DNA from: an uncultured Acidobacteriota bacterium
Lineage (GTDB): Bacteria; Acidobacteriota; Vicinamibacteria; Vicinamibacterales; CAVVIG01
Direction of reading: 5' to 3'
Assembly: GCA_963789965.1 (NCBI GenBank)
Contig: CAWBMO010000006.1
Location: 258,651-322,650 of the forward strand
Length of the DNA stretch: 64,000 bases
Shown piece by piece: positions 1 through 64,000 of the stretch. The translations under genes were made by a program, and so were the position numbers. Every line of letters begins with the position of its first letter. Within the stretch, counting starts at the first letter, position 1. Under the pieces are notes generated by a model. The model worked only from the letters and a program-made list of their open reading frames with translations, was not told the DNA's origin and searched no databases.

Positions 1-350
1 GGGGCGTGACCTGCTGGAAAAACGTTCCGGGCATCGGCGTCGTTGCGCCGCCACCGGCAGGATTGTTCGTCGCTCCCGTGTGACGCGACGTCGGGGCCGT
101 CAGATCGATGACGCGGACGTAGTTGTTTATCGGCCGCATCGGATCATGCGTTCCCCTGGCAGATCATATCGGCGGCGTTGGCTCCACACTGCTGGAATGC
201 CACATCCTTCGCCGATCCCGAATACGTGATGGATTTCAGATCGCCCAATGCCTTTTGCGCATTGGCGATTACGGTTTTTGCATCCTGCGCCATGGCGCTC
301 CCACACAGGAACGCGAGGCAGATTGCGACGACAGCAAGTTTTTTCAACAC
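1..350 (-). CDS. Secreted protein, N-terminal part (runs off window), possibly MBL-fold hydrolase family; apparent indel at ~154
   Basis: Signal peptide MLKKLAVVAICLAFLCGSAMA-QD. The 68-aa ORF stops after a G run, but removing one base continues the frame as GTHDPMRPINNYVRVIDLTAPTSRHTGATNN... to the window edge. Family guess rests on N-terminal resemblance only. Confidence 0.55.
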
Positions 351-369
351 AGCTTCTTCTCCACTTCTC

Positions 370-1142
370 TTATCGGCCCGCGTTGTTTGCCACGATCGCG
401 CGAAGGTACTTCAAGATCAACTCCAGGTCGCTGTCAGTATACGCGCCAATCACCGACGCGTGCCGCCACGAGCTGCCATCCGCGAACTTCACGGAGCCGG
501 GCAACGCGGTGCGCAGTACCGGCGGTGCAGCCGTGAGATCGTATAGATCGCCGATTGGCTCCCATTGCTGACGACCAGCGCCGGCATCGTGTCGCCCGCC
601 GCCGAAGCGGTGACAACCCGAGGCGTCGCCAGCCTTTGGAGCGACGACACGTCCGCCGGAAGTTCGGCGATCGCCGTCGTCACCGGGATTCCGATGCCAT
701 TCACCTCGTGGCACGTTGAACATCTGACCAAACCGCGCAGGGCGTCAGAAAACAGCTGCCGCCCGCGCTCCGCGTCGGCCGAGAGCGAGGGCCGATCGGC
801 GGCGGCCGTTTGCAGCGCGCTGCCGCCAACAGCGATGCCGTTCAGACCTGCGACATACGCGACAACGGCTGCCAGATCTCCCCGGGACAGCGTGTTGCTG
901 AACGCAGACATCGGTGTGCCGGGCACACCGTTGGAGATCGTTGTATTGATGTAGGCTTCATCGAAGCCTCGCGCGGCCAGTCTCGGCGCGGCTCCGCCCC
1001 CACCGCCGGCGGGCGCATGACAGTAACCCGTGCAGGACGCGGCGAATATCTCGGTGCCACGCCTTACTGAATCCTGCTGCGGCGCCTGCGCCCAGACAAG
1101 CGCCGGAATGGCGCAACCGAGCAAAAACACCGCCCGCGTCAT
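370..1142 (-). CDS. Di-heme c-type cytochrome (indel at ~545)
   Basis: Signal peptide; CTGYCH and CSTCH motifs; GVPGTPM axial-Met segment. The C-terminus continues in ORF 370..723 (YDLTAAPPVLRT...). Start overlaps the stop of the PQQ dehydrogenase. Confidence 0.8.
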
Positions 1143-2842
1143 TTTGCGTCCTGCGGCAACGCGAACACCACGAGCGTGGAACCCATGCGAAACGTCTGTT
1201 CAGGAAACATCCTCGAGGCGAACCCCCCCGTAATCGACTGCTGCCAGCCGGTCGGCGTCGCGATGAACTGCCGGCCATTCACCGAATACGCCACGGCCGA
1301 TCCGCGGTGCCCGGCACCTGTTTGATAGCTCCACAGCCGCGCGCCGGTGCGCGCATCGAGCGCGAAGAAATTCCCTTCCGGGTCGCCCGTGAACACAAGA
1401 TCTCCCGCGGTGACGAGCATGGACGCGAGCAGCAGATACTTGTACGGCACGCTCCAGACGCGTTTGCCTGCGATCGGGTCCCACGCGTCGACGTGACTGT
1501 ACGTCGTCCGATTGGGCGGCAGATTCAGCGTAAAGCCGCCGTTCGTATAGAAGCGTCCTTCCTGGGGTTCCTGTCGATTGGCCGTGATGACGTTGCACAG
1601 CTCGATGGTCGGTGTATAGAGGAGCCCTGTTCGCGGCGAGTACGCCATCTGATTCCAGCTTTTGGCGCCCGCGACGCTCGGGCAGATGTTGACCGGCCTC
1701 CCCGGCTCGGGATCTTTCCGGCCCAGGAGCGTTCCGGTCTCTGTCACGCCGTCGATCCAGGTCCGAACTTCGGGCACCGAGAACACGCCAACGACCTCGC
1801 CCGTTGCGCGATCCAGAACGGAGGTCAAGCCGCTCTTGTTCATGTGGACGAGGAGCTTGCGCAACCGGCCGTTCACGACGCGGTCGAGGAGGATGGCTTC
1901 GTAGGCCGAGTCGTAGTCCCACACATCAGCCGGGATCTCCTGGTGGTACCAGCGCAAACTACCGTTGTCGGCGTCGAGCGCGACGACGCTGCTGGTGTAG
2001 AGGTTGGCTTCCTCGCTCTTTTCATTGGTCTTAACATTTTCGGCGAGGCGATCGCCGCCAAAAAAATCGCCGGAGGCGTTCCCGGTGCCCCAGTAGACGA
2101 GGTTCAGCTCTGGATCGTATGAGCCCGTCATCCATGGAGCGCCGCCGCCAAGCTTCCAGCTATCGCCTTTCCACGTCTCGTTGCCCTTCGCTCCGGGCCC
2201 GGGAATCACGTAAAAGCGCCAGGCGAGCCGGCCGGTCCTGGCATGGAAGGCGGTGAGATACCCGCGATGTGCGAGCTCGCCTCCGGTTCCGCCGACGATC
2301 ACCGTGTCCTTCACCACCAAAGGCGCGGATGTGACGTTGCAGCCGCACTGCTTCGAGTCGTCTATCGCGACCCGCCATACCTCGTGGCCGGTTTTCTGAT
2401 CGAGCGCGACGAGGAAGTTGTCGGTCGATCCGTAGAACACCTTTCCGTCGGACACCGCGACGCCGCGGTTCAACAAGAACGTCTGGCCGCCGGGGCGTGC
2501 GGGCCGCGGCGCCATCGGCTTGTGCTGCCACAGGAGCCGTCCGCTCGCGGCGTCGAGCGCGAACACCCAGTTGCGAGGCGTGATGAGGTACATCACGCCA
2601 TCGATCACTATCGGTGTCGAGTGGAGGTTGTCAGAGTAATCGCCGGTCTGGAACATCCAGGCCGCCGTGAGATTTCTGACGTTGGTGGTGTTGACCTGAT
2701 CGAGCGCGCTATAGCGCCACGCCGACTGCGTCCCGCCATAATGCGGCCAGTCCGCGCGGGTCGCGCCGTCGAACGCCTGTTCCTGGGCCGGTAAGCGTGC
2801 GATGGCAATCAGGACGCCGACCAACACAATCGGGATGCGCAC
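1139..2842 (-). CDS. PQQ-dependent dehydrogenase (alcohol/methanol dehydrogenase-type beta-propeller)
   Basis: Signal peptide; DWPHYGG...RYSALDQVN, TPIVIDGVMY, repeated ALDAxTG-W docking motifs, GGGAPW, YWGTGN, WDYD, VFALP C-terminus. Confidence 0.92.
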   Translation of the reverse strand: MRIPIVLVGVLIAIARLPAQEQAFDGATRADWPHYGGTQSAWRYSALDQVNTTNVRNLTAAWMFQTGDYSDNLHSTPIVIDGVMYLITPRNWVFALDAASGRLLWQHKPMAPRPARPGGQTFLLNRGVAVSDGKVFYGSTDNFLVALDQKTGHEVWRVAIDDSKQCGCNVTSAPLVVKDTVIVGGTGGELAHRGYLTAFHARTGRLAWRFYVIPGPGAKGNETWKGDSWKLGGGAPWMTGSYDPELNLVYWGTGNASGDFFGGDRLAENVKTNEKSEEANLYTSSVVALDADNGSLRWYHQEIPADVWDYDSAYEAILLDRVVNGRLRKLLVHMNKSGLTSVLDRATGEVVGVFSVPEVRTWIDGVTETGTLLGRKDPEPGRPVNICPSVAGAKSWNQMAYSPRTGLLYTPTIELCNVITANRQEPQEGRFYTNGGFTLNLPPNRTTYSHVDAWDPIAGKRVWSVPYKYLLLASMLVTAGDLVFTGDPEGNFFALDARTGARLWSYQTGAGHRGSAVAYSVNGRQFIATPTGWQQSITGGFASRMFPEQTFRMGSTLVVFALPQDAK

Positions 2843-2866
2843 GCCCGGCCCCCAAACTTCTAACTT

Positions 2867-4618
2867 CTAGAGATGTATCCACCCGTACCGCGTCAGCGTG
2901 GGCTCCACATCGAGCGCCGCGTATTGCTCCTTGATTCTGGACAGGTTGTCGGCGCTGAAGGGCGGGAGCTCGAGAACCTTTTTCAGTCCGTCCGGTATCC
3001 GCTGCTCGTAGTCCTTCGGCACCGGCTTGAATCGCTCCTGCAGATTGCCCGAGGTGCTGATCCCGTAGATCTTCGCGGAATTCAGGCCGAGAATCTTTCG
3101 TTTCGCGTCCTGCGTCAGCTCCGGATACCCGTATTTCTTCCGCAGCTCCTCGGGGATCTGGAATCGCCACAGCGCGTCGATTTGCCACTGCGGCGACCCG
3201 TACCAGACCGAGTCGGAGCCGAACACGATTCGGTCCGGGCCCATGAACTTCATGAGCTGCCCCATGATGTGCGCGGCGACGGTCGGGAACGTGACGATGG
3301 ACGATGCCCAGGTGGTGCCGATCTCGGCGTACGCATTTCTGAACGGCGCCATCAGCTGGGCATATTCGGTTGTCCAGGCGATATCGGGGACACCGCCGCG
3401 CAGCCTTCCCGACCTGACCTCGTCGAGTGCATCGCCCATGAAAAACGGCGGACGGATGCATGAGTGATACGTGATGAAGTTGAGATTCGGCCAGTCCCTC
3501 GCGGCCTTCGGCAGATCCGCGGGATGGCCAATCTCCGGCCTCACGGGCTCGCCGTTCGTCAGCCCCTTGTGGACGCAGATGTTGTTGAAGCCCGGTTTCT
3601 GGCCCTTCAGTGACGGGTACATCTTGTTGATCAACTCGAACGTCGGATACGCCACCTGCTCGTCGTCGTGACGCCACTGCCGCATCGGGCTCATCGGATC
3701 GTTGTCGATTTTCGCGGCGTTCGAGATGTTGTAGCCCTTCCACGAGTCGGGCTTGTTCTGCTGGATCTGCTCCTGGATGAAATCGAGATTCCCTTTGCCG
3801 ACATAGAGCAGGCCGTGCGCAAGCATTCGCGTCGATCCCGAGATGCCGTTGACGAAATCGCGGGCGGCCGCCGTCTGGGCCGCCGTCAGCATCTCGCCGG
3901 CCATGGCCTCGCGGGCGTTCCTCGGCGGCCGCGGTTTGTCTCCGTCCACGGTGACCACGCTCGCGGTGACGTTGCTCAGGAGTCCGACCGTCACCTGGCT
4001 GTCCAGATAGACGTCCTTGATGAACTGCACGAGCAGGAAATTGTCGGGCGTGTTCGGCAAGCCGACGAGTGCGGGATTCCACACGCCCCAGGCGTCGCCA
4101 CGCTCATCCCGGACGTTCTTGGGGTTGAACTGATTGCCTTGCCCGCCGGACGAGGGTCCCTGCGAGAGCGATCGCAGGCCCATCCCGACGGCCCCGCGCG
4201 TACCGCGGACGAAGTGCAGCTGATCGTCGAAAACAAAAAGATCGCGCGGCGTTCCTGCCTGCGCGTAGGCGGTCGGCTCGAACATCTCGATGGGGTCGAC
4301 GTCGAAGAACCGGCCGAAGACCTCGTTCATCGCGAGAAGCGCCGCGGCCATGCCGCCGCTGCTCTTCAGGAACTGCCGCCGGTCGACGCCGAGCTTTTTG
4401 CTCGCCTGTTCCGACAGCTCCTGAATCCGTGCCTCGACCCGCTTTTGCTTGTCCGTCTGCGGGACCGGCATGTACTCGCCGTTCGAGATCATGCGCGTCG
4501 GAACAGGAGACCGGGGCGCCTGGTCTTCGTAAGCCCTGGAGCACCGAGCCACCTGCTCCTCGTCAAGGAATCCCCGGTCGTCTTCCCACACGCGTCCTTC
4601 TTCGTGCCATCTCGTCAT
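2867..4618 (-). CDS. Amidohydrolase family protein (Amidohydro_2-like)
   Basis: DDQLH, CVHKG, ITYHS and IVFGSDSVWYGSPQWQI motifs; KILGLNSAKIY; internal twin-arginine-like DRRQFLK. Confidence 0.85.
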   Translation of the reverse strand: MTRWHEEGRVWEDDRGFLDEEQVARCSRAYEDQAPRSPVPTRMISNGEYMPVPQTDKQKRVEARIQELSEQASKKLGVDRRQFLKSSGGMAAALLAMNEVFGRFFDVDPIEMFEPTAYAQAGTPRDLFVFDDQLHFVRGTRGAVGMGLRSLSQGPSSGGQGNQFNPKNVRDERGDAWGVWNPALVGLPNTPDNFLLVQFIKDVYLDSQVTVGLLSNVTASVVTVDGDKPRPPRNAREAMAGEMLTAAQTAAARDFVNGISGSTRMLAHGLLYVGKGNLDFIQEQIQQNKPDSWKGYNISNAAKIDNDPMSPMRQWRHDDEQVAYPTFELINKMYPSLKGQKPGFNNICVHKGLTNGEPVRPEIGHPADLPKAARDWPNLNFITYHSCIRPPFFMGDALDEVRSGRLRGGVPDIAWTTEYAQLMAPFRNAYAEIGTTWASSIVTFPTVAAHIMGQLMKFMGPDRIVFGSDSVWYGSPQWQIDALWRFQIPEELRKKYGYPELTQDAKRKILGLNSAKIYGISTSGNLQERFKPVPKDYEQRIPDGLKKVLELPPFSADNLSRIKEQYAALDVEPTLTRYGWIHL

Positions 4619-4672
4619 GAGCGGCGATGGTAGCGCCGACCAGACCAGAGATCAACGATATCGGCGGAATGA

Positions 4673-4727
4673 GGACGAAGGACGACCAGGGACGAAGGAC
4701 GGACTAAGAACCAAGGACCCGTGACCC
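4673..4727. repeat. Degenerate GGAC(N)AA short tandem repeat, intergenic
   Basis: ggacgaa-ggacgacca-gggacgaa-ggac-ggactaa-gaaccaa-ggaccc read directly between two genes. Confidence 0.55.
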
Positions 4728-4732
4728 AGCGC

Positions 4733-7700
4733 TCAGTTCGTCACGAGCACGTCGTCAATGAGCACCTCGGCCGTCTCGTCAGTGCCGGTCTTTCTGGTGA
4801 GGTAGCTACCGAGCGCCAGTGTGTGCGTTCCGGCCGGGAGCGAACCGAGATTGATCTGCACCTGCTGCCATCCCGTCGTCATGGTGACGCCGGTGCCGCC
4901 GGCCTGCGCGACATAGTCATTGGGGGCCACGCCCTTCAGGACGCCGTTGACGCTCACCAGCGTCTGGCCGAGCTCGCCGCTGTCGAGATTCGACGCCGTG
5001 AGCTTGTACCGGAACGAAAGGATCACGGTCGTCGTGGTCGAGAGGGTGAAGGTGCGTTGCCAGCCGCCGGAAATGTTGGGGATATTGTTGCTGTTGATCC
5101 CGCCGACGAGGGTCTGGAGGCCGCCGCCGGTGAAGCCGCCTGCGGGGAGCTGCGCGCCCTGGGCGTAGTTCGGCTTACTGGTGCCGCGGAACAAGTCGTC
5201 CGCATAAGTGAAACTGTCGGCGCCCGTGTCGAAGTGGGCTTCGATAAACGTGGTAACCGCCGGCGCGTTCACCGTGAGGGTCGCGGCCGCACTCGTGACG
5301 CTGCCGGCGACGTTTGAGACGACGACGTCGAACGAGGCGCCGTCGTCGGATACGGCGGTCGGCGTGAGCACGTAGCTTGCGCTGGTGGCGCCGGCGATGG
5401 GCGCGCCGTTGCGCCGCCACTGGTACGACAAGGGCGCCGTGCCGGCGGCGACGACGGAGAAGCTGGCGGCGGCCGGTGCGGTGACCGTTACATTCGCGGG
5501 CGGCGTGGTAATGCTGGGCGTCACGTTGACCGTGAGCGTGGCGGCGGTACTCGTAACGCTGCCGGCGCTGTTCGAGACGACGACATCGAAGGACGCGCCG
5601 CTGTCACTGCCCGCGGTCGGCGAGAGGATGTAGCTGGCGCTGGTGGCGCCGGCAATGGGCGCGCCGTTGCGGCGCCACTGATAGCTGAGCGGGGCATCGC
5701 CGGCGGCGACGACCGAGAAGGTGGCCGCGGCGGGTGCCGTCACCGTCACGTTGGCCGGCGGCGTCGTGATGCTGGGCGCCACGTTCACCGTGAGCATGGC
5801 GGCCGCACTCGTGACGGTGCCGACGCTATTGGAGACGACGACGTCGAAGGACGCGCCGCTGTCACTGCCCGCGGTCGGCGTCAGGACATAGCTGGCGCTG
5901 GTGGCGCCGGCGATGGGCACGCCGTTGCGCCGCCACTGGTACGACAAGGGTGCCGTGCCGGCGGCGACGACCGAGAAGTTGGCGGCCGCCGGGGCAGTGA
6001 CCGTCACGTTGGCCGGCGGCGTGGTAATGCTGGGCGTCACGTTGACCGTGAGTGTGGCTGCCGCACTGGTGACACTGCCAACGCCGTTCGAGACGACGAC
6101 GTCGAAGGACGCGCCGCTGTCACTGCCGGCGGTCGGCGTGAGGATGTAGCTGGCGCTGGTGGCGCCGGCAATGGGCGCGCCGTTGCGGCGCCACTGATAG
6201 CTGAGCGGGGCATCGCCGGCGGCGACGACGGAGAAGCTGGCCGCGGCGGGTTCCGTGACCGTCACGTTGGCCGGCGACGTCGTGATGCTGGGCGGCACGT
6301 TGACCGTGAGGGTGACGGCCACACTGGTGACGCTGCCGACGCCGTTCGAGACGACGACGTCGAAGGACGCGCCGCTGTCGGTGCCGGCCGTTGGCGTCAG
6401 GACATAGCTGGCGCTCGTGGCGCCGCTGATGGCGACGCCGTTGCGGCGCCACTGGTACGACAGTGGTGCCGTGCCCGCGGCGACGACGGAGAAGGTGGCC
6501 GCGGCGGGCGCGGTGACCGTCACGTTGGCCGGCGGCGTCGTGATGCTGGGCGTCACGTTGACCGTGAGTGTGGCTGCCGCACTGGTGACACTGCCAACGC
6601 CGTTCGAGACGACGACGTCGAAGGACGCGCCGCTGTCACTGCCGGCGGTCGGCGTGAGGATGTAGCTGGCGCTGGTGGCGCCGGCAATGGGCGCACCGTT
6701 GCGCCGCCACTGATAGCTGAGTGGGGCGTCGCCGGCGGCAACAACCGAGAAGCTGGCCGCGGCGGGTTCCGTGACCGTCACGTTGGCCGGCGACGTCGTG
6801 ATGCTGGGCGGCACGTTGACCGTGAGGGTGACGGCCGCACTGGTGACGCTGCCGACGCCGTTCGAGACGACGACGTCGAAGGACGCGCCGCTGTCGGCGC
6901 CGGCGGTCGGCGTCAGGACGTAGGACGCGCTGGTCGCGCCGGCAATCGGCGCGCTATTGCGGCGCCACTGATAGCTGAGCGGCGCGTCGCCGGCGGCGAC
7001 GACGGAAAAGCTGGCCGCGGCGGGGGCGGTGACCGTCACACTCGAGGGTGGCGTGGTGATGCTGGGCGCCACGGGAGCGGCGTTCACCGTGAGCGTGGCA
7101 GCCGCACTGGTGATGCTTCCCGCGATATTGGAGACGACGACGTCGAACGAGGCGCCACTGTCGGCAACAGCCGTTGGGTCGAGGACGTAACTGGCGCTCG
7201 TCGCGCCCGCGATCGGCGCGCCATTGCGGCGCCACTGATACGACAACGGTGCCGTGCCGGCGGCGACGACGGAGAAGTTGGCCGCGGCGGGTGCCGTCAC
7301 TGTCACGTTGGCCGGCGGCGTCGTGATGCTCGGGAGCAGATTCACCGTGAGCGTGGCGGCCGCACTCGTGACGGTGCCGACGCTGTTCGAGACGACGACG
7401 TCGAAGGAGGCGCCGCTGTCGCTGCCGGCCGTCGGCGTCAGCACGTAAGACGCGCTGGTGGCGCCGGCGATGGGTGCACCGTTGCGGCGCCACTGGTACG
7501 CCAGCGGTGCCGTGCCGGCGGCGACGACCGAGAAGGTGGCGGCGGCCGGGGCAGTGACCGTCACGTTCGCGGGCGGCGTCGTGATGCTGGGTGTCACGTT
7601 GACCGTGAGCGTGGCAGCCACACTGGTGACGCTGCCGACGCCGTTCGAGACGACCACGTCGAAGGAGGCGCCGTTGTCACTGTCGGCGGTCGGCGTGAGC

Positions 7701-10700
7701 ACGTAGCTGGCGCTGGTGGCGCCGCCGATGGCAACGCCGTTGCGCCGCCACTGATAGCTGAGCGGCGCATCGCCGGCGGCGACGACCGAGAAGTTGGCCG
7801 CGGCGGGTGCCGTCACCGTCACGTTGGCCGGCGGCGTCGTGATGCTGGGCGCCACGTTCACCGTGAGCGTGGCGGCCGCACTCGTGACGGTGCCGACGCT
7901 ATTGGAGACGACGACGTCGAAGGAGGCGCCGCTGTCGGCGCCGGCGGTCGGCGTCAGGTCGTAGGACGCGCTGGTCGCGCCGGCAATGGGCGCGCTGTTG
8001 CGGCGCCACTGATAGCTGAGCGGCGCGTCGCCGGTGGCGACGACGGAGAAGCTGGCCGCGGCCGGGGCGCTGACCGTCACGTTGGCCGGCGGCGTGGCAA
8101 TGCTGGGCGGTACGGGCGCCGGATTGACCGTGAGCGTGGCAGCCGCGCTCGTAACGGTACCGGCGCCATTGGAGACGACGACGTCAAAAGATGCGCCGCT
8201 GTCGGCCACGGCGGTCGGCGTCAACACATAGGAGGAGCCGGTGGCGCCGCCGATGTCTGTGCCATTGCGGCGCCACTGATAGCTGAGCGGTGCATCGCCG
8301 GTGGCCACGACGGAGAAGCTGGCGGCGGCCGGGGCGGTGACCGTCACGTTGGCCGGCGGCGTGGTGATGCTGGGCGGTACGGGCGCCGGATTGACCGTGA
8401 GCGTGGCAGCCGCGCTGGTAACGCTGCCGCCGGCATTGGAAACCACAACGTCGAACGACGCGCCGCTATCGGCGACGGCGGTCGGTGTCAACACATAGGA
8501 GGAGCCGGTGGCACCGCCGATGTCCGTGCCATTGCGGCGCCACTGATAGCTGAGCGGCGCATCACCAGCCGCGACGACGGAGAAGTTGGCCGCGGCGGGG
8601 GCGGTGACCGTCACATTCGCCGGCGGCGTGGTGATGCTGGGCGCCGCTGGCACGGGGTCGGTCAGCAACACGTCATCGATGAGAACCTCGGCCGACTCGT
8701 CGGGGTAGGTCTTCTTGTTGTTGTAAGCGCCGAGCGCCAGCATGTGGGTGCCAGCCGAGAGCATCCCGAAATCGATCTGGATGAGCTGCCACCCGGTCGT
8801 CGTCGGGCCGCCGCCGACGACCTGGGCGATGTAGTCATGCGGCGCGACACCGTGGAGGGTGCCGTCGAGGCTCACCAGCATCTGGCTGAACTCGTCGGGC
8901 TCGTAAAAGGCGGTCTCGGTGAGCCGATACCGGAACGAGAGGCTGACGAGCGCCGGGGCTGCGAGGACGAAGCTGCGCCGCCAGCCGCCGGAGATGTTGA
9001 GAATGTTTTGACTGTTGATGTCGCCGACGATGACCTGCAGGGCGCCGCCGGTGAAGCCACCGGTGGCGATCCGAGTGCCGTTGGCGTAGGTGGGCTCATT
9101 GGTGCCCCGGAACAGGTCGTCCAGGTAGGTGAAGCTGTCTGAATCCGTATTGAAGTGGGCGTCGATCAGCACGGGGCCGCCGCCTCCACCACCACTATTC
9201 ACCGTGAGCGTGGCGGCCGCGCTGGTAGCGCTGCCGGCGACGTTGGAGACGATGACGTCGAACGACGCACCGCTGTCGGCCACAGTCGTCGGGTTCAACA
9301 CGTAGCTGGCGCTGGTGGCGCCGGCAATGGGCGCGCCGTTGCGGCGCCACTGGTACGACAAGGGCGCCGTGCCGGCGGCGACAACGGAGAAGGTGGCTGC
9401 CGCGGGCGCCGTGACCGTCACGTTCGCCGGCGGCGTGGTGATGCTGGGCGTCACGTTCGCCGTGAGCGTGGCGGCCGCACTGGTAACGGTACCCGCGACG
9501 TTGGAGACAACGACGTCGAAGGAGGCGCCGCTGTCCGTGCCGGCCGTCGGCGTGAGGACGTACGTGGGGCTGGTGGCGCCACCGATGGGTGCGCCATTGC
9601 GCCGCCACTGGTACGACAACGGCGTCGTGCCGGCGGCGACGATGGAGAAGTTGGCCGCAGCAGGCGCCGTCACCGTGACGTTGGCCGGTGGCGTGGTGAT
9701 GCTGGGCGCCACCGGCGCGCCGTTCACCGTGAGGATGGCGGCCGCACTCGTGATGCTGCCGGCGACATTGGAGACGACCACGTCGAACGAGGCGCCGTTG
9801 TCCCCAACGGCCGTCGGGTTGAGCGCGTAGCTGGCGCTGGTGGCGCCGGCGACGGGCGCGCCGTTGCGGCGCCACTGGTACGACAACGGCGTCGTGCCAG
9901 CGGCGACGACGGAGAAGTTGGCCGCAGCAGGTGCCGTGACCGTCACGTTGGCCGGCGGCGTGGTGATGCTGGGCGACACGTTCACCGTGAGCGCGGCGGC
10001 GCTACTGGTAACGGTACCAGCGGCATTGGAGACGACGACGTCGAACGAAGCGCCGCTGTCTGTGCCAGCCGTCGGCGTGAGGATGTACGTGGCGCTGGTG
10101 GCGTCCCCAACGGGCGCGCCGTTTCGACGCCACTGATAACTGAGCGGCGCATCGCCGGTCGCGACAACCGAGAAGCTGGCGGCGGCCGGGGCGGTGACCG
10201 TCACGTTCGCGGGCGGCGTGGTGATGCTGGGCGGCACGTTCACGGTGAGCGTGGCGAACGTGCTGGTGACGCTGCCGCCCGCATTGGAGACGACCACGTC
10301 GAACGACGCGCCGCTGTCGGCCACGGAAGTCGGAGTCAACACATAGGAGGCGCTGGTGGCGCCGCCGATGGGCGCGCCGTTGCGGCGCCACTGGTACGAC
10401 AACGGCGCCGTGCCAGCCGCGACGACGGAGAAGGAAGCAGCGGCCGGGGCGGTGACCGTCACGTTCGCGGGCGGCGTGGTGATACTGGGTGCCACCGGCG
10501 TCGCGTCGGTCAGCACCACATCGTCGATGAGCACTTCGGACGATTCGTCGGGATAGGTCTTCTGGTTGTTGTAAGCGCCGAGGGTCAGAAGGTGCGTGCC
10601 CGCTGAGAGTGTCCCGAGATTGATCTGGACGAGCTGCCAGCCGGTCGTCATCGGGCCGCCGCCGATAACCTGCGCAATGTAGTCATTGGGCGACAAACCG

Positions 10701-13700
10701 TAGAGCACGCCATCGAAACTCACCAGCATCTGGCTGAACTCGTCGGTCTCGTAAAAGGCCGTCTCGGTCAGTCGATATCGGAACGAGAGGCTGACGGGCG
10801 CCGGAGCGGCGAGGACGAAACTGCGGCGCCAGCCGCCGGACATACCCTGAATGTTCTGACTGTTGATTCCGCCGACGGCGACCTGCAGGCCCCCCCGGTG
10901 AAGCCACCGGTCGCGAGCCGCACGCCGCTGGCGTAGCTGGGCTTGCTGGTGCCCCTGAACACATCATCCAGGTAGGTGAAGCTGTCGGTATCCGTGTTGA
11001 AGTGGGCGTCGATCAGCGTCGAGCCCCCGCCACCACCACCACTGTTCACCGTGAGCGTGCCGGCGGCGCTGGTGGCGCTGCCGACGCTGTTGGAGACGAC
11101 GACGCTGAACTGCGCGCCGCTGTCGGCGACGGCCGTCGGGTTGAGGACGTAGGACGCATTGGTGGCGCCACCGATGGGCGCACCATTGCGCCGCCATTGA
11201 TACGACAAGGGCGCCGTGCCAGTGGCCACAACTGAGAAGTTGGCCGCAGCAGGCGCTGTCACCGTCACGTTGGCCGGCGGCGTCGTGATGCTGGGCGCCA
11301 CCGGCGCACCGTTTACCGTGAGGATGGCGGCTGCACTGGTGACGCTGCCAGCGACATTGGAGACGACCACGTCGAACGATGATCCGTTGTCGGCGCCGGA
11401 CGTCGGGTTGAGGACGTAGCTGGCGCTGGTGGCGCCGGCGATTGGCGCGCCGTTGCGCCGCCACTGGTACGACAAGGATGCCGTGCCGGCAGCCACGACG
11501 GAGAAGCTGGCTCCGGTCGGGGCGGTGACCGTCACACTCGCGGGCGGCGTGGTGATGCTGGGCGTCACGTTGACCGTGAGTGTGGCGGCCGCACTGGTCA
11601 CACTGCCGGCGATGTTCGAGACGACGACGTCGAAGGAGGCGCCGCTGTCACTGCCCGCGGTCGGCGTCAGCACGTAGCTGGCGCTGGTCGCGCCCGCGAT
11701 CGGCGCACCATTGCGGCGCCACTGATACGACAACGGTGCGGTGCCGGCGGCGACGACCGAGAAGTTGGCCGCGGCGGGTGCCGTCACCGTCACGTTGGCC
11801 GGCGGCGTCGTGATGCTGGGCAACACGTTGACCGTGAGCGTGGCGGCCGCGCTCGTGACGGTGCCGACGCTATTGGAGACGACGACGTCGAAGGATGCGC
11901 CGCTGTCGCTGCCCGCGGTCGGTGTCAGCACGTAGCTGGCGCTGGTGGCGCCACCAATCGCGATGCCGTTGCGCCGCCACTGGTACGACAAGGGTGCGGT
12001 GCCGGCGGCGACGACGGAGAAGTTGGCCGCGGCGGGGGCCGTGACCGTCACGTTGGCCGGCGGTGTCGTGATGCTGGGCGTCACGTTGACCGTCAGCGTG
12101 GCGGCCGCACTGGTGACGCTGCCGGCGACATTGGACACGACGACGGTGAACTGCGCACCGTTGTCCGTACCGGCCGTCGGATTGAGCACGTAGCTGGCGC
12201 TGGTCGCGCCGCTGATGGCGACGCCGTTGCGGCGCCACTGGTAGGACAGCGGTGCCGTGCCCGCGGCGACGACCGAGAAGCTAGCTGCCGCCGGGGCGGT
12301 AACTGTCACGTTTGCGGGCGGTGTCGTGATGCTCGGGAGCACGTTCACCGTAAGCGTGGCGGACGCGCTGGTGATCGTGCCGGCGACGTTCGTCACGACG
12401 ACGTCGAAGGAGGCACCGCTGTCGGCGCCCGCCGTTGGATTGAGCACATAGCTGGCGCTCGTGGCGCCGGCGATCGGCGCGCCGTTGCGGCGCCACTGGT
12501 ACGACAACGGCGCCGTGCCCGTGGCGACGACCGAGAAGTTGGCCGCCGCGGGTGCGGTGACCGTCACGTTCGCGGGCGGTGTCGTGATCTGCGGAGGTAT
12601 GAGAATGGCGTCGTTGTCCGTCGCGCTGTTGTTGCTCGAGACAGGGTCGGTGACGCTGGGGGCCTGGATAGTTGCCGTGTTGGTGAGCGTCCCGCTCGCG
12701 CCTGACGCCACAGTGGCGTGGAGCGTGTAAGTGACGCTGCCACCGACCGGCAGGTTCACCGCATCGCTGATGTCGCCCGAGCCGCTCGCGGTGCAACTGG
12801 CCCCGCCCGAGACGGCGCAGGTCCAGGTCGCTGCGGTCAACTTGGAGGAAATAACGTCCGCAACCGTCGCCGATGAAACGTCGTTCGGGCCGAGGTTGCT
12901 GGCTTGAATGCTGTAGGTAATCGACTGTCCGGGGATGACGGACGAAACAGAGTCGCTCTTAGTGATACTCAGATCGGCTACTGCAGGGCTAACGCTGAAC
13001 AGCGTGGTGATTTCCGACGCGCTCAGCGCCCGGTTGTAGATCCGGACGTCGTCCATGTTCCCGTTGAACCGGCGCGTGCCATCGCTCTGTGCACCAATAC
13101 CGACGTTGAGAAGGTTTGCGGCGATGGCCGTGGGGCCGGTTATGGAACCCTCGAAGACGCCGTTGATGTAGATGCGCATCGTGGTGCCGTTATAGGTGGC
13201 CGCCACGTGCATCCATTTCGTTCCACTGAACGGGTAATGAGTCAGAGAGTCCAACCGATACGTATCCCCGAATGAAGCCTGGTTCAACCGCATGAAGACA
13301 GTGCCGGCCGAAGACAGCGACAGCTCGTAGCCGTCGGAGCTCCCTACGATCGCCCTGCCGATCAGATCCTGGCTGGTCTGCGCTCGCGGTTTGATCCACG
13401 CCGAAAGCGTGAGCCCGGTCGTGACGTCGAGACCTGCCTGATCGGACACCCTGGCGTAGCTCGTTGACCCGTTGAAGTCGATGGCCAGTCCGTTGGAGAC
13501 GGGAATCCACGTCGGACTGCCGACAAGGGTGGCATTGTTCCCCCAGCCGGACATATCGCGGGCTTGCGTGCCACCACCCTCGTCCATCTTCCAGTACCCG
13601 ACAAGACCGGGCGTGGTGGTCATGAGTGCGCCCGTCGTAGTCGCCCGCCCAATCGACGCGAGGACGACCAGCCGGCCGGCCCAGCGATCTTTGGTGCTGG

Positions 13701-14815
13701 TGGCGTCGTTCACGCCGCCAGTCAAGACGGTCGCCACGGGTCCGAAGTTGATCGGCCACCGCGGGGATTCCCTGACGAACATGCTCCCGCCGGATTCGGT
13801 GGTGTAGTAGACGCGCAGCGTGTCGGTATCTTCGTTGAGGACGACGATCGGTCGCGTACCGCTGGTGGAAAATGGGTAGATGTTGTCCCACGTGCCACCA
13901 GTGCCGCCAGGCTGCGGATGACGAACGAGCAGGTCGAGTAAGGGTAATTCGCTTGAGGAGTGCCCGACCTTGAGTGAAACGTACAGCGTGCCGTCCGCGG
14001 CAACTGCCAGGTGCATGTGATCGTCGGCCATGCTCATGTTCTCATGGCCCGCCGCCGCCGGCGCTTCATCAGCCGACCACACGGTGGGATCGGCTCCGTC
14101 GACGTGGACTTTGAATCCGAATAGCTGGGTGTTTTCGTTGTACCAGAAGACGCCGATCGTGTTGTTGGGGAGAGCGATGACGGCAGAAATGTCATCGCCG
14201 GTGATGGTCGTGTCTAGGGCGATGGGACCGCTGAACGACCGAATACGGGTAATCGCTGTAGTAGACCTCGATGCTGCGCGTTGGTCTCGGTGGCGAGCCA
14301 CATCCGGCCGGTCGAGTCCACGTCAATCGTGCCGGTTTCGCCCGTGTACACCGATGTCAGAGTCGGTCGCTGGGACCAGAGCTGATACGTGTTGAGGGCG
14401 GGAACGTACTCGATCGACGCCAGCTTCGCGGTCGTGTTGGCGATCAGGATGTGCGTGACATCGCCGATGGTCTTCGCGTCGGCCTGGCCGCTCATCGTCG
14501 ACAGCTGCAGGACGGGAGTCCAGGTATTGTTGGGTTCCAGCCGGTACACCCACTGGCCGGAGCTCATGGCAGCACAGCCCACCAGGTATGGGCGTGGAAC
14601 CAGACTTTCGATTGAGGTTTCTCGCCCGTGGTTTTGTTCGTCGCAATGGAGGGAAGCAGCGTCCACGTCTCTTGGGCGTGGGCAATCTGAACTCCCCCCA
14701 TCCACACGACCAGGGGGAGGAAGAATGTTTGAACGATGAAGAGCAGGCGAGCTCTCCAGGGTGTGCGCGAGGCGCACGTCGACGCGGGGCCAGGCAGGCC
14801 CTCCAATGCGACCAT
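4733..14815 (-). CDS. Giant secreted adhesin-like protein A (~3,360 aa when joined): N-domain, LamG, DUF11-like, 24 Ig-like repeats, 3 DAHF domains
   Basis: Joined from ORFs 14564..14977, 14214..14831, 10768..14301 and 4733..10843 across indels at ~14565, ~14277, ~14240 and ~10890. Colinear with paralog B. LamG motifs LVGYWKMDE and DDVRIYNRALS; ADLSITK...NNSATD (DUF11-like). ATG at 14815 inferred from an upstream sequence matching paralog B. Confidence 0.8.
5270..12590 (-). repeat. Coding tandem repeats of ~258-267 bp (Ig-like units), in blocks of 6, 5 and 13
   Basis: Unit PSITTPPANVTVTAPAAAxFSVVAAGxAPLSYQWRRNG...DSGASFDVVVSN...ATLTVN counted in the translations. Confidence 0.9.
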
Positions 14816-14827
14816 TCCCGCGAAAGA

Positions 14828-14841
14828 GCAACTGGCGTGCC
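14828..14841 (-). promoter_or_regulatory. Putative sigma54 (-24/-12) promoter of protein A
   Basis: Minus strand GGCAC-GCCAG-TTGC (GG-N10-GC), 12 nt before the ATG; same motif at the same distance upstream of paralog B. Confidence 0.65.
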
Positions 14842-14889
14842 CGAAGGCACCTACGATTTCAGTGAGAGTTGCGCGATGCACGGCCGAGA

Positions 14890-14917
14890 ACTCACTCCGC
14901 CGGCAGCCTTTAGTCGG
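14890..14917 (-). promoter_or_regulatory. Conserved 28-bp upstream box, copy 1 (candidate activator site)
   Basis: actcactccgccggcagcctttagtcgg; 26/28 identical to 20701..20728 while flanks diverge. Confidence 0.55.
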
Positions 14918-14978
14918 AACGCGTCGAGGTGGTCCAACGTGGGGCAGACAATTGGCGCCGTGGACGACTGCCTCCACA

Positions 14979-17900
14979 TCAGGGCGTCACCATCACGTCG
15001 TCGATGACCACTTCGACGGTTTCGTCGGAATTGCCCTTCTTATTGAGGTACTCGCCGAGCGCCAGGACGTGGGTGCCGGCCGGGAGCGTACCGAGGCTGA
15101 TCTGAATCTGTTGCCATCCCGTTGTCTGAGTCGAGCCGTTGCCGACAACCTGGAGGATGTAGTCGTTGGGCGATACGCCACGGAGGACGCCGTCCAGGCT
15201 TGCAAGCACCTGACCCCACTCGTCAGCGTCGATATTTACTGTGGTGAGCTTGTACCTGAAGGTAAGGGTCAAGGGCGTCGCGCTTGCGAGGGAGAAGCTG
15301 CGCTGCCAGCCGCCCGACATCTTGGAAATGTTCGAACCGTTAATCCCGCCGACGAGGACGCGGAGGGCGCCACCAGCGAAGCCGCCGCTGGCGATCTGTG
15401 TGCCGCTCTCGTAGTCCGGTTTGGTGGTGGCGCGGAACAGATCATCGGCGTACGCGAAGCCGTCGGTCCCGGCATCGAAGTGGGCGTCAATCAGTGAGGA
15501 ACCACCTCCACCGCTGTTCACCGTGAGCGTGGCCGTCGGGCTGGTGGCGCTGCCGGCGACGTTCGAGACGATGACGTCGAACGTGGCGCCGCTGTCCCCG
15601 ACAGAAGTCGGATCGAGCACGTAAGAGGAAGCGGTGGCGCCGCCGATGGGCGCGCCGTTCCGCCGCCATTGATACGACAAGGGCGCCGTGCCGGCGGCGA
15701 CGACGGAGAAGGACGCCGGCGCCGGGGCGGTGACCGTCGCGTTCGCAGGCGGCGTCGTGATGCTGGGCGGCACGGGCGCGGCGTTCACCGTGAGGATGGC
15801 GGCCGCACTGGTGACATTGCCGACGCTGTTGGAGACGACGACGTCGAACGAGGCGCCGCTGTCTGTCACGGCAGTCGGGTTGAGAACGTAGGACGCGCTG
15901 TTGGCGCCACCGATCGGGGCGCCGTCGCGGCGCCACTGGTACGACAAGGGCGCCGTGCCGGTGGCGACGACGGAGAAGGACGCCGACGCCGGGGCGGTGA
16001 CGGTCAGGTTCGCGGGCGGCGTCGTGATACTGGGCGGCACGGGCGCGCCGTTCACCGTCAGGATGGCCGCCGCGCTGGTGACAGTGCCGACGCTGTTGGA
16101 GACGACGACGTCGAACGATGCGCCGCTGTCAGTAACGGCCGTCGGGTCCAGCACGTAAGACGCGGCGGTGGCGCCGGCAATGGGTGCGCCGCCTCGCCGC
16201 CACTGGTAGGACAAGGGCGCCGTGCCCGCGGCGACCACTGAGAAGGACGCCGCTGTGGGTGCGGTGACCGTCACATTCGCCGGCGGCGTGGTGATGCTGG
16301 GCGCCACGGCAGACGTGCCGGCTGGCAGCTGCACATCGTCTATACGCACCTCGACGGTTTCGTTGGAAGAGCCCTTCTTGTTCAGGTAATCGCCGAGGGC
16401 CAGAACGTGCGTGCCGGCCGACAGCGTGCCGAGGTCGATTTGCACCTGCTGCCATCCCGTTGTGATGATGCCGCTGTTGCCGATTACCTGGACGACGTAA
16501 TCATTCGGCGACACGCCGCGCAGGACGCCGTCGACGCTGACCAGCATCTGACCCCACTCGTCGCTGTCGATATTCCCGGCGATGAGCTGGTACCGGAACG
16601 ACAGAATCAGCGGTGTCGCGCTGGCGAGGGAGAAGCTGCGCTGCCAGCCACCGGACATCTTGGAAACGTTCGATCCGTCAAGCCCGCCGAGGAGGACCTG
16701 GAGCGCGCCGCCAGTGAAGCCGCCGCTGGCGAGCAGCGCGCCGCTTGCGTAGGCCGGTTTCGTGGTGGCGCGGAACAGGTCGTCCGCGTAGGCGAAACCG
16801 TCGGCGCTGCTATCGAAGTGGGCGTCAATCCCTTCGCCACTGTAGACGGTGAGCGTGGCGGCGGCGCTGGTGGCGCTGCCGGCAACATTGGACACGACCA
16901 CGTCAAACGACGACCCGCTGTCGGATACGGCGGTCGGATTGAGCGAATAGGAGGCGCTCGTGGCACCGGCAATAGGTGCGCCGTTGCGGCGCCACTGGTA
17001 CGACAGGGGCGCCGTGCCTCCGGCGACGACCGAGAAGTTGGCGGCGGCCGGGGCCGTGACGGTCACGTTGGCCGGTGGCGTCGAGATGCTGGGCGTCACG
17101 TTCACCGTGAGCGTGGCGGCCGTACTCGTGACACTGCCGGCGCTATTTGAAACGACGACATCGAACTGTGCACCGTTGTCGGTCCCAACGGTTGGGTTGA
17201 GCACGTACGATGCGCTGGTGGCGCCGGCAATGATCACGGTGTTGCGGCGCCACTGATACGACAACGGGGCCGTGCCAGCGACGACGACGGAGAAGGACGC
17301 GGACGCCGGGGCGGTGACCGTCACGTTGGCCGGCGGCGTGGTGATGCTGGGTGCCACGGGCGTCGCGTCGATCAGCAGGACATCGTCGACGAGTACTTCG
17401 GCCGATTCGTCCGGGTACGTTTTCTGGTTGTTGTAAGCGCCGAGGGCCAGATTGTGCGTCCCTGCCGGGAGCGTCCCGAAATTGATCTGTTGCAACTGCC
17501 AGCCTGTCGAGGTGGGTCCGCCGCCGACGACCTGGGCGACGTAATCATCCGGCGCGACTCCGTAGAGGACGCCGTCGAGGCTCACCAGCATCTGGCTGAA
17601 TTCGTCGGGCTCGTAGTCCGGCGTCTCCGTGAGCCGATACAGGAACGAGAGGATGACGGGCGCCGGGGCCACCAGGTCGAAGCTGCGCTGCCAGCCGCCG
17701 GACATGTTGAGAATGTTCTGGCTGTTGATCCCGCCGACGGCGACCTGCAGGGCGCCGCCTGTGAAGCCCCCAGTGGCGATTCGCGCGCCGCTGGCGTAGT
17801 TCGGCTGATTGGTATTCGCGGAACACATCGTCCGCGTAGGCGAAGCTGTCGGTGTCCGTGTCGAAATGGGCGTCGATGAGCGCGACGCCTCCGCCTCCAC

Positions 17901-20637
17901 CCCAACCGTATACGGTGAGAGTGGCGGCCGCGCTGGTGGCGGTGCCGACGCTATTCGAGACGACGACGTCGAACGACGCGCCGCTGTCCGATACGGCAGT
18001 CGGATTGAGAATGTAGCTGGTGCTCGTCGCGCCGGCGATAGGCGCGCCGTTCCGGCGCCACTGGTACGACAAGGGCGCCGTGCCGGCGGCGACGACGGAG
18101 AAGGAAGCTGGCGCCGGCGTGGGGACCGTCTGGTTCGCGGGCGGCGTGGTGATGCTGGGCGGCACCGGTGCGGCGTTCACCGTGAGTGTGGCGGCCGAAC
18201 TGGTGAGGCTGCCGGCGCTATTAGAAACGACCACGCTGAACTGGGCCCCGTTGTCTCCGACGGCGGTCGGGTTGAGAACGTACGACGAGCTTGTGGCCCC
18301 ACCAATAGGCGCGCCGTTGCGGCGCCACTGGTACGACAAGGGCGCCGTGCCGGTGGCGACCACCGAGAAGGACGCCGCAGCCGGTGCGGTGACCGTCACA
18401 TTCGCGGGTTGTGTCGTGATCTGCGGAGAAGAAGTTCCCTGAATCGTGTCGGTGTCTGTCGCGCTGTTATTGCCCGCGACGGGATCCATCGCATTTGCGG
18501 CCACAACTGTCGCCGTGTTGACGAGTGTGCCGCTTGCGCTGGAAGCCACCGTCGCCTGGAGCATATAGGACACGCTGCCACCCGCCGGCAGGCTCACCAG
18601 ATTGTCCAGGCTGCCGGATCCGCTCGCCGTGCAAGTCGCCCCGCCTGAGGCCGTACACGTCCAGGTCGCTCCGGTCAGTTTGGAGGACAGGACGTCGGAA
18701 ATCGTCGCCACGACATTGGACGGGCCCAGATTGCTCGCCTGGATACTGTAGGTCGTCTGCTGACCCGGCACGACGGATGAAACGGAGTCGCTCTTGGTGA
18801 TGACAAGATCGGCTTGCGGGACGGTGGCCAGTGCCACAATTTCTGATGCGCTCAATGCCCGCCGGTAGATCCGGACTTCGTCCAGGTGCCCGCGAAACCG
18901 CCGGGCGCCGTCGCTCTGCGCGCCAATACCGAGATTGAGCAGATTGGCGGCGATAGATGAAGGGCCGGAGTTCGATTGTTCCTCGACACCGTTGATATAC
19001 ATGCGCATCGTGGTGCCGTCATAAGTGGCCGCCACATGCATCCACGTATTTCCATTGAATGGGTAGTGAGTCAACGAGTCCAGCCGATACGCATTCCCTG
19101 TCGTCGCCTCGTTCAACTGCATGAAGACAGTGCCGGGGCTCGAGGGCGACAGGCCCAGGGTGTAACCGTCGACGCTTCCGAGGATGGCGCGACTGATGAT
19201 GTCCTGGTTGCCTTGCGCACCCGGTTTGATCCAGGCGCTCAGCGTCAGGCCGGTCGTGGCATCGAGATTTGCCTGATCCGACACGAGGCCGTAGCTCGTG
19301 GAGCCATTGAGATTGATGGCCAGTCCCTTGGCGCCGGGCGTCCATGTTGGACTTCCAACCAGGCTTGCATCGTTACCCCAGCCGGACAGGTCTCTGGCTT
19401 TTGTGCCGCCACCCTCTTCCATCTTCCAATACCCGACCAGATCGGGTGTGGTGGTCAACAGCGAGCTGCCTGTTCCCGAATGCGTCGCGAGGACGACGAG
19501 CCTGCCTGCCCACTGATCTTTTGTGCTGCTGGCGTACTCGAATCCGCCGCTGAATATCGCGGTGCGCGGTCCGAAACTGATCACGGACGCGTCAGACTCC
19601 CTGACCCAGACCGTACCTGCCGAGTCGTGGTAGATAACTCGTAAGGTGTGGGTGTCTTCGTTCAACACCACGATCGGTCGTCGACCACTGCCCGACTCGC
19701 TCCCACCGCTGGAGGGGTCGATGGGGTAGAGGGTGTTGTCCCACGTGCCACCGAAGCCGCCGGGTTGTGGGCGGCGGACGAGCAAGTACAGCGCGGGAAT
19801 CGTGCTCGAGGTGCGATTGGATTTCACGACCGCGTAGAGCGTACCGTCGGAGCCCAGCGCCAGGTTGATGTGATCGTCGGCCATGTGCATGCCGGCGTGG
19901 CCCGCATATGCCGGCTCTTCATCGGCCGACCACTGTTCGGGATCGGTTCCGTCTTCGTGGTACCTGAATCCCCACTTCTGGAGTGCCGCATTTCCCCAGA
20001 AGACGCCGATCGAGTGGTTCGGGAACGCCACGATGGAGTTGACATCGCCGAGGCCGGTTTGGTCCGTCAAAATGGTCGGGCCCGTAAAGGACGAGAACGG
20101 GGGATCGCTGTAATAGACGTAGACCCAGTTGAAGTGATCCGTGGCGAGCCACAGCCTGCCGGTCGAATCCACTTCGAGCGTGCCTGTTTCGCCGGCGAAC
20201 ACCGACGTGGGCGTCGGGTTGCCTGGCCAGAGTTGATACGTGTTGAGGGCCGGCACGTACTCGATGGTGACCACTTGCGCACTGCTGCTGACAATCAGGA
20301 TATGCGTCAGGTCTCCAGAGGCTTTCGCGTCAGCTCTTCCCTTGAGCGTCGACACTTTGAGCACCGGAGTCCATGTGTTGTTGGGTTCGAGGCGGAACAC
20401 CCACTGGCCCGAACTTGGCGTATTGGACGGAAGTATCGCCCACCACGTGTGGCCGTGGAACCATGCCTTCGACTGGACCGTCGTTGACGTATCAGACGAC
20501 GTGGGCAGCGTCGGGAGTGTGGTCCATGTGTCCTGCCCGCTGGCAACCTGGACTCCGGCCATCCATACGCCGAAGGTCAGGAAGAGTGTTTGGAAGACAA
20601 GGAGCAGGCGAGACGTCACCGCTGCGCGCGAGAGCAT
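14979..20637 (-). CDS. Large secreted adhesin-like protein B (~1,890 aa when joined): N-domain, LamG, DUF11-like, 7 Ig-like repeats, 3 DAHF domains
   Basis: ORFs 17545..20637 and 14979..17900 join across one extra base at ~17817 (DDVFR/NTNQPNY). Signal peptide ends VASG-QD. Confidence 0.82.
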
Positions 20638-20649
20638 TCCCGGGAAAGT

Positions 20650-20663
20650 GCAACCGGCATGCC
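20650..20663 (-). promoter_or_regulatory. Putative sigma54 (-24/-12) promoter of protein B
   Basis: Minus strand GGCAT-GCCGG-TTGC, 12 nt before the ATG at 20637. Confidence 0.62.
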
Positions 20664-20700
20664 CGAGAGTGGTGCGTTAAAGGGCCCTGGCGGGTGAGGT

Positions 20701-20748
20701 ACTCACTCCGCCGGCAACCTTTTGTCGGGGCGTCTGCCCGGGGCAGAC
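20701..20748 (-). promoter_or_regulatory. Conserved 28-bp upstream box, copy 2, plus 17-bp palindrome
   Basis: actcactccgccggcaaccttttgtcgg (20701-20728); gtctgccc-g-gggcagac (20732-20748). ggggcagaca also occurs at 14941-14950. Confidence 0.5.
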
Positions 20749-20780
20749 ATTATTAACGGCGATTAATCTAAGACGTTACG

Positions 20781-21686
20781 TTACTCGTTCGGCAGCACGG
20801 GAATCTCCACCAAAGCCACGTCAATGCTCTTGAGCATGGACTTGATCCGCTCCACTGTGTCCAACGATTCCGACGACGACTGGGCGACAGCGACTTTCCT
20901 GTTGCCGCCAGAGTACCGTTCGGTCAACGCCTTTGAAGTCGCTGGGGGCGTGTTGCCCGGGCCCCGACCAGTCGCGGCACTGTCCCTCCCCCGCATCTGA
21001 TCCGTGTCATACCGCACCGGCGGCGCACTCTTCGCGCTCGTCGGCGCAGCCGGCGCCGGCGTCTGGGCCACCTCGCCGATGATGGCTGGGCGCGAGATGG
21101 GCGCATCGATCAGCACCTTCTTCGCCGCGAGCTCCCTAGCCGCGATCTCCTTGGCCAGATGCTCATGGGGATGCCCGTCTCCGTCCTGATCTTGCCGCGT
21201 CATCGTCATCACGGTGAGCAGGTCCGAGATCGTCGCGCCAACGACGGTCCGAAAGCGTTTCTGCTCCTTCTCCAGCTGTTCGACCGCCTGAACCCGCGCG
21301 TGAGCGCGCGCGACGATCTCTTCGGCCTGCGCATGCGCCCGCGCGAGGATGGCCTCCGCTTCAGCGTTGGCACGCTGGAGCGCTTGACCTCCCTGCGGCT
21401 GGGCGGCCAGCACGGCACCTCTTGCCGGCCCTTCATCGCGAAGATAGGCGATCACGACGCCTTCAAGACTGGTCAGCTGGCGTTCCAAAGCCGCGTTCTT
21501 CATCTGCAGCACGCGGTAGTCGGCCGCGACGTCCTCCAGGAGCGTACGCACCTCGTCGCGGTCAAAACCGCGCAGGGCGGTTCGAAAGGTCGCCTGCGGA
21601 AGGTCAGTCGCATTCCGCCTGACCCGCGTCCACTGCTCCTGTGGCACGAGGTCTGTAGGCTGCTCCGGCGTTTGCGCGACTGACAT
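20781..21686 (-). CDS. DivIVA-domain coiled-coil protein
   Basis: TFRTALRGFDRDEVRTLLE DivIVA N-terminal signature, then coiled coil (AEAEAILARAHAQAEEI) and a low-complexity tail. Confidence 0.75.
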   Translation of the reverse strand: MSVAQTPEQPTDLVPQEQWTRVRRNATDLPQATFRTALRGFDRDEVRTLLEDVAADYRVLQMKNAALERQLTSLEGVVIAYLRDEGPARGAVLAAQPQGGQALQRANAEAEAILARAHAQAEEIVARAHARVQAVEQLEKEQKRFRTVVGATISDLLTVMTMTRQDQDGDGHPHEHLAKEIAARELAAKKVLIDAPISRPAIIGEVAQTPAPAAPTSAKSAPPVRYDTDQMRGRDSAATGRGPGNTPPATSKALTERYSGGNRKVAVAQSSSESLDTVERIKSMLKSIDVALVEIPVLPNE

Positions 21687-21966
21687 GACTCAGGTCTCCT
21701 CGCTGATAGCTGGTTGTCCGATTTCGAACCACACAGACGTGTGGCCTCGGGAAGTTAAGAACGATCCGTACCAACGTCCCGAAAACAGGCAACGACGAGG
21801 GGTTGGCCCGGATTCCCCATGGCACAACCGGTCGCGACGGGCCACTGAGGTCGGAAGCCTCCTCTTTGGCAGATAGAAGTCACCTCACTTGTTGAAAAAG
21901 GTGCTCGCCAGGCAGACTTCTGGACGGGCCATACCGGTGAATAGGGACATTGTTGCCAGGAGGAAC

Positions 21967-21980
21967 GGCACGCTCTTGGC
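21967..21980 (+). promoter_or_regulatory. Possible sigma54 promoter for the regulator/glycan operon
   Basis: GGCACGCTCTTGGC (GG-N10-GC) shortly upstream of ATG 22007; imperfect -12 element. Confidence 0.35.
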
Positions 21981-22006
21981 TAGACCTTCGCCCGTAGGAC
22001 CGAACG

Positions 22007-22762
22007 ATGGGAGCCTTGATGAAGGATGGCGCGGTGCGGGTATTTCTCCTTGGCGTGCCACGTGTGTTTCGCCAGGGACTGCTCTCGACCCTCGAATGCG
22101 GGGGAGACGTAACCGTTGTAGCCGAAGGCGATACGGTCCAGGAAGTGCAGACCAAACTGATTGGCAGTGGGATTGATGTGTGCGTTGTCGACGCCGATCA
22201 GGAGGACAGTGCGGAACTACTCGATGCGGTGCTGGAGGCGTCCCACACCAGAACGATGAGCGTCATCGTCCTAACCGGACGGCTTGGCCTGCTCGGCCTC
22301 TCTGATGCGCTCGCTCGCGGTGTGTCTGCCGTCGTGCTGACTGATCAAGCCCCCGACGTTCTGCGAGAGGCCATTACAGGAGTACATGCCGGCGAAGGGT
22401 GGCTCAATTGCAACGGAACCGCGAGTGTGCTGAACCAGTTGAGGTCTGCGCGTCGCACCTCACGCGCGGCCAATCGCGCGCGGCGAGAGGCAGTGCTCAC
22501 GAAGAGAGAGCGGGAAATCGTCGCGCTGGTGGGTAGGGGTTGGCGTAATTCGAAAATTGCCCAGTCACTGTACATCAGTGATCTGACCGTCCGAAATCAT
22601 CTCACGTCGATTTTTCGAAAACTCAGCCTCTCGAGTCGAGCGGCACCGGCCGCGTTTCGTCATGGTGTTGCTGTCTTTCCCGCACGGGCGGGCCGGCCGC
22701 TGAAAACGCCGTCGACCGGATCAGAGCGGCTGGAGACGGGCAATCGTGCGGCGCGATCGTAA
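22007..22762 (+). CDS. NarL/LuxR-family response regulator (atypical receiver)
   Basis: Receiver-like N-terminus; LTKREREIV...NSKIAQSLYISDLTVRNHLTSIFRKL HTH. Confidence 0.85.
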   Translation: MGALMKDGAVRVFLLGVPRVFRQGLLSTLECGGDVTVVAEGDTVQEVQTKLIGSGIDVCVVDADQEDSAELLDAVLEASHTRTMSVIVLTGRLGLLGLSDALARGVSAVVLTDQAPDVLREAITGVHAGEGWLNCNGTASVLNQLRSARRTSRAANRARREAVLTKREREIVALVGRGWRNSKIAQSLYISDLTVRNHLTSIFRKLSLSSRAAPAAFRHGVAVFPARAGRPLKTPSTGSERLETGNRAARS

Positions 22763-22875
22763 TCGACTCCGCCAGTTCGGTCTGTTCTGCTGATGACCAG
22801 TGCCATCTGCTGACGTCTAGGACCGCGCGACGAAGACACCTCAACTGTAACTGACGGGGCGAAGCTACGCCTCGA

Positions 22876-23649
22876 ATGCCTTCCTCAATGGAAACTGACT
22901 ATTCCCGTATCGCCGTCTCCGACGTGCGACCCATCCGAGTCCTGATCGTGGGCAACGAGCGGGTGATGCGTGCCGCGCTGCGTGCCCTGATCGACGGCCA
23001 GCCTGGAACACATGTGATCGGCGAGGTCGAGGGTCTCGACACCGCTCTCGCCGTCATCATGTCCGAGCAGCCCGACGTGACGCTCGTCGATCCCGATCAC
23101 AACGGTGGCGCCGACGTCCTCGCAGACCTCATCCGGGCCGCGGCGACGAAGACGCGGATGATCCTGCTGACCGGCTCGCCCGATTCGACGCCGGTGGCAG
23201 ACGCCTTGGGAAACGGCGCGGTCGGATTGGTCCTGAAGCAACAGGCGCCAGAGGTCCTCATCAAGGCGATAGGGAAGGTTCACGACGGCGAGTTGTGGCT
23301 CGACCGCTCGGTAGCCGCCCGCGTGCTCACCGAGCTATCACGAGCCGGTCACGGTGACCGAAGCGATCCCGACCTGGCGAAAGCGGAATCGCTCACGAAG
23401 CGCGAGCGCCAGGTTGTCACGCTTGTCAGTCAGGGGCTGAGGAACACGCAAGTCGCAGAGCGTCTCGGCATCAGCGAGGTCACGGTTCGAAATCATCTCA
23501 CCTCCATTTTCAGGAAACTCGAGGTGACGAATCGTTTTGAGCTGGTCATCCACGCCTTTCGATGCGGGTTGGCTTCGCTGCCGTCGCGCATGGAGCCTGC
23601 GACGCTGCCGGCACCAGACGCCTCCGTTCAACAGAAGAAGATCGCCTGA
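22876..23649 (+). CDS. NarL/LuxR-family response regulator
   Basis: PDVTLVD receiver; LTKRERQVV...ISEVTVRNHLTSIFRKL HTH. Confidence 0.9.
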   Translation: MPSSMETDYSRIAVSDVRPIRVLIVGNERVMRAALRALIDGQPGTHVIGEVEGLDTALAVIMSEQPDVTLVDPDHNGGADVLADLIRAAATKTRMILLTGSPDSTPVADALGNGAVGLVLKQQAPEVLIKAIGKVHDGELWLDRSVAARVLTELSRAGHGDRSDPDLAKAESLTKRERQVVTLVSQGLRNTQVAERLGISEVTVRNHLTSIFRKLEVTNRFELVIHAFRCGLASLPSRMEPATLPAPDASVQQKKIA

Positions 23650-23680
23650 AAAGACCGGCCTCCATCGGTAGGACTTTCAC

Positions 23681-24418
23681 ATGGAACTGGCGACCATCAC
23701 GTCGAGTCCGATCGACAATCCGATTCGGATCGCGCTCATTGGAAGCGAGCGAGTGACCCGCGCCGGGCTGCGCATGTTGATTGACCGCCAGCCTGGGCTC
23801 CGCGTGATCGGCGAAGTCGAGTGCCCGTGCCCTCCGCGCGTGACCTGGGCCGCCGAACCGCCGCAGATCGCCCTGATCGACCTCGATGGGCACGGCAGTC
23901 TGGATTTCGTTCCCGTCCTCCGAGAAGCCGGAAATGCCACGCGGATCATTGTCCTGACCAGCACGCCAGATTCAGCGATGTGCTCGAGTGCCATCCAGCG
24001 TGGGGCTCTGGGCGTTGTGTCGAAGCAGCAGGCTCCGGAGGTCCTCGTCAAAGCGATTCACAAAGTCCACGCCGGCGAGGTGTGGCTCGAACGCGTCAGG
24101 CTGGCGCGCGTGCTCCGCGACCTGATCGGTGCGGTCGCCGCCGCAAGGCGCCAGCGTGAGATCGGTACGAGCGTCACTCTCACTGAGCGCGAACGCCAGG
24201 TCGTCACCCTGGTCGCGCAGCGCTTCCGCAACAGCGAGATCGCGGCCAGCCTCTTCGTCAGTGAGGCGACGGTTCGAAACGGCCTCGCATCGATCTTCAG
24301 GAAACTGGGCCTGTCGAGTCGGGTTCACTTGATGATCTACGCGTTCCGGGAAGGGTTCGTCAACCTGTCGACCTCCGGCCGGCCGCTCAATAAGCAACTT
24401 CAGCGTGTTGAGTCCTGA
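23681..24418 (+). CDS. NarL/LuxR-family response regulator
   Basis: ALIDLD receiver; LTERERQVV...NSEIAASLFVSEATVRN HTH. Confidence 0.88.
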   Translation: MELATITSSPIDNPIRIALIGSERVTRAGLRMLIDRQPGLRVIGEVECPCPPRVTWAAEPPQIALIDLDGHGSLDFVPVLREAGNATRIIVLTSTPDSAMCSSAIQRGALGVVSKQQAPEVLVKAIHKVHAGEVWLERVRLARVLRDLIGAVAAARRQREIGTSVTLTERERQVVTLVAQRFRNSEIAASLFVSEATVRNGLASIFRKLGLSSRVHLMIYAFREGFVNLSTSGRPLNKQLQRVES

Positions 24419-24446
24419 AAAACAGTGCTTCGATGAGGACCATGTG

Positions 24447-25676
24447 ATGACTCAAGCTTCCACGTCGCTCGGTGCAACCGGCATCCTGCGTGCGCTACCG
24501 GTCGCACTCGTCCTGGCCTTTGCGCCTGTGCACGCGGCGGCACAGGGACCGGACGCCGATGGCGAGGGACGCGTTCATTTGGGCCCGCTGGCCCTGAACC
24601 CCAGGATCGGATGGCAGACCGGGTATGACGACAATGTCTTTCGCAGCGCGGAGCGCCCGGTGCCCGACATCGTTTCCACTCTGAGCGCCGGAACCGTGCT
24701 TCGCGGACGGCTGCGGCGCCTCGGGCTCTCCACGAGCGGCACAGCGGACTGGGTGCATTACGACAAGCTGGTGAGCGAGCGAGGCGCAAACCTGGGCGCG
24801 AACCTGAAGCTTGACCTCCTGTTCAACCGGATCGTTCCCTACGTGAGCGGCTCCTATGTGAGCTCCCGAAACCGCCTGAATCTCGAGATCGACACAAGAC
24901 CGCGAATCGAGCAGTCGACCGTGGGCGTGGGCAGCAGCTTACGCATCGGCGGCAAGACCTTCGTAGACCTCTCGGCGAGCCACGACAAACAGGTCTACGA
25001 CAGAAACGCTTCGGTCGGCGGCGTAGGCCTTGGCCCGGCGCTGAATCGGGAGTCGGACTCCGTTACGCTGTCGCTCCTCCAACAGCTCACACCGCTGACG
25101 CGTTTCGACGTCAGGGGGGAAATGTTTCGAGATCGATACGACGCGTCCTCCCAGCGAACCGCGGACAACGTCCGCGTCACGACAGGATTCGAGTCGAATG
25201 GCCGCATCAACGGGAGCGCCCGGGTTGGGCTCAGGGTTCTCAAGCCGGGCGATCCCAGTCTGCCCAAGTCCCGCGGGTTTTTCATGGCCCTCAGCACGAG
25301 CACGAGCGTGCGCGAACGCCTGCAGATCGGTCTCGATGCCCAACGAGACTTCGCCCCGTCGTACAGGCAAGAGATCGCCTACTACCCATCCTACAGTTAC
25401 GGTGCTTCGCTCGCGTACGCGATACGTCGCTCGGTGAGGCTGTCCGCGCAGGCGAGTCGGCGCTTCGCGGACTATCGAGCCAGCGGGGGGGCGGTGACGT
25501 CAGCAGCCAATGCGGACATCGAGAACGAGACGAGATATGGATCCGGGATCAGCTATCTACTGGGAGAGTCGGTGGGGTTCGATCTCTCCGGCATTTATTC
25601 AGAGCGAACGTCGACTTCGGCGTCGCGCCGATTCAAGGGTCTGAGCGTCAGAGCGGGGGTCAACTATGCCTTCTAG
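24447..25676 (+). CDS. Outer-membrane beta-barrel associated with polysaccharide export
   Basis: Signal peptide, GYDDNVF motif, alternating beta pattern, C-terminal GVNYAF signal; directly upstream of OPX. Confidence 0.8.
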   Translation: MTQASTSLGATGILRALPVALVLAFAPVHAAAQGPDADGEGRVHLGPLALNPRIGWQTGYDDNVFRSAERPVPDIVSTLSAGTVLRGRLRRLGLSTSGTADWVHYDKLVSERGANLGANLKLDLLFNRIVPYVSGSYVSSRNRLNLEIDTRPRIEQSTVGVGSSLRIGGKTFVDLSASHDKQVYDRNASVGGVGLGPALNRESDSVTLSLLQQLTPLTRFDVRGEMFRDRYDASSQRTADNVRVTTGFESNGRINGSARVGLRVLKPGDPSLPKSRGFFMALSTSTSVRERLQIGLDAQRDFAPSYRQEIAYYPSYSYGASLAYAIRRSVRLSAQASRRFADYRASGGAVTSAANADIENETRYGSGISYLLGESVGFDLSGIYSERTSTSASRRFKGLSVRAGVNYAF

Positions 25677-26511
25677 TAAATCGCGTCTTGACTATCTGGC
25701 CCAGGCACTGGTCACCATCGGGCTCGTCGGCAGCCTGATCCTGTCTCTCACCGCACAAGAGACCGACTACCTGCTTGGATCGCAGGATGTGTTGACCATC
25801 ACGGTGTGGGGACAAGGCGGCGTGTCCGATCACTTCACGGTCGAAACGGACGGCACCCTCACATTTCCGATGCTGGGCCGGGTCAAGGCCGGCGGGCTCA
25901 CGGTTCGGCAGCTGCAAGACGACCTGACCCACCGGTTGGCCGACGGCTACTTCAAGGATCCCCGGGTCACGGTTGTGGTCCAGGACTATCGGAGTCAGCG
26001 CATCTTCGTGGTCGGCGAGGTCAAGAATCCTGGCACGTTCACGCTCACGCGGCCGATGACGCTCGTCGAAGCCCTGACGCTCGCGGGGTCGACCACGAGC
26101 AACGCCGGCGGAGTTGCGCTGGTCCGGCGACGGACCAATGGCGCGCCGAGTGCGGAACCGTTGACACGAACCGGCGAAGAAGCGTCGGAGGTCCGCGTCA
26201 ACCTGGCCGATCTCCAAGAAGGCGTGCTCTCCAACAATCCGATCCTGCGTGACGGCGATACGGTCGCTGTTCCGCGGGCGGCGCCGGTTTATGTGTCCGG
26301 CTACGTCGGAAGGCCCGGCGAATACACCATCGGCAGGGGAGCCACCCTCCGACAGGTGCTCACCCTGGCTGGCGGCGTTGCTCAGCGGGGCTCGGAGGGG
26401 CGCATCAAGATCCGCCGCGTAGTAGACGGCAACGAGCAGGAAATCAAGGTGGAGTTGGACGACCGCGTCATGCCTGGCGACACGGTCGTCGTTCCCGAGA
26501 GGTTCTTCTGA
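25666..26511 (+). CDS. wza: Polysaccharide export (OPX/Wza-family) protein, short type
   Basis: DYLLGSQDVLTITVW...DGTLTFPMLGRVKAGGLT Poly_export motif plus two SLBB domains; ends VVVPERFF. Confidence 0.9.
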   Translation: MPSSKSRLDYLAQALVTIGLVGSLILSLTAQETDYLLGSQDVLTITVWGQGGVSDHFTVETDGTLTFPMLGRVKAGGLTVRQLQDDLTHRLADGYFKDPRVTVVVQDYRSQRIFVVGEVKNPGTFTLTRPMTLVEALTLAGSTTSNAGGVALVRRRTNGAPSAEPLTRTGEEASEVRVNLADLQEGVLSNNPILRDGDTVAVPRAAPVYVSGYVGRPGEYTIGRGATLRQVLTLAGGVAQRGSEGRIKIRRVVDGNEQEIKVELDDRVMPGDTVVVPERFF

Positions 26512-28775
26512 TGTCCGACACACAACCAACCCCCGAGCACGAGATTGTTTCGTCGGCGCTCCAGCCGCACGAGTGGCACTTCAGCGACCTCTTGTCGGTG
26601 CTTTACAAGAGGCGGTGGGTTGCCATCACGACGTTCCTTGCCGTCGTGACTGCCGTGACGGTGCATACGCTGAGAACCACGCCAATTTACGAAGCACATG
26701 CCCAACTGCTGGCGGCGGACAGGCCGAGCACCGTCGTGGTTCAAGGGGTCGCGGAACAGCAAAACGACCAGCGAGGCTATCTCGAGACCCAGTACCGACT
26801 CTTGCAGAGTCGATCGCTGGCGCGGCGTGTGATTGACGAGCTGAACTTGTGGAACGCAGGCGACCTTACGCCAACGAAGGAAGAGAATTCAACCGGAGTG
26901 TCAGAATTCCTGACCGGCTGGCAAAGTCGGCCGACAAGCCCACCCCCGACGACGCCTGACGCCTCGGAGCCATCATCGGCTCCGAAGGAGACGGCTCTTG
27001 GCGAAACGCCGACCGAGTCGAGAACCATCGATGCCCTCCTGTCACACCTGCGAATCGAGCCGGTACGGAATACCCGTATTGTCGAAGTCACGTACGAAGC
27101 GCCGAATCCGGTGTTTGCAGCCCGCGTTGTGAACACACTGACGAGCGCCTACATCAAACAGCACGTAGAGGTGAGGTCCTCGGCATCGCAAGAGGTGTCG
27201 ACCTGGCTGACCAACCAGCTGGCCGAGCAGCGTCAGAAAATGGAGGCCAGCGAGCTGGCGCTGCAACAGTATCGCGAGCGGGAAAACAGTCTGTCTCTGG
27301 AGGCCGGCCAGAATATCGTCGTGCAACGCCTCAATGCCTTGAATTCCACCGTCACCCAGGCGAAGACCGACCGCATCGCCGTTGAAGCGCTCTATCGTCA
27401 GCTGGCCGCCAGTCAGGACGATCGCGGGGCGCTCGAGACATTTCCGCAAATTCGATCGAACGGCGTGGTGCAACAGCTCAAGGAACAGCTGGCCACCCTC
27501 CAGCGTGAGCGGATGCAGCTCTCGAGCAGTCTCGGCGCCAAACATCCCGACATGGTTCGAGTCAACACGGCCATCGAGGCGGGAGAGAGAGAACTCGCTA
27601 GCGAGATTGCCAAGACGGTGGAATCGGTCCGGAAGGAATATCTGGCAGCACTGTCGAGGGAAAAGGAGCTGACGGCAGCTCTCGAAACGCAGAAGGGGAG
27701 CGCGCTTGCGCTCAATCGTCAGGCCGTGGACTACGGCGTACTCCTCCGGGAGGCGGAAAGCAACCGGCAGCTCTATCAGAGCCTTCTCCAGCGCACGAAC
27801 GAAACGGCGGCCGCAAGTGACCTCTCAAATGACTTGAGGAGCAGCGACATCGAGGTAGTGGACGCCGCCGAAGTGCCGCGCGCACCTGTGGGACCAAACA
27901 CGCGCACGAACCTCCTCCTTGGGCTCCTGTTGGGCAGCGTCATGGCTATCGGAATGGCCGTTCTGCTCGAGGCGTTTGACACCCGAATCCAAACGCCAGC
28001 CGACGTCAAGAGAGCCCTTCGTCTTCCGTTCCTCGGCATGCTTCCGCACGTATCCAGCCGGGCGCTCAAGGGGAGCGCCCCGCTGCTCAGCACCGGCGTC
28101 CCCGCGGTTTATGCCGAGGCGTGTCGTTCCCTCCGAACCAACGTTATCGCGTCGGCCGGTGGAAAGGGCAGCCGATCCTTGCTGGTGACGAGCGCCGCAC
28201 CCGGCGATGGCAAGAGCATCGTGGCGGTCAACCTGGCTGTCGCGCTCGGCAGGAGTGGCAGGCGGGTCTTGATCGTCGACGCGGACCTGCGGCGTCCGAC
28301 TCTGCATCGACTATTGGGACGCAAGCAGCATCCTGGTCTTTCGGAAGTCCTCGTCGGCACGCGCAAGCCAAGCGAGGCGGTCGTCGCGACACGATGCTCG
28401 GGCGTGTGGCTGCTGGCGAGCGGGTGGTGCCCGGCGAACCCGTCGGAGTTGCTCGGGTCCCGGCGGTTCAAGGAGTTTCTCGACAAGCTCGGGGAGTACT
28501 TCGACTGGGTGATCATCGATTCGCCGCCGGTTATGGCGGTTACCGATGCGGCGGTCGTCGCCCATCTCACCAGTGGCGTCCTGTTTGTGGTCAATGCGCG
28601 GCGCACGCGCCGGAAAGTCGCGCAGGCTGCGCTCGATCGGCTCGAGTCCGCTGGCGCCTCGTTTGCCGGGGCGGTTCTGAACTCGATCACGTTGGAGCGA
28701 GACCATTACTACAACGCCCACTCCTACATTCCCTTCTACGGTGACTATCTCTCGGACGACAGACGGACCGCGTGA
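26511..28775 (+). CDS. wzc: Polysaccharide co-polymerase / BY tyrosine kinase
   Basis: Two TM segments flanking a coiled coil; Walker A APGDGKS, VDADLRRP, IIDSPP; Tyr-rich tail HYYNAHSYIPFYGDY. Confidence 0.93.
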   Translation: MSDTQPTPEHEIVSSALQPHEWHFSDLLSVLYKRRWVAITTFLAVVTAVTVHTLRTTPIYEAHAQLLAADRPSTVVVQGVAEQQNDQRGYLETQYRLLQSRSLARRVIDELNLWNAGDLTPTKEENSTGVSEFLTGWQSRPTSPPPTTPDASEPSSAPKETALGETPTESRTIDALLSHLRIEPVRNTRIVEVTYEAPNPVFAARVVNTLTSAYIKQHVEVRSSASQEVSTWLTNQLAEQRQKMEASELALQQYRERENSLSLEAGQNIVVQRLNALNSTVTQAKTDRIAVEALYRQLAASQDDRGALETFPQIRSNGVVQQLKEQLATLQRERMQLSSSLGAKHPDMVRVNTAIEAGERELASEIAKTVESVRKEYLAALSREKELTAALETQKGSALALNRQAVDYGVLLREAESNRQLYQSLLQRTNETAAASDLSNDLRSSDIEVVDAAEVPRAPVGPNTRTNLLLGLLLGSVMAIGMAVLLEAFDTRIQTPADVKRALRLPFLGMLPHVSSRALKGSAPLLSTGVPAVYAEACRSLRTNVIASAGGKGSRSLLVTSAAPGDGKSIVAVNLAVALGRSGRRVLIVDADLRRPTLHRLLGRKQHPGLSEVLVGTRKPSEAVVATRCSGVWLLASGWCPANPSELLGSRRFKEFLDKLGEYFDWVIIDSPPVMAVTDAAVVAHLTSGVLFVVNARRTRRKVAQAALDRLESAGASFAGAVLNSITLERDHYYNAHSYIPFYGDYLSDDRRTA

Positions 28776-28823
28776 GGTTCTGATGCTGCGTCCTGATCCG
28801 ACTGGTCGAAGAACGACAGGCCG

Positions 28824-29828
28824 ATGACCGAACCCGCAATACGATCGGCAACGGCCGACGACACTCCGCAGATTCTCAACCTGATCGCCGCGAGCTACCA
28901 AAGGGAAGACGATCCCGAAAGGCTGGCATATTGGGAGTGGAAGCACGCGGCGAATCCTTTCGGCGTGTCTCCGTGCCTGGTCGCCGAGTCGAAAGGACGG
29001 CTCGTCGGCGTGCGGGCCTTCCTGCGCTGGACGTGGCGAAGTGGAGGGCAAAGCGTTCGAGCTGTCAGGGCCGTCGACACCGCCACGCATCCAGACTGGT
29101 ATGGAAGAGGGGTCTTCTCACGCCTGACGGCGCGGCTCGTTGCGCAGATGGAACGCGAGGGAGTGACCTTCATCTACAACACGCCCAACAGCAAGAGCAT
29201 GCCTGGGTATCTCAAGATGGGATGGGCGCTGGTGACGAGGGTTCCTCTGTGGGTTCGACCCCTTCGGCTCTCAACTCTGATGCGGCGGGTCCTGAGTCAC
29301 TCGACAGCGCAGCCGCCGACAATCCCTCAACTTGACACAGTCGCACACGTGCTGGGTGACAGCGCGTTGCCAGCATTTCTCTCAAGCGTGGCTCTTCGCG
29401 ATGAGCGGCTCCATACGGCCCGCACACTGGCATACCTTTCCTGGCGATACGCAGCCATTCCCGGGTTCTCTTACCGCGCACGGTTTGAAATGGATGGCGA
29501 CGCCGGGGCTCTCGTCATCGCTCGCGGCAGGATTCGCGGCCGGCTCAGTGAGGTGACGATCAGCGAATTGCTGGTCACGCCGTCGCGCCGGGGCGTTCAG
29601 ATTGGCCGAGCCGTGGTGTCCGATCTGGTTCGTACGGCTGATGCCGACTACGTGGCTGCCTGTGCAGCGAGCGGCACCGCCGAGCGCAGTGTGCTGGCGC
29701 GGACGGGCTTTCTGCCTGCGCCGCGCCTTGGCCCGCATTTCACGGCCCGACGTCTCGATCCCGCTGGACTCGACCCCTCGCGGTGGGCCAACTGGCGCTG
29801 CTCAATCGGGGATCTCGAGCTGTTCTAA
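28824..29828 (+). CDS. GNAT-family acyltransferase
   Basis: WKHAANPFG; AVDTATHPDWYGRGVF motif A; PNSKSMPGYLKMGW. Confidence 0.82.
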   Translation: MTEPAIRSATADDTPQILNLIAASYQREDDPERLAYWEWKHAANPFGVSPCLVAESKGRLVGVRAFLRWTWRSGGQSVRAVRAVDTATHPDWYGRGVFSRLTARLVAQMEREGVTFIYNTPNSKSMPGYLKMGWALVTRVPLWVRPLRLSTLMRRVLSHSTAQPPTIPQLDTVAHVLGDSALPAFLSSVALRDERLHTARTLAYLSWRYAAIPGFSYRARFEMDGDAGALVIARGRIRGRLSEVTISELLVTPSRRGVQIGRAVVSDLVRTADADYVAACAASGTAERSVLARTGFLPAPRLGPHFTARRLDPAGLDPSRWANWRCSIGDLELF

Positions 29829-29830
29829 AC

Positions 29831-31105
29831 ATGTTCATCGAGTGGTTCTCCTTCGCGCTCGTCTGCGTCGCGGCGATGGGCATCGCGGCCGGACTGGCCT
29901 CGTCCCCGCACCTGCGGCTCGTTCGCAACCTGCTAATCGCGGGTGCCTTCATTCGGATCATCGGGGTGCTCGCCCGGCACGCAATGATCTTCGATCTCTA
30001 CAACGGGGGGTCGGACGCCGTCGGCTACTTCGATGCCGGCCGCGTCATCGCCAATCATCTCCGCACCATGGACTTCTCAATTTTCGGTTCAGAGCAAGGC
30101 GGTGGGCGTCAGTGGGGCACGCAGGCTGTCCGCTACGCCTCGGGCCTGGTGATCGCCTTTGTCGGTCCGTCGGTACGGGGAGCGTTTTTGGTCTTTTCGT
30201 TGGCTGCGTTTGTTGGTCTTGCGTGCATGGCTATCGCATTCGCCCGCGCAGACCGATCTGCTTCGGTGCGACGGTGTGCGTTGTTGCTGTTCTTTTGGCC
30301 CACCTTGTGGTTCTGGCCGTCGAGCATCGGGAAGGAAGCGGTGTTGCTGTTGGCCATCGGCCTCGTCACGCTCGGGTACGTGGGACGAGCTGAGCGCATT
30401 CATTGGATACCGATGGCCAGCGGACTCGCGCTCGCGTTGGCAATTCGACCCCATCTGGCCGGCGTTCTGGCGGTATCGATGTGTGTTGCCGAGTGGGCGG
30501 CGCGTGGGTGGACGGCTCGACGCGTTTTCCAATCGCTTCTCGCAAGCGCACTGGCGCTCGGGTTGCTCGTCACGGCGTTCAGCCTACTCGGGCTGGCGAA
30601 CGCAGACTCGGACGCCCTGGAGACCTTCGTTCTTGACACTGCGCAGCAGACCAATCAAGGCGGCAGTGCGTTCGAGCGATCCGGCAGCCTTGCGATGGCA
30701 CTTCCAATGGCCTTCGTCAACCTGCTGGGCCGCCCCTTTGTGACCGAGGCGGGCAACCCCATGGCGCTTGTCTCGGCGCTCGAGATGATGGCGTTCTGGG
30801 TGCTCGTGATCCGCAGCCGGCGCCAACTCGGGTCGGCCCTGCGCTCGTGGCGGAACAACCGACTGCTGAGATTCGCCATCCCGTTCTCGGTGCTCTACAT
30901 CCTGATGATTGGCCTCACATTTCAGAACCTCGGCATCATCGCGCGCCAGCGCGCGCTCGTGATGCCCGCGTTGCTGATGGTATTGGCTGCCACCGCGACC
31001 ACCGCAACCACCGCGCGCACGCAAGCTAGCGTCACGCACTTTCGGAGGGTATGGCGCCACCCCGGCGCCACATCCTCGCCCGCGCCGATCGGCGCCGGAT
31101 CATGA
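29831..31105 (+). CDS. Polytopic membrane protein, Wzy-like polymerase candidate
   Basis: Many TM segments; DAVGY, FWPSSIGKE, IRPH, NLGIIARQR motifs; located among glycosyltransferases. Confidence 0.6.
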   Translation: MFIEWFSFALVCVAAMGIAAGLASSPHLRLVRNLLIAGAFIRIIGVLARHAMIFDLYNGGSDAVGYFDAGRVIANHLRTMDFSIFGSEQGGGRQWGTQAVRYASGLVIAFVGPSVRGAFLVFSLAAFVGLACMAIAFARADRSASVRRCALLLFFWPTLWFWPSSIGKEAVLLLAIGLVTLGYVGRAERIHWIPMASGLALALAIRPHLAGVLAVSMCVAEWAARGWTARRVFQSLLASALALGLLVTAFSLLGLANADSDALETFVLDTAQQTNQGGSAFERSGSLAMALPMAFVNLLGRPFVTEAGNPMALVSALEMMAFWVLVIRSRRQLGSALRSWRNNRLLRFAIPFSVLYILMIGLTFQNLGIIARQRALVMPALLMVLAATATTATTARTQASVTHFRRVWRHPGATSSPAPIGAGS

Positions 31106-31902
31106 GCTGGCTGGTACGCGCCTCCCGCGAAGCGGTTCGCCTGATACAGCCGCTGGTTCCACGCGAATCGCGCGGCGTCACGATCCTGACCTACCACCTG
31201 GTCGGCGCAGGTACTCAATCGGTCGTCGATCTCCCGATCGATGTCTTTCGGGCCCAGTTACGGGAGCTCTGTGAGTTCGCCCAGGTGTACTCCCTGGCTC
31301 AGGCTGTGGACTATCTGGAAGCTGGAACCCACAACTCTCGGCCAGTGGTCGTCATCACCTTCGACGATGGATTCGACAACTTTCGAACGCGGGCATGGCC
31401 GCTTCTGAGCGAGCTCAAGGTCCCGTGCACGTTCTACGTGCCGGTGGGTTTTGTCGAGGGAACATCAGGCACTCCACTGAGGGGCGCGGAAAGTCTGAGA
31501 CCCATCGAGTGGAGCGCGCTCAGAGAGCTGGCCTCCGAACCGCTCGTCACCATTGGTTCACACGGCTGGCGCCACCAGGACTTGCGCCGGCTTGGCGTCG
31601 AGGAGCTGCGGTGGGATCTGCGGCAATCCCGCAAGCGCCTGGAGGATCGCACTGGGGCGCCGGTCGAGCATTTCTGTTATCCCCAGGCGAAATGGTCACG
31701 CGCGGTGGAGAAGGAAGTCCGCGCGACGTACCGCACAGCTGTGGTGGCGGGGGGACGAAGAAACTTCGCCGGGCGCTTCCACCCGCTCCGTCTAGGGCGT
31801 ATTCCCGTTCGCAGGGACATGCCCGTTCGGCTGGCTCCTGTCGTGCAGTCGCTGGTATGGCTTGAGGAATGGGCGGCGAGCTATGCGAGAGCGCGCACGT
31901 GA
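31102..31902 (+). CDS. Polysaccharide deacetylase (NodB/CE4)
   Basis: ILTYH, ITFDDG, GSHGWRH, FCYP motifs. Confidence 0.88.
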   Translation: MSWLVRASREAVRLIQPLVPRESRGVTILTYHLVGAGTQSVVDLPIDVFRAQLRELCEFAQVYSLAQAVDYLEAGTHNSRPVVVITFDDGFDNFRTRAWPLLSELKVPCTFYVPVGFVEGTSGTPLRGAESLRPIEWSALRELASEPLVTIGSHGWRHQDLRRLGVEELRWDLRQSRKRLEDRTGAPVEHFCYPQAKWSRAVEKEVRATYRTAVVAGGRRNFAGRFHPLRLGRIPVRRDMPVRLAPVVQSLVWLEEWAASYARART

Positions 31903-33203
31903 CGAACGAAGCGCCGGATCGTCCCCGCCTCGTGCATGCGATGGCGCAGAAGCGGTGGCTTCGCGTCGCACTGTTGGTGGCGGTACTGTTGCGCGTGTTG
32001 GCATTCTGGGTAGTTACGCAACACCCTGAACGGGCGATTTCACCAGACAGCCCGGCGTACCTGGAGTTAAGCCGACACTTCGTGGAGGCCTTCGTGGCGG
32101 CCGATGCGGAGTATCGTTCAGACAGCGTGCGCAGAACTCCCGGATACCCGTTGTTCTGCCACTTGTGGTTCCGTCTGTTCACCGACAGCGTGACGTCTAT
32201 CTTGGTCGCACAGAACGTCCTGTCGCTGATCTGCGTCGGCATCGTATTTGTTCTGGCTCGTCGCATGGTTGGCCCAGAAGCCGCGAGCTGGGCGGCGGTG
32301 CTTGTCGCGATGGATCCCCTTGCGATCACATACTCCAACATGATCCGAAATGAGGTGCTGTTCACGGTTGTCCTCGCGCTTGGCGTGCTGCAGTGGCACT
32401 CATCGCTCACCCGACCTCACGCGGCCAGTGTCGCTGCGGTCGGGCTGCTGTTCGGCCTCGCTACGCTCGTCCGTCCCGTCACGACCTACCTGATCCTGTT
32501 CCTCGTCCCGGCTGATATGTGGTTACGCCGACGGCGCGCGGCAAACGCGCTGATTGGAGTCTGGATGATCGCAGGCTTCCTGATTCCGGTCGGTGGTTGG
32601 ATAGCTCGGAACCATCAACTCACTGGACACGCTGTCATAAGTTCAATCGAGGACGAGAACCTCTTGCACTACCGAGTAGCGGGAGCCGTCGCCGAGGAAA
32701 ATGGTGAAAAGCGTACGGTCGTTGCGCAACGCCTTCTCGCTGAGGCCGCACGCCTGCCGGCCGGGTCGATGCCGAGCGTGGCTGTGGCGTTTGACAAAAG
32801 CACGGTCTTGAGGTTGCTCGCTCAATACCCATACGGTGTCGCAGTCAGCACGATCCGCGGATTCGGGCACCTCCTCTTCGGACCGGGTACAGGGAGTCTC
32901 AATCAGCTGCTTTTTGACAAGGGGGATGAAGGGGCGTTCGTGATCTCGTCGTCACTCGCCGCTTATCTTCTAGTCGTGTATCTCGGGCTCGCCGTTGGGG
33001 TCGTCTGTCTGACGCGACAGGGTCGCAGCGAACCCCTGGTCCTACTCGGGACGATCGTGGTTTACACAGTGCTGATCTGTTCAGGTCCAGAAGGGTACTC
33101 GCGCTTTCGAGCTCCTCTGATGCCGCTGTTTGCCATCGTCGCGGGGGGCGGCTTTGCGAGCCTGGGCGATCTCGGCAATGTGTTCCGCTTCTCGCCACGA
33201 TGA
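31899..33203 (+). CDS. GT-C membrane glycosyltransferase (ArnT/GT39-like)
   Basis: PDSPAY, RTPGYPLF, RNEVLF, LVRP, WIARN, RFRAP motifs; many TM segments. Confidence 0.7.
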   Translation: MTNEAPDRPRLVHAMAQKRWLRVALLVAVLLRVLAFWVVTQHPERAISPDSPAYLELSRHFVEAFVAADAEYRSDSVRRTPGYPLFCHLWFRLFTDSVTSILVAQNVLSLICVGIVFVLARRMVGPEAASWAAVLVAMDPLAITYSNMIRNEVLFTVVLALGVLQWHSSLTRPHAASVAAVGLLFGLATLVRPVTTYLILFLVPADMWLRRRRAANALIGVWMIAGFLIPVGGWIARNHQLTGHAVISSIEDENLLHYRVAGAVAEENGEKRTVVAQRLLAEAARLPAGSMPSVAVAFDKSTVLRLLAQYPYGVAVSTIRGFGHLLFGPGTGSLNQLLFDKGDEGAFVISSSLAAYLLVVYLGLAVGVVCLTRQGRSEPLVLLGTIVVYTVLICSGPEGYSRFRAPLMPLFAIVAGGGFASLGDLGNVFRFSPR

Positions 33204-34330
33204 AGATTCTGCAGGTCGTGCAGAAGCCACAGAGGCGTGGTGCCGAAGTGTTCGCTTTTCAACTCAGCCAGGAGCTGAGGTGTGCGGGCCACGAGGTCAG
33301 GACGGCCTACCTTTATCCGAACGAGGAGGAGAACGCGCTGCCTCTAACCCAGTACGACACAGTATTGGGCGGTCGAGAGCACCACTGCTTTGAAAAGCTT
33401 CCCGGCATCCACCCGTTGCTGCTGTGGCGTTTGCGACGTGTCGTTGAGAAGATCCGACCCGACGTCGTACAGGTGAATGGCAGTCGAACCGTCAAGTACG
33501 GTGCAGCAGTGGCGGCGAGCGTGCGGCAACGATCCTGGGTCCTCATCTACCGGAACATCGGTCAGCCTCGTGACTGGATGCCGGCGCGACGCCGCTCGAT
33601 CTATTCGCGGCTGGTGATGGCCAGGCTGAATGGCGTCGTGGGAGTCAGTCGTATAACGCTCGAGAACGTTCAGGAGCTGTATCAGCTGTCAGTGCCGACG
33701 ACTCACATTCCATGCGCCATCGACGCGGCGACGGTCGTACCCACCGTCATGCGCCCAGTCATCCGCAGGCAGACGGCGACCCCTCTCGAAGCTCCCGTGA
33801 TCGTATGGGTAGGCAGCCTGACGCCTGAGAAGCGCGTGGATCGTCTGATTCGGGCGGCGGACATCGTTAAGCGAAGCATCCCAAACCTCCACCTGTGGAT
33901 TGTCGGCGGGGGCCCGCTTCGTCTCGCGCTGGAAACACAGCTGCGTACGTTGTCCCTGGCGCCGAACACTCGGTTTCTCGGCGTTCAGGACCAGGTCGCG
34001 AACTACATGAGTGCCGGGGACCTCGTCGCGCTACCGAGCGACACCGAAGGCATGCCCGCCGTACTGCTGGAAGCGGGGCTGTTGGGGCTCCCGGTGGTGG
34101 CCACACGGGTAGGCGGCGTGTCCGAATGCGTACGGGACGGAGAGACGGGGATCCTGGTGGAGCGGAACGATGAAACCGGCCTCGCAAGCGCTCTCCGAGA
34201 CCTGCTTCAACAGCCTGAGCGGCGGTGCCGATTGGGAAGAGCGGCCAGAGTGTGGATAGAACGAAACTTCACGATGAAGGGCGTGGCTCCCCAGTATGCG
34301 GCCTTTTACCGTCAGGTGCTGACAGCATGA
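33200..34330 (+). CDS. Glycosyltransferase family 4
   Basis: GAE N-terminal motif; PSDTEGMPAVLLEA. Confidence 0.9.
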   Translation: MKILQVVQKPQRRGAEVFAFQLSQELRCAGHEVRTAYLYPNEEENALPLTQYDTVLGGREHHCFEKLPGIHPLLLWRLRRVVEKIRPDVVQVNGSRTVKYGAAVAASVRQRSWVLIYRNIGQPRDWMPARRRSIYSRLVMARLNGVVGVSRITLENVQELYQLSVPTTHIPCAIDAATVVPTVMRPVIRRQTATPLEAPVIVWVGSLTPEKRVDRLIRAADIVKRSIPNLHLWIVGGGPLRLALETQLRTLSLAPNTRFLGVQDQVANYMSAGDLVALPSDTEGMPAVLLEAGLLGLPVVATRVGGVSECVRDGETGILVERNDETGLASALRDLLQQPERRCRLGRAARVWIERNFTMKGVAPQYAAFYRQVLTA

Positions 34331-35523
34331 GTCTCAAGATCCTCTTCGTCATCGACGGGTTGGGACCCGGTGGCGCGGAACGTTCCCTTCTCGAAATACT
34401 CCCGCATTTAGCCGCTGCGAACATTGAGTCGATCGTTGCGTTCTTCTATCGACGCGAGGAGAGCCTGGAGGCGCTCTTTCGCAAGCAAGGGGCAGACCTT
34501 CGATACCTGCCCCAGCAAGGACTCGTGCGTCGCGTAATGGCGCTTCGCCGACTGATTCAGATGGAACGGCCCGATGTGGTGCACACGGCACTCTTCGAAT
34601 CAGACGTCATCGGGCGACTCGCGTCAATCGGGCAGCGTGCCGTTGTGGTCAGCAGCCTGGTCAACACGCCCTATGACCCGATTTGCCTGCAGAATTGCGA
34701 TGTCCACAAGATGAAGCTGTGGGCTGTCCGTATGATCGATAAGTGGACGGCGCGGTACCTGACGACGCACTTTCACGCCGTCAGCGCGCCGGTCAAGGAG
34801 GCAGCCGTCAAGATGCTGCACCTCCGGCCAGACCGCATCACCGTTGTCGAGCGCGGGCGGAACAGCTGCTTTGGCCAGCCCAGTCCGGAGAGCCGGGCGC
34901 AAGCTCGGCTGAAGTTCGGCTTAAAGGACTCCGACGAAGTCATCGTCAACGTCGGCCGGCAGGAGTACCAGAAAGGACAGCGGTTTCTGTTGGAAGCAAT
35001 GGAGGAGGTAGCGCGCCGGCGTCCGCACGCCTTGCTGCTCATTGCCGGCCGCCGCGGCCGCCAATCGAAGAACCTCGAAGAGATCCAACGACGAACCACT
35101 CTGAAAGGCCGGGTCCGTATCTTGGGATATCGGGAAGACGTACCGGACTTGCTTGCGAGCGCGGATCTGTTCGTCTTTCCGTCGTTGTACGAGGGGCTTG
35201 GTGGAGCACTGATCGAGGCCATGGCGCTGGGGTTGCCCATCGTCGCATCGAGGGTTCCGGCGATAGAAAGTGTGGTGGAGGAAGGACGCAATGCTCTGTT
35301 GGTCGAACGGGGGTCCGTCGCTCCGCTGGCGGACGGCATCACCGAACTGCTCGCGGATCGTGAACGACGAAGGGCGTTTGGACGCCGGGCTCGCGCAATT
35401 TTTGAAGAACGGTTCACGCTCGACCAGTGCGCGGCGAGGATGATTGCGCTCTATCGGAGTTTGGCGGCACAGAACGACCGACTGGCACTCGACCGGCCGG
35501 CATCCGAACTTCGCTGCGGATGA
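34327..35523 (+). CDS. Glycosyltransferase family 4
   Basis: GPGGAE; PSLYEGLGGALIEAM; ATGA overlap with the previous gene. Confidence 0.9.
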   Translation: MSLKILFVIDGLGPGGAERSLLEILPHLAAANIESIVAFFYRREESLEALFRKQGADLRYLPQQGLVRRVMALRRLIQMERPDVVHTALFESDVIGRLASIGQRAVVVSSLVNTPYDPICLQNCDVHKMKLWAVRMIDKWTARYLTTHFHAVSAPVKEAAVKMLHLRPDRITVVERGRNSCFGQPSPESRAQARLKFGLKDSDEVIVNVGRQEYQKGQRFLLEAMEEVARRRPHALLLIAGRRGRQSKNLEEIQRRTTLKGRVRILGYREDVPDLLASADLFVFPSLYEGLGGALIEAMALGLPIVASRVPAIESVVEEGRNALLVERGSVAPLADGITELLADRERRRAFGRRARAIFEERFTLDQCAARMIALYRSLAAQNDRLALDRPASELRCG

Positions 35524-36746
35524 ATCACGGTCAGCTCAAGAACCGAATCGCGGGTAGGGACTGCGGGGCCGTGCACGGGGAACGCCCCAAGGTTCTCGTT
35601 CTGATCAAAGGGCTGGGACTGGGAGGCGCCGAACGGCTGCTGATCGACTCCCTTCCTTTTCTGAATCGAGAGCAGTTCGACTACCACGTTGGGTATCTGC
35701 TGCCGTGGAAGCACTTCCTGGTACCGGAGCTCGAAGCGGCCGGGATTCCCGTTCATTGCCTGGGAGGCCCGTCCGGGGCGGGCGGCGATGTGAATCAGCA
35801 ACGGATCGGTTCGTGGGCGGCGGTAACGTTGCTGCCCCGGGCCTTGCGGCGGCTCATGGCCCTTCAGCGGCGAGAACGATTCGACCTTATTCAGGCAGAT
35901 CTGCCGATTGCCGGCATTCTGGCCCGACTGATGGGCAGGTGGGCGGCCGTGCCCGTCGTGTACACCGAACACAACCTGCAGGAGCGTTATCACTCACTCA
36001 CGCGTTGGGCTAATGCGGCGACGTACGGCTGGAACCGAAGGGTGCTGGCGGTATCCGCCGAGGTCGCTCGGTCAATCGAACGCTCTGGGCTGCTTCTTAG
36101 CACACGTGTCGTGACGGTGCCGAACGGCGTCCCAGTCGAGTTGGTTCGATCGGAAGCCGCCGCGCAGAGCGCCGTGCGAGCTGAATTGAACATTCCGAAC
36201 GAGCACTTGGTAGTTGGTACCGTCGCGGTCTTTCGTTCTCAGAAACGGCTCGACGATTGGCTGCAGGTAGCGGCACGCGTGGCCGCCCGTCGACGGGACG
36301 TGACCTTCCTGCTGGTTGGTGGCGGCCCGCTCGAAGCCGTCATCCAGACCCAGATTGCCGCGCTCGGTCTGGCACACCGCGTTCGGACTCCAGGTTTTCG
36401 CCCGGACGGTCGGCGGCTGATGAGCCTGATGGACGTGTACCTGATGACATCTGAATTTGAGGGGCTCCCGATTGCGCTCCTCGAAGCGATGACGCTTGGA
36501 AAGCCTGTGGTCTCCACTTCCGTCGGCGGGATTCCAGAGGTCTTGAAGGCCGGCCCGGGATTGCTGGCGCCCGCCGGCGCGATCGATAGGCTCAGCGATT
36601 GCGTGCTCCAACTCCTGGATGATGCACCCCTGCGCGCGCGCATGGGCAGGATGGGTGCGGACAGGGTCGAGTCCAAGCATCACGTGAGGTGCCGGGTGAA
36701 GGCCATCGAGAATCTCTACGACGAAGTCTTGCGTGAAGTAGCGTAG
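35520..36746 (+). CDS. Glycosyltransferase family 4
   Basis: GLGGAE; TSEFEGLPIALLEAM. Confidence 0.9.
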   Translation: MNHGQLKNRIAGRDCGAVHGERPKVLVLIKGLGLGGAERLLIDSLPFLNREQFDYHVGYLLPWKHFLVPELEAAGIPVHCLGGPSGAGGDVNQQRIGSWAAVTLLPRALRRLMALQRRERFDLIQADLPIAGILARLMGRWAAVPVVYTEHNLQERYHSLTRWANAATYGWNRRVLAVSAEVARSIERSGLLLSTRVVTVPNGVPVELVRSEAAAQSAVRAELNIPNEHLVVGTVAVFRSQKRLDDWLQVAARVAARRRDVTFLLVGGGPLEAVIQTQIAALGLAHRVRTPGFRPDGRRLMSLMDVYLMTSEFEGLPIALLEAMTLGKPVVSTSVGGIPEVLKAGPGLLAPAGAIDRLSDCVLQLLDDAPLRARMGRMGADRVESKHHVRCRVKAIENLYDEVLREVA

Positions 36747-37990
36747 TGGCTGTCGACGTGAATCGAGTCAAGGTCGCTCACATCGCCACGATTGACCTCT
36801 CACTCCGTTTCCTCCTGCTCAATCAATTGCGCTACCTGCGGGAAGCCGGATATTCGATCACGGGCATCTCCTCGGCCGGTCCGCACGTGGCGGCTCTCGA
36901 AGACGAGAGCATTCGTCACCTTACGGCGCCGATGACGCGGTCGGTCACACCGCTCGCCGACCTGCTGGCCCTCTGGCGGCTCTACCGAATCATGCGTCGG
37001 GAGCGCTTCACGATCGTTCACTGCCACACGCCGAAAGCCGAGCTCCTTGGTCAGCTGGCTGCGCGCCTGGCAGGTGTCCCCGTCGTTGTGGACACGTTTC
37101 GCGGCATCTATGACGGCGCCGATGTCGGCCCATTCCGGAGATGGTTGTTCCGCACGATGGCCCGGTCCGCTGCGTCGTGCGCCGATCAAGTGCTCTGCCA
37201 AAGTCGAGAGGTGATGGACGCGGCGGTTCGGACAGGAATGTGCCCTTCGGATCGGATCGCGCTCCTCGGAAACGGCATCGACATTCGTCGCTTCGATAGA
37301 ACGATGCTCGACCAACGCGACCTTAAGACCGCCCGGAAGGAACTTGGACTCTCCACACAGCCTATCGTCGGGTTCGTCGGGCGGCTGGTACGTGAAAAAG
37401 GGATTCTGGATCTCTTCGAGGCGATGCGCCTCGTGCGGAAACACTTGCCGAACGTTCAGCTGCTCATCGTCGGACCGTCCGACAACGACAAGCCGGACGC
37501 GGTCGTACCCGAGGTGGCAAAAGAGTTCGGCCTGTTGCCGGGCTGTGTCTTCGCTGGAATGCGCACGGACATGCCCACTCTCTACGCCCTCATGGACGTT
37601 TTCGTGCTGCCCTCTTATCGCGAGAGCTTCCCGCGGGTGGCGATGGAAGCCTCGTCCATGAGCGTGCCGTGCGTGGCGACGGACATTCCCGGTTGCCGAG
37701 AGGTGGTCGAGCATGGACGGAGCGGCCTGCTCGTGCCAGCCGGGAACTGCCGGGAGCTCGCCAGCGCGATACTCAGGCTGCTCACGCATCGAGCCCTGGC
37801 GCGGCGGATGGCGCGCGCGGGCCGACAGAAGGCCATCGAGAGGTTTGACGAGGACCGGGTCTTCGAGATCGTCAAGGCCACATACGCGCGGCTGCTGATC
37901 GAGAAGGGTATTGCCCTCCCGAGCTCGTCAGGGACGGTCGGGATGATGGGCAGCCTCTTCCCGGAATCGGTCGCCCATTTCACGCAGTGA
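36746..37990 (+). CDS. Glycosyltransferase family 4 (PglA/CapM-like)
   Basis: HCHTPKA, GRLVREKG, PSYRESFPRVAMEA; adjacent to the initiating transferase. Confidence 0.88.
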   Translation: MAVDVNRVKVAHIATIDLSLRFLLLNQLRYLREAGYSITGISSAGPHVAALEDESIRHLTAPMTRSVTPLADLLALWRLYRIMRRERFTIVHCHTPKAELLGQLAARLAGVPVVVDTFRGIYDGADVGPFRRWLFRTMARSAASCADQVLCQSREVMDAAVRTGMCPSDRIALLGNGIDIRRFDRTMLDQRDLKTARKELGLSTQPIVGFVGRLVREKGILDLFEAMRLVRKHLPNVQLLIVGPSDNDKPDAVVPEVAKEFGLLPGCVFAGMRTDMPTLYALMDVFVLPSYRESFPRVAMEASSMSVPCVATDIPGCREVVEHGRSGLLVPAGNCRELASAILRLLTHRALARRMARAGRQKAIERFDEDRVFEIVKATYARLLIEKGIALPSSSGTVGMMGSLFPESVAHFTQ

Positions 37991-38601
37991 CGCTTTTCTA
38001 CAGTCGCGTCGGCAAGCGGTGTCTCGATCTCTCTATCGCGACCGCCGCTCTGTGCTTGCTGTTCCCGCTGCTGGTGCTCGTCGCTCTCGTCGTGCGGTGC
38101 ACGATGGGTGCGCCGGTACTGTTTCGACAGCGGCGGCCGGGTCTCAACGGCCGCCCCTTTGTGATTCTCAAGTTTCGAACCATGCGGCAGTCCGATGACA
38201 GGGCGGCTGTGTCCACGGATGCCGATCGCCTGGACCGCCTGGGCCAATTCCTGCGATCGACCAGCCTCGACGAGTTGCCGCAAGTCATCAATGTGTTGAA
38301 GGGAGACATGAGCCTTGTCGGCCCTCGTCCTCTCCTCATGCAGTATCTCCACCGGTACTCAACGGCGCAGGCGCGCCGGCACGAGGTCAAACCAGGCATC
38401 ACCGGTTGGGCCCAGGTCAACGGACGCAACGCGCTTTCGTGGGAAGAGAAGCTCGCCATGGATGTGTGGTACGTGGATCATCAGTCGCTCTGGCTGGATC
38501 TCAAGATCCTGGCGCGCACGGTCGGGTGGGTCGTTCGAAGACGAGGCGTCAACGCGCCCGGCGAGGTCACCGTGCGCGAGTTCCTTGGAAGCGAGCCGTA
38601 A
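37987..38601 (+). CDS. Undecaprenyl-phosphate sugar phosphotransferase (PglC-like)
   Basis: KRCLD, KFRTM, SLDELPQ, GDMSLVGPRP, KPGITGWAQVNGRN. Confidence 0.93.
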   Translation: MTLFYSRVGKRCLDLSIATAALCLLFPLLVLVALVVRCTMGAPVLFRQRRPGLNGRPFVILKFRTMRQSDDRAAVSTDADRLDRLGQFLRSTSLDELPQVINVLKGDMSLVGPRPLLMQYLHRYSTAQARRHEVKPGITGWAQVNGRNALSWEEKLAMDVWYVDHQSLWLDLKILARTVGWVVRRRGVNAPGEVTVREFLGSEP

Positions 38602-38602
38602 C

Positions 38603-39296
38603 GTGCGGGTGCTCATCATCGGCGCCGGCGGGCACGGTCAGGTGGTTGCCGACATTCTCCAGTCAGCCTCGCGATACGGGAGCGACATGCAGCCTTGCGG
38701 ATACCTGGACCACAACGACGGGCTGTGGAACGAGGTGCTGCTCGACCTGCCGGTCCTGGGCTCGGTTGACGAATGTGGCAGATTCGAGCACGACACCGTC
38801 ATCGTCGGAGTCGGCGACAACATGATTCGACGAGCGCCTGTTCGAGCTAGTCTGTCGAAATGCGGCGAGCGCTTCGCGACGGCACGACATCCAAGTGCGA
38901 TTCTGTCCGCGAGCTGCATGATTCGATCAGGGCAGCGTGGTGTGTGCCGGCGTCGTCGTGAACACCGCGGCACATGTCGGGGCCAACGTGATTCTCAACA
39001 CCAGCTGCAGCGTCGATCATCACAACGAGATTGGCGATCACGCGCATATCGCGCCGGGAGCCCGGCTGGGTGGTGACGTGACGATCGGTCAGGGTGCGCT
39101 GATTGGGATCGGGGCGATCGTGCTGCCCGGCTGTCGTGTGGGAGCCTGGAGCGTCGTGGGCGCCGGGGCGGTCGTCACGGAAGACGTGGCGGACGGTGTC
39201 GTGGCAGTCGGATCTCCGGCCCGTGAAGTCGGTCGTCGAACGCGACCCAGGTCTAGGCCGACGCTCAGAGCTCGTGCGGTCTCGGTACAGCGCTAA
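38603..39296 (+). CDS. Sugar N-acetyltransferase (PglD/NeuD family), indel at ~38930
   Basis: IIGAGGHG N-domain in one frame; hexapeptide repeats with VDHHNEIGDHAHIAPG in the next frame. Confidence 0.85.
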
Positions 39297-39304
39297 CAAC
39301 AACA

Positions 39305-40449
39305 ATGGATCGCGTTTACCTGTCGCCGCCGCACGTTGGTGCGGAAGAGCGTCGCCTGCTGCTCGAGGCGTTCGATTCGAACTGGATCGCGCCGATTGGC
39401 CCACACCTGGACCGATTCGAGCTGGAATTCGCCGACCGTCTGCAGTTGCCCGCGGCCGTCGCGCTGTCGAGCGGGACCGCTGCTCTCCATCTGGCCCTCC
39501 ACATCGTCGGGGTCACGAGGCACGACGAGGTGTCTGACGTCGACGCTCACCTTTGCCGCCACGGCGAACGCCATCACGTATCTGAATGCTCGACCCGTTT
39601 TCCTGGACTCCACGCCGTCAACTTGGACGATGGACCCAGGTCTGCTGCAGGAGGAGCTGGAGGACTGCGCGCGGCGCGGTCGGTTACCGAAGGCGGTGAT
39701 GGCTGTCGATCTCTACGGACAGTGTGCCGACTACGACAAGATCGTCGCCGCCTGCAGGAGGTACGAGGTTCCGCTCATCGTTGATGCATCGGAGGCGCTC
39801 GGAGCCACTTACAAAGGAGAACAGGCGGGTCGCTTCGGGGAAATGGCCGCCTTCTCGTTCAACGGAAACAAGATCATCACCAGCGGCGGCGGGGGCATGC
39901 TCGTGTCGAGGCGCGTCGATTGGATGCGGCGCGCACGGTACCTCGCGACTCAAGCCCGGGATCCGGCGCCGCATTACGAGCATTCGGAAATCGGCTTCAA
40001 CTACCGCATGAGCAACTTGCTGGCCGCTGTCGGCCTGGGTCAGCTTCGCAATCTCGACCTGCGTCTCGCCCAGCGGCGGGCAAACAACGACTACTACCGC
40101 CGTCAATTTGCACGCCTGCCGTGGCATCGAGGTCATGCCCGAAGCGCCATACGGGCGCAGCAACTGCTGGCTCACGTGCATCACCGTGGACCCCAATCGC
40201 TTCGGAGCGAGCCGTGAGGACCTGAGACAACATCTCGAGCTGGTCAACATCGAGTCTCGCCCCGTCTGGAAGCCGATGCACCTTCAGCCGGCCTTCGCCG
40301 GTTGTCGAGTGCGCGGCGGCGCGGTGGCCGCGAAGCTCTTCGAGCGCGGTCTTTGCCTGCCGAGCGGATCAAGCCTCACTCAGAGGGACCGCGGGCGCGT
40401 CGTGGACGCCATCGAATCGTGGGGTGAATGGGGCGAAATCACGGCATGA
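39305..40449 (+). CDS. DegT/DnrJ-family sugar aminotransferase (PglE-like), indels at ~39533 and ~40120
   Basis: YLSPPH, SNWIAP, SSGTAALHLAL, FSFNGNKIIT (PLP Lys), RPVWKPMH, GLCLPSG across three frames. Confidence 0.9.
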
Positions 40450-42797
40450 GTACGCAGACCTTGCGGCGAATCGTTGCGTCCGGCGCCAGAGACCACGTCA
40501 TGGCTCGTACGGATCTGAATGGAAAGCGCAACGCTGATGAAACGCCGGTTCTTCCGGGTTGGCTGTTGCGATATCGGGGCGTGATCATCTGGCTCTTCCA
40601 CGTGGGCCTCGCGATGGCGTCGAGCTACATTGCCTTCTGGGTGCGATTCGACGGAACCATCCCATCCCAGGATGCGGCGCTCTGGAGAGATACGCTGGCG
40701 GCGCTCCTGGTTGCCCGCGGCACGATGTTCGTGGCGTTCCGTCTCTACGAGGGCCTCTGGCGTTACACGAGCGTCCGCGACCTCTTGAATATCGTTCTGA
40801 GCGTCGCGTTGAGCTCCATCCTGTTCCTCGTGGTCATCGAAGCGGAGCTTGGCCTCACGAGCTATCCGCTCTCAATCCTGCTGATTGACGCCCTTCTGCT
40901 GACCTCTCTCGCAGGTGGTGTCCGATTCATCTCCCGGATTCACCGCGACCTGGTCGCGGGGACGGGCGGGCGCAAGGTTCTGATCTACGGGGCGGGTGAT
41001 GCCGGTGAAGCCGTCGTCCGCGAGATGAGGCTCAACCTGTCGAGAGACTACAACCCGGTTGGATTTGTGGACGACGACCCTGGCAAGGTCGGGCAGCGGA
41101 TTCACGGTGTCCCCGTGCTGGGTACGCGTGAAGACCTGCCCGGGATCATGTTGCGCCAGCGGCCGGACGAAGTGCTCGTCACGATTCCCAGAGCCGAGCC
41201 CTCAACGTATCGCGCGGTGGTCCGGGCTCTTGAGCCGTTCGAAGTGCCGATCAAGACCTTGCCCCACCTGCGTGAGATTCTCGACGGCAACGTGTCGACC
41301 AGTCTGATTCGCGACCTGTCATTGGAAGACCTGCTGCGGCGCACGCCGGTCGGCCTGAGCCAGGAACCGCTGCTCGAGTTGATCGCGGGAAGGACGATTC
41401 TCGTGACGGGCGCCGGCGGATCCATTGGCGCCGAGTTGTGCCGTCAGATCGCCGCGCTCAACCCGTCAGGCCTGATTCTGTACGAGCGGCACGAGAACAG
41501 CCTTTACAGCGTCCTGAACGATCTGACCAACCATGGCGCCTTCACCGGTGCGCTGCATCCGGTCATCGGCGACGTGACCGACCGGAGTCGATTCAGATCC
41601 GTGCTGCAGCAGCATCGGCCGGAGCTCGTTTTCCACGCTGCCGCCCACAAGCACGTGCCGCTCATGGAGGAGAACATCTGTGAGGCGGTGAAGAACAACG
41701 TGCTCGGAACGAGGGTTGCCCTCGAAGAGTCGGAAGAGTGCGGCGTGGAGAGGTTCGTCCTCATTTCCAGCGACAAGGCGGTCAACCCGGTCAGTGTCAT
41801 GGGTGTCACCAAGCGGGTCGCCGAGCTGATGCTCCAGTCAAGGGCCTCCGGCGACTGCCGGACGCTCGTGACGGTCCGTTTCGGCAACGTGCTCGGAAGC
41901 AACGGGAGCGTCATTCCGCTGTTCGTCGAGCAACTGAAACACGGGGGGCCTCTCACCGTTACGCATCCCGATGTGCGGCGGTACTTCATGCTCATTCCGG
42001 AGGCGGTGCAGCTCGTCCTCCACGCCGCGGCCGCCGGCGAGCCGAACTCCATTTACGTCCTCGACATGGGGGAGCCGGTTCGATTGGTGGACGTGGCGAG
42101 GGACCTCATTCGGCTGTCGGGCTTCCGGCCAGACGAGGTGCCGATCACGTTCATCGGGCTGCGACCCGGCGAGAAGTTGGACGAGGAGCTGGTGGGACGA
42201 GACGAGGTGGTAGGCCCGTCGCCGGTTCAAAGCGTCATGCAGGTTCGGCCGCATCGCACTCCTGAGGCGCTGTGGCTGTGGGGTCAGATCAGATCGCTCG
42301 AACGGTCGGCGCGCCTCGGAGATTCAGCTGCCGTCATGAAGCGGTTGCGCACGATCGTTCCCGAGTTCGGACCAGCGACCCCGCCGAGCGCACTCCCTTC
42401 GAAGGTCACGGTCATCGCCGCCGCCGCGGCTCGCCAGCCGATCGAGGAAGAGCCTCAGGTGGCAATGGTGGCCGGCTCGGTCTGCCGCTCGTGCGCCTCG
42501 AGCAGCGTCCACCGCTCCCGAGTCGGCGGTCCCTTCGAGCAGATTCGCCGGCAGCTGACTGCCAAGCGACCGTATCGCTGTCATGCGTGCGGATGGCGCG
42601 GATGGCTGGACATTATTGATGTCGCGACACCTTCGATGATGGCGTCGGTCGCGGACCCTGACTTCAGAGCGATTGACGCGGCTCTTCGAACTCCCTTCCG
42701 CGCGTCTCCGTCGCCGTTACTTTCGGCAACGCTGTCACGACTCGACCCGTCGCGGCTGGCTCCGCCCGAGGAAGCAATAGCCCGGGACGCATCGTGA
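40446..42797 (+). CDS. UDP-GlcNAc 4,6-dehydratase (PglF/CapD family) with C-terminal Zn-ribbon extension
   Basis: N-terminal TMs, YGAGDAG, TGAGGSIG, HAAAHKHVP, SSDKAVNP, RFGNVLGSNGSV; tail CRSC...CHAC. Start codon uncertain. Confidence 0.92.
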   Translation: MSTQTLRRIVASGARDHVMARTDLNGKRNADETPVLPGWLLRYRGVIIWLFHVGLAMASSYIAFWVRFDGTIPSQDAALWRDTLAALLVARGTMFVAFRLYEGLWRYTSVRDLLNIVLSVALSSILFLVVIEAELGLTSYPLSILLIDALLLTSLAGGVRFISRIHRDLVAGTGGRKVLIYGAGDAGEAVVREMRLNLSRDYNPVGFVDDDPGKVGQRIHGVPVLGTREDLPGIMLRQRPDEVLVTIPRAEPSTYRAVVRALEPFEVPIKTLPHLREILDGNVSTSLIRDLSLEDLLRRTPVGLSQEPLLELIAGRTILVTGAGGSIGAELCRQIAALNPSGLILYERHENSLYSVLNDLTNHGAFTGALHPVIGDVTDRSRFRSVLQQHRPELVFHAAAHKHVPLMEENICEAVKNNVLGTRVALEESEECGVERFVLISSDKAVNPVSVMGVTKRVAELMLQSRASGDCRTLVTVRFGNVLGSNGSVIPLFVEQLKHGGPLTVTHPDVRRYFMLIPEAVQLVLHAAAAGEPNSIYVLDMGEPVRLVDVARDLIRLSGFRPDEVPITFIGLRPGEKLDEELVGRDEVVGPSPVQSVMQVRPHRTPEALWLWGQIRSLERSARLGDSAAVMKRLRTIVPEFGPATPPSALPSKVTVIAAAAARQPIEEEPQVAMVAGSVCRSCASSSVHRSRVGGPFEQIRRQLTAKRPYRCHACGWRGWLDIIDVATPSMMASVADPDFRAIDAALRTPFRASPSPLLSATLSRLDPSRLAPPEEAIARDAS

Positions 42798-44212
42798 CGA
42801 TGGGCAAGTCTTGGAGTGGCGCGGCGATCATCCTGCTGGGCTGGGGAGTGTTGGCGTTGGGGGCGACGAGGCCCTGGGGATATCTCCCCTTGCTGGCGGG
42901 AATGACCATTTACGGCGCCGCTTCCTTTCTACGACGCGAAGAGCCGGGTCTTGTCGGCCGCTGGCTTTGCTTCTCGCTGCTGACCCTGTGTGGTTCGGTT
43001 TTTCTCCAGCTGATTCCTTTGCCCGCAAACCTGCTGAGGGTGCTTAGTCCGGCCATCTCACCGATCGTCACGTTCCAAGGCGCGGCGTCGCTGGCGCCTG
43101 GACATGCAAGCCTCGACCGTTGGGCAGTCAGTCGCCCGCTTTCAGTTGATCCGAGCGCGACGGCGCTCGGCCTGGCCTGCGTGGTGGCCCTCGGCCTGTT
43201 CTTCGTCGGCACTGTCAGAACGATGGGGTCGAACGGCGCTCGTCAATTGGCCGTCGGCCTCGTCGGGCTCGGCACGATCGTCGCACTCATTGGCATCGTC
43301 GAAGCCAGCAGACGGTGGGGCACCATCTACAGCGCGGCAGGGTTACACCTGCCAAGGGACAGCAGACCCCTTGGACCGTTCTCGAGCAAGAACCACTACG
43401 TCGGGTGGATGCTGATGACCCTGGCCGTCACCCTCGGCTATCTCTGCGCGGCGCTCGAGCATTCCGCAGTCCTGGGCAATGGTCGGCGCTCACGACGCCG
43501 GTGGATGGAAATCGCTCGGATGGTCATCCTCCAATCGGCCGCCATGGCAATGGCCGTAGCCGTCGTCCAGACCAGATCCCGTGCCGGCATTCTGTGTCTG
43601 GCAGTGGCGATTGTGACGATGGGTGGGGTGCTGATCCATCGGCACGCAAACACCCGGACCCGGATTCTCATGGCGAGCCCCGTGGTGGTTTTGCTGTTGA
43701 CTGGAATCGCCGTCACTGGAGTGCAGCCCATCGTCAGCCGCTTCATCGTTCCTTCGTGGTTGACGGCGCACGGCCGGGTGCCCATTTGGCGCCAGGCGTC
43801 TGCGATCGCCCGGGACTTTCGCCTCACCGGTTCGGGCTTCAATACCTATCAGGCTATCGTGCCGTCCTACCCGTCGGCCGATCTTGGTGAACCGTACGAG
43901 GCCGCCCACAACGACTTTCTGCAACTGGCCCTCGAGGGAGGCTTGCTGGTCGGCCTTCCGGTCCTGGTGACTGTCGGGTTTTTCATCTGGGAAGTTCGGC
44001 AACGGTTCCGTGAGGCGTCAGACGACAGCGTGACTCGATGGCTCAGGCTGGGCGCAGTCGTCGGGCTCTCGCTCATCGCCGTCCAGGAAACGGTGGACTT
44101 CAGCCTGCAGATTCCTGGTAATGCTGCGCTGTTCGTCGTCCTTGCCGCGATTGCGGTTCACCGCGCGCCCGCCGAGCCCACGAGGGCCGACGCCAGCCGT
44201 TCGTCGACGTAG
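42794..44212 (+). CDS. O-antigen ligase-family (WaaL/Wzy_C) membrane protein
   Basis: GPFSSKNH, TRSRAG, RVPIW, GSGFNTY, AHNDFLQ motifs. Confidence 0.85.
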   Translation: MTMGKSWSGAAIILLGWGVLALGATRPWGYLPLLAGMTIYGAASFLRREEPGLVGRWLCFSLLTLCGSVFLQLIPLPANLLRVLSPAISPIVTFQGAASLAPGHASLDRWAVSRPLSVDPSATALGLACVVALGLFFVGTVRTMGSNGARQLAVGLVGLGTIVALIGIVEASRRWGTIYSAAGLHLPRDSRPLGPFSSKNHYVGWMLMTLAVTLGYLCAALEHSAVLGNGRRSRRRWMEIARMVILQSAAMAMAVAVVQTRSRAGILCLAVAIVTMGGVLIHRHANTRTRILMASPVVVLLLTGIAVTGVQPIVSRFIVPSWLTAHGRVPIWRQASAIARDFRLTGSGFNTYQAIVPSYPSADLGEPYEAAHNDFLQLALEGGLLVGLPVLVTVGFFIWEVRQRFREASDDSVTRWLRLGAVVGLSLIAVQETVDFSLQIPGNAALFVVLAAIAVHRAPAEPTRADASRSST

Positions 44213-44231
44213 TGAAAGGGAATGAGTTCGC

Positions 44232-45092
44232 ATGCTTAGTGAGAATGTATTCGACGGCACCGCAGCTGCCGATCTCCCGGTCGTCGTGATCGAGCCGAGA
44301 CGCGGCTGGGTTGGTGTGAATCTACCGGAACTCTTCCAGTATCGAGAGCTTGTCTTTTTCCTGGCGTGGCGTGATGTGAAGGTGCGCTACAAGCAGACGG
44401 TGCTTGGTGCCCTCTGGGCCATCCTCCAGCCGATCATCACCATGCTCGTCTTCAGCTTCTTCTTCGGCCGCCTGGCCAAGGTGCCATCGGATGGCGCGCC
44501 ATACCCTCTCTTCTCCTACACGGCACTAGTGCCATGGACCCTTTTCGCCACCGGCCTCACCCAATCGTCGAACTCTCTTGTGAACGGTGCCAACCTGCTG
44601 CGCAAGGTCTACTTTCCGCGGCTCGTCATGCCCATCGCGAGCGTTCTGGCCGGTGTGGTCGACTTCGTCCTGGCGTTCCTGGTGCTTCTGGGAATGATGC
44701 TCCTATATGGCTTTGTTCCCAATGCCGCTGTTCTCTTGATTCCCGGACTCTTTCTGCTGGCGGTCACGACGAGCCTCGGAGCGGGCCTCTGGTTGGCGGC
44801 CTTCAACGTCCGGTTCCGGGACGTCCGCTACATCATTCCCTTTCTCGTTGAGATCTGGCTGCTGGCTACCCCGATTGCGTACCCATCAAGCCTCCTCTCG
44901 AAGTCCTGGCGCCCGCTGTACGCCCTCAATCCCATGGTTGGCGTCGTGGAAGGATTTCGATGGGCGCTTCTTGGAACGGATACCGCACCCGGTCCAATGA
45001 TCATGGCCTCGTCAGTTGCTGCCGTGTCGCTGCTGGTGAGCGGTGTCTTCGTCTTTCGTCGAATGGAAAGGAACCTCGCAGATGTCGTCTGA
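44232..45092 (+). CDS. wzm: ABC-2 polysaccharide exporter permease
   Basis: RDVKVRYKQTVLG, KVYFPR, TPIAYP, LNPM motifs. Confidence 0.93.
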   Translation: MLSENVFDGTAAADLPVVVIEPRRGWVGVNLPELFQYRELVFFLAWRDVKVRYKQTVLGALWAILQPIITMLVFSFFFGRLAKVPSDGAPYPLFSYTALVPWTLFATGLTQSSNSLVNGANLLRKVYFPRLVMPIASVLAGVVDFVLAFLVLLGMMLLYGFVPNAAVLLIPGLFLLAVTTSLGAGLWLAAFNVRFRDVRYIIPFLVEIWLLATPIAYPSSLLSKSWRPLYALNPMVGVVEGFRWALLGTDTAPGPMIMASSVAAVSLLVSGVFVFRRMERNLADVV

Positions 45093-46383
45093 CGCCGCAA
45101 TCCGAGCAGAGGGCCTCGGCAAGCTCTACCAGCTCGGCACTAGATTCGAACCCCGCCTCACCCTGCGGGAGCAGATCAACCGCACGGTCCTGGCGCCCTA
45201 TCTCCGATTGCAGGCGGTTCTGCGAGGTGAGTCGGCTCGAATCTCGGGTGACGATTTCTGGGCGCTCAAGGACTTGTCGCTCTCGGTGTCGTACGGGGAG
45301 GTGGTCGGTGTCATCGGCCGCAACGGTGCGGGCAAGTCGACGCTCCTCAAGATCCTTTCCCGAATTACCGAACCGACTCACGGGAGGGCGGAGATCCGCG
45401 GAAGAGTGGGGTCGCTGCTCGAAGTGGGCACAGGCTTTCACTCGGAGTTGACCGGTCGCGAGAATATCTTCCTGAATGGCGTCATCTTAGGCATGACCCG
45501 CTCGGAGGTCGCCGCCAAGCTCGACCAGATCGTCGAGTTTGCAGAGGTCGAGCGGTTCCTCGATACGCAGGTCAAGAACTACTCGAGCGGCATGTCGCTC
45601 CGACTCGCCTTCGCAGTCGCTGCCCACCTCCAACCCGAAATCCTGATGGTCGACGAGGTTCTCGCCGTAGGCGACGCGGCCTTCCAACGCAAGTGCCTTG
45701 GCAAGATGAGCGACGTGGCCCAGGCAGGGCGAGCGATCCTCTTCGTGAGTCACAACCTCGAAGCGGTGCAAAGACTCTGTGATCGCTGCATCTGGCTCGA
45801 GGGGGGGCGACTACAACAGGAAGGTGATCCGGACACCGTCATCCGAGCGTACCTGGAACACGGTGAGTTGCTCGACTCATCATACGTGGGAGAGCGGCGG
45901 CCCGGCCCGAACGAGCCGATCGTCCTCAGGGAAGGAGCCGTTCTCGATGCCCACGGCGAACCCTCCGACGCGATCTGCTTCGGCGAGCCCTTTTCTCTGC
46001 GTCTCCGTTGGGACGTCGCCAAGTCGTTGCCCGGTGCGGTGTTCGTCGTGCACGTGCGCGATGCGAACGAGCGCCTCATCTTCGCCGCCAGCACTCATGG
46101 GTCCGAGCTGGAGGCCACAGCGGGAACGATGGAAACGATTTGCAACGTGCGAGAGAACGTTCTCCGTCCCGGCGACTACGGTGTGACGGTGACTTGCATA
46201 CGTCCGCCGCACATGCGCCTTCATTGCGTGGAGCGATGTCTGCGCCTGCGGGTGCTGGATGTGCCCGGCCCTCGTCGAAAGCGCTTGCATTTGTACGGCG
46301 AGGCCCTGGTTGCTCCAGACATCCAGTGGGAGGCTCGGGGCGCGGTTGCATCCGCGACGGTTCCCAACCAAGGGACTAGCTAG
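45082..46383 (+). CDS. wzt: ABC polysaccharide exporter ATPase with C-terminal Wzt_C domain
   Basis: GRNGAGKST, YSSGM, DEVLAVGD, VSH; C-terminal beta-sandwich extension (LRPGDY). Confidence 0.93.
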   Translation: MSSDAAIRAEGLGKLYQLGTRFEPRLTLREQINRTVLAPYLRLQAVLRGESARISGDDFWALKDLSLSVSYGEVVGVIGRNGAGKSTLLKILSRITEPTHGRAEIRGRVGSLLEVGTGFHSELTGRENIFLNGVILGMTRSEVAAKLDQIVEFAEVERFLDTQVKNYSSGMSLRLAFAVAAHLQPEILMVDEVLAVGDAAFQRKCLGKMSDVAQAGRAILFVSHNLEAVQRLCDRCIWLEGGRLQQEGDPDTVIRAYLEHGELLDSSYVGERRPGPNEPIVLREGAVLDAHGEPSDAICFGEPFSLRLRWDVAKSLPGAVFVVHVRDANERLIFAASTHGSELEATAGTMETICNVRENVLRPGDYGVTVTCIRPPHMRLHCVERCLRLRVLDVPGPRRKRLHLYGEALVAPDIQWEARGAVASATVPNQGTS

Positions 46384-46431
46384 CCGAGTGGACTGGGCGC
46401 TGGACAACCCACAGGCCCGCGAGCGTCACAC

Positions 46432-47391
46432 GTGATTAGACTCGCTGCGTTCATCATGACGCGAAACCGTCCTCAAATCTTGAAGAGGACTCTGCAGCTC
46501 TTGTTGAGCCAGACGAGGGCACCTGACTGTGTCCTCGTCGTAGACAATGGACCGTCAAAGGAGACCGAGAGTGTCGTGTCAGCGTTTTCGCCCACACTGG
46601 TCAACTATCACGCGATGAGGGAGAACGTGGGACCAGCCGGCGCGGCGGCATACGCGCTCGACCGACTCAGTCAACAGGGCTTCGAGTGGATTTATTGGGG
46701 GGACGATGATGATCCTCCGGCATCGGCTGACACGATCGAACGCCTAATAGAGATTGCAGCGAACACAGGTGAGGACACAGGCGCGGTTGGTGCAGTAGGC
46801 GGAATGTGGGATTGGGCCACGGGCGAAATACGACGAGTTCCCGACGAGGCGCTCAGCGGCCTTATTAGTGTCGACGCGATCTCGGGGAATCAGCACCTCA
46901 TTCTGCGAGCGGAGTTGGTGGCTAAAGTTGGATTGCCTGACTCTCGCCTATTCTTTGGTCTTGAAGAACTTGAATACTGCCTAAGAATCAGAGCCGCCGG
47001 CTATCGTTTGCTGGTGGACGGAGACTTGATGCGGGAGTATCGTGCGAGGTCGGGGCATTTGCGTCGGAGGCGTCGACGATCGATAGTGCCGCATTGCTCC
47101 TACGCCAGCATCTGGCGGCAGTACTATTCCACTCGGAACTACATCTTCGCGATGACGAGGACTTTCCAGCATCCCGAGCTCGCCCGACGGGAGCTGTTCA
47201 AGGCCATCGGCCGGACGTGCTTCTCCTGGGCGCGGGGGCCGAAGTACGGGTCTGCGTTTACAAGGCTGCAGATACGAGGCGTCGTCGACGGATATCTGGG
47301 GCGCATGGGACGCACGGTCATCCCCACCCCGAAGTACGGGAACGGCACGGCAACTCCCGGTCTTTTCGTGAGCAACCGGTCCGTAGGTTAA
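46432..47391 (+). CDS. Glycosyltransferase family 2
   Basis: TRNR, VVDNG, NVGPAGA, WGDDDD, YYSTRN. Confidence 0.88.
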   Translation: MIRLAAFIMTRNRPQILKRTLQLLLSQTRAPDCVLVVDNGPSKETESVVSAFSPTLVNYHAMRENVGPAGAAAYALDRLSQQGFEWIYWGDDDDPPASADTIERLIEIAANTGEDTGAVGAVGGMWDWATGEIRRVPDEALSGLISVDAISGNQHLILRAELVAKVGLPDSRLFFGLEELEYCLRIRAAGYRLLVDGDLMREYRARSGHLRRRRRRSIVPHCSYASIWRQYYSTRNYIFAMTRTFQHPELARRELFKAIGRTCFSWARGPKYGSAFTRLQIRGVVDGYLGRMGRTVIPTPKYGNGTATPGLFVSNRSVG

Positions 47392-47534
47392 TCCAAGGTT
47401 TCAGCAATTGGCCAAGCACGCCTGGTGTCGATCGAATACTGGGAACGCGAAGAGCGTCACGAAACTCATGATGGCTTGCGCGCGGTCAGGATCATCGGTG
47501 TGAACGACTTTATCTAACCATCATTGACCAATAG

Positions 47535-49341
47535 TTGTTAAGCACAAGCAGACCTTTAGCCTTGGCAAGAAGGAAGCCGGAAGCGTTGACGGCAGAGTTC
47601 GCCCTTCGAGTTGTCACTGAGGGAGAGGTTCTTGCCTTACTCAAACAAGTGGAATTCGTCTCAGCCTGGCACAACCTGGCGAACGTAGACAAGAAGTTCA
47701 CGGCAATTCAAGAACTTCCCTTTGTTGCCACCTGGTACAGAGTGTACTTTGAGCAGTACGCACCGATCCTCTGTTTGGCCTACGGCCAATCCAACGATCT
47801 GCTCGGGTTGATGCCGCTCGCGCAGCATCGGACGACGGGTGCAATCAGCCATGCTGGCGCTGGCCAGGCAGAATATCACGGCTGGATTTCGGTTCCAGAA
47901 ATTGAAGACGAGTTTCCGACAGCCTGTGTTATCGAGATCGGGCGACGTCTTCGACCGGCCGTCTGGCACTGGCGATGGCTTCCTCCCGGAGCGTCAACGC
48001 GCTGGCTCTCGTCCGAGGCGCTTGAACGAGTTGGCATCCATGTCAGATCAATCAAGCGACCAAATTGGGTGATCGATCTGCAAGATGATGAACATCTTTG
48101 CCGGATACGACAAAGATCATCGCTTAAGAACAACATTAACAAACACAAACGCACGGCTCATTTTGGTCTTGAACGAATCACCGATAAAGCTGCCACCTGC
48201 AGACTGATGGATTCTATTGCTGCCCAGTACCGATCTTCGAGCCACCGCCGTCTACGGGAGCTCAGGCTTCAGGGGAGACAAACACAAAGCGAGTTTTTTT
48301 ATAGAGCGGCAAAACTATCCGGCGGTACATCACTACTCTGTTCTGTGGTCGAATCATCATGTTCTGGCCTTTAACTTCGGAGCCTGCGATCGCAGCAGAG
48401 TGCTGCTCGGGCTATTCGCCTTCAATCCGGTCGAGGCTCGCACTTCGCCTGGAAGAATTCTCATCGTTGAATTGGCCAGGAAACTGAAGGCAGAGGGATT
48501 TCGTTATCTCGACCTCACTCCAGGGCGCCAGCTGTTTAAGGAACAATTGGCGAACAGCCACGAGGAGCTAGTCTTACCAACGTTTTACTTCTCTAAACGA
48601 GCCAGGCTTATCGCTGACTTGAAAGAGTCGACGAACACACTGGCGAAGCGCGTCCTCAGATGGGTGCGCATAGATGATCCGCACAAGAGGCAGCAGTTTG
48701 TCGATCAACTCATTGGGTTGCGCGTGAAGCTAAAACGCACGACTCCAGGGTCGGTGTGTCGTCGGCTTGCCCGAATGATCTATAGGCGGGCTGAGTATCT
48801 CTATTATGGAATCGACTGTTCAACGACGCGAGAGGATCAAGACGCACCGCAAGATTCGGAGATAGGAATTCAACGGTACGCGGACCTCTTGGCCTGTGTG
48901 GATTCAAGTCCTCGCTTGGCCAACGCGGAATTCTTGGAGCGCAGCCTCCGACGTTTCAACGCCGGTGACGTTCTATATTCGATCACGAAGAGTGGTGTGC
49001 TTGCTCATCATGGCTGGTTACAAAAGACACAGGAGGCGTCCTCGTCCGAATACTCGATGAAACTCCTGGGTCCAAAGGGCAGTGTCACGCTCGACGATTT
49101 CTACACGGTGCCGTCCTTTCGAAGGCAAGGTTTGTTTACCCGCACTCTCCAACAGATCATCCGCGATTGTGGAAAGTCCGGCGTGCCAAATGTGCTCATT
49201 GCCGTCGACAGAAACAATTGGCAAGCGAGAAATGTGATTGAGAACGTCGGTTTTTCAGTATTCCGCGGTTATAGACGAACCCAATTTCTACAATGGGTCT
49301 GGGAAAAAAGTTTTGGTCCCGAGACTGGCCCCCTCACCTAG
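47535..49341 (+). CDS. CelD/BcsL-type GNAT protein with extra C-terminal GNAT domain, indel at ~48231
   Basis: LLGLMPL...AEYHGW; SPGRILI...YLDLTPG...KEQLAN; C-terminal DFYTVPSFRRQGLF...NVIENVGF. Start may be TTG 47586. Confidence 0.72.
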
Positions 49342-49405
49342 CCGCATCGAAGTCTTGCAGGCCCGCACTCTAAGCCCCCTGTTCCCGACTCACGCGGATG
49401 ATCCG

Positions 49406-50488
49406 ATGCCAGTTTCCGGCAAGAGACTCGTGTTAGTTAGATCAGGACGGTTCTCGGGATCAGCAATCTCCCTTCGTGACGAGTTGAAGTCGAGAGTAGA
49501 GCTTGTCGATGTCGATCTCCAGAACCTCGGTTATGACCTCAAGTTGGTGTTGGGTAGGACACGCGCCATCAGCGAGGCTCGGCTGGCTGGTGGACAGATA
49601 CCGTGGGCACGGACCGCTTCATGGACAACGGCACTGGAGCGAAGATGCTCTCGACTCGGTGTCTTCGACGGGGCGACGCCCATTCTGTTCGTTCAAAGCG
49701 CAGTACCCATGCGTACTGGAGAGGGCCTCCGGTACTTCGTATACACCGATCGGGTGGGCGCCGAGGGAGTCGCCGTAGGCGGGTCTTACCGCTCCCGTCA
49801 CACGGATCGGTGGCGTGAGCTCGAGAGGCGGTTCTTACGCTCAGCTTCACGCGTGTTCGTCATGGGGCCCTCGACAAAGAAGGTGTTAAGTTCAGACGCA
49901 TACGGGCTCGATGTCGAACGAGTGCATGTTGTTGGGGCTGGCCCGAACTGTGGTCTGACTGAGGCGCGTGCCGCCGGTGGACAATGCCGCAGGGTTCTCT
50001 TCGTCGGAACTAACTGGGCAGCGAAGGGTGGGCCCGAGCTCATGGAGGCGTTCAGCCGAGTGCGGGCCGACAACCCCGAAATGGAGCTAGTCATTGTCGG
50101 CTCCGCTCCAAATGGTGCTATTCCGCCGGGCGTAAGCGTGCTCGGAACGGTTGCGCCGTCCTTGATGGACAGTGTCTATTCAGGGGCCGACGTCCTCGCC
50201 ATTCCAACTCATATGGAAGCATTTGGTATTTCGTTTGTGGAAGCGCTCCTTAAAGGGATTCCGTGCATTGGTACGAGCGTCGGGAACCAGGCCTGGATCA
50301 TTCGTGACGCTGGGATTTGCATCGAGCCCGGAAACGTCGCAGCCCTGGCGGAGGCTTTCAGAGTCATGGTTCGTGACTACTCTCGTTTCCAGAGCGCCGC
50401 CTTGACGCGGAGCGCCGTGCTTCGCGAGGAGATGAGGTGGAGCTCAGTGGCGGAGTCGATCGTCAGGCTGGCCTTGGATGAGAATTAA
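49406..50488 (+). CDS. Glycosyltransferase family 4
   Basis: LFVGTNWAAKGG; EAFGISFVEA. Confidence 0.85.
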   Translation: MPVSGKRLVLVRSGRFSGSAISLRDELKSRVELVDVDLQNLGYDLKLVLGRTRAISEARLAGGQIPWARTASWTTALERRCSRLGVFDGATPILFVQSAVPMRTGEGLRYFVYTDRVGAEGVAVGGSYRSRHTDRWRELERRFLRSASRVFVMGPSTKKVLSSDAYGLDVERVHVVGAGPNCGLTEARAAGGQCRRVLFVGTNWAAKGGPELMEAFSRVRADNPEMELVIVGSAPNGAIPPGVSVLGTVAPSLMDSVYSGADVLAIPTHMEAFGISFVEALLKGIPCIGTSVGNQAWIIRDAGICIEPGNVAALAEAFRVMVRDYSRFQSAALTRSAVLREEMRWSSVAESIVRLALDEN

Positions 50489-50621
50489 GTCCATCCGGCT
50501 CGATTTTAGGGAAGACCCGAATGACGATTGCTGACCGCATCAAGGCGTTTGCCAGAGTCACGACGCGACACCACAACTTCGATGTCGGGAGATTTTCGGT
50601 GCCCCACAGTCCACGACGAGC

Positions 50622-51374
50622 ATGATTATCGAGTTCGTCGGCCTAATGGGTGCTGGCAAGACCACGCTCCACCGACGCGCCGTACGGAGGCTCGAAGCAC
50701 TGGACCGGTCCTTCTGGACGTCGAGCCTGATCGAGGAAGGATCGAGACCCGGGCATCAGCGCGCTGTTCGCGCATTCACCAATGGGAGCCGCATCCTTTT
50801 CGCACGCCCACGTCGTTTCGCGTTCAGAGCGCTCGCGTCGTGGCGGTCGCGTGGCCTCTTTTCCATCGCCGTGTATCAGCTGCTAAAGAGCGGACGTCCC
50901 TATAGGGACCGCCTGAAAGGTTTGAGGTGGTTTCTGACAGACCTCGGAAAGCATCAGACTGCGCGCTCCAACATTTCCCCAAAACACATCGTGTTGTTCG
51001 ATGAGGGTTTGGTTCAGCGCGTGTTCAACATATTCATCCACGGTAGTGGGGAAATTGATGTCGCAGGGCTCAGAGACTACGCTCGTGTCCTCCCTCTTCC
51101 CGACGTTCTCATCTATCTCGTCGTCGATTCCGAAGTCGCAGTTAGGCGTACGCAAGCGCGGCCAAGTAGTAGCCTCTCCATGCGATTCCGAGCCTTAGAC
51201 TCTGCTCAACTGAGTAGAGTCTTCGCAGACGCCGCACGCGCCCTTGACGTGTTAGTCGGTGAGGTGCGAATCGCTGACCGTCGACGAGTGAATGTCATTG
51301 TCATCGACACCAACGATCTGGATGTGGCCAAGGCGAAATTCGATGCTCAGGTGGTTCCGCTCTTAGTTCGTTAG
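50622..51374 (+). CDS. P-loop nucleotide-kinase-like protein
   Basis: IIEFVGLMGAGKTT Walker A; LFDEG; PDVLIYL...AVRR lid. Confidence 0.7.
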   Translation: MIIEFVGLMGAGKTTLHRRAVRRLEALDRSFWTSSLIEEGSRPGHQRAVRAFTNGSRILFARPRRFAFRALASWRSRGLFSIAVYQLLKSGRPYRDRLKGLRWFLTDLGKHQTARSNISPKHIVLFDEGLVQRVFNIFIHGSGEIDVAGLRDYARVLPLPDVLIYLVVDSEVAVRRTQARPSSSLSMRFRALDSAQLSRVFADAARALDVLVGEVRIADRRRVNVIVIDTNDLDVAKAKFDAQVVPLLVR

Positions 51375-51402
51375 CGTTGAGACCCGGAGACTGGAGTAAC
51401 CA

Positions 51403-52578
51403 TTGACATCGCCTCAGCGCCTCTTTCATCTTCAACGGGTGTGCCTCAACTGGACCGCGTCTTATTTCAAGCGCCGGTTCAGGAAGGCACAAACACCTGT
51501 GCATGTTCTTTTTTGCACGACCGATCATTACGAACCCGGCACCGACAATGCGACGGCAGATTTGGAAAGAGAACGGGTTGAGGCTCTGCTGGCACGGTAT
51601 CCAGCCTTAGCAGATAGACACGAAGACGCAGCGGGCAATGTGCCCAAAAGAACCTGGTTCTTTCCACCCCACTATCACCGAAACGGTTCTTTGAAAAAAC
51701 TCGTGTCGCTCTGTGAGCGCGGTTACGGCGAGATAGAGCTGCATCTTCATCACGGAAAAAAGAAGCCAGATACGGCGGAGAACCTGCGCCGAACGCTCGA
51801 CCTGTGCGTCAAAGAGTATTCCCATTTTGGGATTTTCGGATCTGAGTCAGGACGGAAGCGCTACGCCTTCATTCACGGCGATTGGGCCCTTGACAACTCC
51901 AGAGGGGGCAAATATTGCGGCGTCGACAACGAACTGACCATCCTAAAAGAAACCGGTTGCTATGCCGACTTCACCTTTCCATCGCTGACCGAGGCCGATC
52001 CCCTACAAATGAATTCCGTATTTTACGCAAAAGACGTTCCAGAGAAAGCAAAGAGTCATAACACTGGTGCTCTGGTGCAACGCGGCGGCCATGAAAGTGA
52101 CGACCTGGTGATGATTCAGGGACCGGTATATCCCTTTGTCATGGATGCGCAGGCTGTCAAAAAGACATGTTTTAGAGTGAGAGCACTCGGTGATTCAATC
52201 AACACGAAATATAGAACGACGACGAAGAGAATAGATGCCTGGGTGAGAACGGGGATACATGTGTCTGGTAAACCCAATTGGATCATCGTAAAGACGTCAA
52301 CACACGGAGCCACCGATGCAGAGGCGGTCTTAGGGCCAGAGATGGAGCACATTTTCAGCTATTTCGAACAGCAGTACAACGATGGTGTCAATTGTGTGCT
52401 GCACTACGTGACGGCCAGAGAGCTGTACAACATGGTCAAGGCCATTGAAGCCGGAGAGTCGTGCGATGATCCTGAGGAGTACAGAAATTATAGGATCAAA
52501 CCTCCTATCTACAATGATCAGGCCCCTTACTTGGAGGCCTCTAGCGAGCTGACAAGTTTGGTTGACAATACTTACTAG
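51403..52578 (+). CDS. Hypothetical protein, His/Asp-rich, possible metal-dependent carbohydrate esterase fold
   Basis: 391-aa intact ORF; DHYEP, EIELHLHH, FIHGDWALDNS, GCYADFTFP, HYVTARE. Confidence 0.65.
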   Translation: MTSPQRLFHLQRVCLNWTASYFKRRFRKAQTPVHVLFCTTDHYEPGTDNATADLERERVEALLARYPALADRHEDAAGNVPKRTWFFPPHYHRNGSLKKLVSLCERGYGEIELHLHHGKKKPDTAENLRRTLDLCVKEYSHFGIFGSESGRKRYAFIHGDWALDNSRGGKYCGVDNELTILKETGCYADFTFPSLTEADPLQMNSVFYAKDVPEKAKSHNTGALVQRGGHESDDLVMIQGPVYPFVMDAQAVKKTCFRVRALGDSINTKYRTTTKRIDAWVRTGIHVSGKPNWIIVKTSTHGATDAEAVLGPEMEHIFSYFEQQYNDGVNCVLHYVTARELYNMVKAIEAGESCDDPEEYRNYRIKPPIYNDQAPYLEASSELTSLVDNTY

Positions 52579-52754
52579 TCACAAGAGCGCTGCTATCTGA
52601 CGACGAGCGCCTACGACATGACCACGCTGAACTTTCTCGGGAGAGCTTCCGGGTGCTCGCCGGCCTGAATAGAGAGCGATTTAGTCGACTATTCGGAACG
52701 CAACTCCCGACCCCCCGCGGAGGTTCCGCAACACCTGCTTGCCCTATTCTCACA

Positions 52755-52981
52755 CTTGATGCGACCGCCGCGAACGTCCGCATTCGCAACAAGAGTAAGA
52801 GTACCGTGAGCCGCTAGTTCATGGCGATTACGGCAGCTCAGCTCGATGCGTGACAGCCCCACACACTTGATTCGCTCCCTCTGAATGCGCTGGCCATCGA
52901 TGGCATCCAAGCCCAGAGCGCCGCATCGTCGAGGCGCTGGGCATCGATGAGACGGGCCGTAAATGCGCGCTCGCGCTTCGC
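52755..52981 (+). mobile_element. Decayed IS256-family transposase fragment
   Basis: Manual translation KSKSTVSR*FMAITAAQLDA*QPHTLDSLPLNALAIDGIQ / ERRIVEALGIDETGRKCALALR resembles the IS256 SKSAVSR...IDG...ALGIDxxGxK region; two in-frame stops and a frameshift. Confidence 0.7.
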
Positions 52982-53017
52982 CTCCCGATCACTCCGGCTC
53001 GCCATGGATGCAACACA

Positions 53018-53911
53018 GTGGACACAACCATGAATGCCTTGACACTCATAGGAAACGCCTCCAGGACTATGAATCGTGGCGTTAAGGAGGGTCTACTCAC
53101 TGCCGAATGCATCTTGAACTCAATGATGGGGACCGTACTGCAGAATAAGTTGACTGCCTATTGGATGCGCGGATATCGAAACTTTGGCGATCAAGTGACT
53201 CCTCTACTTCTTAAGAAGTACGGCTTCACTCCAGTTTATTCTTCTCCCGATCACGCAGAGGTTGTGTCAGTGGGTAGCATTCTTGAGCACGTTCCCGAGA
53301 ACTATTCAGGTTATATCTTGGGTTCAGGACTGATCCACGAACACGTCCGACAGTTTAAGAATGCTACGATTCTTGCCTTGAGAGGTGAACTAACGAGGCA
53401 AAGAACCGGTGCGTCGAAGAGCGTCGTCCTAGGTGACCCGGGATTGCTGGCTTCGAAACTGATGAATCGGCGAAAAAATAAAGTCCATGTTTTGGGTCTT
53501 GTACCGCACCGTGTCGACAGAGCAGATCCTCGGATTCTCATGATCCGGAGAAGGTACGAGAAAGATGTCCTCGTAATCGATGTCACACGAACGCCATCAG
53601 CAGTATTCGAAGATATCGACAAGTGTCAGTTCATTCTTTCATCTTCCTTGCATGGCATAGTTACTGCTGATTCTCTTGGCATCTCAAGCGCCTGGATGTC
53701 ACTATCAAATAAGGTGTCGGGGAGCGGATTTAAGTTCGCTGACTACAACTCCGCGCTAGGGTTAAGGCCAAACCCTCTCGATTTGCGTGGAAATGAGAGC
53801 CTATCAGATTTGCTCAAAAGCACTCGAACACCTCCTGAGTCTGTGGGAGAGATAAAGGAAAGGCTGCACAACATGTTCTTGTCTCTGAGGGTGACTTTGG
53901 GTGAATCGTAA
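53018..53911 (+). CDS. Polysaccharide pyruvyl transferase (ExoV-like)
   Basis: NFGD, VGSIL, LRGELT, LGDPGLL, SSSLHGIVTADS, FKFADY. True start may be downstream. Confidence 0.88.
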   Translation: MDTTMNALTLIGNASRTMNRGVKEGLLTAECILNSMMGTVLQNKLTAYWMRGYRNFGDQVTPLLLKKYGFTPVYSSPDHAEVVSVGSILEHVPENYSGYILGSGLIHEHVRQFKNATILALRGELTRQRTGASKSVVLGDPGLLASKLMNRRKNKVHVLGLVPHRVDRADPRILMIRRRYEKDVLVIDVTRTPSAVFEDIDKCQFILSSSLHGIVTADSLGISSAWMSLSNKVSGSGFKFADYNSALGLRPNPLDLRGNESLSDLLKSTRTPPESVGEIKERLHNMFLSLRVTLGES

Positions 53912-53979
53912 TTGATTACCGGGTTTCAGTCTGCCGCGCGCCGTGCTAGGTCGAGGCACCCGTTCGATCGACTTACAGG

Positions 53980-54666
53980 ATGTTCGTGTCGTTTGCGCAA
54001 GTCACAACTTTGTGGGCAGGTCATCTAGTGCGTCCTCAACCATGCGGGCGAACGATGCTGCGACACTCCTTTTCATATGTAATTCGGAGTATGCGACCGC
54101 GTTTGGGAAGAGTCCGGTCATGGGTTCGCATGCTGAGGGCCGTTGCAGGGGGAAATGACAGCCGTCGATGGGCAACCGTGAGCAACCTTTTCAGCGAGTG
54201 GGATGACCGTACGCGTCTCATCGCCAGCCTGATTCCACCCGGGAAGACGGTTCTAGAGTTCGGTGCCGGGCGGATGTTGCTGCAACGACTTCTGCCAGCC
54301 GGAACGATCTACATACCATCGGATCTGGTCGATCGAGGCCCTGGAACCGTGGTGGTCGACCTGAATACACAAGTGTATCCGAAGTTCCCGAGCCATGACA
54401 TCGCCGTGTTCGGCGGCGTACTGGAGTACGTAACCGACGTGGCGAGGCTCGTGTCCCGGTTACGTGAGGATACGTTGTCGATAATCGCCTCCTATGCCGT
54501 TGTCACCGATTCGCGGCCTCGACTCCATCTTGGTCGTCGGAAACAAGGATGGATAAACGACTTTAGCGAGAACGAGTTTGTCGAGCTCTTTGCCGCGGAA
54601 GGTTACCGTTGTGAGCGACGCATTCTGTGGGGTGACCAGGTTGTTTGCGTGTTCACTCGGCAATGA
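53980..54666 (+). CDS. Class I SAM-dependent methyltransferase
   Basis: VLEFGAG motif I; YIPSD; GVLEY. Start uncertain. Confidence 0.75.
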   Translation: MFVSFAQVTTLWAGHLVRPQPCGRTMLRHSFSYVIRSMRPRLGRVRSWVRMLRAVAGGNDSRRWATVSNLFSEWDDRTRLIASLIPPGKTVLEFGAGRMLLQRLLPAGTIYIPSDLVDRGPGTVVVDLNTQVYPKFPSHDIAVFGGVLEYVTDVARLVSRLREDTLSIIASYAVVTDSRPRLHLGRRKQGWINDFSENEFVELFAAEGYRCERRILWGDQVVCVFTRQ

Positions 54667-54860
54667 GGTCATATCTGCAGCCCCTGTAGGCCCTTATCGC
54701 GCGGCGCCCCTGATGGGAAAAAGGGGATGGCGCAAACTTTCGGCGGAAAGCCCCACAACGCGCGTGGCGCGCGCGGTCCGCGCAGTGGAGTATCGTCCAG
54801 CGTCCGGCCGTGGCCAGTCGCATGACCTCGCGGCTCTTCTCCTCTGTCAAGGTTTGAGAT

Positions 54861-55610
54861 ATGGAACCGTCTAAGATTCGGCGTATCGGATATCGACTTT
54901 GGAGCGCGCCCAGGTCGCTCCGAAACCTTGATCGAGCCCTGTTGCTGCTGGGCACGTTCAAACAGGTCGGCTGGTTCGAGTCCATGCGCCTCGGAAGACC
55001 CGTAGACAGGCGTTTAGACCCCTTGCCGTGGTTCACATATCCGGCTATCTACTGGCTTGAAACGGTTCTGAAAGGCAATGAGAGCGTCTTCGAGTACGGA
55101 TCGGGAAACTCCACTCTTTGGTTCGCACAGCGAGTGAACTCTGTGTCTGCAGTTGACCACGATGAAATTTGGGTAAAGCGGTTACAGCCGTTCGTCCCTA
55201 ACAACGTTGCTCTCAGCTACGTGCCGACCAGCGCATCTGATACCTCCATGGAGCCAAGCGATCCATATGTATCTGCGATCGCTCGCGAGCAGCATGGGTC
55301 TTACGACGTCATTGTTGTCGATGGGAAAGCCCGGAATGCGTGCTGTCATACGGCCGTTTCATACCTGCGTAAGGGAGGCATGCTGATTCTTGACAACTCA
55401 GATCGAAAGGAATACGAGCCAGCGAACAGCTTCCTCATAAGCAGAGGGTTTGCTCGGGTCGACTTCCTTGGCCCTGTTCCGGGAAATGTGGGCTGGTCGT
55501 CGACATCGGTGTACTCGCAAGACTTGACCATGTGGACCGCCAGAGCCTTGGAATTACCGATAAAGCGTACGAAGACAATACGAGACGTGGCTGGTCAGGC
55601 AGGGAAATAG
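54861..55610 (+). CDS. Class I SAM-dependent methyltransferase
   Basis: PLPWFTYPA, VFEYGSGNST, YDVIVVDG, GGMLILDNSDR. Confidence 0.82.
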   Translation: MEPSKIRRIGYRLWSAPRSLRNLDRALLLLGTFKQVGWFESMRLGRPVDRRLDPLPWFTYPAIYWLETVLKGNESVFEYGSGNSTLWFAQRVNSVSAVDHDEIWVKRLQPFVPNNVALSYVPTSASDTSMEPSDPYVSAIAREQHGSYDVIVVDGKARNACCHTAVSYLRKGGMLILDNSDRKEYEPANSFLISRGFARVDFLGPVPGNVGWSSTSVYSQDLTMWTARALELPIKRTKTIRDVAGQAGK

Positions 55611-55730
55611 TCAGACCTCAGCACCGTGGGCGACGCCCTGCTGCTCCCGCATTCCTTCAGGTGTGCCTCACCGGCGTAACTGTCCTCCGGGACGTGATCC
55701 GAGACCCCCTCAAAGACGAACGATACGACC

Positions 55731-58700
55731 GTGAGTACCGATAATCCGCGACTAGCGGCGTTGGTCGACTGCGAACCGCAGGAGCCGATCGCTCGTGTGC
55801 CGACCGGCAAATACGTGTTCGAGCAGCATGCGAGGGAGGAAGGTCGGGGCCACACCCTTCCGCTCTCGTTCGCACAGCAACGCCTCTGGCTCCTCGACCA
55901 GTTGGAGCCAGGCCTGGCGGTTTACAACATTGCGAGAGCGTTCCGCATAACCGGTGCGCTCGACGTCAGCGCTCTGGAGCGGGCCTTCAACGAGATCGTC
56001 CGACGGCACGAGGCGTTGCGGACGACTTTCGCCGCGGCCGGAGGACAGCCGGTTCAAGTCATCGCTCCTCATGTCGAGATACCGCTCCCGATCGTCAGCC
56101 TTCGAGAAGGCAAGGATGGGGAAGCGCAGGCGCGGCAGATCGCCTCCGAGGAGGTACGCCGGCCTTTCGACCTCGCGCGTGGCCCGCTCATGCGCGCTGT
56201 GCTCCTGCGCCTGACCGACGGCGCGCACATTCTCCTCCTCACCATCCACCATATTGTGTCCGATGGCTGGTCGATGAGCGTCTTCTTCGAGGAGATGGCG
56301 CAGTGCTACTCGGCGTTCACCGCAAGCCGCTCGTCTGCTCTGTCCGAACTGCCCATTCAATATGCCGACTTCGCGAGCTCACAGCGTGAACAGCTGCAAG
56401 GCGCGAAGTTGGACGGCCTCGTGTCTTACTGGAAGGAGCGGTTGAAGGATCTCCCAGCGAGACTCGAGCTCCCTGGCGATCGCCCGCGTCCGCAGATCGG
56501 AACTTATGGCGGGGCAACGCACACGTTCACGTTCGACCGAAGACTAACTTCAGATCTGAAAGCGTTCAGCCGACGGGAGAGTGTCACGCTGTTCATGACA
56601 CTGCTCGCCGGGTTTCAGACGCTGCTGTACCGCTGGGCCGGGGTCGAAGACGTCGTCGTCGGCGCGCCGATTGCTGGCCGCCCATCGGTCGAAACCGAGC
56701 GCCTGATAGGATTCTTCGTCAACACACTCGTCCTGCGCACTTCGCTCGTTGGGGATCCGACGGTGCGTGAGCTGCTGGCCCGCGTGCGGGAAACCGCGCT
56801 TGGCGCATACGTCCATCAGGATCTTCCCTTCGAGCATTTGGTCGAGCTGCTGCGGCCAGAAAGAAGTCGGACCCAGACGCCACTGTTCCAGGTGATGTTC
56901 GTGCTGCAGAATGTCCCTCGACGGGAATTCACCCTTCCAGGTCTGACTCTCACCTCCGAGCACGTTGATACCGGTACGGCCAAATTCGACCTGACCGTGG
57001 CCCTGGCTGAAACGCCGGAGGGACTGACCGGACGAATCGAATACAACACTGATATCTTCGAGGTCCGCACGATCGAGCGACTGGAAAGACACTTTCTGGC
57101 CCTCCTGGCGGGAATGGTTGACGGCCCAGAGCGTCGCGTCTCGACACTAGAGCTCCTGACGCCGGGAGAGCGGCGCGAGCTTCTGTTCGACTGGAACGAC
57201 ACGGCCACCGAGTACCCAAGAGAGTCGTGCCTGCACCAGCTATTCGAGCGGCAGGTGGAACGAGCGCCGGGCGCCGTGGCGGTCGTCGACGGCGGACAGG
57301 CCTTGACCTATTGCGAGCTGAACAGAGGTGCGAACCAGTTGGCGCACCGACTGCAGGCTGTGGGCGTGGGCCCAGGCAGTCTCGTGGCGATCTGCGTCGA
57401 TCGATCGGCCTCCCTCATCGTCGGGCTCCTGGCGATTCTCAAAGCCGGCGGCGGCTACGTGCCGCTTGATCCCCGTTACCCGCGGGAGCGTCTCACTCTA
57501 ATGATGGCAGACGCACGCGTACGCGTGCTCCTGACGGACACCCGCCTCAGCGACTGTCTGCCGGTGCCAGATGGCGTACTGAGACTCCTGCTCGATCAGA
57601 TGGACGACGGATCGAACGAGCGCGACGGAGATCCCCTCAGTCTGGTGACCGCCGAAGACGCCGCATGCGTCATATACACGTCCGGATCGACCGGCCGCCC
57701 CAAAGGCGTCGTTGTCCCGCACCGGGCCGTCACGCGGCTGGTGATCAACACAAACTACATCAGCCTGCACTCCTCTGATGTTGTTGCCCAGGCGGCAAGC
57801 GCCTCGTTTGATGCGGCCACCTTCGAAATCTGGGGAGCTTTGCTGCACGGCGCGCGGCTTGTGCTCATTCCGGAGCACGTCGTCATTTCGCCGACGGATC
57901 TTGCCACCGAGCTGGCCCGCACGCGGATTACGGTTCTTTTCCTCACGACAGCCGTGTTTAACATGGTCGGCCGTGAATGCCCCACGGCCTTCAACACGCT
58001 CACAGATCTGCTCGTCGGCGGCGAAGTCATCGACCCCACATCGGCCGCGGCGGTGTTGACAAACGGTGGCCCGCAACGGTTACTCAACGTCTACGGGCCG
58101 ACTGAAACCACCACGTTCGCCTCGTGGCACCAGATCACCGAGGCTCCAGACGGTGAACGCCCCGTTCCGATCGGGCGGCCACTGGCCAACACACGGCTGT
58201 ACGTACTGGATCGCCATCTCCAGCCGGTACCAATTGGCACGCCCGGAGAGATCTATATCGGCGGCGATGCCCTCTCGAGTGGTTATCTGAACGACCCTGA
58301 TCTCACCTCCCAGCGGTTTATTAGCGACCCATTTAGCACCGCACTGGCTGCGCGTTTGTACAAAACCGGCGACATGGGACGGTTTCTTGCAAATGGCAAC
58401 ATCGAGTTCTTGGGACGCCGCGACCATCAGATCAAGATTCGGGGCTTTCGCGTCGAGCCCGGTGAGATTCAGAGCACTCTTGATGCCAGTCCGCTGGTTC
58501 GCGAAAGCCTGGTGGTTGCCCGGGAAGATCGTTCAGGGAATAGACGCCTGGTCGCCTACATCGTGCCAGCGAAAGCTCATTCAGAACTGATCGTCAAGCT
58601 CCGGGCGTTTGCGCGCGAAAGACTTCCGGAGCACATGGTTCCCTCTGCGTGGGTCCTGCTGGAGCATCTGCCGCTCACCATCAACGGCAAGCTGGACCGG

Positions 58701-59816
58701 GCAGCGCTGCCCGCGCCGGATGGGGCATTCGTCACTGTCACTCCCGATCGGCCGCCTCGCGATGCTCTGGAGCTGAATCTCACGAACCTCTGGGAAGACC
58801 TTCTCGGGCAGCATCCTATCGGCATGTCGGCCAACTTCTTCGAGCTGGGAGGCCACTCGCTGCTCGCGGCTCGCTTGTGTGCGTCAATTGAGCAGGCCTT
58901 TGGGACGAAGCTTCCTCTTGCCACGTTTTTCCAGGCGGCAACGATCGAGCAGCAGGCCGAACTGCTCCGACGTGAAAGCAAAGACGAGGTGTGGCCTTCA
59001 TTAGTGCCGATCCGCGCCGGCAGGGGCAAACCCCCGTTGTTTTGTGTTCACGGTGTAGGTGGCAACATCCTGACCTATCGGGACCTCGCGCGATACTTGC
59101 CGTCAGATCAGCCGGTGTATTGTCTTCAGGCCTGCGGTCTCGACGGCAAGGCCCCGATCCACAGGCGAATCGAAGACATGGCGGGCCACTACGTAGCGCA
59201 GGCCCGGCAGGTGCAGCCTCATGGGCCGTACGCAATCGCAGGCATGTCTTTCGGCGGCGTCGTGGCATTCGAAATGGCTCGCCAGCTCGAGGAGCAGGGA
59301 CAACGGGTTGCCTTACTCGCGTTGTTCGACTCGCGGGCGCCCAAGCTGCAGACCTGGCTTCGGCGCAAGGCGTCTGAGTACGGATTACGAGCTTCTTTTC
59401 ACGCGAGGCATCTCGTATCGGGACCGGACCGCCGACGTTACATTTTCAGCGAGCTGAGAACGATACAGCGTCGGTTCGCGAATCGATTCTGGCAGATGGG
59501 TTTCCGTTGGCACGGGGCCGGACGTTCGCTGCCTCGCGCCCTGGAGGATGTCCGGCACGTCAACACGAACGCACTGAGCAGGTATCGGCCGCAAGCGTAC
59601 CGGGGCCGTGTCACGCTCTTCAGAGCCAGTGAGCGCTCCGCCGAGGCGACGAGCGATCCAGGGAAGGGGTGGGGCCCGTTGGCTATGGGCGGTGTCGAGA
59701 TCTTAGACGTGCCCGGTGGCCACCGCAGCCTGGTCTTGGAGCCTCACGTGAGAACACTTGCCAGAGAGCTCGCGCGTTGTCTCGACAAAGCATGGGAGCG
59801 AGAGAGTATCGAATGA
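55731..59816 (+). CDS. Single-module NRPS, C-A-PCP-TE
   Basis: C: LSFAQQRLW, HHIVSDG. A: YTSGSTGRPKG, NVYGPTE, YKTGD, NGKLDR. PCP: FFELGGHSL. TE: GMSFG, PGGH. Confidence 0.96.
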   Translation: MSTDNPRLAALVDCEPQEPIARVPTGKYVFEQHAREEGRGHTLPLSFAQQRLWLLDQLEPGLAVYNIARAFRITGALDVSALERAFNEIVRRHEALRTTFAAAGGQPVQVIAPHVEIPLPIVSLREGKDGEAQARQIASEEVRRPFDLARGPLMRAVLLRLTDGAHILLLTIHHIVSDGWSMSVFFEEMAQCYSAFTASRSSALSELPIQYADFASSQREQLQGAKLDGLVSYWKERLKDLPARLELPGDRPRPQIGTYGGATHTFTFDRRLTSDLKAFSRRESVTLFMTLLAGFQTLLYRWAGVEDVVVGAPIAGRPSVETERLIGFFVNTLVLRTSLVGDPTVRELLARVRETALGAYVHQDLPFEHLVELLRPERSRTQTPLFQVMFVLQNVPRREFTLPGLTLTSEHVDTGTAKFDLTVALAETPEGLTGRIEYNTDIFEVRTIERLERHFLALLAGMVDGPERRVSTLELLTPGERRELLFDWNDTATEYPRESCLHQLFERQVERAPGAVAVVDGGQALTYCELNRGANQLAHRLQAVGVGPGSLVAICVDRSASLIVGLLAILKAGGGYVPLDPRYPRERLTLMMADARVRVLLTDTRLSDCLPVPDGVLRLLLDQMDDGSNERDGDPLSLVTAEDAACVIYTSGSTGRPKGVVVPHRAVTRLVINTNYISLHSSDVVAQAASASFDAATFEIWGALLHGARLVLIPEHVVISPTDLATELARTRITVLFLTTAVFNMVGRECPTAFNTLTDLLVGGEVIDPTSAAAVLTNGGPQRLLNVYGPTETTTFASWHQITEAPDGERPVPIGRPLANTRLYVLDRHLQPVPIGTPGEIYIGGDALSSGYLNDPDLTSQRFISDPFSTALAARLYKTGDMGRFLANGNIEFLGRRDHQIKIRGFRVEPGEIQSTLDASPLVRESLVVAREDRSGNRRLVAYIVPAKAHSELIVKLRAFARERLPEHMVPSAWVLLEHLPLTINGKLDRAALPAPDGAFVTVTPDRPPRDALELNLTNLWEDLLGQHPIGMSANFFELGGHSLLAARLCASIEQAFGTKLPLATFFQAATIEQQAELLRRESKDEVWPSLVPIRAGRGKPPLFCVHGVGGNILTYRDLARYLPSDQPVYCLQACGLDGKAPIHRRIEDMAGHYVAQARQVQPHGPYAIAGMSFGGVVAFEMARQLEEQGQRVALLALFDSRAPKLQTWLRRKASEYGLRASFHARHLVSGPDRRRYIFSELRTIQRRFANRFWQMGFRWHGAGRSLPRALEDVRHVNTNALSRYRPQAYRGRVTLFRASERSAEATSDPGKGWGPLAMGGVEILDVPGGHRSLVLEPHVRTLARELARCLDKAWERESIE

Positions 59817-60523
59817 GGCTCGCGCCGGATGAGGTTCACATTTGGTATCGGCTGACCGAATCACTTGGGGATTCCGCCCTCGCCGCAGCCCGATCGGTAC
59901 TGTCTTCTGAGGAGTGGTCGCGACACGACAGGTTGCAGTTTGCTCACGATCGGCGTGACTACGCGGCTGCCCACGCGCTGCTCCGGACCTCGCTCTCCCG
60001 CTACGCGGACGTCGCTGCTCACGCGTGGACGTTCGACCTGGACGCACACGGGAAGCCAAAGCTGTCGGATCGGTGTGAAGCGGGTTTGGCGCTGACGTTC
60101 AGTCTGTCACATGCACGAGGGATCGTGGCATGCGCCATCGCTCCCGGTCCGGACATTGGAGTCGACGTCGAGCGTACCGATCCCGCCGTCGATTGGTCAC
60201 CTGTTATCGAGCGATATTTCACCCGTGCTGAACTCGTGCAACTCGATCGCTGTCGTCCGTCAGAGCGTGCAGGTCGCTTCGCTATGTTGTGGACGCTGAA
60301 GGAAGCGCACGTCAAGGCAACTGGGCTGGGTCTTTCGGAGTCATTGGCCAATATCGGATTCGATGTGAACGGCGATCGGATTCGCTTCCTCCCGCCGGCG
60401 AATATCAACGCCGAAGCGTGGCAGTTTGCGTCGTTTGCGCCGGCACCGCCCTACTGGATCGGCGCCGCGATCGCACGTCGTAGCATTGAAATGTGGAAGG
60501 TCACCTCGTATTTGGAGTCCTGA
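59813..60523 (+). CDS. 4'-phosphopantetheinyl transferase (Sfp type)
   Basis: HGKP, FSLSH, IGVDVE, WTLKEA; ATGA overlap with the NRPS stop. Confidence 0.93.
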   Translation: MRLAPDEVHIWYRLTESLGDSALAAARSVLSSEEWSRHDRLQFAHDRRDYAAAHALLRTSLSRYADVAAHAWTFDLDAHGKPKLSDRCEAGLALTFSLSHARGIVACAIAPGPDIGVDVERTDPAVDWSPVIERYFTRAELVQLDRCRPSERAGRFAMLWTLKEAHVKATGLGLSESLANIGFDVNGDRIRFLPPANINAEAWQFASFAPAPPYWIGAAIARRSIEMWKVTSYLES

Positions 60524-60524
60524 T

Positions 60525-62396
60525 ATGAACGGAGCTACGCACCTTCCAGCGCAAAGCATCGCCCAACGGCTTGACGACCAGGCACGCCTCACGCCTGAGG
60601 CGTTCGCGATTCTCGCCCTCAACCAGGCACCGCTGGCCTATGAACACCTGTACGCCCATATTCAAGAAGCCGTCCTGACACTGCGCTCACTCGGCATAGA
60701 GCGCAATGACCCGGTTGCAATCAACCTACCCAACGGGCCCGAGATGGCCGTGGCTTTCCTTGGAGTCGCGAGTGGAGCCACTGCTGCTCCTCTGAACCCA
60801 GCCTATCGCGCCCCGGAACTTGAGGCTTGTCTCATCGACATGCAAGCCAAGGCGTTGATCGTACAGGCCGGTGTTGATTCACCGGCAAGGGCTGTTGCCC
60901 GGGCGCGCGGTATCCCTATACTTGAGCTTTATTCGCGACCAGGCACCAGAGCGAGTCTATTCACGTTCACCGGGGAACGGCCGGTGGGCCTGAAGCATCC
61001 CGAGTTTGCCCGGGCCGACGATGTGGCCCTGCTCTTGTCTACTTCTGGCACCACCTCTCGGCCGAAGCTGGTGCCCCTGACCCATACCAATCTTCTTCAA
61101 TCCGCACGGAACATTCAGACGACGCTCGCGCTCACGCAGAGCGACCGTTGCCTCAACGTGATGCCGCTCTTTCATATTCACGGTCTCGTTGGTGCGTTGC
61201 TTTCCTCGCTTGCAGCGGGAGCCAGCGTGGTCTGCACGCCTGATCTTCAGCTCCCGCAATTCTTTGCGTGGCTTGAAGAATTTTCACCGACTTGGTACAC
61301 CGGCGTCCCAACCATGCATCGGGCGGTTCTGTCATCTGCGCGGGCTCAAGGTCTGGATTTGCGACGTACCCGTTCGCTGAGGTTCATCCGCTCGTCATCT
61401 GCGCCCTTGCCGCGACACGTGATGCGTGAGCTGGAACAAGCCTTTGATGTTCCCGTGCTCGAGGCCTACGGAATGACTGAGGCTTCCCATCAGATATGCA
61501 GCAATCCTCCGCCACCGCAGTTGCGGAAGGAAGGCTCGGTGGGCTTGGCCGCCGGAACAGAGGTCTCTATCATGGACGGCCACGGCGACCTCCGGGCTTC
61601 CGGAGAAGTCGGGGAGGTCGTGATTCGCGGCGCCAATGTTATGTCGGGATATGCCGCCAATCCTGGCGCAAATGAACGTTCCTTCTCTCACGGCTGGTTC
61701 AGGACAGGCGATCAAGGCTACCTGGACAACGATGGCTACCTGTTCATCGTCGGAAGGCTCAAGGAAATCATCAACCGCGGCGGGGAAAAGATCTCGCCCT
61801 CTGAAGTCGACCAGGTCCTGCTGGATCACCCAGCGATCGCGGAAGCCACTGCCTTCGCCGTCACGCATGCAACGCTTGGCGAAGATGTTGCCGCTGCGGT
61901 CGTCTTGAAAACAGAATCGCATACCAACGAACAGGAACTTCAAGCCTTTGTCACCGCCCGGCTCGCAGAATGCAAGGTTCCTCGCCGGATCATCATCGTC
62001 GATCACATTCCACGAGGGGTCACCGGCAAGGTTCAGCGCGCTGGTTTGGCAGAAGTATTTGCGGAAGCACTCCGAGTGGACCTTGTGGCCCCGACGAATG
62101 CCTTCGAGGCAGCCGTGGCGAGCATCTACAGCGAAGTATTGGGCATCCCCACAGTCGGTCGCGATGACAACTTCTTCCTGCTCGGAGGTGACTCGCTGCG
62201 TGGTACCCAAGTACTCTCACGCGTCCGTGCGGTTTTTCAAGTCAACCTTTCCATCGCGACGATCTTCCGAAAATCGACCGTGGCGGGTCTCGCGGACGAA
62301 ATCGCCCAGTCCCTCGAAGTGTCCGACGGCGTTGAGGCAACCGATCATGCCTGTTCTCTCCCCGGATTGCCTGACTCGTCTTACCGGCCCGCGTGA
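60525..62396 (+). CDS. Acyl-AMP ligase of oxalate-CoA ligase (AAE3)/Fum10-like type fused to a carrier protein
   Basis: AAPLNPAY, TSGTTSRPK, MPLFHIHGL, WYTGVPTMH, LRFIRSSSAPL, EAYGMTEASHQ, INRGGEKISP; C-terminal FFLLGGDSL PCP. Confidence 0.88.
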   Translation: MNGATHLPAQSIAQRLDDQARLTPEAFAILALNQAPLAYEHLYAHIQEAVLTLRSLGIERNDPVAINLPNGPEMAVAFLGVASGATAAPLNPAYRAPELEACLIDMQAKALIVQAGVDSPARAVARARGIPILELYSRPGTRASLFTFTGERPVGLKHPEFARADDVALLLSTSGTTSRPKLVPLTHTNLLQSARNIQTTLALTQSDRCLNVMPLFHIHGLVGALLSSLAAGASVVCTPDLQLPQFFAWLEEFSPTWYTGVPTMHRAVLSSARAQGLDLRRTRSLRFIRSSSAPLPRHVMRELEQAFDVPVLEAYGMTEASHQICSNPPPPQLRKEGSVGLAAGTEVSIMDGHGDLRASGEVGEVVIRGANVMSGYAANPGANERSFSHGWFRTGDQGYLDNDGYLFIVGRLKEIINRGGEKISPSEVDQVLLDHPAIAEATAFAVTHATLGEDVAAAVVLKTESHTNEQELQAFVTARLAECKVPRRIIIVDHIPRGVTGKVQRAGLAEVFAEALRVDLVAPTNAFEAAVASIYSEVLGIPTVGRDDNFFLLGGDSLRGTQVLSRVRAVFQVNLSIATIFRKSTVAGLADEIAQSLEVSDGVEATDHACSLPGLPDSSYRPA

Positions 62397-63793
62397 ACGC
62401 ATCATCCCATGGAAGAATAGACGACGGATTGGCTCCGTTGTCTCCTGCTCAACAACGACTGTGGTTGCTCGCTCAGTCGAAACCGAGCAGCCCTGTTTAC
62501 AACGTCTACAGGGCTTGGCATTTGAGTGGCGGTCTCAATGTTGAAGCTTTGCAGAGGTCGATCGACACAATCGTGGCACGCCATGCCGTGTTGCGTTCAA
62601 CCTTCGAGGTCGTGGACGGACATCCGATTCAGGTAGCCGCGCCGGCCTTGAGCATTCAGGTGCCAGTCGTTGACCTTCGACTGTGCTCGGCAGCCGAGCA
62701 GCACGCAGCAAGTGAGCGGATTGCACTGAGGGAGGCAAAGCGGCCCTTCGACCTGACCGAAGGGCCATTGTTTCGAGCGACACTGTTGCGCTTAGGTGAC
62801 AACGAGCACGTCCTCCTTCTCAGTTCGCACCACATCGTGATGGATGGCTGGTCGATGGGAGTGTTCAATCGAGAATTAGCGGCGCTCTATGGCGCCTTTA
62901 TTGTCAACAGGTCGTCCCCACTGCCTGATTTGCCGATGCAGTATCGCGACTACGCCCTTTGGCAGCGTGAGCAATCACAGCGCGACATGCTGGGATCACA
63001 ACTTCGCTACTGGAAGGCGCAGCTCGCAGGTTTGACTGCACTGGCGTTGCCGGCGGACAGGTTGCGGCCACCGGCAAGGAGTTACAAAGGTGCTCGCGAA
63101 ACCTTCCAGGTGTCAGCGGAGGCCGCGACGCAACTCAAGGTCCTTGGCCAACAGCATGGCGCCACGCTGTTCATGACCCTGTTGGCAGCGGTTAACGTCC
63201 TGTTCCACCGCTGCACGGGGCAGAGCGACATCGTTGTCGGCTCTCCCGTGGCCAATCGCACCACGCCAGAGCTCGAGCCCATGATTGGACTGGTTGTTAA
63301 CGCCTTGGTACTGCGAACCGATATGTCTGGCAACCCCACATTCCGCGAAGTGATGGCGAGAGTGCGCGAAGTGTGCCTGGGAGCCTACGCCCATCAGGAC
63401 GTGCCGTTCGAAAAGCTGGTTGAGGAAATGCAACTGACGCCAGACACGCGCCACAATCCGCTGTTCCAAGTGGCATTCACATTACACAATACTCCTGATC
63501 AGGCTCCGACGCTGACCGGCATGAGGACGACTCCATTCGCGACCGGCAGCGTCAGTCCATTTGACAGAGGCAATGACACCGCCAAGTTTGATCTGACTGT
63601 TTCCATGATCGAGACTGGTGGCGTGATCAAGGGTCTCTTGGAGTACAGCACGGATCTGTTTGACCGCGCGACTATTCAGCGGATGGCCGGTCACTTTCGG
63701 ACCTTGCTGCACAGCATTGCAGCCAACCCGGCTCAGCGACTCGCGGATTTTACGCCGTTGACGGAGACCATTGTGGGCACTCATGACACCTGA
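62393..63793 (+). CDS. Stand-alone NRPS condensation domain
   Basis: LSPAQQRLW, RHAVLRSTF, HHIVMDG, HQDVPFE, AKFDL; ends right after the C domain. Confidence 0.92.
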   Translation: MNASSHGRIDDGLAPLSPAQQRLWLLAQSKPSSPVYNVYRAWHLSGGLNVEALQRSIDTIVARHAVLRSTFEVVDGHPIQVAAPALSIQVPVVDLRLCSAAEQHAASERIALREAKRPFDLTEGPLFRATLLRLGDNEHVLLLSSHHIVMDGWSMGVFNRELAALYGAFIVNRSSPLPDLPMQYRDYALWQREQSQRDMLGSQLRYWKAQLAGLTALALPADRLRPPARSYKGARETFQVSAEAATQLKVLGQQHGATLFMTLLAAVNVLFHRCTGQSDIVVGSPVANRTTPELEPMIGLVVNALVLRTDMSGNPTFREVMARVREVCLGAYAHQDVPFEKLVEEMQLTPDTRHNPLFQVAFTLHNTPDQAPTLTGMRTTPFATGSVSPFDRGNDTAKFDLTVSMIETGGVIKGLLEYSTDLFDRATIQRMAGHFRTLLHSIAANPAQRLADFTPLTETIVGTHDT

Positions 63794-64000
63794 TTTCCCG
63801 CCCGGGAACCGTATGACCGACAGTGCCGACCGTACCGGCGCACTCTTGCCGGCGAACCCTGATTTGCTGAGGCCCGAGCTCGTACGAGAGGTGATCGATG
63901 GTCACGCATTGGTCGCGCGCTGCCTGAAGGAGCTGGGCGTTACGCATGTATATGGCGTGTCGGGAACGCCCGTTCGCGAAACGTTCGCCTCTTGCTTTCA
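63783..64000 (+). CDS. ThDP-dependent enzyme N-terminus (Oxc / 2-hydroxyacyl-CoA lyase-like), partial
   Basis: Not in the ORF track. Manual translation from ATG 63783: MTPDFPPGNRMTD...EVIDGHALVARCLKELGVTHVYGVSGTPVRETFASCF, open to the window end; resembles the TPP_enzyme_N start. Confidence 0.7.
   Translation, partial: MTPDFPPGNRMTDSADRTGALLPANPDLLRPELVREVIDGHALVARCLKELGVTHVYGVSGTPVRETFASCF

Follow-up and report, generated by a model that had tools for sequence, protein, structure and literature searches.

An NRPS termination module and a predicted oxalate-type starter cassette within a Wzm/Wzt surface-glycan locus of an uncultured Acidobacteriota bacterium

The window analyzed here, a stretch of 64,000 nucleotides, carries a surface-glycan locus in which five closely spaced genes resolve into two NRPS-type modules. 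The first, a C-A-T-TE synthetase with its phosphopantetheinyl transferase (PPTase), belongs to this glycan locus. The second, an adenylation-carrier (A-PCP) loader with a free condensation (C) domain and a ThDP enzyme carrying Gln at standard position 51 (Q51), is a portable NRPS starter cassette. On balance, we favor a reading in which the two jointly assemble an N-acyl-Ile/Val unit, to be transferred to the surface glycan by the TE domain. The features, all on the plus strand, are as follows.

24405–44212, plus strand: conserved core, with an outer-membrane barrel, wza, wzc, GNAT, deacetylase, four GT4, pglC/D/E/F-like and O-antigen-ligase-like genes
44232–46383, plus strand: wzm and wzt, the latter ending in a carbohydrate-binding domain; used as the marker for this family of orthologous loci
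46432–55610, plus strand: variable tailoring region of lower GC3, with GT2, GNAT, GT4, kinase-like, pyruvyl transferase, two methyltransferase and two unknown genes
55731–59816, plus strand: NRPS C-A-PCP-TE (Pfam/NCBIfam)
59813–60523, plus strand: Sfp/HetI-type PPTase (Pfam/NCBIfam)
60525–62396, plus strand: oxalyl-CoA-synthetase-like (AAE3) adenylation domain fused to a PCP, with Ser289, His319 and Lys500 equivalents
62393–63793, plus strand: stand-alone C domain, HHxxxDG intact, probable C partner in the A-PCP/ThDP cassette
63783–64000, plus strand: 5' part of a HACL/OXC-group ThDP enzyme, which ends past the window at 65519 (window numbering)

Pfam/NCBIfam searches confirm that the five genes named in the initial annotation (C-A-PCP-TE, PPTase, ligase-PCP, lone C domain and ThDP enzyme) are real and intact, and the first begins 120 nt after the last methyltransferase gene, as the earlier figure of about 120 bp had it. 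The tight coupling also reported holds at three junctions (an ATGA overlap, a 1-nt gap and a GTGA overlap), but the C-to-ThDP junction is not a 4-nt overlap; it is either an 11-nt overlap (ATG at 63783) or a 19-nt gap (ATG at 63813). Catalytic motifs are intact (HHIVSDG and HHIVMDG, LGGHS and LGGDS, GMSFG with its Asp and His), and the two C domains are the only ones found in the whole assembly, which is 76.5% complete. The reported absence of a siderophore receptor or efflux gene extends through the next 11 kb, a TctB fragment being the only transport-related annotation; across the window and those 11 kb we found no further modules, exporter or receptor that would indicate a multi-module free-metabolite NRPS cluster, and the following window, flagged earlier for inspection, contains neither a multi-module peptide cluster nor an exporter.

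The module lies inside the tailoring region rather than at its end, with a Kdo/RIO-like kinase, two methyltransferases and GT2 remnants downstream. Some 3–5 kb downstream, a second A-T-TE, a TctB gene, a GT2 gene and an RmlC-like gene persist as remnants with internal deletions, and their junctions show no telling repeats. Promoter and terminator scans returned chance-level signals only, no RNA sequencing run containing the sequence was listed, four DNA sequencing runs yielded only short scattered contigs, and the gene at 51403–52578 matched no family in Atlas. Frameshifts in pglD and the DegT gene were considered as signs of decay and rejected, since single shifts also break genes in the assemblies of relatives.

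The association of the C-A-T-TE and PPTase genes with the locus is seen in related genomes. Among 401 genomes of the order, Wzt occurs at 73–78% identity in four besides G000, and in three of these (G147, G025, G041) an A-T-TE gene and a PPTase gene end the locus. In the fourth, G158, the contig stops 235 nt after wzt; the locus core is present, and neither a PPTase of this type nor the flank gene was found in the assembly. In a further genome, G136, the locus ends and is flanked in the same way, though its contig lacks wzt. By comparison, a search of 37 other wzt loci, chosen from 101 rows for their long contigs and covering only the 20 kb downstream, gave no A, PCP, C, TE, PPTase or ThDP match in any of them, while the same search detected the positive-control loci in five cases out of five. 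The module is everything after wzt in G147, 31 nt apart, and its start overlaps a GT2 gene in G025 and G041. A quick tree, which left out the TEs of L010, L011, L013 and L015, places the T-TE regions of the five loci in one clade among 44 rows (99% SH-aLRT). With three of four Wzt orthologues plus G136 set against 0/37 controls, residence in the glycan locus is stable among these loci, which are kin (four come from one genus), so that the linkage may be one inherited insertion.

Conservation within the module is uneven. The NRPS is 65% identical to that of the G147 locus; identity to the orthologous loci is 66–72% for T, 50–58% for TE and 50–59% for the PPTase, and a separate second PPTase exists in relatives. 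The A domain is 71% identical to that of G147, which has another code (DAIVLGGTM), and 34–36% identical to those of G025, G136 and G041. Around T-TE-PPTase, held at one position, A domains, GTs and methyltransferases turn over; A domains are swapped in front of a retained T-TE-PPTase, as serotype regions swap tailoring genes.

The NRPS itself has the parts of a termination module, with the C-domain HHxxxDG, A-domain Asp235 and Lys517, the PCP serine and the TE triad. Its A-domain code, DAFFLGVTF(K), matches Ile/Val codes (PMC2533009, PMC13122637), and Ile or Val is the predicted substrate. Scores fall short of the equivalog cut-off for DltA (TIGR01734, 246.9 bits against 559.85) and of the cut-off for the exosortase-A-associated acyl-CoA ligase (TIGR03098, 206.7 and 220.6 bits against 592.35), and no MBOAT or DltD that would indicate Dlt-type decoration is annotated among the 45 window proteins.

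The loader of the second module has oxalyl-CoA synthetases as its best PDB matches (E ~1e-114; next ~1e-77). Its motifs RSSSA, YGMTEASH and TGK align with AtAAE3, and it keeps the equivalents of His214, His216, Ser289, Met314, His319 and Lys500 found in AtAAE3, LsOCS and yeast Pcs60 (PDB 5ie0, 6qjz, 8aff). Ser289 and His319 are described as specific to oxalyl-CoA synthetases (PMC8905533). The domain has the residues of an oxalate pocket, and loading of oxalate is predicted. Unlike those stand-alone CoA enzymes, the protein carries a C-terminal PCP (LGGDS) and sits among NRPS genes, and for this reason the predicted thiol is the carrier arm rather than CoA. We found no literature on oxalyl-PCP, and the assembly, at 76.5% completeness, yielded no oxalate source of the PEP-mutase/OAH family.

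The ThDP enzyme is HACL/OXC-like, with Gln in place of the catalytic Glu51 (codon at 64032; segment N50-Q51-Q52-A-G-V-M-M-A58). It has the three-domain fold (model pLDDT 84) and the GD-x24-27-N ThDP/Mg motif (GDAA...NN; motif as defined in PMC3534367), and its nearest relatives by sequence and fold are OXC/HACL (HACS) enzymes (PDB 8vzj, 6xn8, 2q27, 7ayg; Foldseek TM ~0.86–0.88, 31–36% identity). In contrast to these, the Q51 enzymes lack Glu51, form a separate clade, are not beside frc or oxlT and are coupled to A-PCP loaders. A housekeeping Oxc was rejected because of Q51 and the separate clade, and because the protein falls below the Oxc cut-offs (TIGR03254, 338.9 bits against 739.4; NF006721, 369.7 against 557). 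Since 94% of the ThDP superfamily retains Glu51 (PMC3534367), low activity is a conceivable consequence of Q51; yet Q51 is present in 119 of 119 homologues, which form one clade with 100% support, and both it and the ThDP-binding motif (GD...NN) are kept across the whole clade, which argues for selection. The one family named as lacking Glu51, glyoxylate carboligase, has Val (PMC3534367); the present enzyme differs in its Gln, in its distance (E 3e-46, against 2e-107 for HACS) and in its predicted carrier-bound substrate. No ThDP-PCP fusion appeared among the longer homologues, which is weak evidence, and no relatives were found in viral contigs. Plasmid matches were E51-type or distant enzymes only, together with two A-PCP loci that have no glycan genes within 10 kb.

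An oxalate-type A-PCP precedes the Q51 gene in 7/7 other Q51 loci, four of them found from the ThDP side, and six of these seven cassettes are followed by a gene that starts with an NRPS C domain; an A-PCP accompanies none of 32 E51 loci (39 of 53 match rows examined). Moreover, 11 of 119 Q51 homologues are on contigs of exactly the same length as that of a top A-PCP homologue, against about one expected. The initial annotation proposed counting how often this cassette neighbours glycan genes, and elsewhere it is mostly unlinked to them: such genes lie within 10 kb of 4/31 other A-PCP fusion loci and 0/7 other A-PCP + Q51-ThDP cassettes (the L196 GT, being trehalose-synthase-like, was not counted). 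Of the 18 other loaders in which Ser289 and His319 are both present, only one adjoins glycan genes, and the glycan-linked loaders of G147, L013 and L015 are without His319. The same cassette heads conventional NRPS clusters without glycan genes in L009, L010, L011, G596 and G747. The earlier idea of a glycan-linked module is supported for C-A-T-TE/PPTase, whose orthologues end the same wzm/wzt locus in four relatives, and unsupported for the mostly unlinked A-PCP/C/ThDP cassette; transfer to the glycan we infer.

In the reading we favor, the PPTase would, by its family, prime both carriers, and the AAE3-like domain, with its pocket residues, would adenylate oxalate and load its own PCP. The ThDP enzyme, coupled to it by gene order, would then decarboxylate oxalyl-S-PCP through chemistry of the OXC/HACL kind. 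Protonation of the carbanion to formyl-S-PCP has about an even chance; a formyl-ACP is described for lactacystin (PMC11730586). Addition of the carbanion to a cellular aldehyde, giving 2-hydroxyacyl-S-PCP, is a more tentative option, comparable to the C1 extension attributed to OXC/HACL (PMC7154664), and another catalytic role, or none, seems unlikely. One of the two C domains would condense the acyl group with the Ile/Val-S-PCP predicted from the code. The TE, conserved across the locus family, would finally attach the product to a hydroxyl or amine group of a sugar ahead of export by Wzm/Wzt, as gene context suggests; with pglD present, an acetyl group may already occupy the 4-amine of bacillosamine. 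This scheme calls for one C domain, and the locus has two.

Alternatively, the product could be a small N-acyl amino acid (formyl-, oxalyl- or 2-hydroxyacyl-Ile/Val) that the TE sets free by hydrolysis, with the genes merely riding in a recombination-prone variable region beside the glycan genes. This outcome is rather improbable, although the conventional clusters headed by the same cassette, the kinship of the five linked loci, the patchwork of fragments downstream and the closest solved relatives of the TE, which are ordinary NRPS TEs, all speak for it. Against it are the retention of T-TE-PPTase at one position amid turnover, starts coupled to wzt or GT2 with no exporter seen, and the 37 other wzt loci that attract no such genes.

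In Fum10/Fum14-type esterification, a C domain acts on a non-peptide acceptor. A similar role for the free C domain, raised in the initial annotation, would put an oxalate-derived acyl group straight onto a sugar, independently of C-A-T-TE, leaving the glycan with two separate substituents. The NRPS has its own C domain, which makes the free one spare, and in L013 and G187 oxalate-type A-T-TE genes are found, respectively, among GTs and beside sugar-nucleotide genes; a homologous A-PCP, P0243, is fused to a hexapeptide-repeat acyltransferase domain. The free C domain is, however, 48% identical to that of the NRPS and shares 44–50% identity with ordinary NRPS C domains, among them the ones that P0276 and L196 carry fused behind an A-PCP loader, and it resembles C domains behind oxalate-type A-PCPs; together with the C domains that begin the next gene in most other Q51 cassettes, this makes the Fum14-like role very doubtful. 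Equally improbable is a recent, non-functional or decaying insertion with a dead Q51 enzyme, for which the downstream remnants, a cassette GC3 of 0.64–0.66 below the 0.72–0.78 of the locus core and the missing oxalate source speak, and against which stand five intact frames and clade-wide conservation.

Carrier-protein-dependent acylation encoded with glycan genes is familiar from DltA/DltC and V. cholerae O1 wbeK-O. The F. psychrophilum O-polysaccharide is predicted to bear an ACP-dependent acyl group (PMC6519341), and its wfpC-G genes share with our locus an acyl unit on a phosphopantetheinyl carrier, here predicted from genes. All these systems pair free ACPs with FAS-type enzymes, or with a ligase, plus a PglD-like or membrane transferase, whereas the present locus encodes a genuine NRPS module that includes C and TE domains and has swappable A domains. 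Terminal release onto a sugar is known for the Pks13 TE, which delivers its product onto trehalose (PMC9210659); its similarity to our TE is generic (E 2e-15), and Pks13 is a type I PKS with a long-chain product and a trehalose acceptor, unlike the module here. The C. difficile type B flagellin peptidylamido-glycan locus also encodes an amino-acid-containing substituent beside GTs, but with FemAB-like, ATP-grasp and ornithine-cyclodeaminase-like genes (PMC5207246); we rejected it as an NRPS precedent, as no NRPS term occurs in that paper.

More speculatively, the Q51 clade could act on carrier-bound oxalate to supply a folate-independent C1 starter for NRPSs (formyl or C1-extended 2-hydroxyacyl), with the acyl-Ile put on the Wzm/Wzt glycan by a dedicated TE as a swappable serotype mark, possibly a terminal cap recognized by the binding domain of Wzt. 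If true, NRPS starter chemistry would proceed from oxalate by a ThDP clade that lacks the canonical glutamate and would, after glyoxylate carboligase, be the second natural solution to dispense with Glu51. The clade belongs to the OXC/HACL group, on which one-carbon biocatalysis draws, and the small size of the A-PCP/ThDP pair permits direct assay. Were a variable glycan region to exchange adenylation modules while T-TE-PPTase stayed fixed, NRPSs would number among the enzymes that tailor serotypes. One class of orphan NRPSs with a single module, which genome mining now sorts into metabolite clusters, would thereby be accounted for.

The five genes that the initial annotation placed after the glycan tailoring genes of G000, the source assembly (76.5% complete; the window is C6:258651-322650), were confirmed by domain content (Pfam/NCBIfam) and by coordinates:

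55731-59816, + strand, NRPS (C-A-PCP-TE)
59813-60523, + strand, PPTase
60525-62396, + strand, ligase-PCP (the loader)
62393-63793, + strand, free C domain
63783-65519, + strand, ThDP enzyme, ending outside the window

The NRPS gene begins 120 nt after the last methyltransferase gene, and the catalytic motifs of the run are all intact. The tight coupling described initially holds for the first four genes: the NRPS and PPTase genes share an ATGA, 1 nt separates the PPTase and ligase-PCP genes, and the ligase-PCP and free C genes share a GTGA. At the last junction, the free C and ThDP genes either overlap by 11 nt or lie 19 nt apart. On the same strand, 3' of the cassette, are a Kdo/RIO-like kinase gene, two methyltransferase genes and fragments (A-T-TE, TctB, GT2, RmlC-like), followed on the opposite strand by an ASPIC gene and a propeller gene. 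Because tailoring-type genes continue 3' of the ThDP gene, the module sits within the tailoring region. A multi-module peptide cluster with its own exporter in the downstream DNA would have spoken against a glycan role, but a C-domain search of the assembly and annotation of the downstream stretch found no additional NRPS modules or exporter.

The fragments (L001:13040-15560 of the extracted locus; window-numbered 68040-70560) bear large internal deletions and comprise a G025-type A-T-TE in three shuffled pieces (49-68% match to the kind found in G025, G136 and G041), a TctB-like membrane gene, a start-less GT2 and an RmlC-like stub; the deletions may be real decay or assembly collapse. Relative to intact copies in G041 and G025, the pglD-like and DegT-like genes (38603-40437) carry one and two frameshifts, likely assembly errors. 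Three tandem LuxR-type regulators head the locus (22007-24418; one or two in relatives), and the block from these to the propeller gene (22007 to L001:18533) is inverted with respect to the APH-to-glmS block in comparison with G041, G025 and G147. Genes running divergently from the glycan locus (4733-20637, - strand) encode four secreted-type proteins of very large size that carry numerous Ig-like repeats as well as LamG and DUF11 domains; these are possible substrates of the O-antigen-ligase-like gene. Two conserved locus genes (29783-31105 and 51403-52578) have no Pfam family, the latter matching unnamed clusters, chiefly from Acidobacteriota.

Among 401 genomes of the order, the NRPS query matched G147 at 67%, and the TE and PPTase queries matched G025, G136 and G041. 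All four share a locus core (about 50-85% identity) and the ASPIC/propeller flank, the G136 contig beginning 3' of wzt. In G147, A-PCP, C-A-T-TE and PPTase are all that come after wzt, starting 31 nt behind it; this module lacks free C and ThDP genes, has a different amino-acid code, and its loader lacks His319. The other three each carry one A-T-TE, which overlaps a GT2 gene in two cases; its A domain is of another, non-amino-acid type (34-36% identical to that of G000). A URO-D-family gene lies 3' of the PPTase in these three loci (L176:17943-18998 in G025, the equivalent spot in G136 and G041) and is absent from G000 and G147. Across the related loci, T is 66-72% and TE 50-58% identical, and T-TE forms one clade in a quick tree (99% SH-aLRT; 5 of 44 rows). 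Searching in reverse from Wzt gave four orthologues in the 401 genomes, three with the module; the contig of the fourth, G158, stops after wzt, and neither a module-type PPTase nor the flank gene was found in that assembly. No thiotemplate or ThDP match occurred within 20 kb downstream of 37 control wzt genes, chosen on long contigs from 101 other rows, and the scan detected 5/5 positive controls. The C-A-T-TE/PPTase module belongs with this glycan locus family; since these loci are related, with four of them in a single genus, the pattern is that of one lineage and not a set of independent repeats.

The cassette of loader, free C and ThDP enzyme has a different distribution. Among solved structures the ligase matches oxalyl-CoA synthetases best (E about 1e-114, against 1e-77 for the next class), and it keeps the equivalents of Ser289 and His319, specific to these enzymes according to PMC8905533. 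HACS and OXC are closest to the ThDP enzyme by sequence and by fold, although it scores under the Oxc family cut-offs and was rejected as a member. Its standard position 51 is Gln, where PMC3534367 gives Glu for 94% of the superfamily and Val (glyoxylate carboligase) for 3%. Gln51 and the ThDP-binding motif are kept in all 119 listed homologues (59-83% identical), and the Q51 enzymes form a single clade next to OXC in a quick tree (100% SH-aLRT; 16 of 43 rows).

From the ThDP side, a search of 162 genomes returned 39 of 53 match rows as loci. Seven have Q51, and an oxalate-type A-PCP precedes the ThDP gene in every one, with a C domain following in six; none of the 32 E51 loci has an A-PCP. 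Of the seven, four are new; the loader search had already brought up the other three, which were part of the query alignment. On a 1.7-kb metagenome contig, L195, an 84% identical loader runs directly into the ThDP gene without free C. By an indirect measure, 11 of the 119 Q51 homologues lie on contigs sized exactly as one of the 119 loader homologues' contigs (chance would give about 1, and no more than 6 were seen in 20,000 jitters). The Q51 enzyme and the oxalate-type loader are closely linked. One A-PCP and Q51 pair, L378 (G595:C5:344-6041), stands without an NRPS; its next gene resembles a flavin oxidoreductase, judged from its start sequence only.

Oxalate-type A-PCP fusions are widespread. 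The expectation that such cassettes neighbour glycan genes was not borne out: none lay in the DNA available around the seven other A-PCP and Q51 cassettes, and 4 of 31 other A-PCP loci, several short-flanked, had them within 10 kb (G147, G187, L013, L015), as did 1 of the 18 with both Ser289 and His319. The cassette is a portable starter, mostly unlinked to glycan loci. Its lower GC3 in G000 (0.64-0.66, against 0.72 for the NRPS and 0.72-0.78 for the locus core) fits a later arrival in the locus, as does a search of 400 genomes from the order and 200 from the phylum, which found no Q51-clade relative.

The ICL/PEP-mutase family includes oxaloacetate acetylhydrolase, and in L008 a member (L008:11921-12799) separates an oxalate-type A-PCP from a C-A(Val-type code)-T-TE with PPTase; this locus is a candidate for a complete route to N-oxalyl-valine. 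In P0243, a hexapeptide-repeat acyltransferase domain is fused to the oxalate-type A-PCP. A second, unrelated glycan locus (L185-L186; G334:C4, about 700-724 kb) contains an A-T-TE and additional A and carrier fragments, alongside pglF, pglC and genes resembling AsnB, NadE and a carbamoyltransferase.

The sequence establishes the domain content, the pocket residues, Q51 and the gene coupling. We predict that the loader would yield oxalyl-S-PCP, and that ThDP-dependent CO2 loss would convert it to formyl-S-PCP or, with an aldehyde, to 2-hydroxyacyl-S-PCP; both reactions are described on CoA esters in the OXC/HACL group in PMC7154664 and PMC8760513. The acyl group would then enter N-acyl-Ile/Val-S-PCP, the NRPS A-domain code (DAFFLGVTF) being tied to Ile, with Val tolerated, in PMC2533009 and PMC13122637. 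Gene context suggests, by a slight balance, that the TE transfers this unit to the glycan. Against this overall reading count the presence of pglD in the locus, the resemblance of the TE to ordinary TEs, and the finding of no oxalate source in the 76.5% complete assembly; Q51 might also impair ThDP catalysis. The product may instead be a free metabolite, its genes merely riding in a variable region; with cassettes elsewhere mostly lacking glycan genes but the C-A-T-TE/PPTase module ending orthologous loci, we consider this about half as probable as transfer by the TE. Direct acylation of a sugar by the free C domain is improbable, and a dead cassette equally so.

Dlt and V. cholerae wbe are carrier-dependent glycan acylation systems. 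The G000 module resembles a further one, predicted for F. psychrophilum wfpC-G (PMC6519341), and its proposed last transfer resembles Pks13 (PMC9210659); membership in Dlt, Oxc or TIGR03098 loci was rejected on profile scores. The formyl-ACP of lactacystin arises by a folate route (PMC11730586). Open-access literature on oxalyl- and formyl-carriers and on NRPS with wzm/wzt or amino-sugar acylation yielded no description of the cassette, which may already be published elsewhere. The initial observation is upheld and its interpretation borne out in part: the C-A-T-TE/PPTase ends orthologous glycan loci, but the A-PCP/ThDP cassette mostly occurs apart from them. The main points are a predicted Q51 ThDP/oxalyl-PCP starter and a glycan locus in which A domains are exchanged while T-TE-PPTase stays fixed.

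Follow-up and report, generated by a model that had tools for sequence, protein, structure and literature searches.

NRPS formylation (F) domains, for example that of linear gramicidin LgrA, use N10-formyl-tetrahydrofolate, and the transketolase-like glycolyl loaders of NRPS/PKS lines are ThDP enzymes that charge the carrier with a unit taken from a ketose. Oxalate is handled elsewhere in metabolism by CoA-dependent catabolism, in which oxalyl-CoA synthetase (AtAAE3, 5IE0-5IE3; LsOCS, 6QJZ; yeast Pcs60, 8AFF), a free two-domain enzyme with CoA as acceptor, works together with OXC. HACL/S (6XN8, 8VZA-8VZK) belongs to the same side of the ThDP family; its Glu50 bonds N1' of ThDP, and this glutamate is critical for cofactor activation (PMC11271303). 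In a survey of 3000 decarboxylase-superfamily sequences the catalytic position was Glu in 94% of cases and Val in 3%; glyoxylate carboligase, a natural ThDP family, dispenses with the canonical residue and has Val51 there. Oxalate-driven C1 extension has so far been an engineered cascade of OXS and OXC variants (PMC7154664, PMC8411744).

Unlike the catabolic genes, the ligase and ThDP genes at the end of the 64,000-nucleotide stretch of DNA analysed here (the window) sit with condensation (C) domains, an NRPS and a phosphopantetheinyl transferase:

55731..59816, + strand: single-module NRPS, C-A-T-TE, 1361 aa, the probable acceptor module (Pfam)
59813..60523, + strand: Sfp-type 4'-phosphopantetheinyl transferase (PPTase; Pfam ACPS and AASDHPPT_N)
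60525..62396, + strand: P0001 (623 aa), an adenylation enzyme of the oxalate-CoA-ligase (AAE3/OCS) type with an attached carrier domain (Pfam, structure relatives)
62393..63793, + strand: stand-alone condensation domain, 466 aa, HHxxxDG intact (Pfam, motif)
63783..64000, + strand: 5' part of the 578-aa ORF of the Gln-type ThDP enzyme P0002, running past the window end

Each of the five ORFs is uninterrupted and retains its catalytic motifs, and neighbours overlap start to stop or abut: the PPTase start overlaps the NRPS stop, the C-domain start overlaps the ligase stop and the ThDP start overlaps the C-domain stop. The five likely form a starter-and-transfer unit. In the NRPS module the HHxxxDG motif of the C domain, the carrier Ser and the TE motifs are all in place. 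Its A-domain code, read by motif position, is DAFFLGVTFK, which is listed for Ile/Val-activating cyanopeptolin modules (PMC2533009). This code recurs at other loci: at L083 in the module that directly follows the ThDP gene, and at L008 and L009 in the second module of each. The C-A(Ile/Val)-T-TE module and the PPTase lie upstream of the ligase, within a capsule-type locus. With an acceptor module upstream and a C domain between ligase and ThDP genes, the gene order is unlike that of all other loci seen. In a tree built without labelled starter-C references, C domains following ThDP genes formed no single clade. Three small-share DNA sequencing runs yielded short pieces only, none of which spanned a gene junction by 31 bases. 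L083 carries an extra upstream A-T-TE gene with a non-amino-acid-type pocket, and relics of a similar gene lie downstream in the present locus.

An earlier note on this DNA had pointed to oxalate-CoA-ligase-type motifs in a ligase carrying its own PCP, and both observations held. The motifs PLFHIHG, RFIRSSSAPL and YGMTEASHQ lie at 61164, 61380 and 61467, and Pfam divides the single 623-aa ORF of P0001 into AMP-binding (17-376), AMP-binding_C (427-502) and PP-binding (530-592) regions, with the carrier Ser (GGDS; Ser557) encoded at 62193. Oxalyl-CoA synthetases take the first three places among solved relatives (6qjz, 5ie0, 8aff; E 1e-114 to 3e-106), and other CoA ligases follow from 3e-59. P0001 shares their fold and oxalate pocket: S292, H322 and K502 correspond to the oxalate-binding S289, H319 and K500 of AtAAE3 and are conserved in 117, 116 and 120 of 120 homologues, respectively. 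On these residues, oxalate is very probably the real substrate. Fusion to a carrier sets P0001 apart from the known enzyme, and a PF00550 domain is present in 119 of the 120 listed homologues.

The Oxc/HACL-like ORF that the earlier note had placed two genes past the ligase proved to be intact and lies beyond the stand-alone C domain. It starts with ATG at 63783, has DGHAL at 63897 and 72 codons inside the window, and continues stop-free to G000:C6:324169 (window-equivalent 65519) in the source genome. Among solved structures its best relatives are HACL/S (2e-107), followed by OXC (1e-78 to 3e-73) and AHAS (2e-52). Its three-domain ThDP fold, with the GD...NN cofactor motif and the FQ motif that it shares with HACL/S, is closest to HACL/S (TM 0.88; AlphaFold model, pLDDT 93). 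P0002 scored below the cut-offs of the OXC models (TIGR03254, 339 bits against 739; NF006721, 370 against 557), the AHAS model TIGR00118 (299 against 538) and the glyoxylate carboligase model NF008431 (224 against 791). The highest-scoring NCBIfam model was NF004516, which is labelled as an acetolactate synthase, and it too stayed under its cut-off (403 bits against 587). In quick and FastTree trees, midpoint-rooted, the Gln-type enzymes come together on a single branch (support 100) that is sister to HACL/S-OXC and apart from AHAS. The earlier note had named grouping with acetolactate synthases as one outcome that would refute its proposal; we ran this test and, with trees and curated models agreeing, reject the AHAS reading. 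P0002 thus lies on the same side of the ThDP family as OXC and HACL/S, in a sister clade rather than inside the latter. Glyoxylate carboligase, which has Val rather than Gln and acts on free glyoxylate, groups with AHAS far from this clade.

The position of the catalytic Glu is Gln84 in P0002, encoded 32 bases past the window end. All 120 close homologues have Gln there, so we reject sequencing error as its cause; among representatives of the wider clade, drawn from clusters less than 50% identical, site 84 is Gln in 43 and Gly in 1, and both Gln codons are used. Because the cofactor-activating Glu is replaced, activity of P0002 is a prediction. The cofactor motif persists: D473 occurs in 34 and N500 in 33 of 35 Gln-type representatives, and both are present in 120/120 close homologues. 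We considered E66 as a substitute acid and rejected it: conserved in 118/120 close homologues, it occurs in 13/35 of the wider clade and is therefore not a clade feature. The clade shows many further active-site changes, among them S108, N421 and C447.

Features that serve CoA in the relatives are partly gone. The acyl-CoA-binding Arg, R400 in ApbHACS, is Arg in 18/18 HACL/OXC-like representatives versus 2/35 of the Gln type (Q428 in P0002), and little remains of the C-terminal covering peptide of HACL/S: after D570 the Gln-type tail is mostly 8-9 residues, compared with mostly 14-21 in HACL/S, and the OXC S568 region aligns to this short tail. The R260-type Arg is mostly kept (R288 in P0002; 22/35), and Arg has been gained at R247 (33/35) and R310 (34/35). 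The positions of Q84, R247, R310 and Y575 rest on alignments rather than atom-level model inspection. These exchanges suggest that the ThDP enzyme probably acts on a carrier-bound group. A complex modelled from ThDP-enzyme residues 36-578 and carrier residues 518-600 scored 0.00 and was counted neither way.

A functional link between ligase-carrier and ThDP enzyme is supported by co-occurrence and fusions. The Gln-type gene comes after a ligase-carrier gene in 11/11 other loci with upstream DNA. Searching with the ThDP enzyme returned nine real loci, eight with the ligase-carrier directly upstream and a ninth that begins within the ThDP gene; the ligase search added three pairs whose ThDP enzymes, 34-36% identical to P0002, also have Gln. 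Ligase-carrier-ThDP fusion proteins are Gln-type in 8/8 cases, whereas the carrier motif is absent from 6/6 Glu-type ligase-ThDP fusions. As a control, 5/5 Glu-type sister genes had no oxalate-ligase-carrier within about 9 kb in their genomes. In P0333, another Gln-type fusion with a ligase, no carrier motif is seen.

Together, these comparisons make formyl on the carrier the best single outcome, one that we propose tentatively and rate somewhat below an even chance. The ligase would adenylate oxalate and load its own carrier, and the Gln-type enzyme would decarboxylate the tethered oxalyl to a formyl thioester, the ThDP-bound carbanion being protonated rather than added to a carbonyl. Either of two condensation domains would then join formyl to the Ile or Val carried by the C-A-T-TE module, and the thioesterase would free N-formyl-Ile/Val or hand it to a sugar of the capsule-type locus, whose glycan may here be decorated by an N-acyl-Ile/Val group. 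The predicted end result matches that of LgrA-type F domains; the difference is that Pfam identified no formyltransferase domain in the operon, and both PF00551 matches in the genome lie elsewhere. As in the glycolyl loaders, a ThDP enzyme is predicted to shape a carrier-bound unit of two carbons or fewer, but it belongs to another ThDP family and the ligase loads the carrier. The earlier note's oxalyl-to-formyl route is thus partly supported, in its oxalate-type pocket, carrier fusion, non-AHAS placement and gene link. Identity of the ThDP enzyme as an Oxc is not supported: P0002 falls outside OXC and carries Gln84, and the OXC residues Y134/E135/Y497 (MeOXC numbering) are F147/Q148/S504.

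Because these protonation residues are missing, carboligation and plain oxalyl transfer stay live. In the former, oxalyl-S-carrier would lose CO2 and the resulting carbanion would attack a common aldehyde or keto compound on the carrier to give a 2-hydroxyacyl starter such as glycolyl or lactyl. Loss of the three residues pushes OXC towards carboligation (PMC7154664, PMC8411744), and F147/Q148 with a non-Tyr at the Y497 position (at least 33/35 Gln-type representatives) resemble changes that turn MeOXC into a carboligase. HACL/S synthases are the nearest match both among solved relatives and in fold; the one Glu-less family described before, glyoxylate carboligase, is itself a carboligase; and a gene like the A-T-TE gene of L083 could supply an acceptor. 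Yet the loop alignment is gapped at 503-505, and the C-terminal Tyr575, conserved in 119/120 close homologues, might stand in for the missing OXC Tyr. An aldehyde-forming partner is not conserved over the loci read, and the compact clusters L007 and L008, which consist of ligase-carrier, ThDP, NRPS and PPTase genes, have no aldehyde-making gene among the ORFs read. These two clusters favour formyl over carboligation, as does the decarboxylation (0.2-1.3 per second) retained by OXC variants without the protonation residues. Pointing the other way, human HACL, with Phe/Gln at those OXC sites, decarboxylates oxalyl-CoA at less than 1 per minute (PMC7154664, PMC8411744). We consider carboligation rather unlikely. 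Transfer of unchanged oxalyl to give N-oxalyl-Ile/Val, with the Gln-type protein as a slow or non-catalytic partner that binds, protects or proofreads the carrier, appears distinctly improbable. It would fit the substituted Glu and the ligase search, in which 7/10 ligase-carrier loci had no ThDP gene nearby, among them L006, with lyase, C-A-T-TE and PPTase genes. A search of six of these seven genomes gave best matches that were Glu-type or other, so oxalyl is apparently usable unmodified. Against it, the cofactor motif is kept, and across clusters less than 50% identical the site holds Gln and not random decay.

Two further readings have only a slim chance. One is another small acid or other ThDP chemistry, such as loading of glyoxylate, which LsOCS accepts at about 1/61 of its oxalate efficiency, or oxidation of the ThDP adduct to a carbonyl donor for a ureido or carbamoyl link. 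Oxo-ThDP adducts occur in HACL/S crystals as side products, and the many altered active-site residues of the Gln clade might suit such chemistry, but the ligase pocket equals that of oxalate enzymes residue for residue and the loci read share no conserved redox partner. The other, similarly slight, is that the cassette is real as a family while the present copy is a shuffled, decaying island without a product. Its unusual gene order points that way, as do the stand-alone C domain (62393-63793), which stops where a C-A linker would begin, and the broken NRPS pieces 2-5 kb downstream (deleted A-T-TE, TctB and GT2 fragments). So does the search of relatives: at the set thresholds, with 3-5 candidates scored per genome and misses possible, we found no Gln-type gene in 400 genomes of the phylum (P0002 query, E 1e-150) or 300 of the class (profile, 1e-140). 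The five open, overlapping or abutting ORFs with intact catalytic motifs argue against decay.

Returning to the family as a whole, we consider it reasonably probable, as one joint reading, that these genes represent a widespread NRPS initiation module with oxalate as one-carbon source, new to the literature searched, in which no such cassette is described, and that a carrier-dedicated ThDP family arose from the HACL/OXC stem, with Gln taking the place of Glu and a carrier that of CoA, to make a formyl or 2-hydroxyacyl thioester on the assembly line. If so, the canonical glutamate would be missing from a second working natural ThDP family, which would allow cofactor activation to be tested directly, and NRPS starter chemistry would gain folate-independent formylation or C1 extension. 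Oxalate-driven C1 extension that is natural and tethered to a carrier, in some cases within one ligase-carrier-ThDP chain, would be a ready scaffold for C1 biocatalysis.

Sampling further afield, on the same per-genome scoring, returned no Gln-type gene in 301 genomes of a cyanobacterium's phylum (1e-120). In two more samples, a gammaproteobacterial order (251 genomes) and a planctomycete's phylum (301), the five matches besides the centre genome G670 were all Glu-type, and the best match in a plasmid search was 36% identical and Glu-type. No ICL/PEP-mutase-family gene that might supply oxalate was found in the source genome (76.5% complete), which weighs against the formyl route here. The lyase gene of L006 is of this family and presumably a plausible oxalate source. 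At L003, a carrier-less close relative of the ligase adjoins what we take to be a PanE-type reductase gene.

The ligase-carrier gene and the thiamine-diphosphate (ThDP) gene of the window form a real, conserved and apparently undescribed starter-unit cassette, built from known enzyme families and a derived ThDP clade. We found no description of an oxalyl-CoA or oxalate-CoA ligase joined with an NRPS, carrier or starter unit in a full-text literature search whose coverage leaves out most subscription journals and supplements, and oxalyl-CoA decarboxylase (OXC) was not mentioned among the matches listed of a broader one. The cassette belongs to a five-gene operon whose gene ends overlap or abut:

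55731-59816, same strand as the other four: C-A-T-TE NRPS module (Pfam domains)
59813-60523, same strand: PPTase
60525-62396, same strand: ligase-carrier, 623-aa ORF
62393-63793, same strand: stand-alone C domain
63783 to G000:C6:324169 (own genome, contig C6), same strand: ThDP enzyme, 578 aa (P0002)

The ligase motifs and carrier domain read by the earlier note are present in the 623-aa ORF, and the ThDP gene that it saw beginning after the ligase has 72 codons inside the window and stays open to its end in the genome sequence. The operon is embedded in a long polysaccharide locus that encodes Wza/Wzc-type export and Wzm/Wzt together with glycosyltransferases and PglD/DegT-type proteins. The two C domains of the operon are the only ones found in the genome (76.5% complete).

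A solved-structure search placed three oxalyl-CoA synthetases closest to the ligase (E 1e-114, 3e-114 and 3e-106), followed by NRPS modules and other CoA ligases. In AtAAE3, oxalate is contacted by Ser289, His319 and Lys500, of which Ser289 and His319 are peculiar to oxalyl-CoA synthetases (PMC8905533, in excerpt). These align to S292, H322 and K502 of the ligase, kept in 117/120, 116/120 and 120/120 sequences (query plus 119 best homologues); 119/120 ligase homologues listed have a carrier-domain Pfam match. We infer from sequence that the ligase is probably specific for oxalate. The 76.5% complete genome yielded no second oxalate-ligase or OXC/HACL-type (2-hydroxyacyl-CoA lyase) gene, other matches being 23-31% identical, and no ICL/PEP-mutase-family gene, a possible oxalate source.

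Searching metagenomes with the ThDP enzyme alone returned 10 loci, one a 31-residue non-match. The ligase-carrier gene lies immediately upstream of the ThDP gene in eight of the remaining nine (about six distinct, since three are near-identical), and the ninth begins inside the ThDP gene; a C domain comes next in 6/6 loci with downstream DNA. Of 80 loci retained when genomes were searched with the ligase, 11 are close ligases, ten of them with a carrier, and 69 are distant NRPS A domains. A ThDP gene follows the ligase-carrier in 3/10, 34-36% identical to P0002 and still Gln-type (Gln at the catalytic-Glu site, position 84), and none is nearby in 7/10; the six of these seven genomes that were searched gave no Gln-type gene among the matches listed. 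Because the ligase-carrier occurs without a ThDP gene, and no Gln-type ThDP gene was seen without it in 11 loci having upstream DNA, dependence looks one-way, the ThDP enzyme needing the ligase-carrier and not vice versa. As indirect evidence of co-occurrence, 11/119 ThDP homologues have a longest contig of exactly the same length as that of a ligase homologue, versus 0-3 at ten offsets.

The sharpest contrast between Gln-type and Glu-type enzymes is in fusion proteins. All eight fusions of ligase, carrier motif and ThDP enzyme (about five lineages, 35-50% mutual identity) are Gln-type with R247, R310 and Q428, whereas 0/6 Glu-type ligase-ThDP fusions, three named from green algae, have the carrier motif; these pairing and fusion figures are counts of related, non-independent sequences, not a statistical test. 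One partial Gln-type fusion (P0333, 872 aa) lacks the motif. The carrier-less Glu-type fusions (P0325, P0348, P0420, P0418, P0419 and P0377) join oxalate-CoA ligase to OXC/HACL, the named ones coming from Chlorokybus and Closterium, and each is a predicted one-chain enzyme of oxalate catabolism. No oxalate-ligase-carrier was found near five Glu-type sister genes identified by profile in genomes. At L130:9093-17661 (G996:C8), where no oxalate-ligase-carrier is present, a PanE-type reductase gene and a C-A-T-TE gene are divergently oriented to a Glu-type sister.

The solved relatives of P0002 are, best first, HACL/S (lyases/synthases), OXC and acetolactate synthase (AHAS); its predicted structure (pLDDT 93) comes closest to HACL/S (TM 0.88), and it passed no curated NCBIfam cut-off among 25 models listed. 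In a midpoint-rooted FastTree of 142 rows (130 near-full-length rows and a further 12 for references and homologues, after removal of 21 representatives that were short or interrupted), 38 Gln rows share a single branch (support 100, one Gly row within), also recovered in a midpoint-rooted 26-row quick IQ-TREE. In the larger tree its sister is the HACL/S-OXC group, and AHAS and glyoxylate carboligase (GCL) fall elsewhere; the grouping with acetolactate synthases that the earlier note had set against its proposal is not seen.

Position 84 aligns to E. coli OXC E54, IlvB E60 and GCL V51. It is Gln in 120/120 close sequences (query plus 119 matches at 61-83% identity). Of 150 representatives (50% clustering), 43 have Gln, 93 have Glu, 2 have another residue and 12 do not cover the site. 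A survey of 3000 sequences found 94% with Glu here and 3% with Val (PMC3534367), and bioRxiv 2021.03.21.436335 terms glyoxylate carboligases unique in having no such Glu. Excerpts of PMC11271303 describe the Glu as critical in HACL/S, with R260, R400 and a C-terminal peptide contacting acyl-CoA. Mapped through solved relatives, R260 is R288 in P0002 (kept in 22/35 Gln rows) and R400 is Q428 (Arg in 2/35 Gln versus 18/18 HACL/OXC-like rows); the P0002 tail is short against the covering peptide, and R247 (33/35) and R310 (34/35) are new. Loss of the R400-type arginine, the short tail and the gained arginines suggest a switch from CoA to carrier protein.

As one of two possible routes, the earlier note had the enzyme act as Oxc on a tethered oxalyl unit. 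Kinship to OXC stands, OXC being among the best solved relatives; the separate branch, Gln84 and the protonation sites speak against identity. OXC protonates the carbanion left by CO2 loss via waters held by Y134, E135, Y497 and S568; without these residues carboligation is favoured, with decarboxylation still at 0.2-1.3 per second, and human HACL decarboxylates oxalyl-CoA at <1 per minute (PMC8411744, PMC7154664, in excerpt). P0002 aligns F147, Q148 and S504 where OXC has Y134, E135 and Y497, and this is therefore evidence against a plain OXC.

Our tentative preference is that the ThDP enzyme would decarboxylate carrier-bound oxalyl to formyl-S-carrier. The same replacements would suit carboligation of the tethered unit, which we consider rather unlikely: an enzyme whose substrate is tethered to a slow assembly line would need only a low rate, and the compact clusters hold no aldehyde-making gene among the ORFs read. 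That oxalyl is passed on unchanged, as the 7/10 loci without a nearby ThDP gene might suggest, seems improbable, and other chemistry more so. Equally doubtful is a dead local copy, to which remnant A-T-TE pieces 2-5 kb downstream and a gene order reshuffled relative to L083, a compared locus, would point.

In the upstream C-A-T-TE module, the probable acceptor, the A domain has the pocket code DAFFLGVTFK, which is listed for Ile/Val modules (PMC2533009, in part). This code recurs in the final module of both L008 and L009 and in the C-A-T-TE directly after the ThDP gene in L083, so the window looks like a reordered L083-type cluster; remaining loci carry other codes. L083 has an extra A-T-TE gene with an unusual pocket (L083:5083-7926), to which the broken downstream pieces are 31-40% identical. 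These pieces, deleted and out of order at L001:8691-9135 and 9851-10186 (G000:C6, ~2.5-4 kb past the ThDP gene), also match short stretches of the window NRPS at up to 61-67% identity. They join a TctB-like piece in frame beside a GT2 fragment, a putative decaying island edge. At L084:5611-6957, L086 and L089, Pro replaces the first His of HHxxxDG in the C domain that follows the ThDP gene, and no TE closes the module of that domain.

The capsule/EPS locus (24405-55610) has both export types, many glycosyltransferases, GNATs, a pyruvyl transferase, methyltransferases and a 391-aa ORF without Pfam match (51403-52578). Between 46 and 56 kb the GC content drops to 0.51-0.59, versus 0.636 contig-wide. 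A DegT-type aminotransferase and a GNAT-type gene (39336-40449 and 47535-49341), each apparently split over two overlapping frames, appear to reflect frameshift or assembly error. Four adjacent minus-strand ORFs with Ig-like, laminin-G and DUF11 repeats (4733-20637) are possibly one giant surface protein split by frameshifts, and three tandem LuxR-family regulator genes (22007-24418) immediately precede the capsule locus. Since wzm/wzt genes also adjoin ligase-carrier loci L011 and L013, transfer to a glycan is possible. Ligase-carrier fusions to a TE or hexapeptide acyltransferase (L011:9869-12625, L005:6927-9851, P0158 and P0204), one located among wzm/wzt and glycosyltransferase genes in a cluster that has no ThDP gene, may serve oxalyl decoration of glycans.
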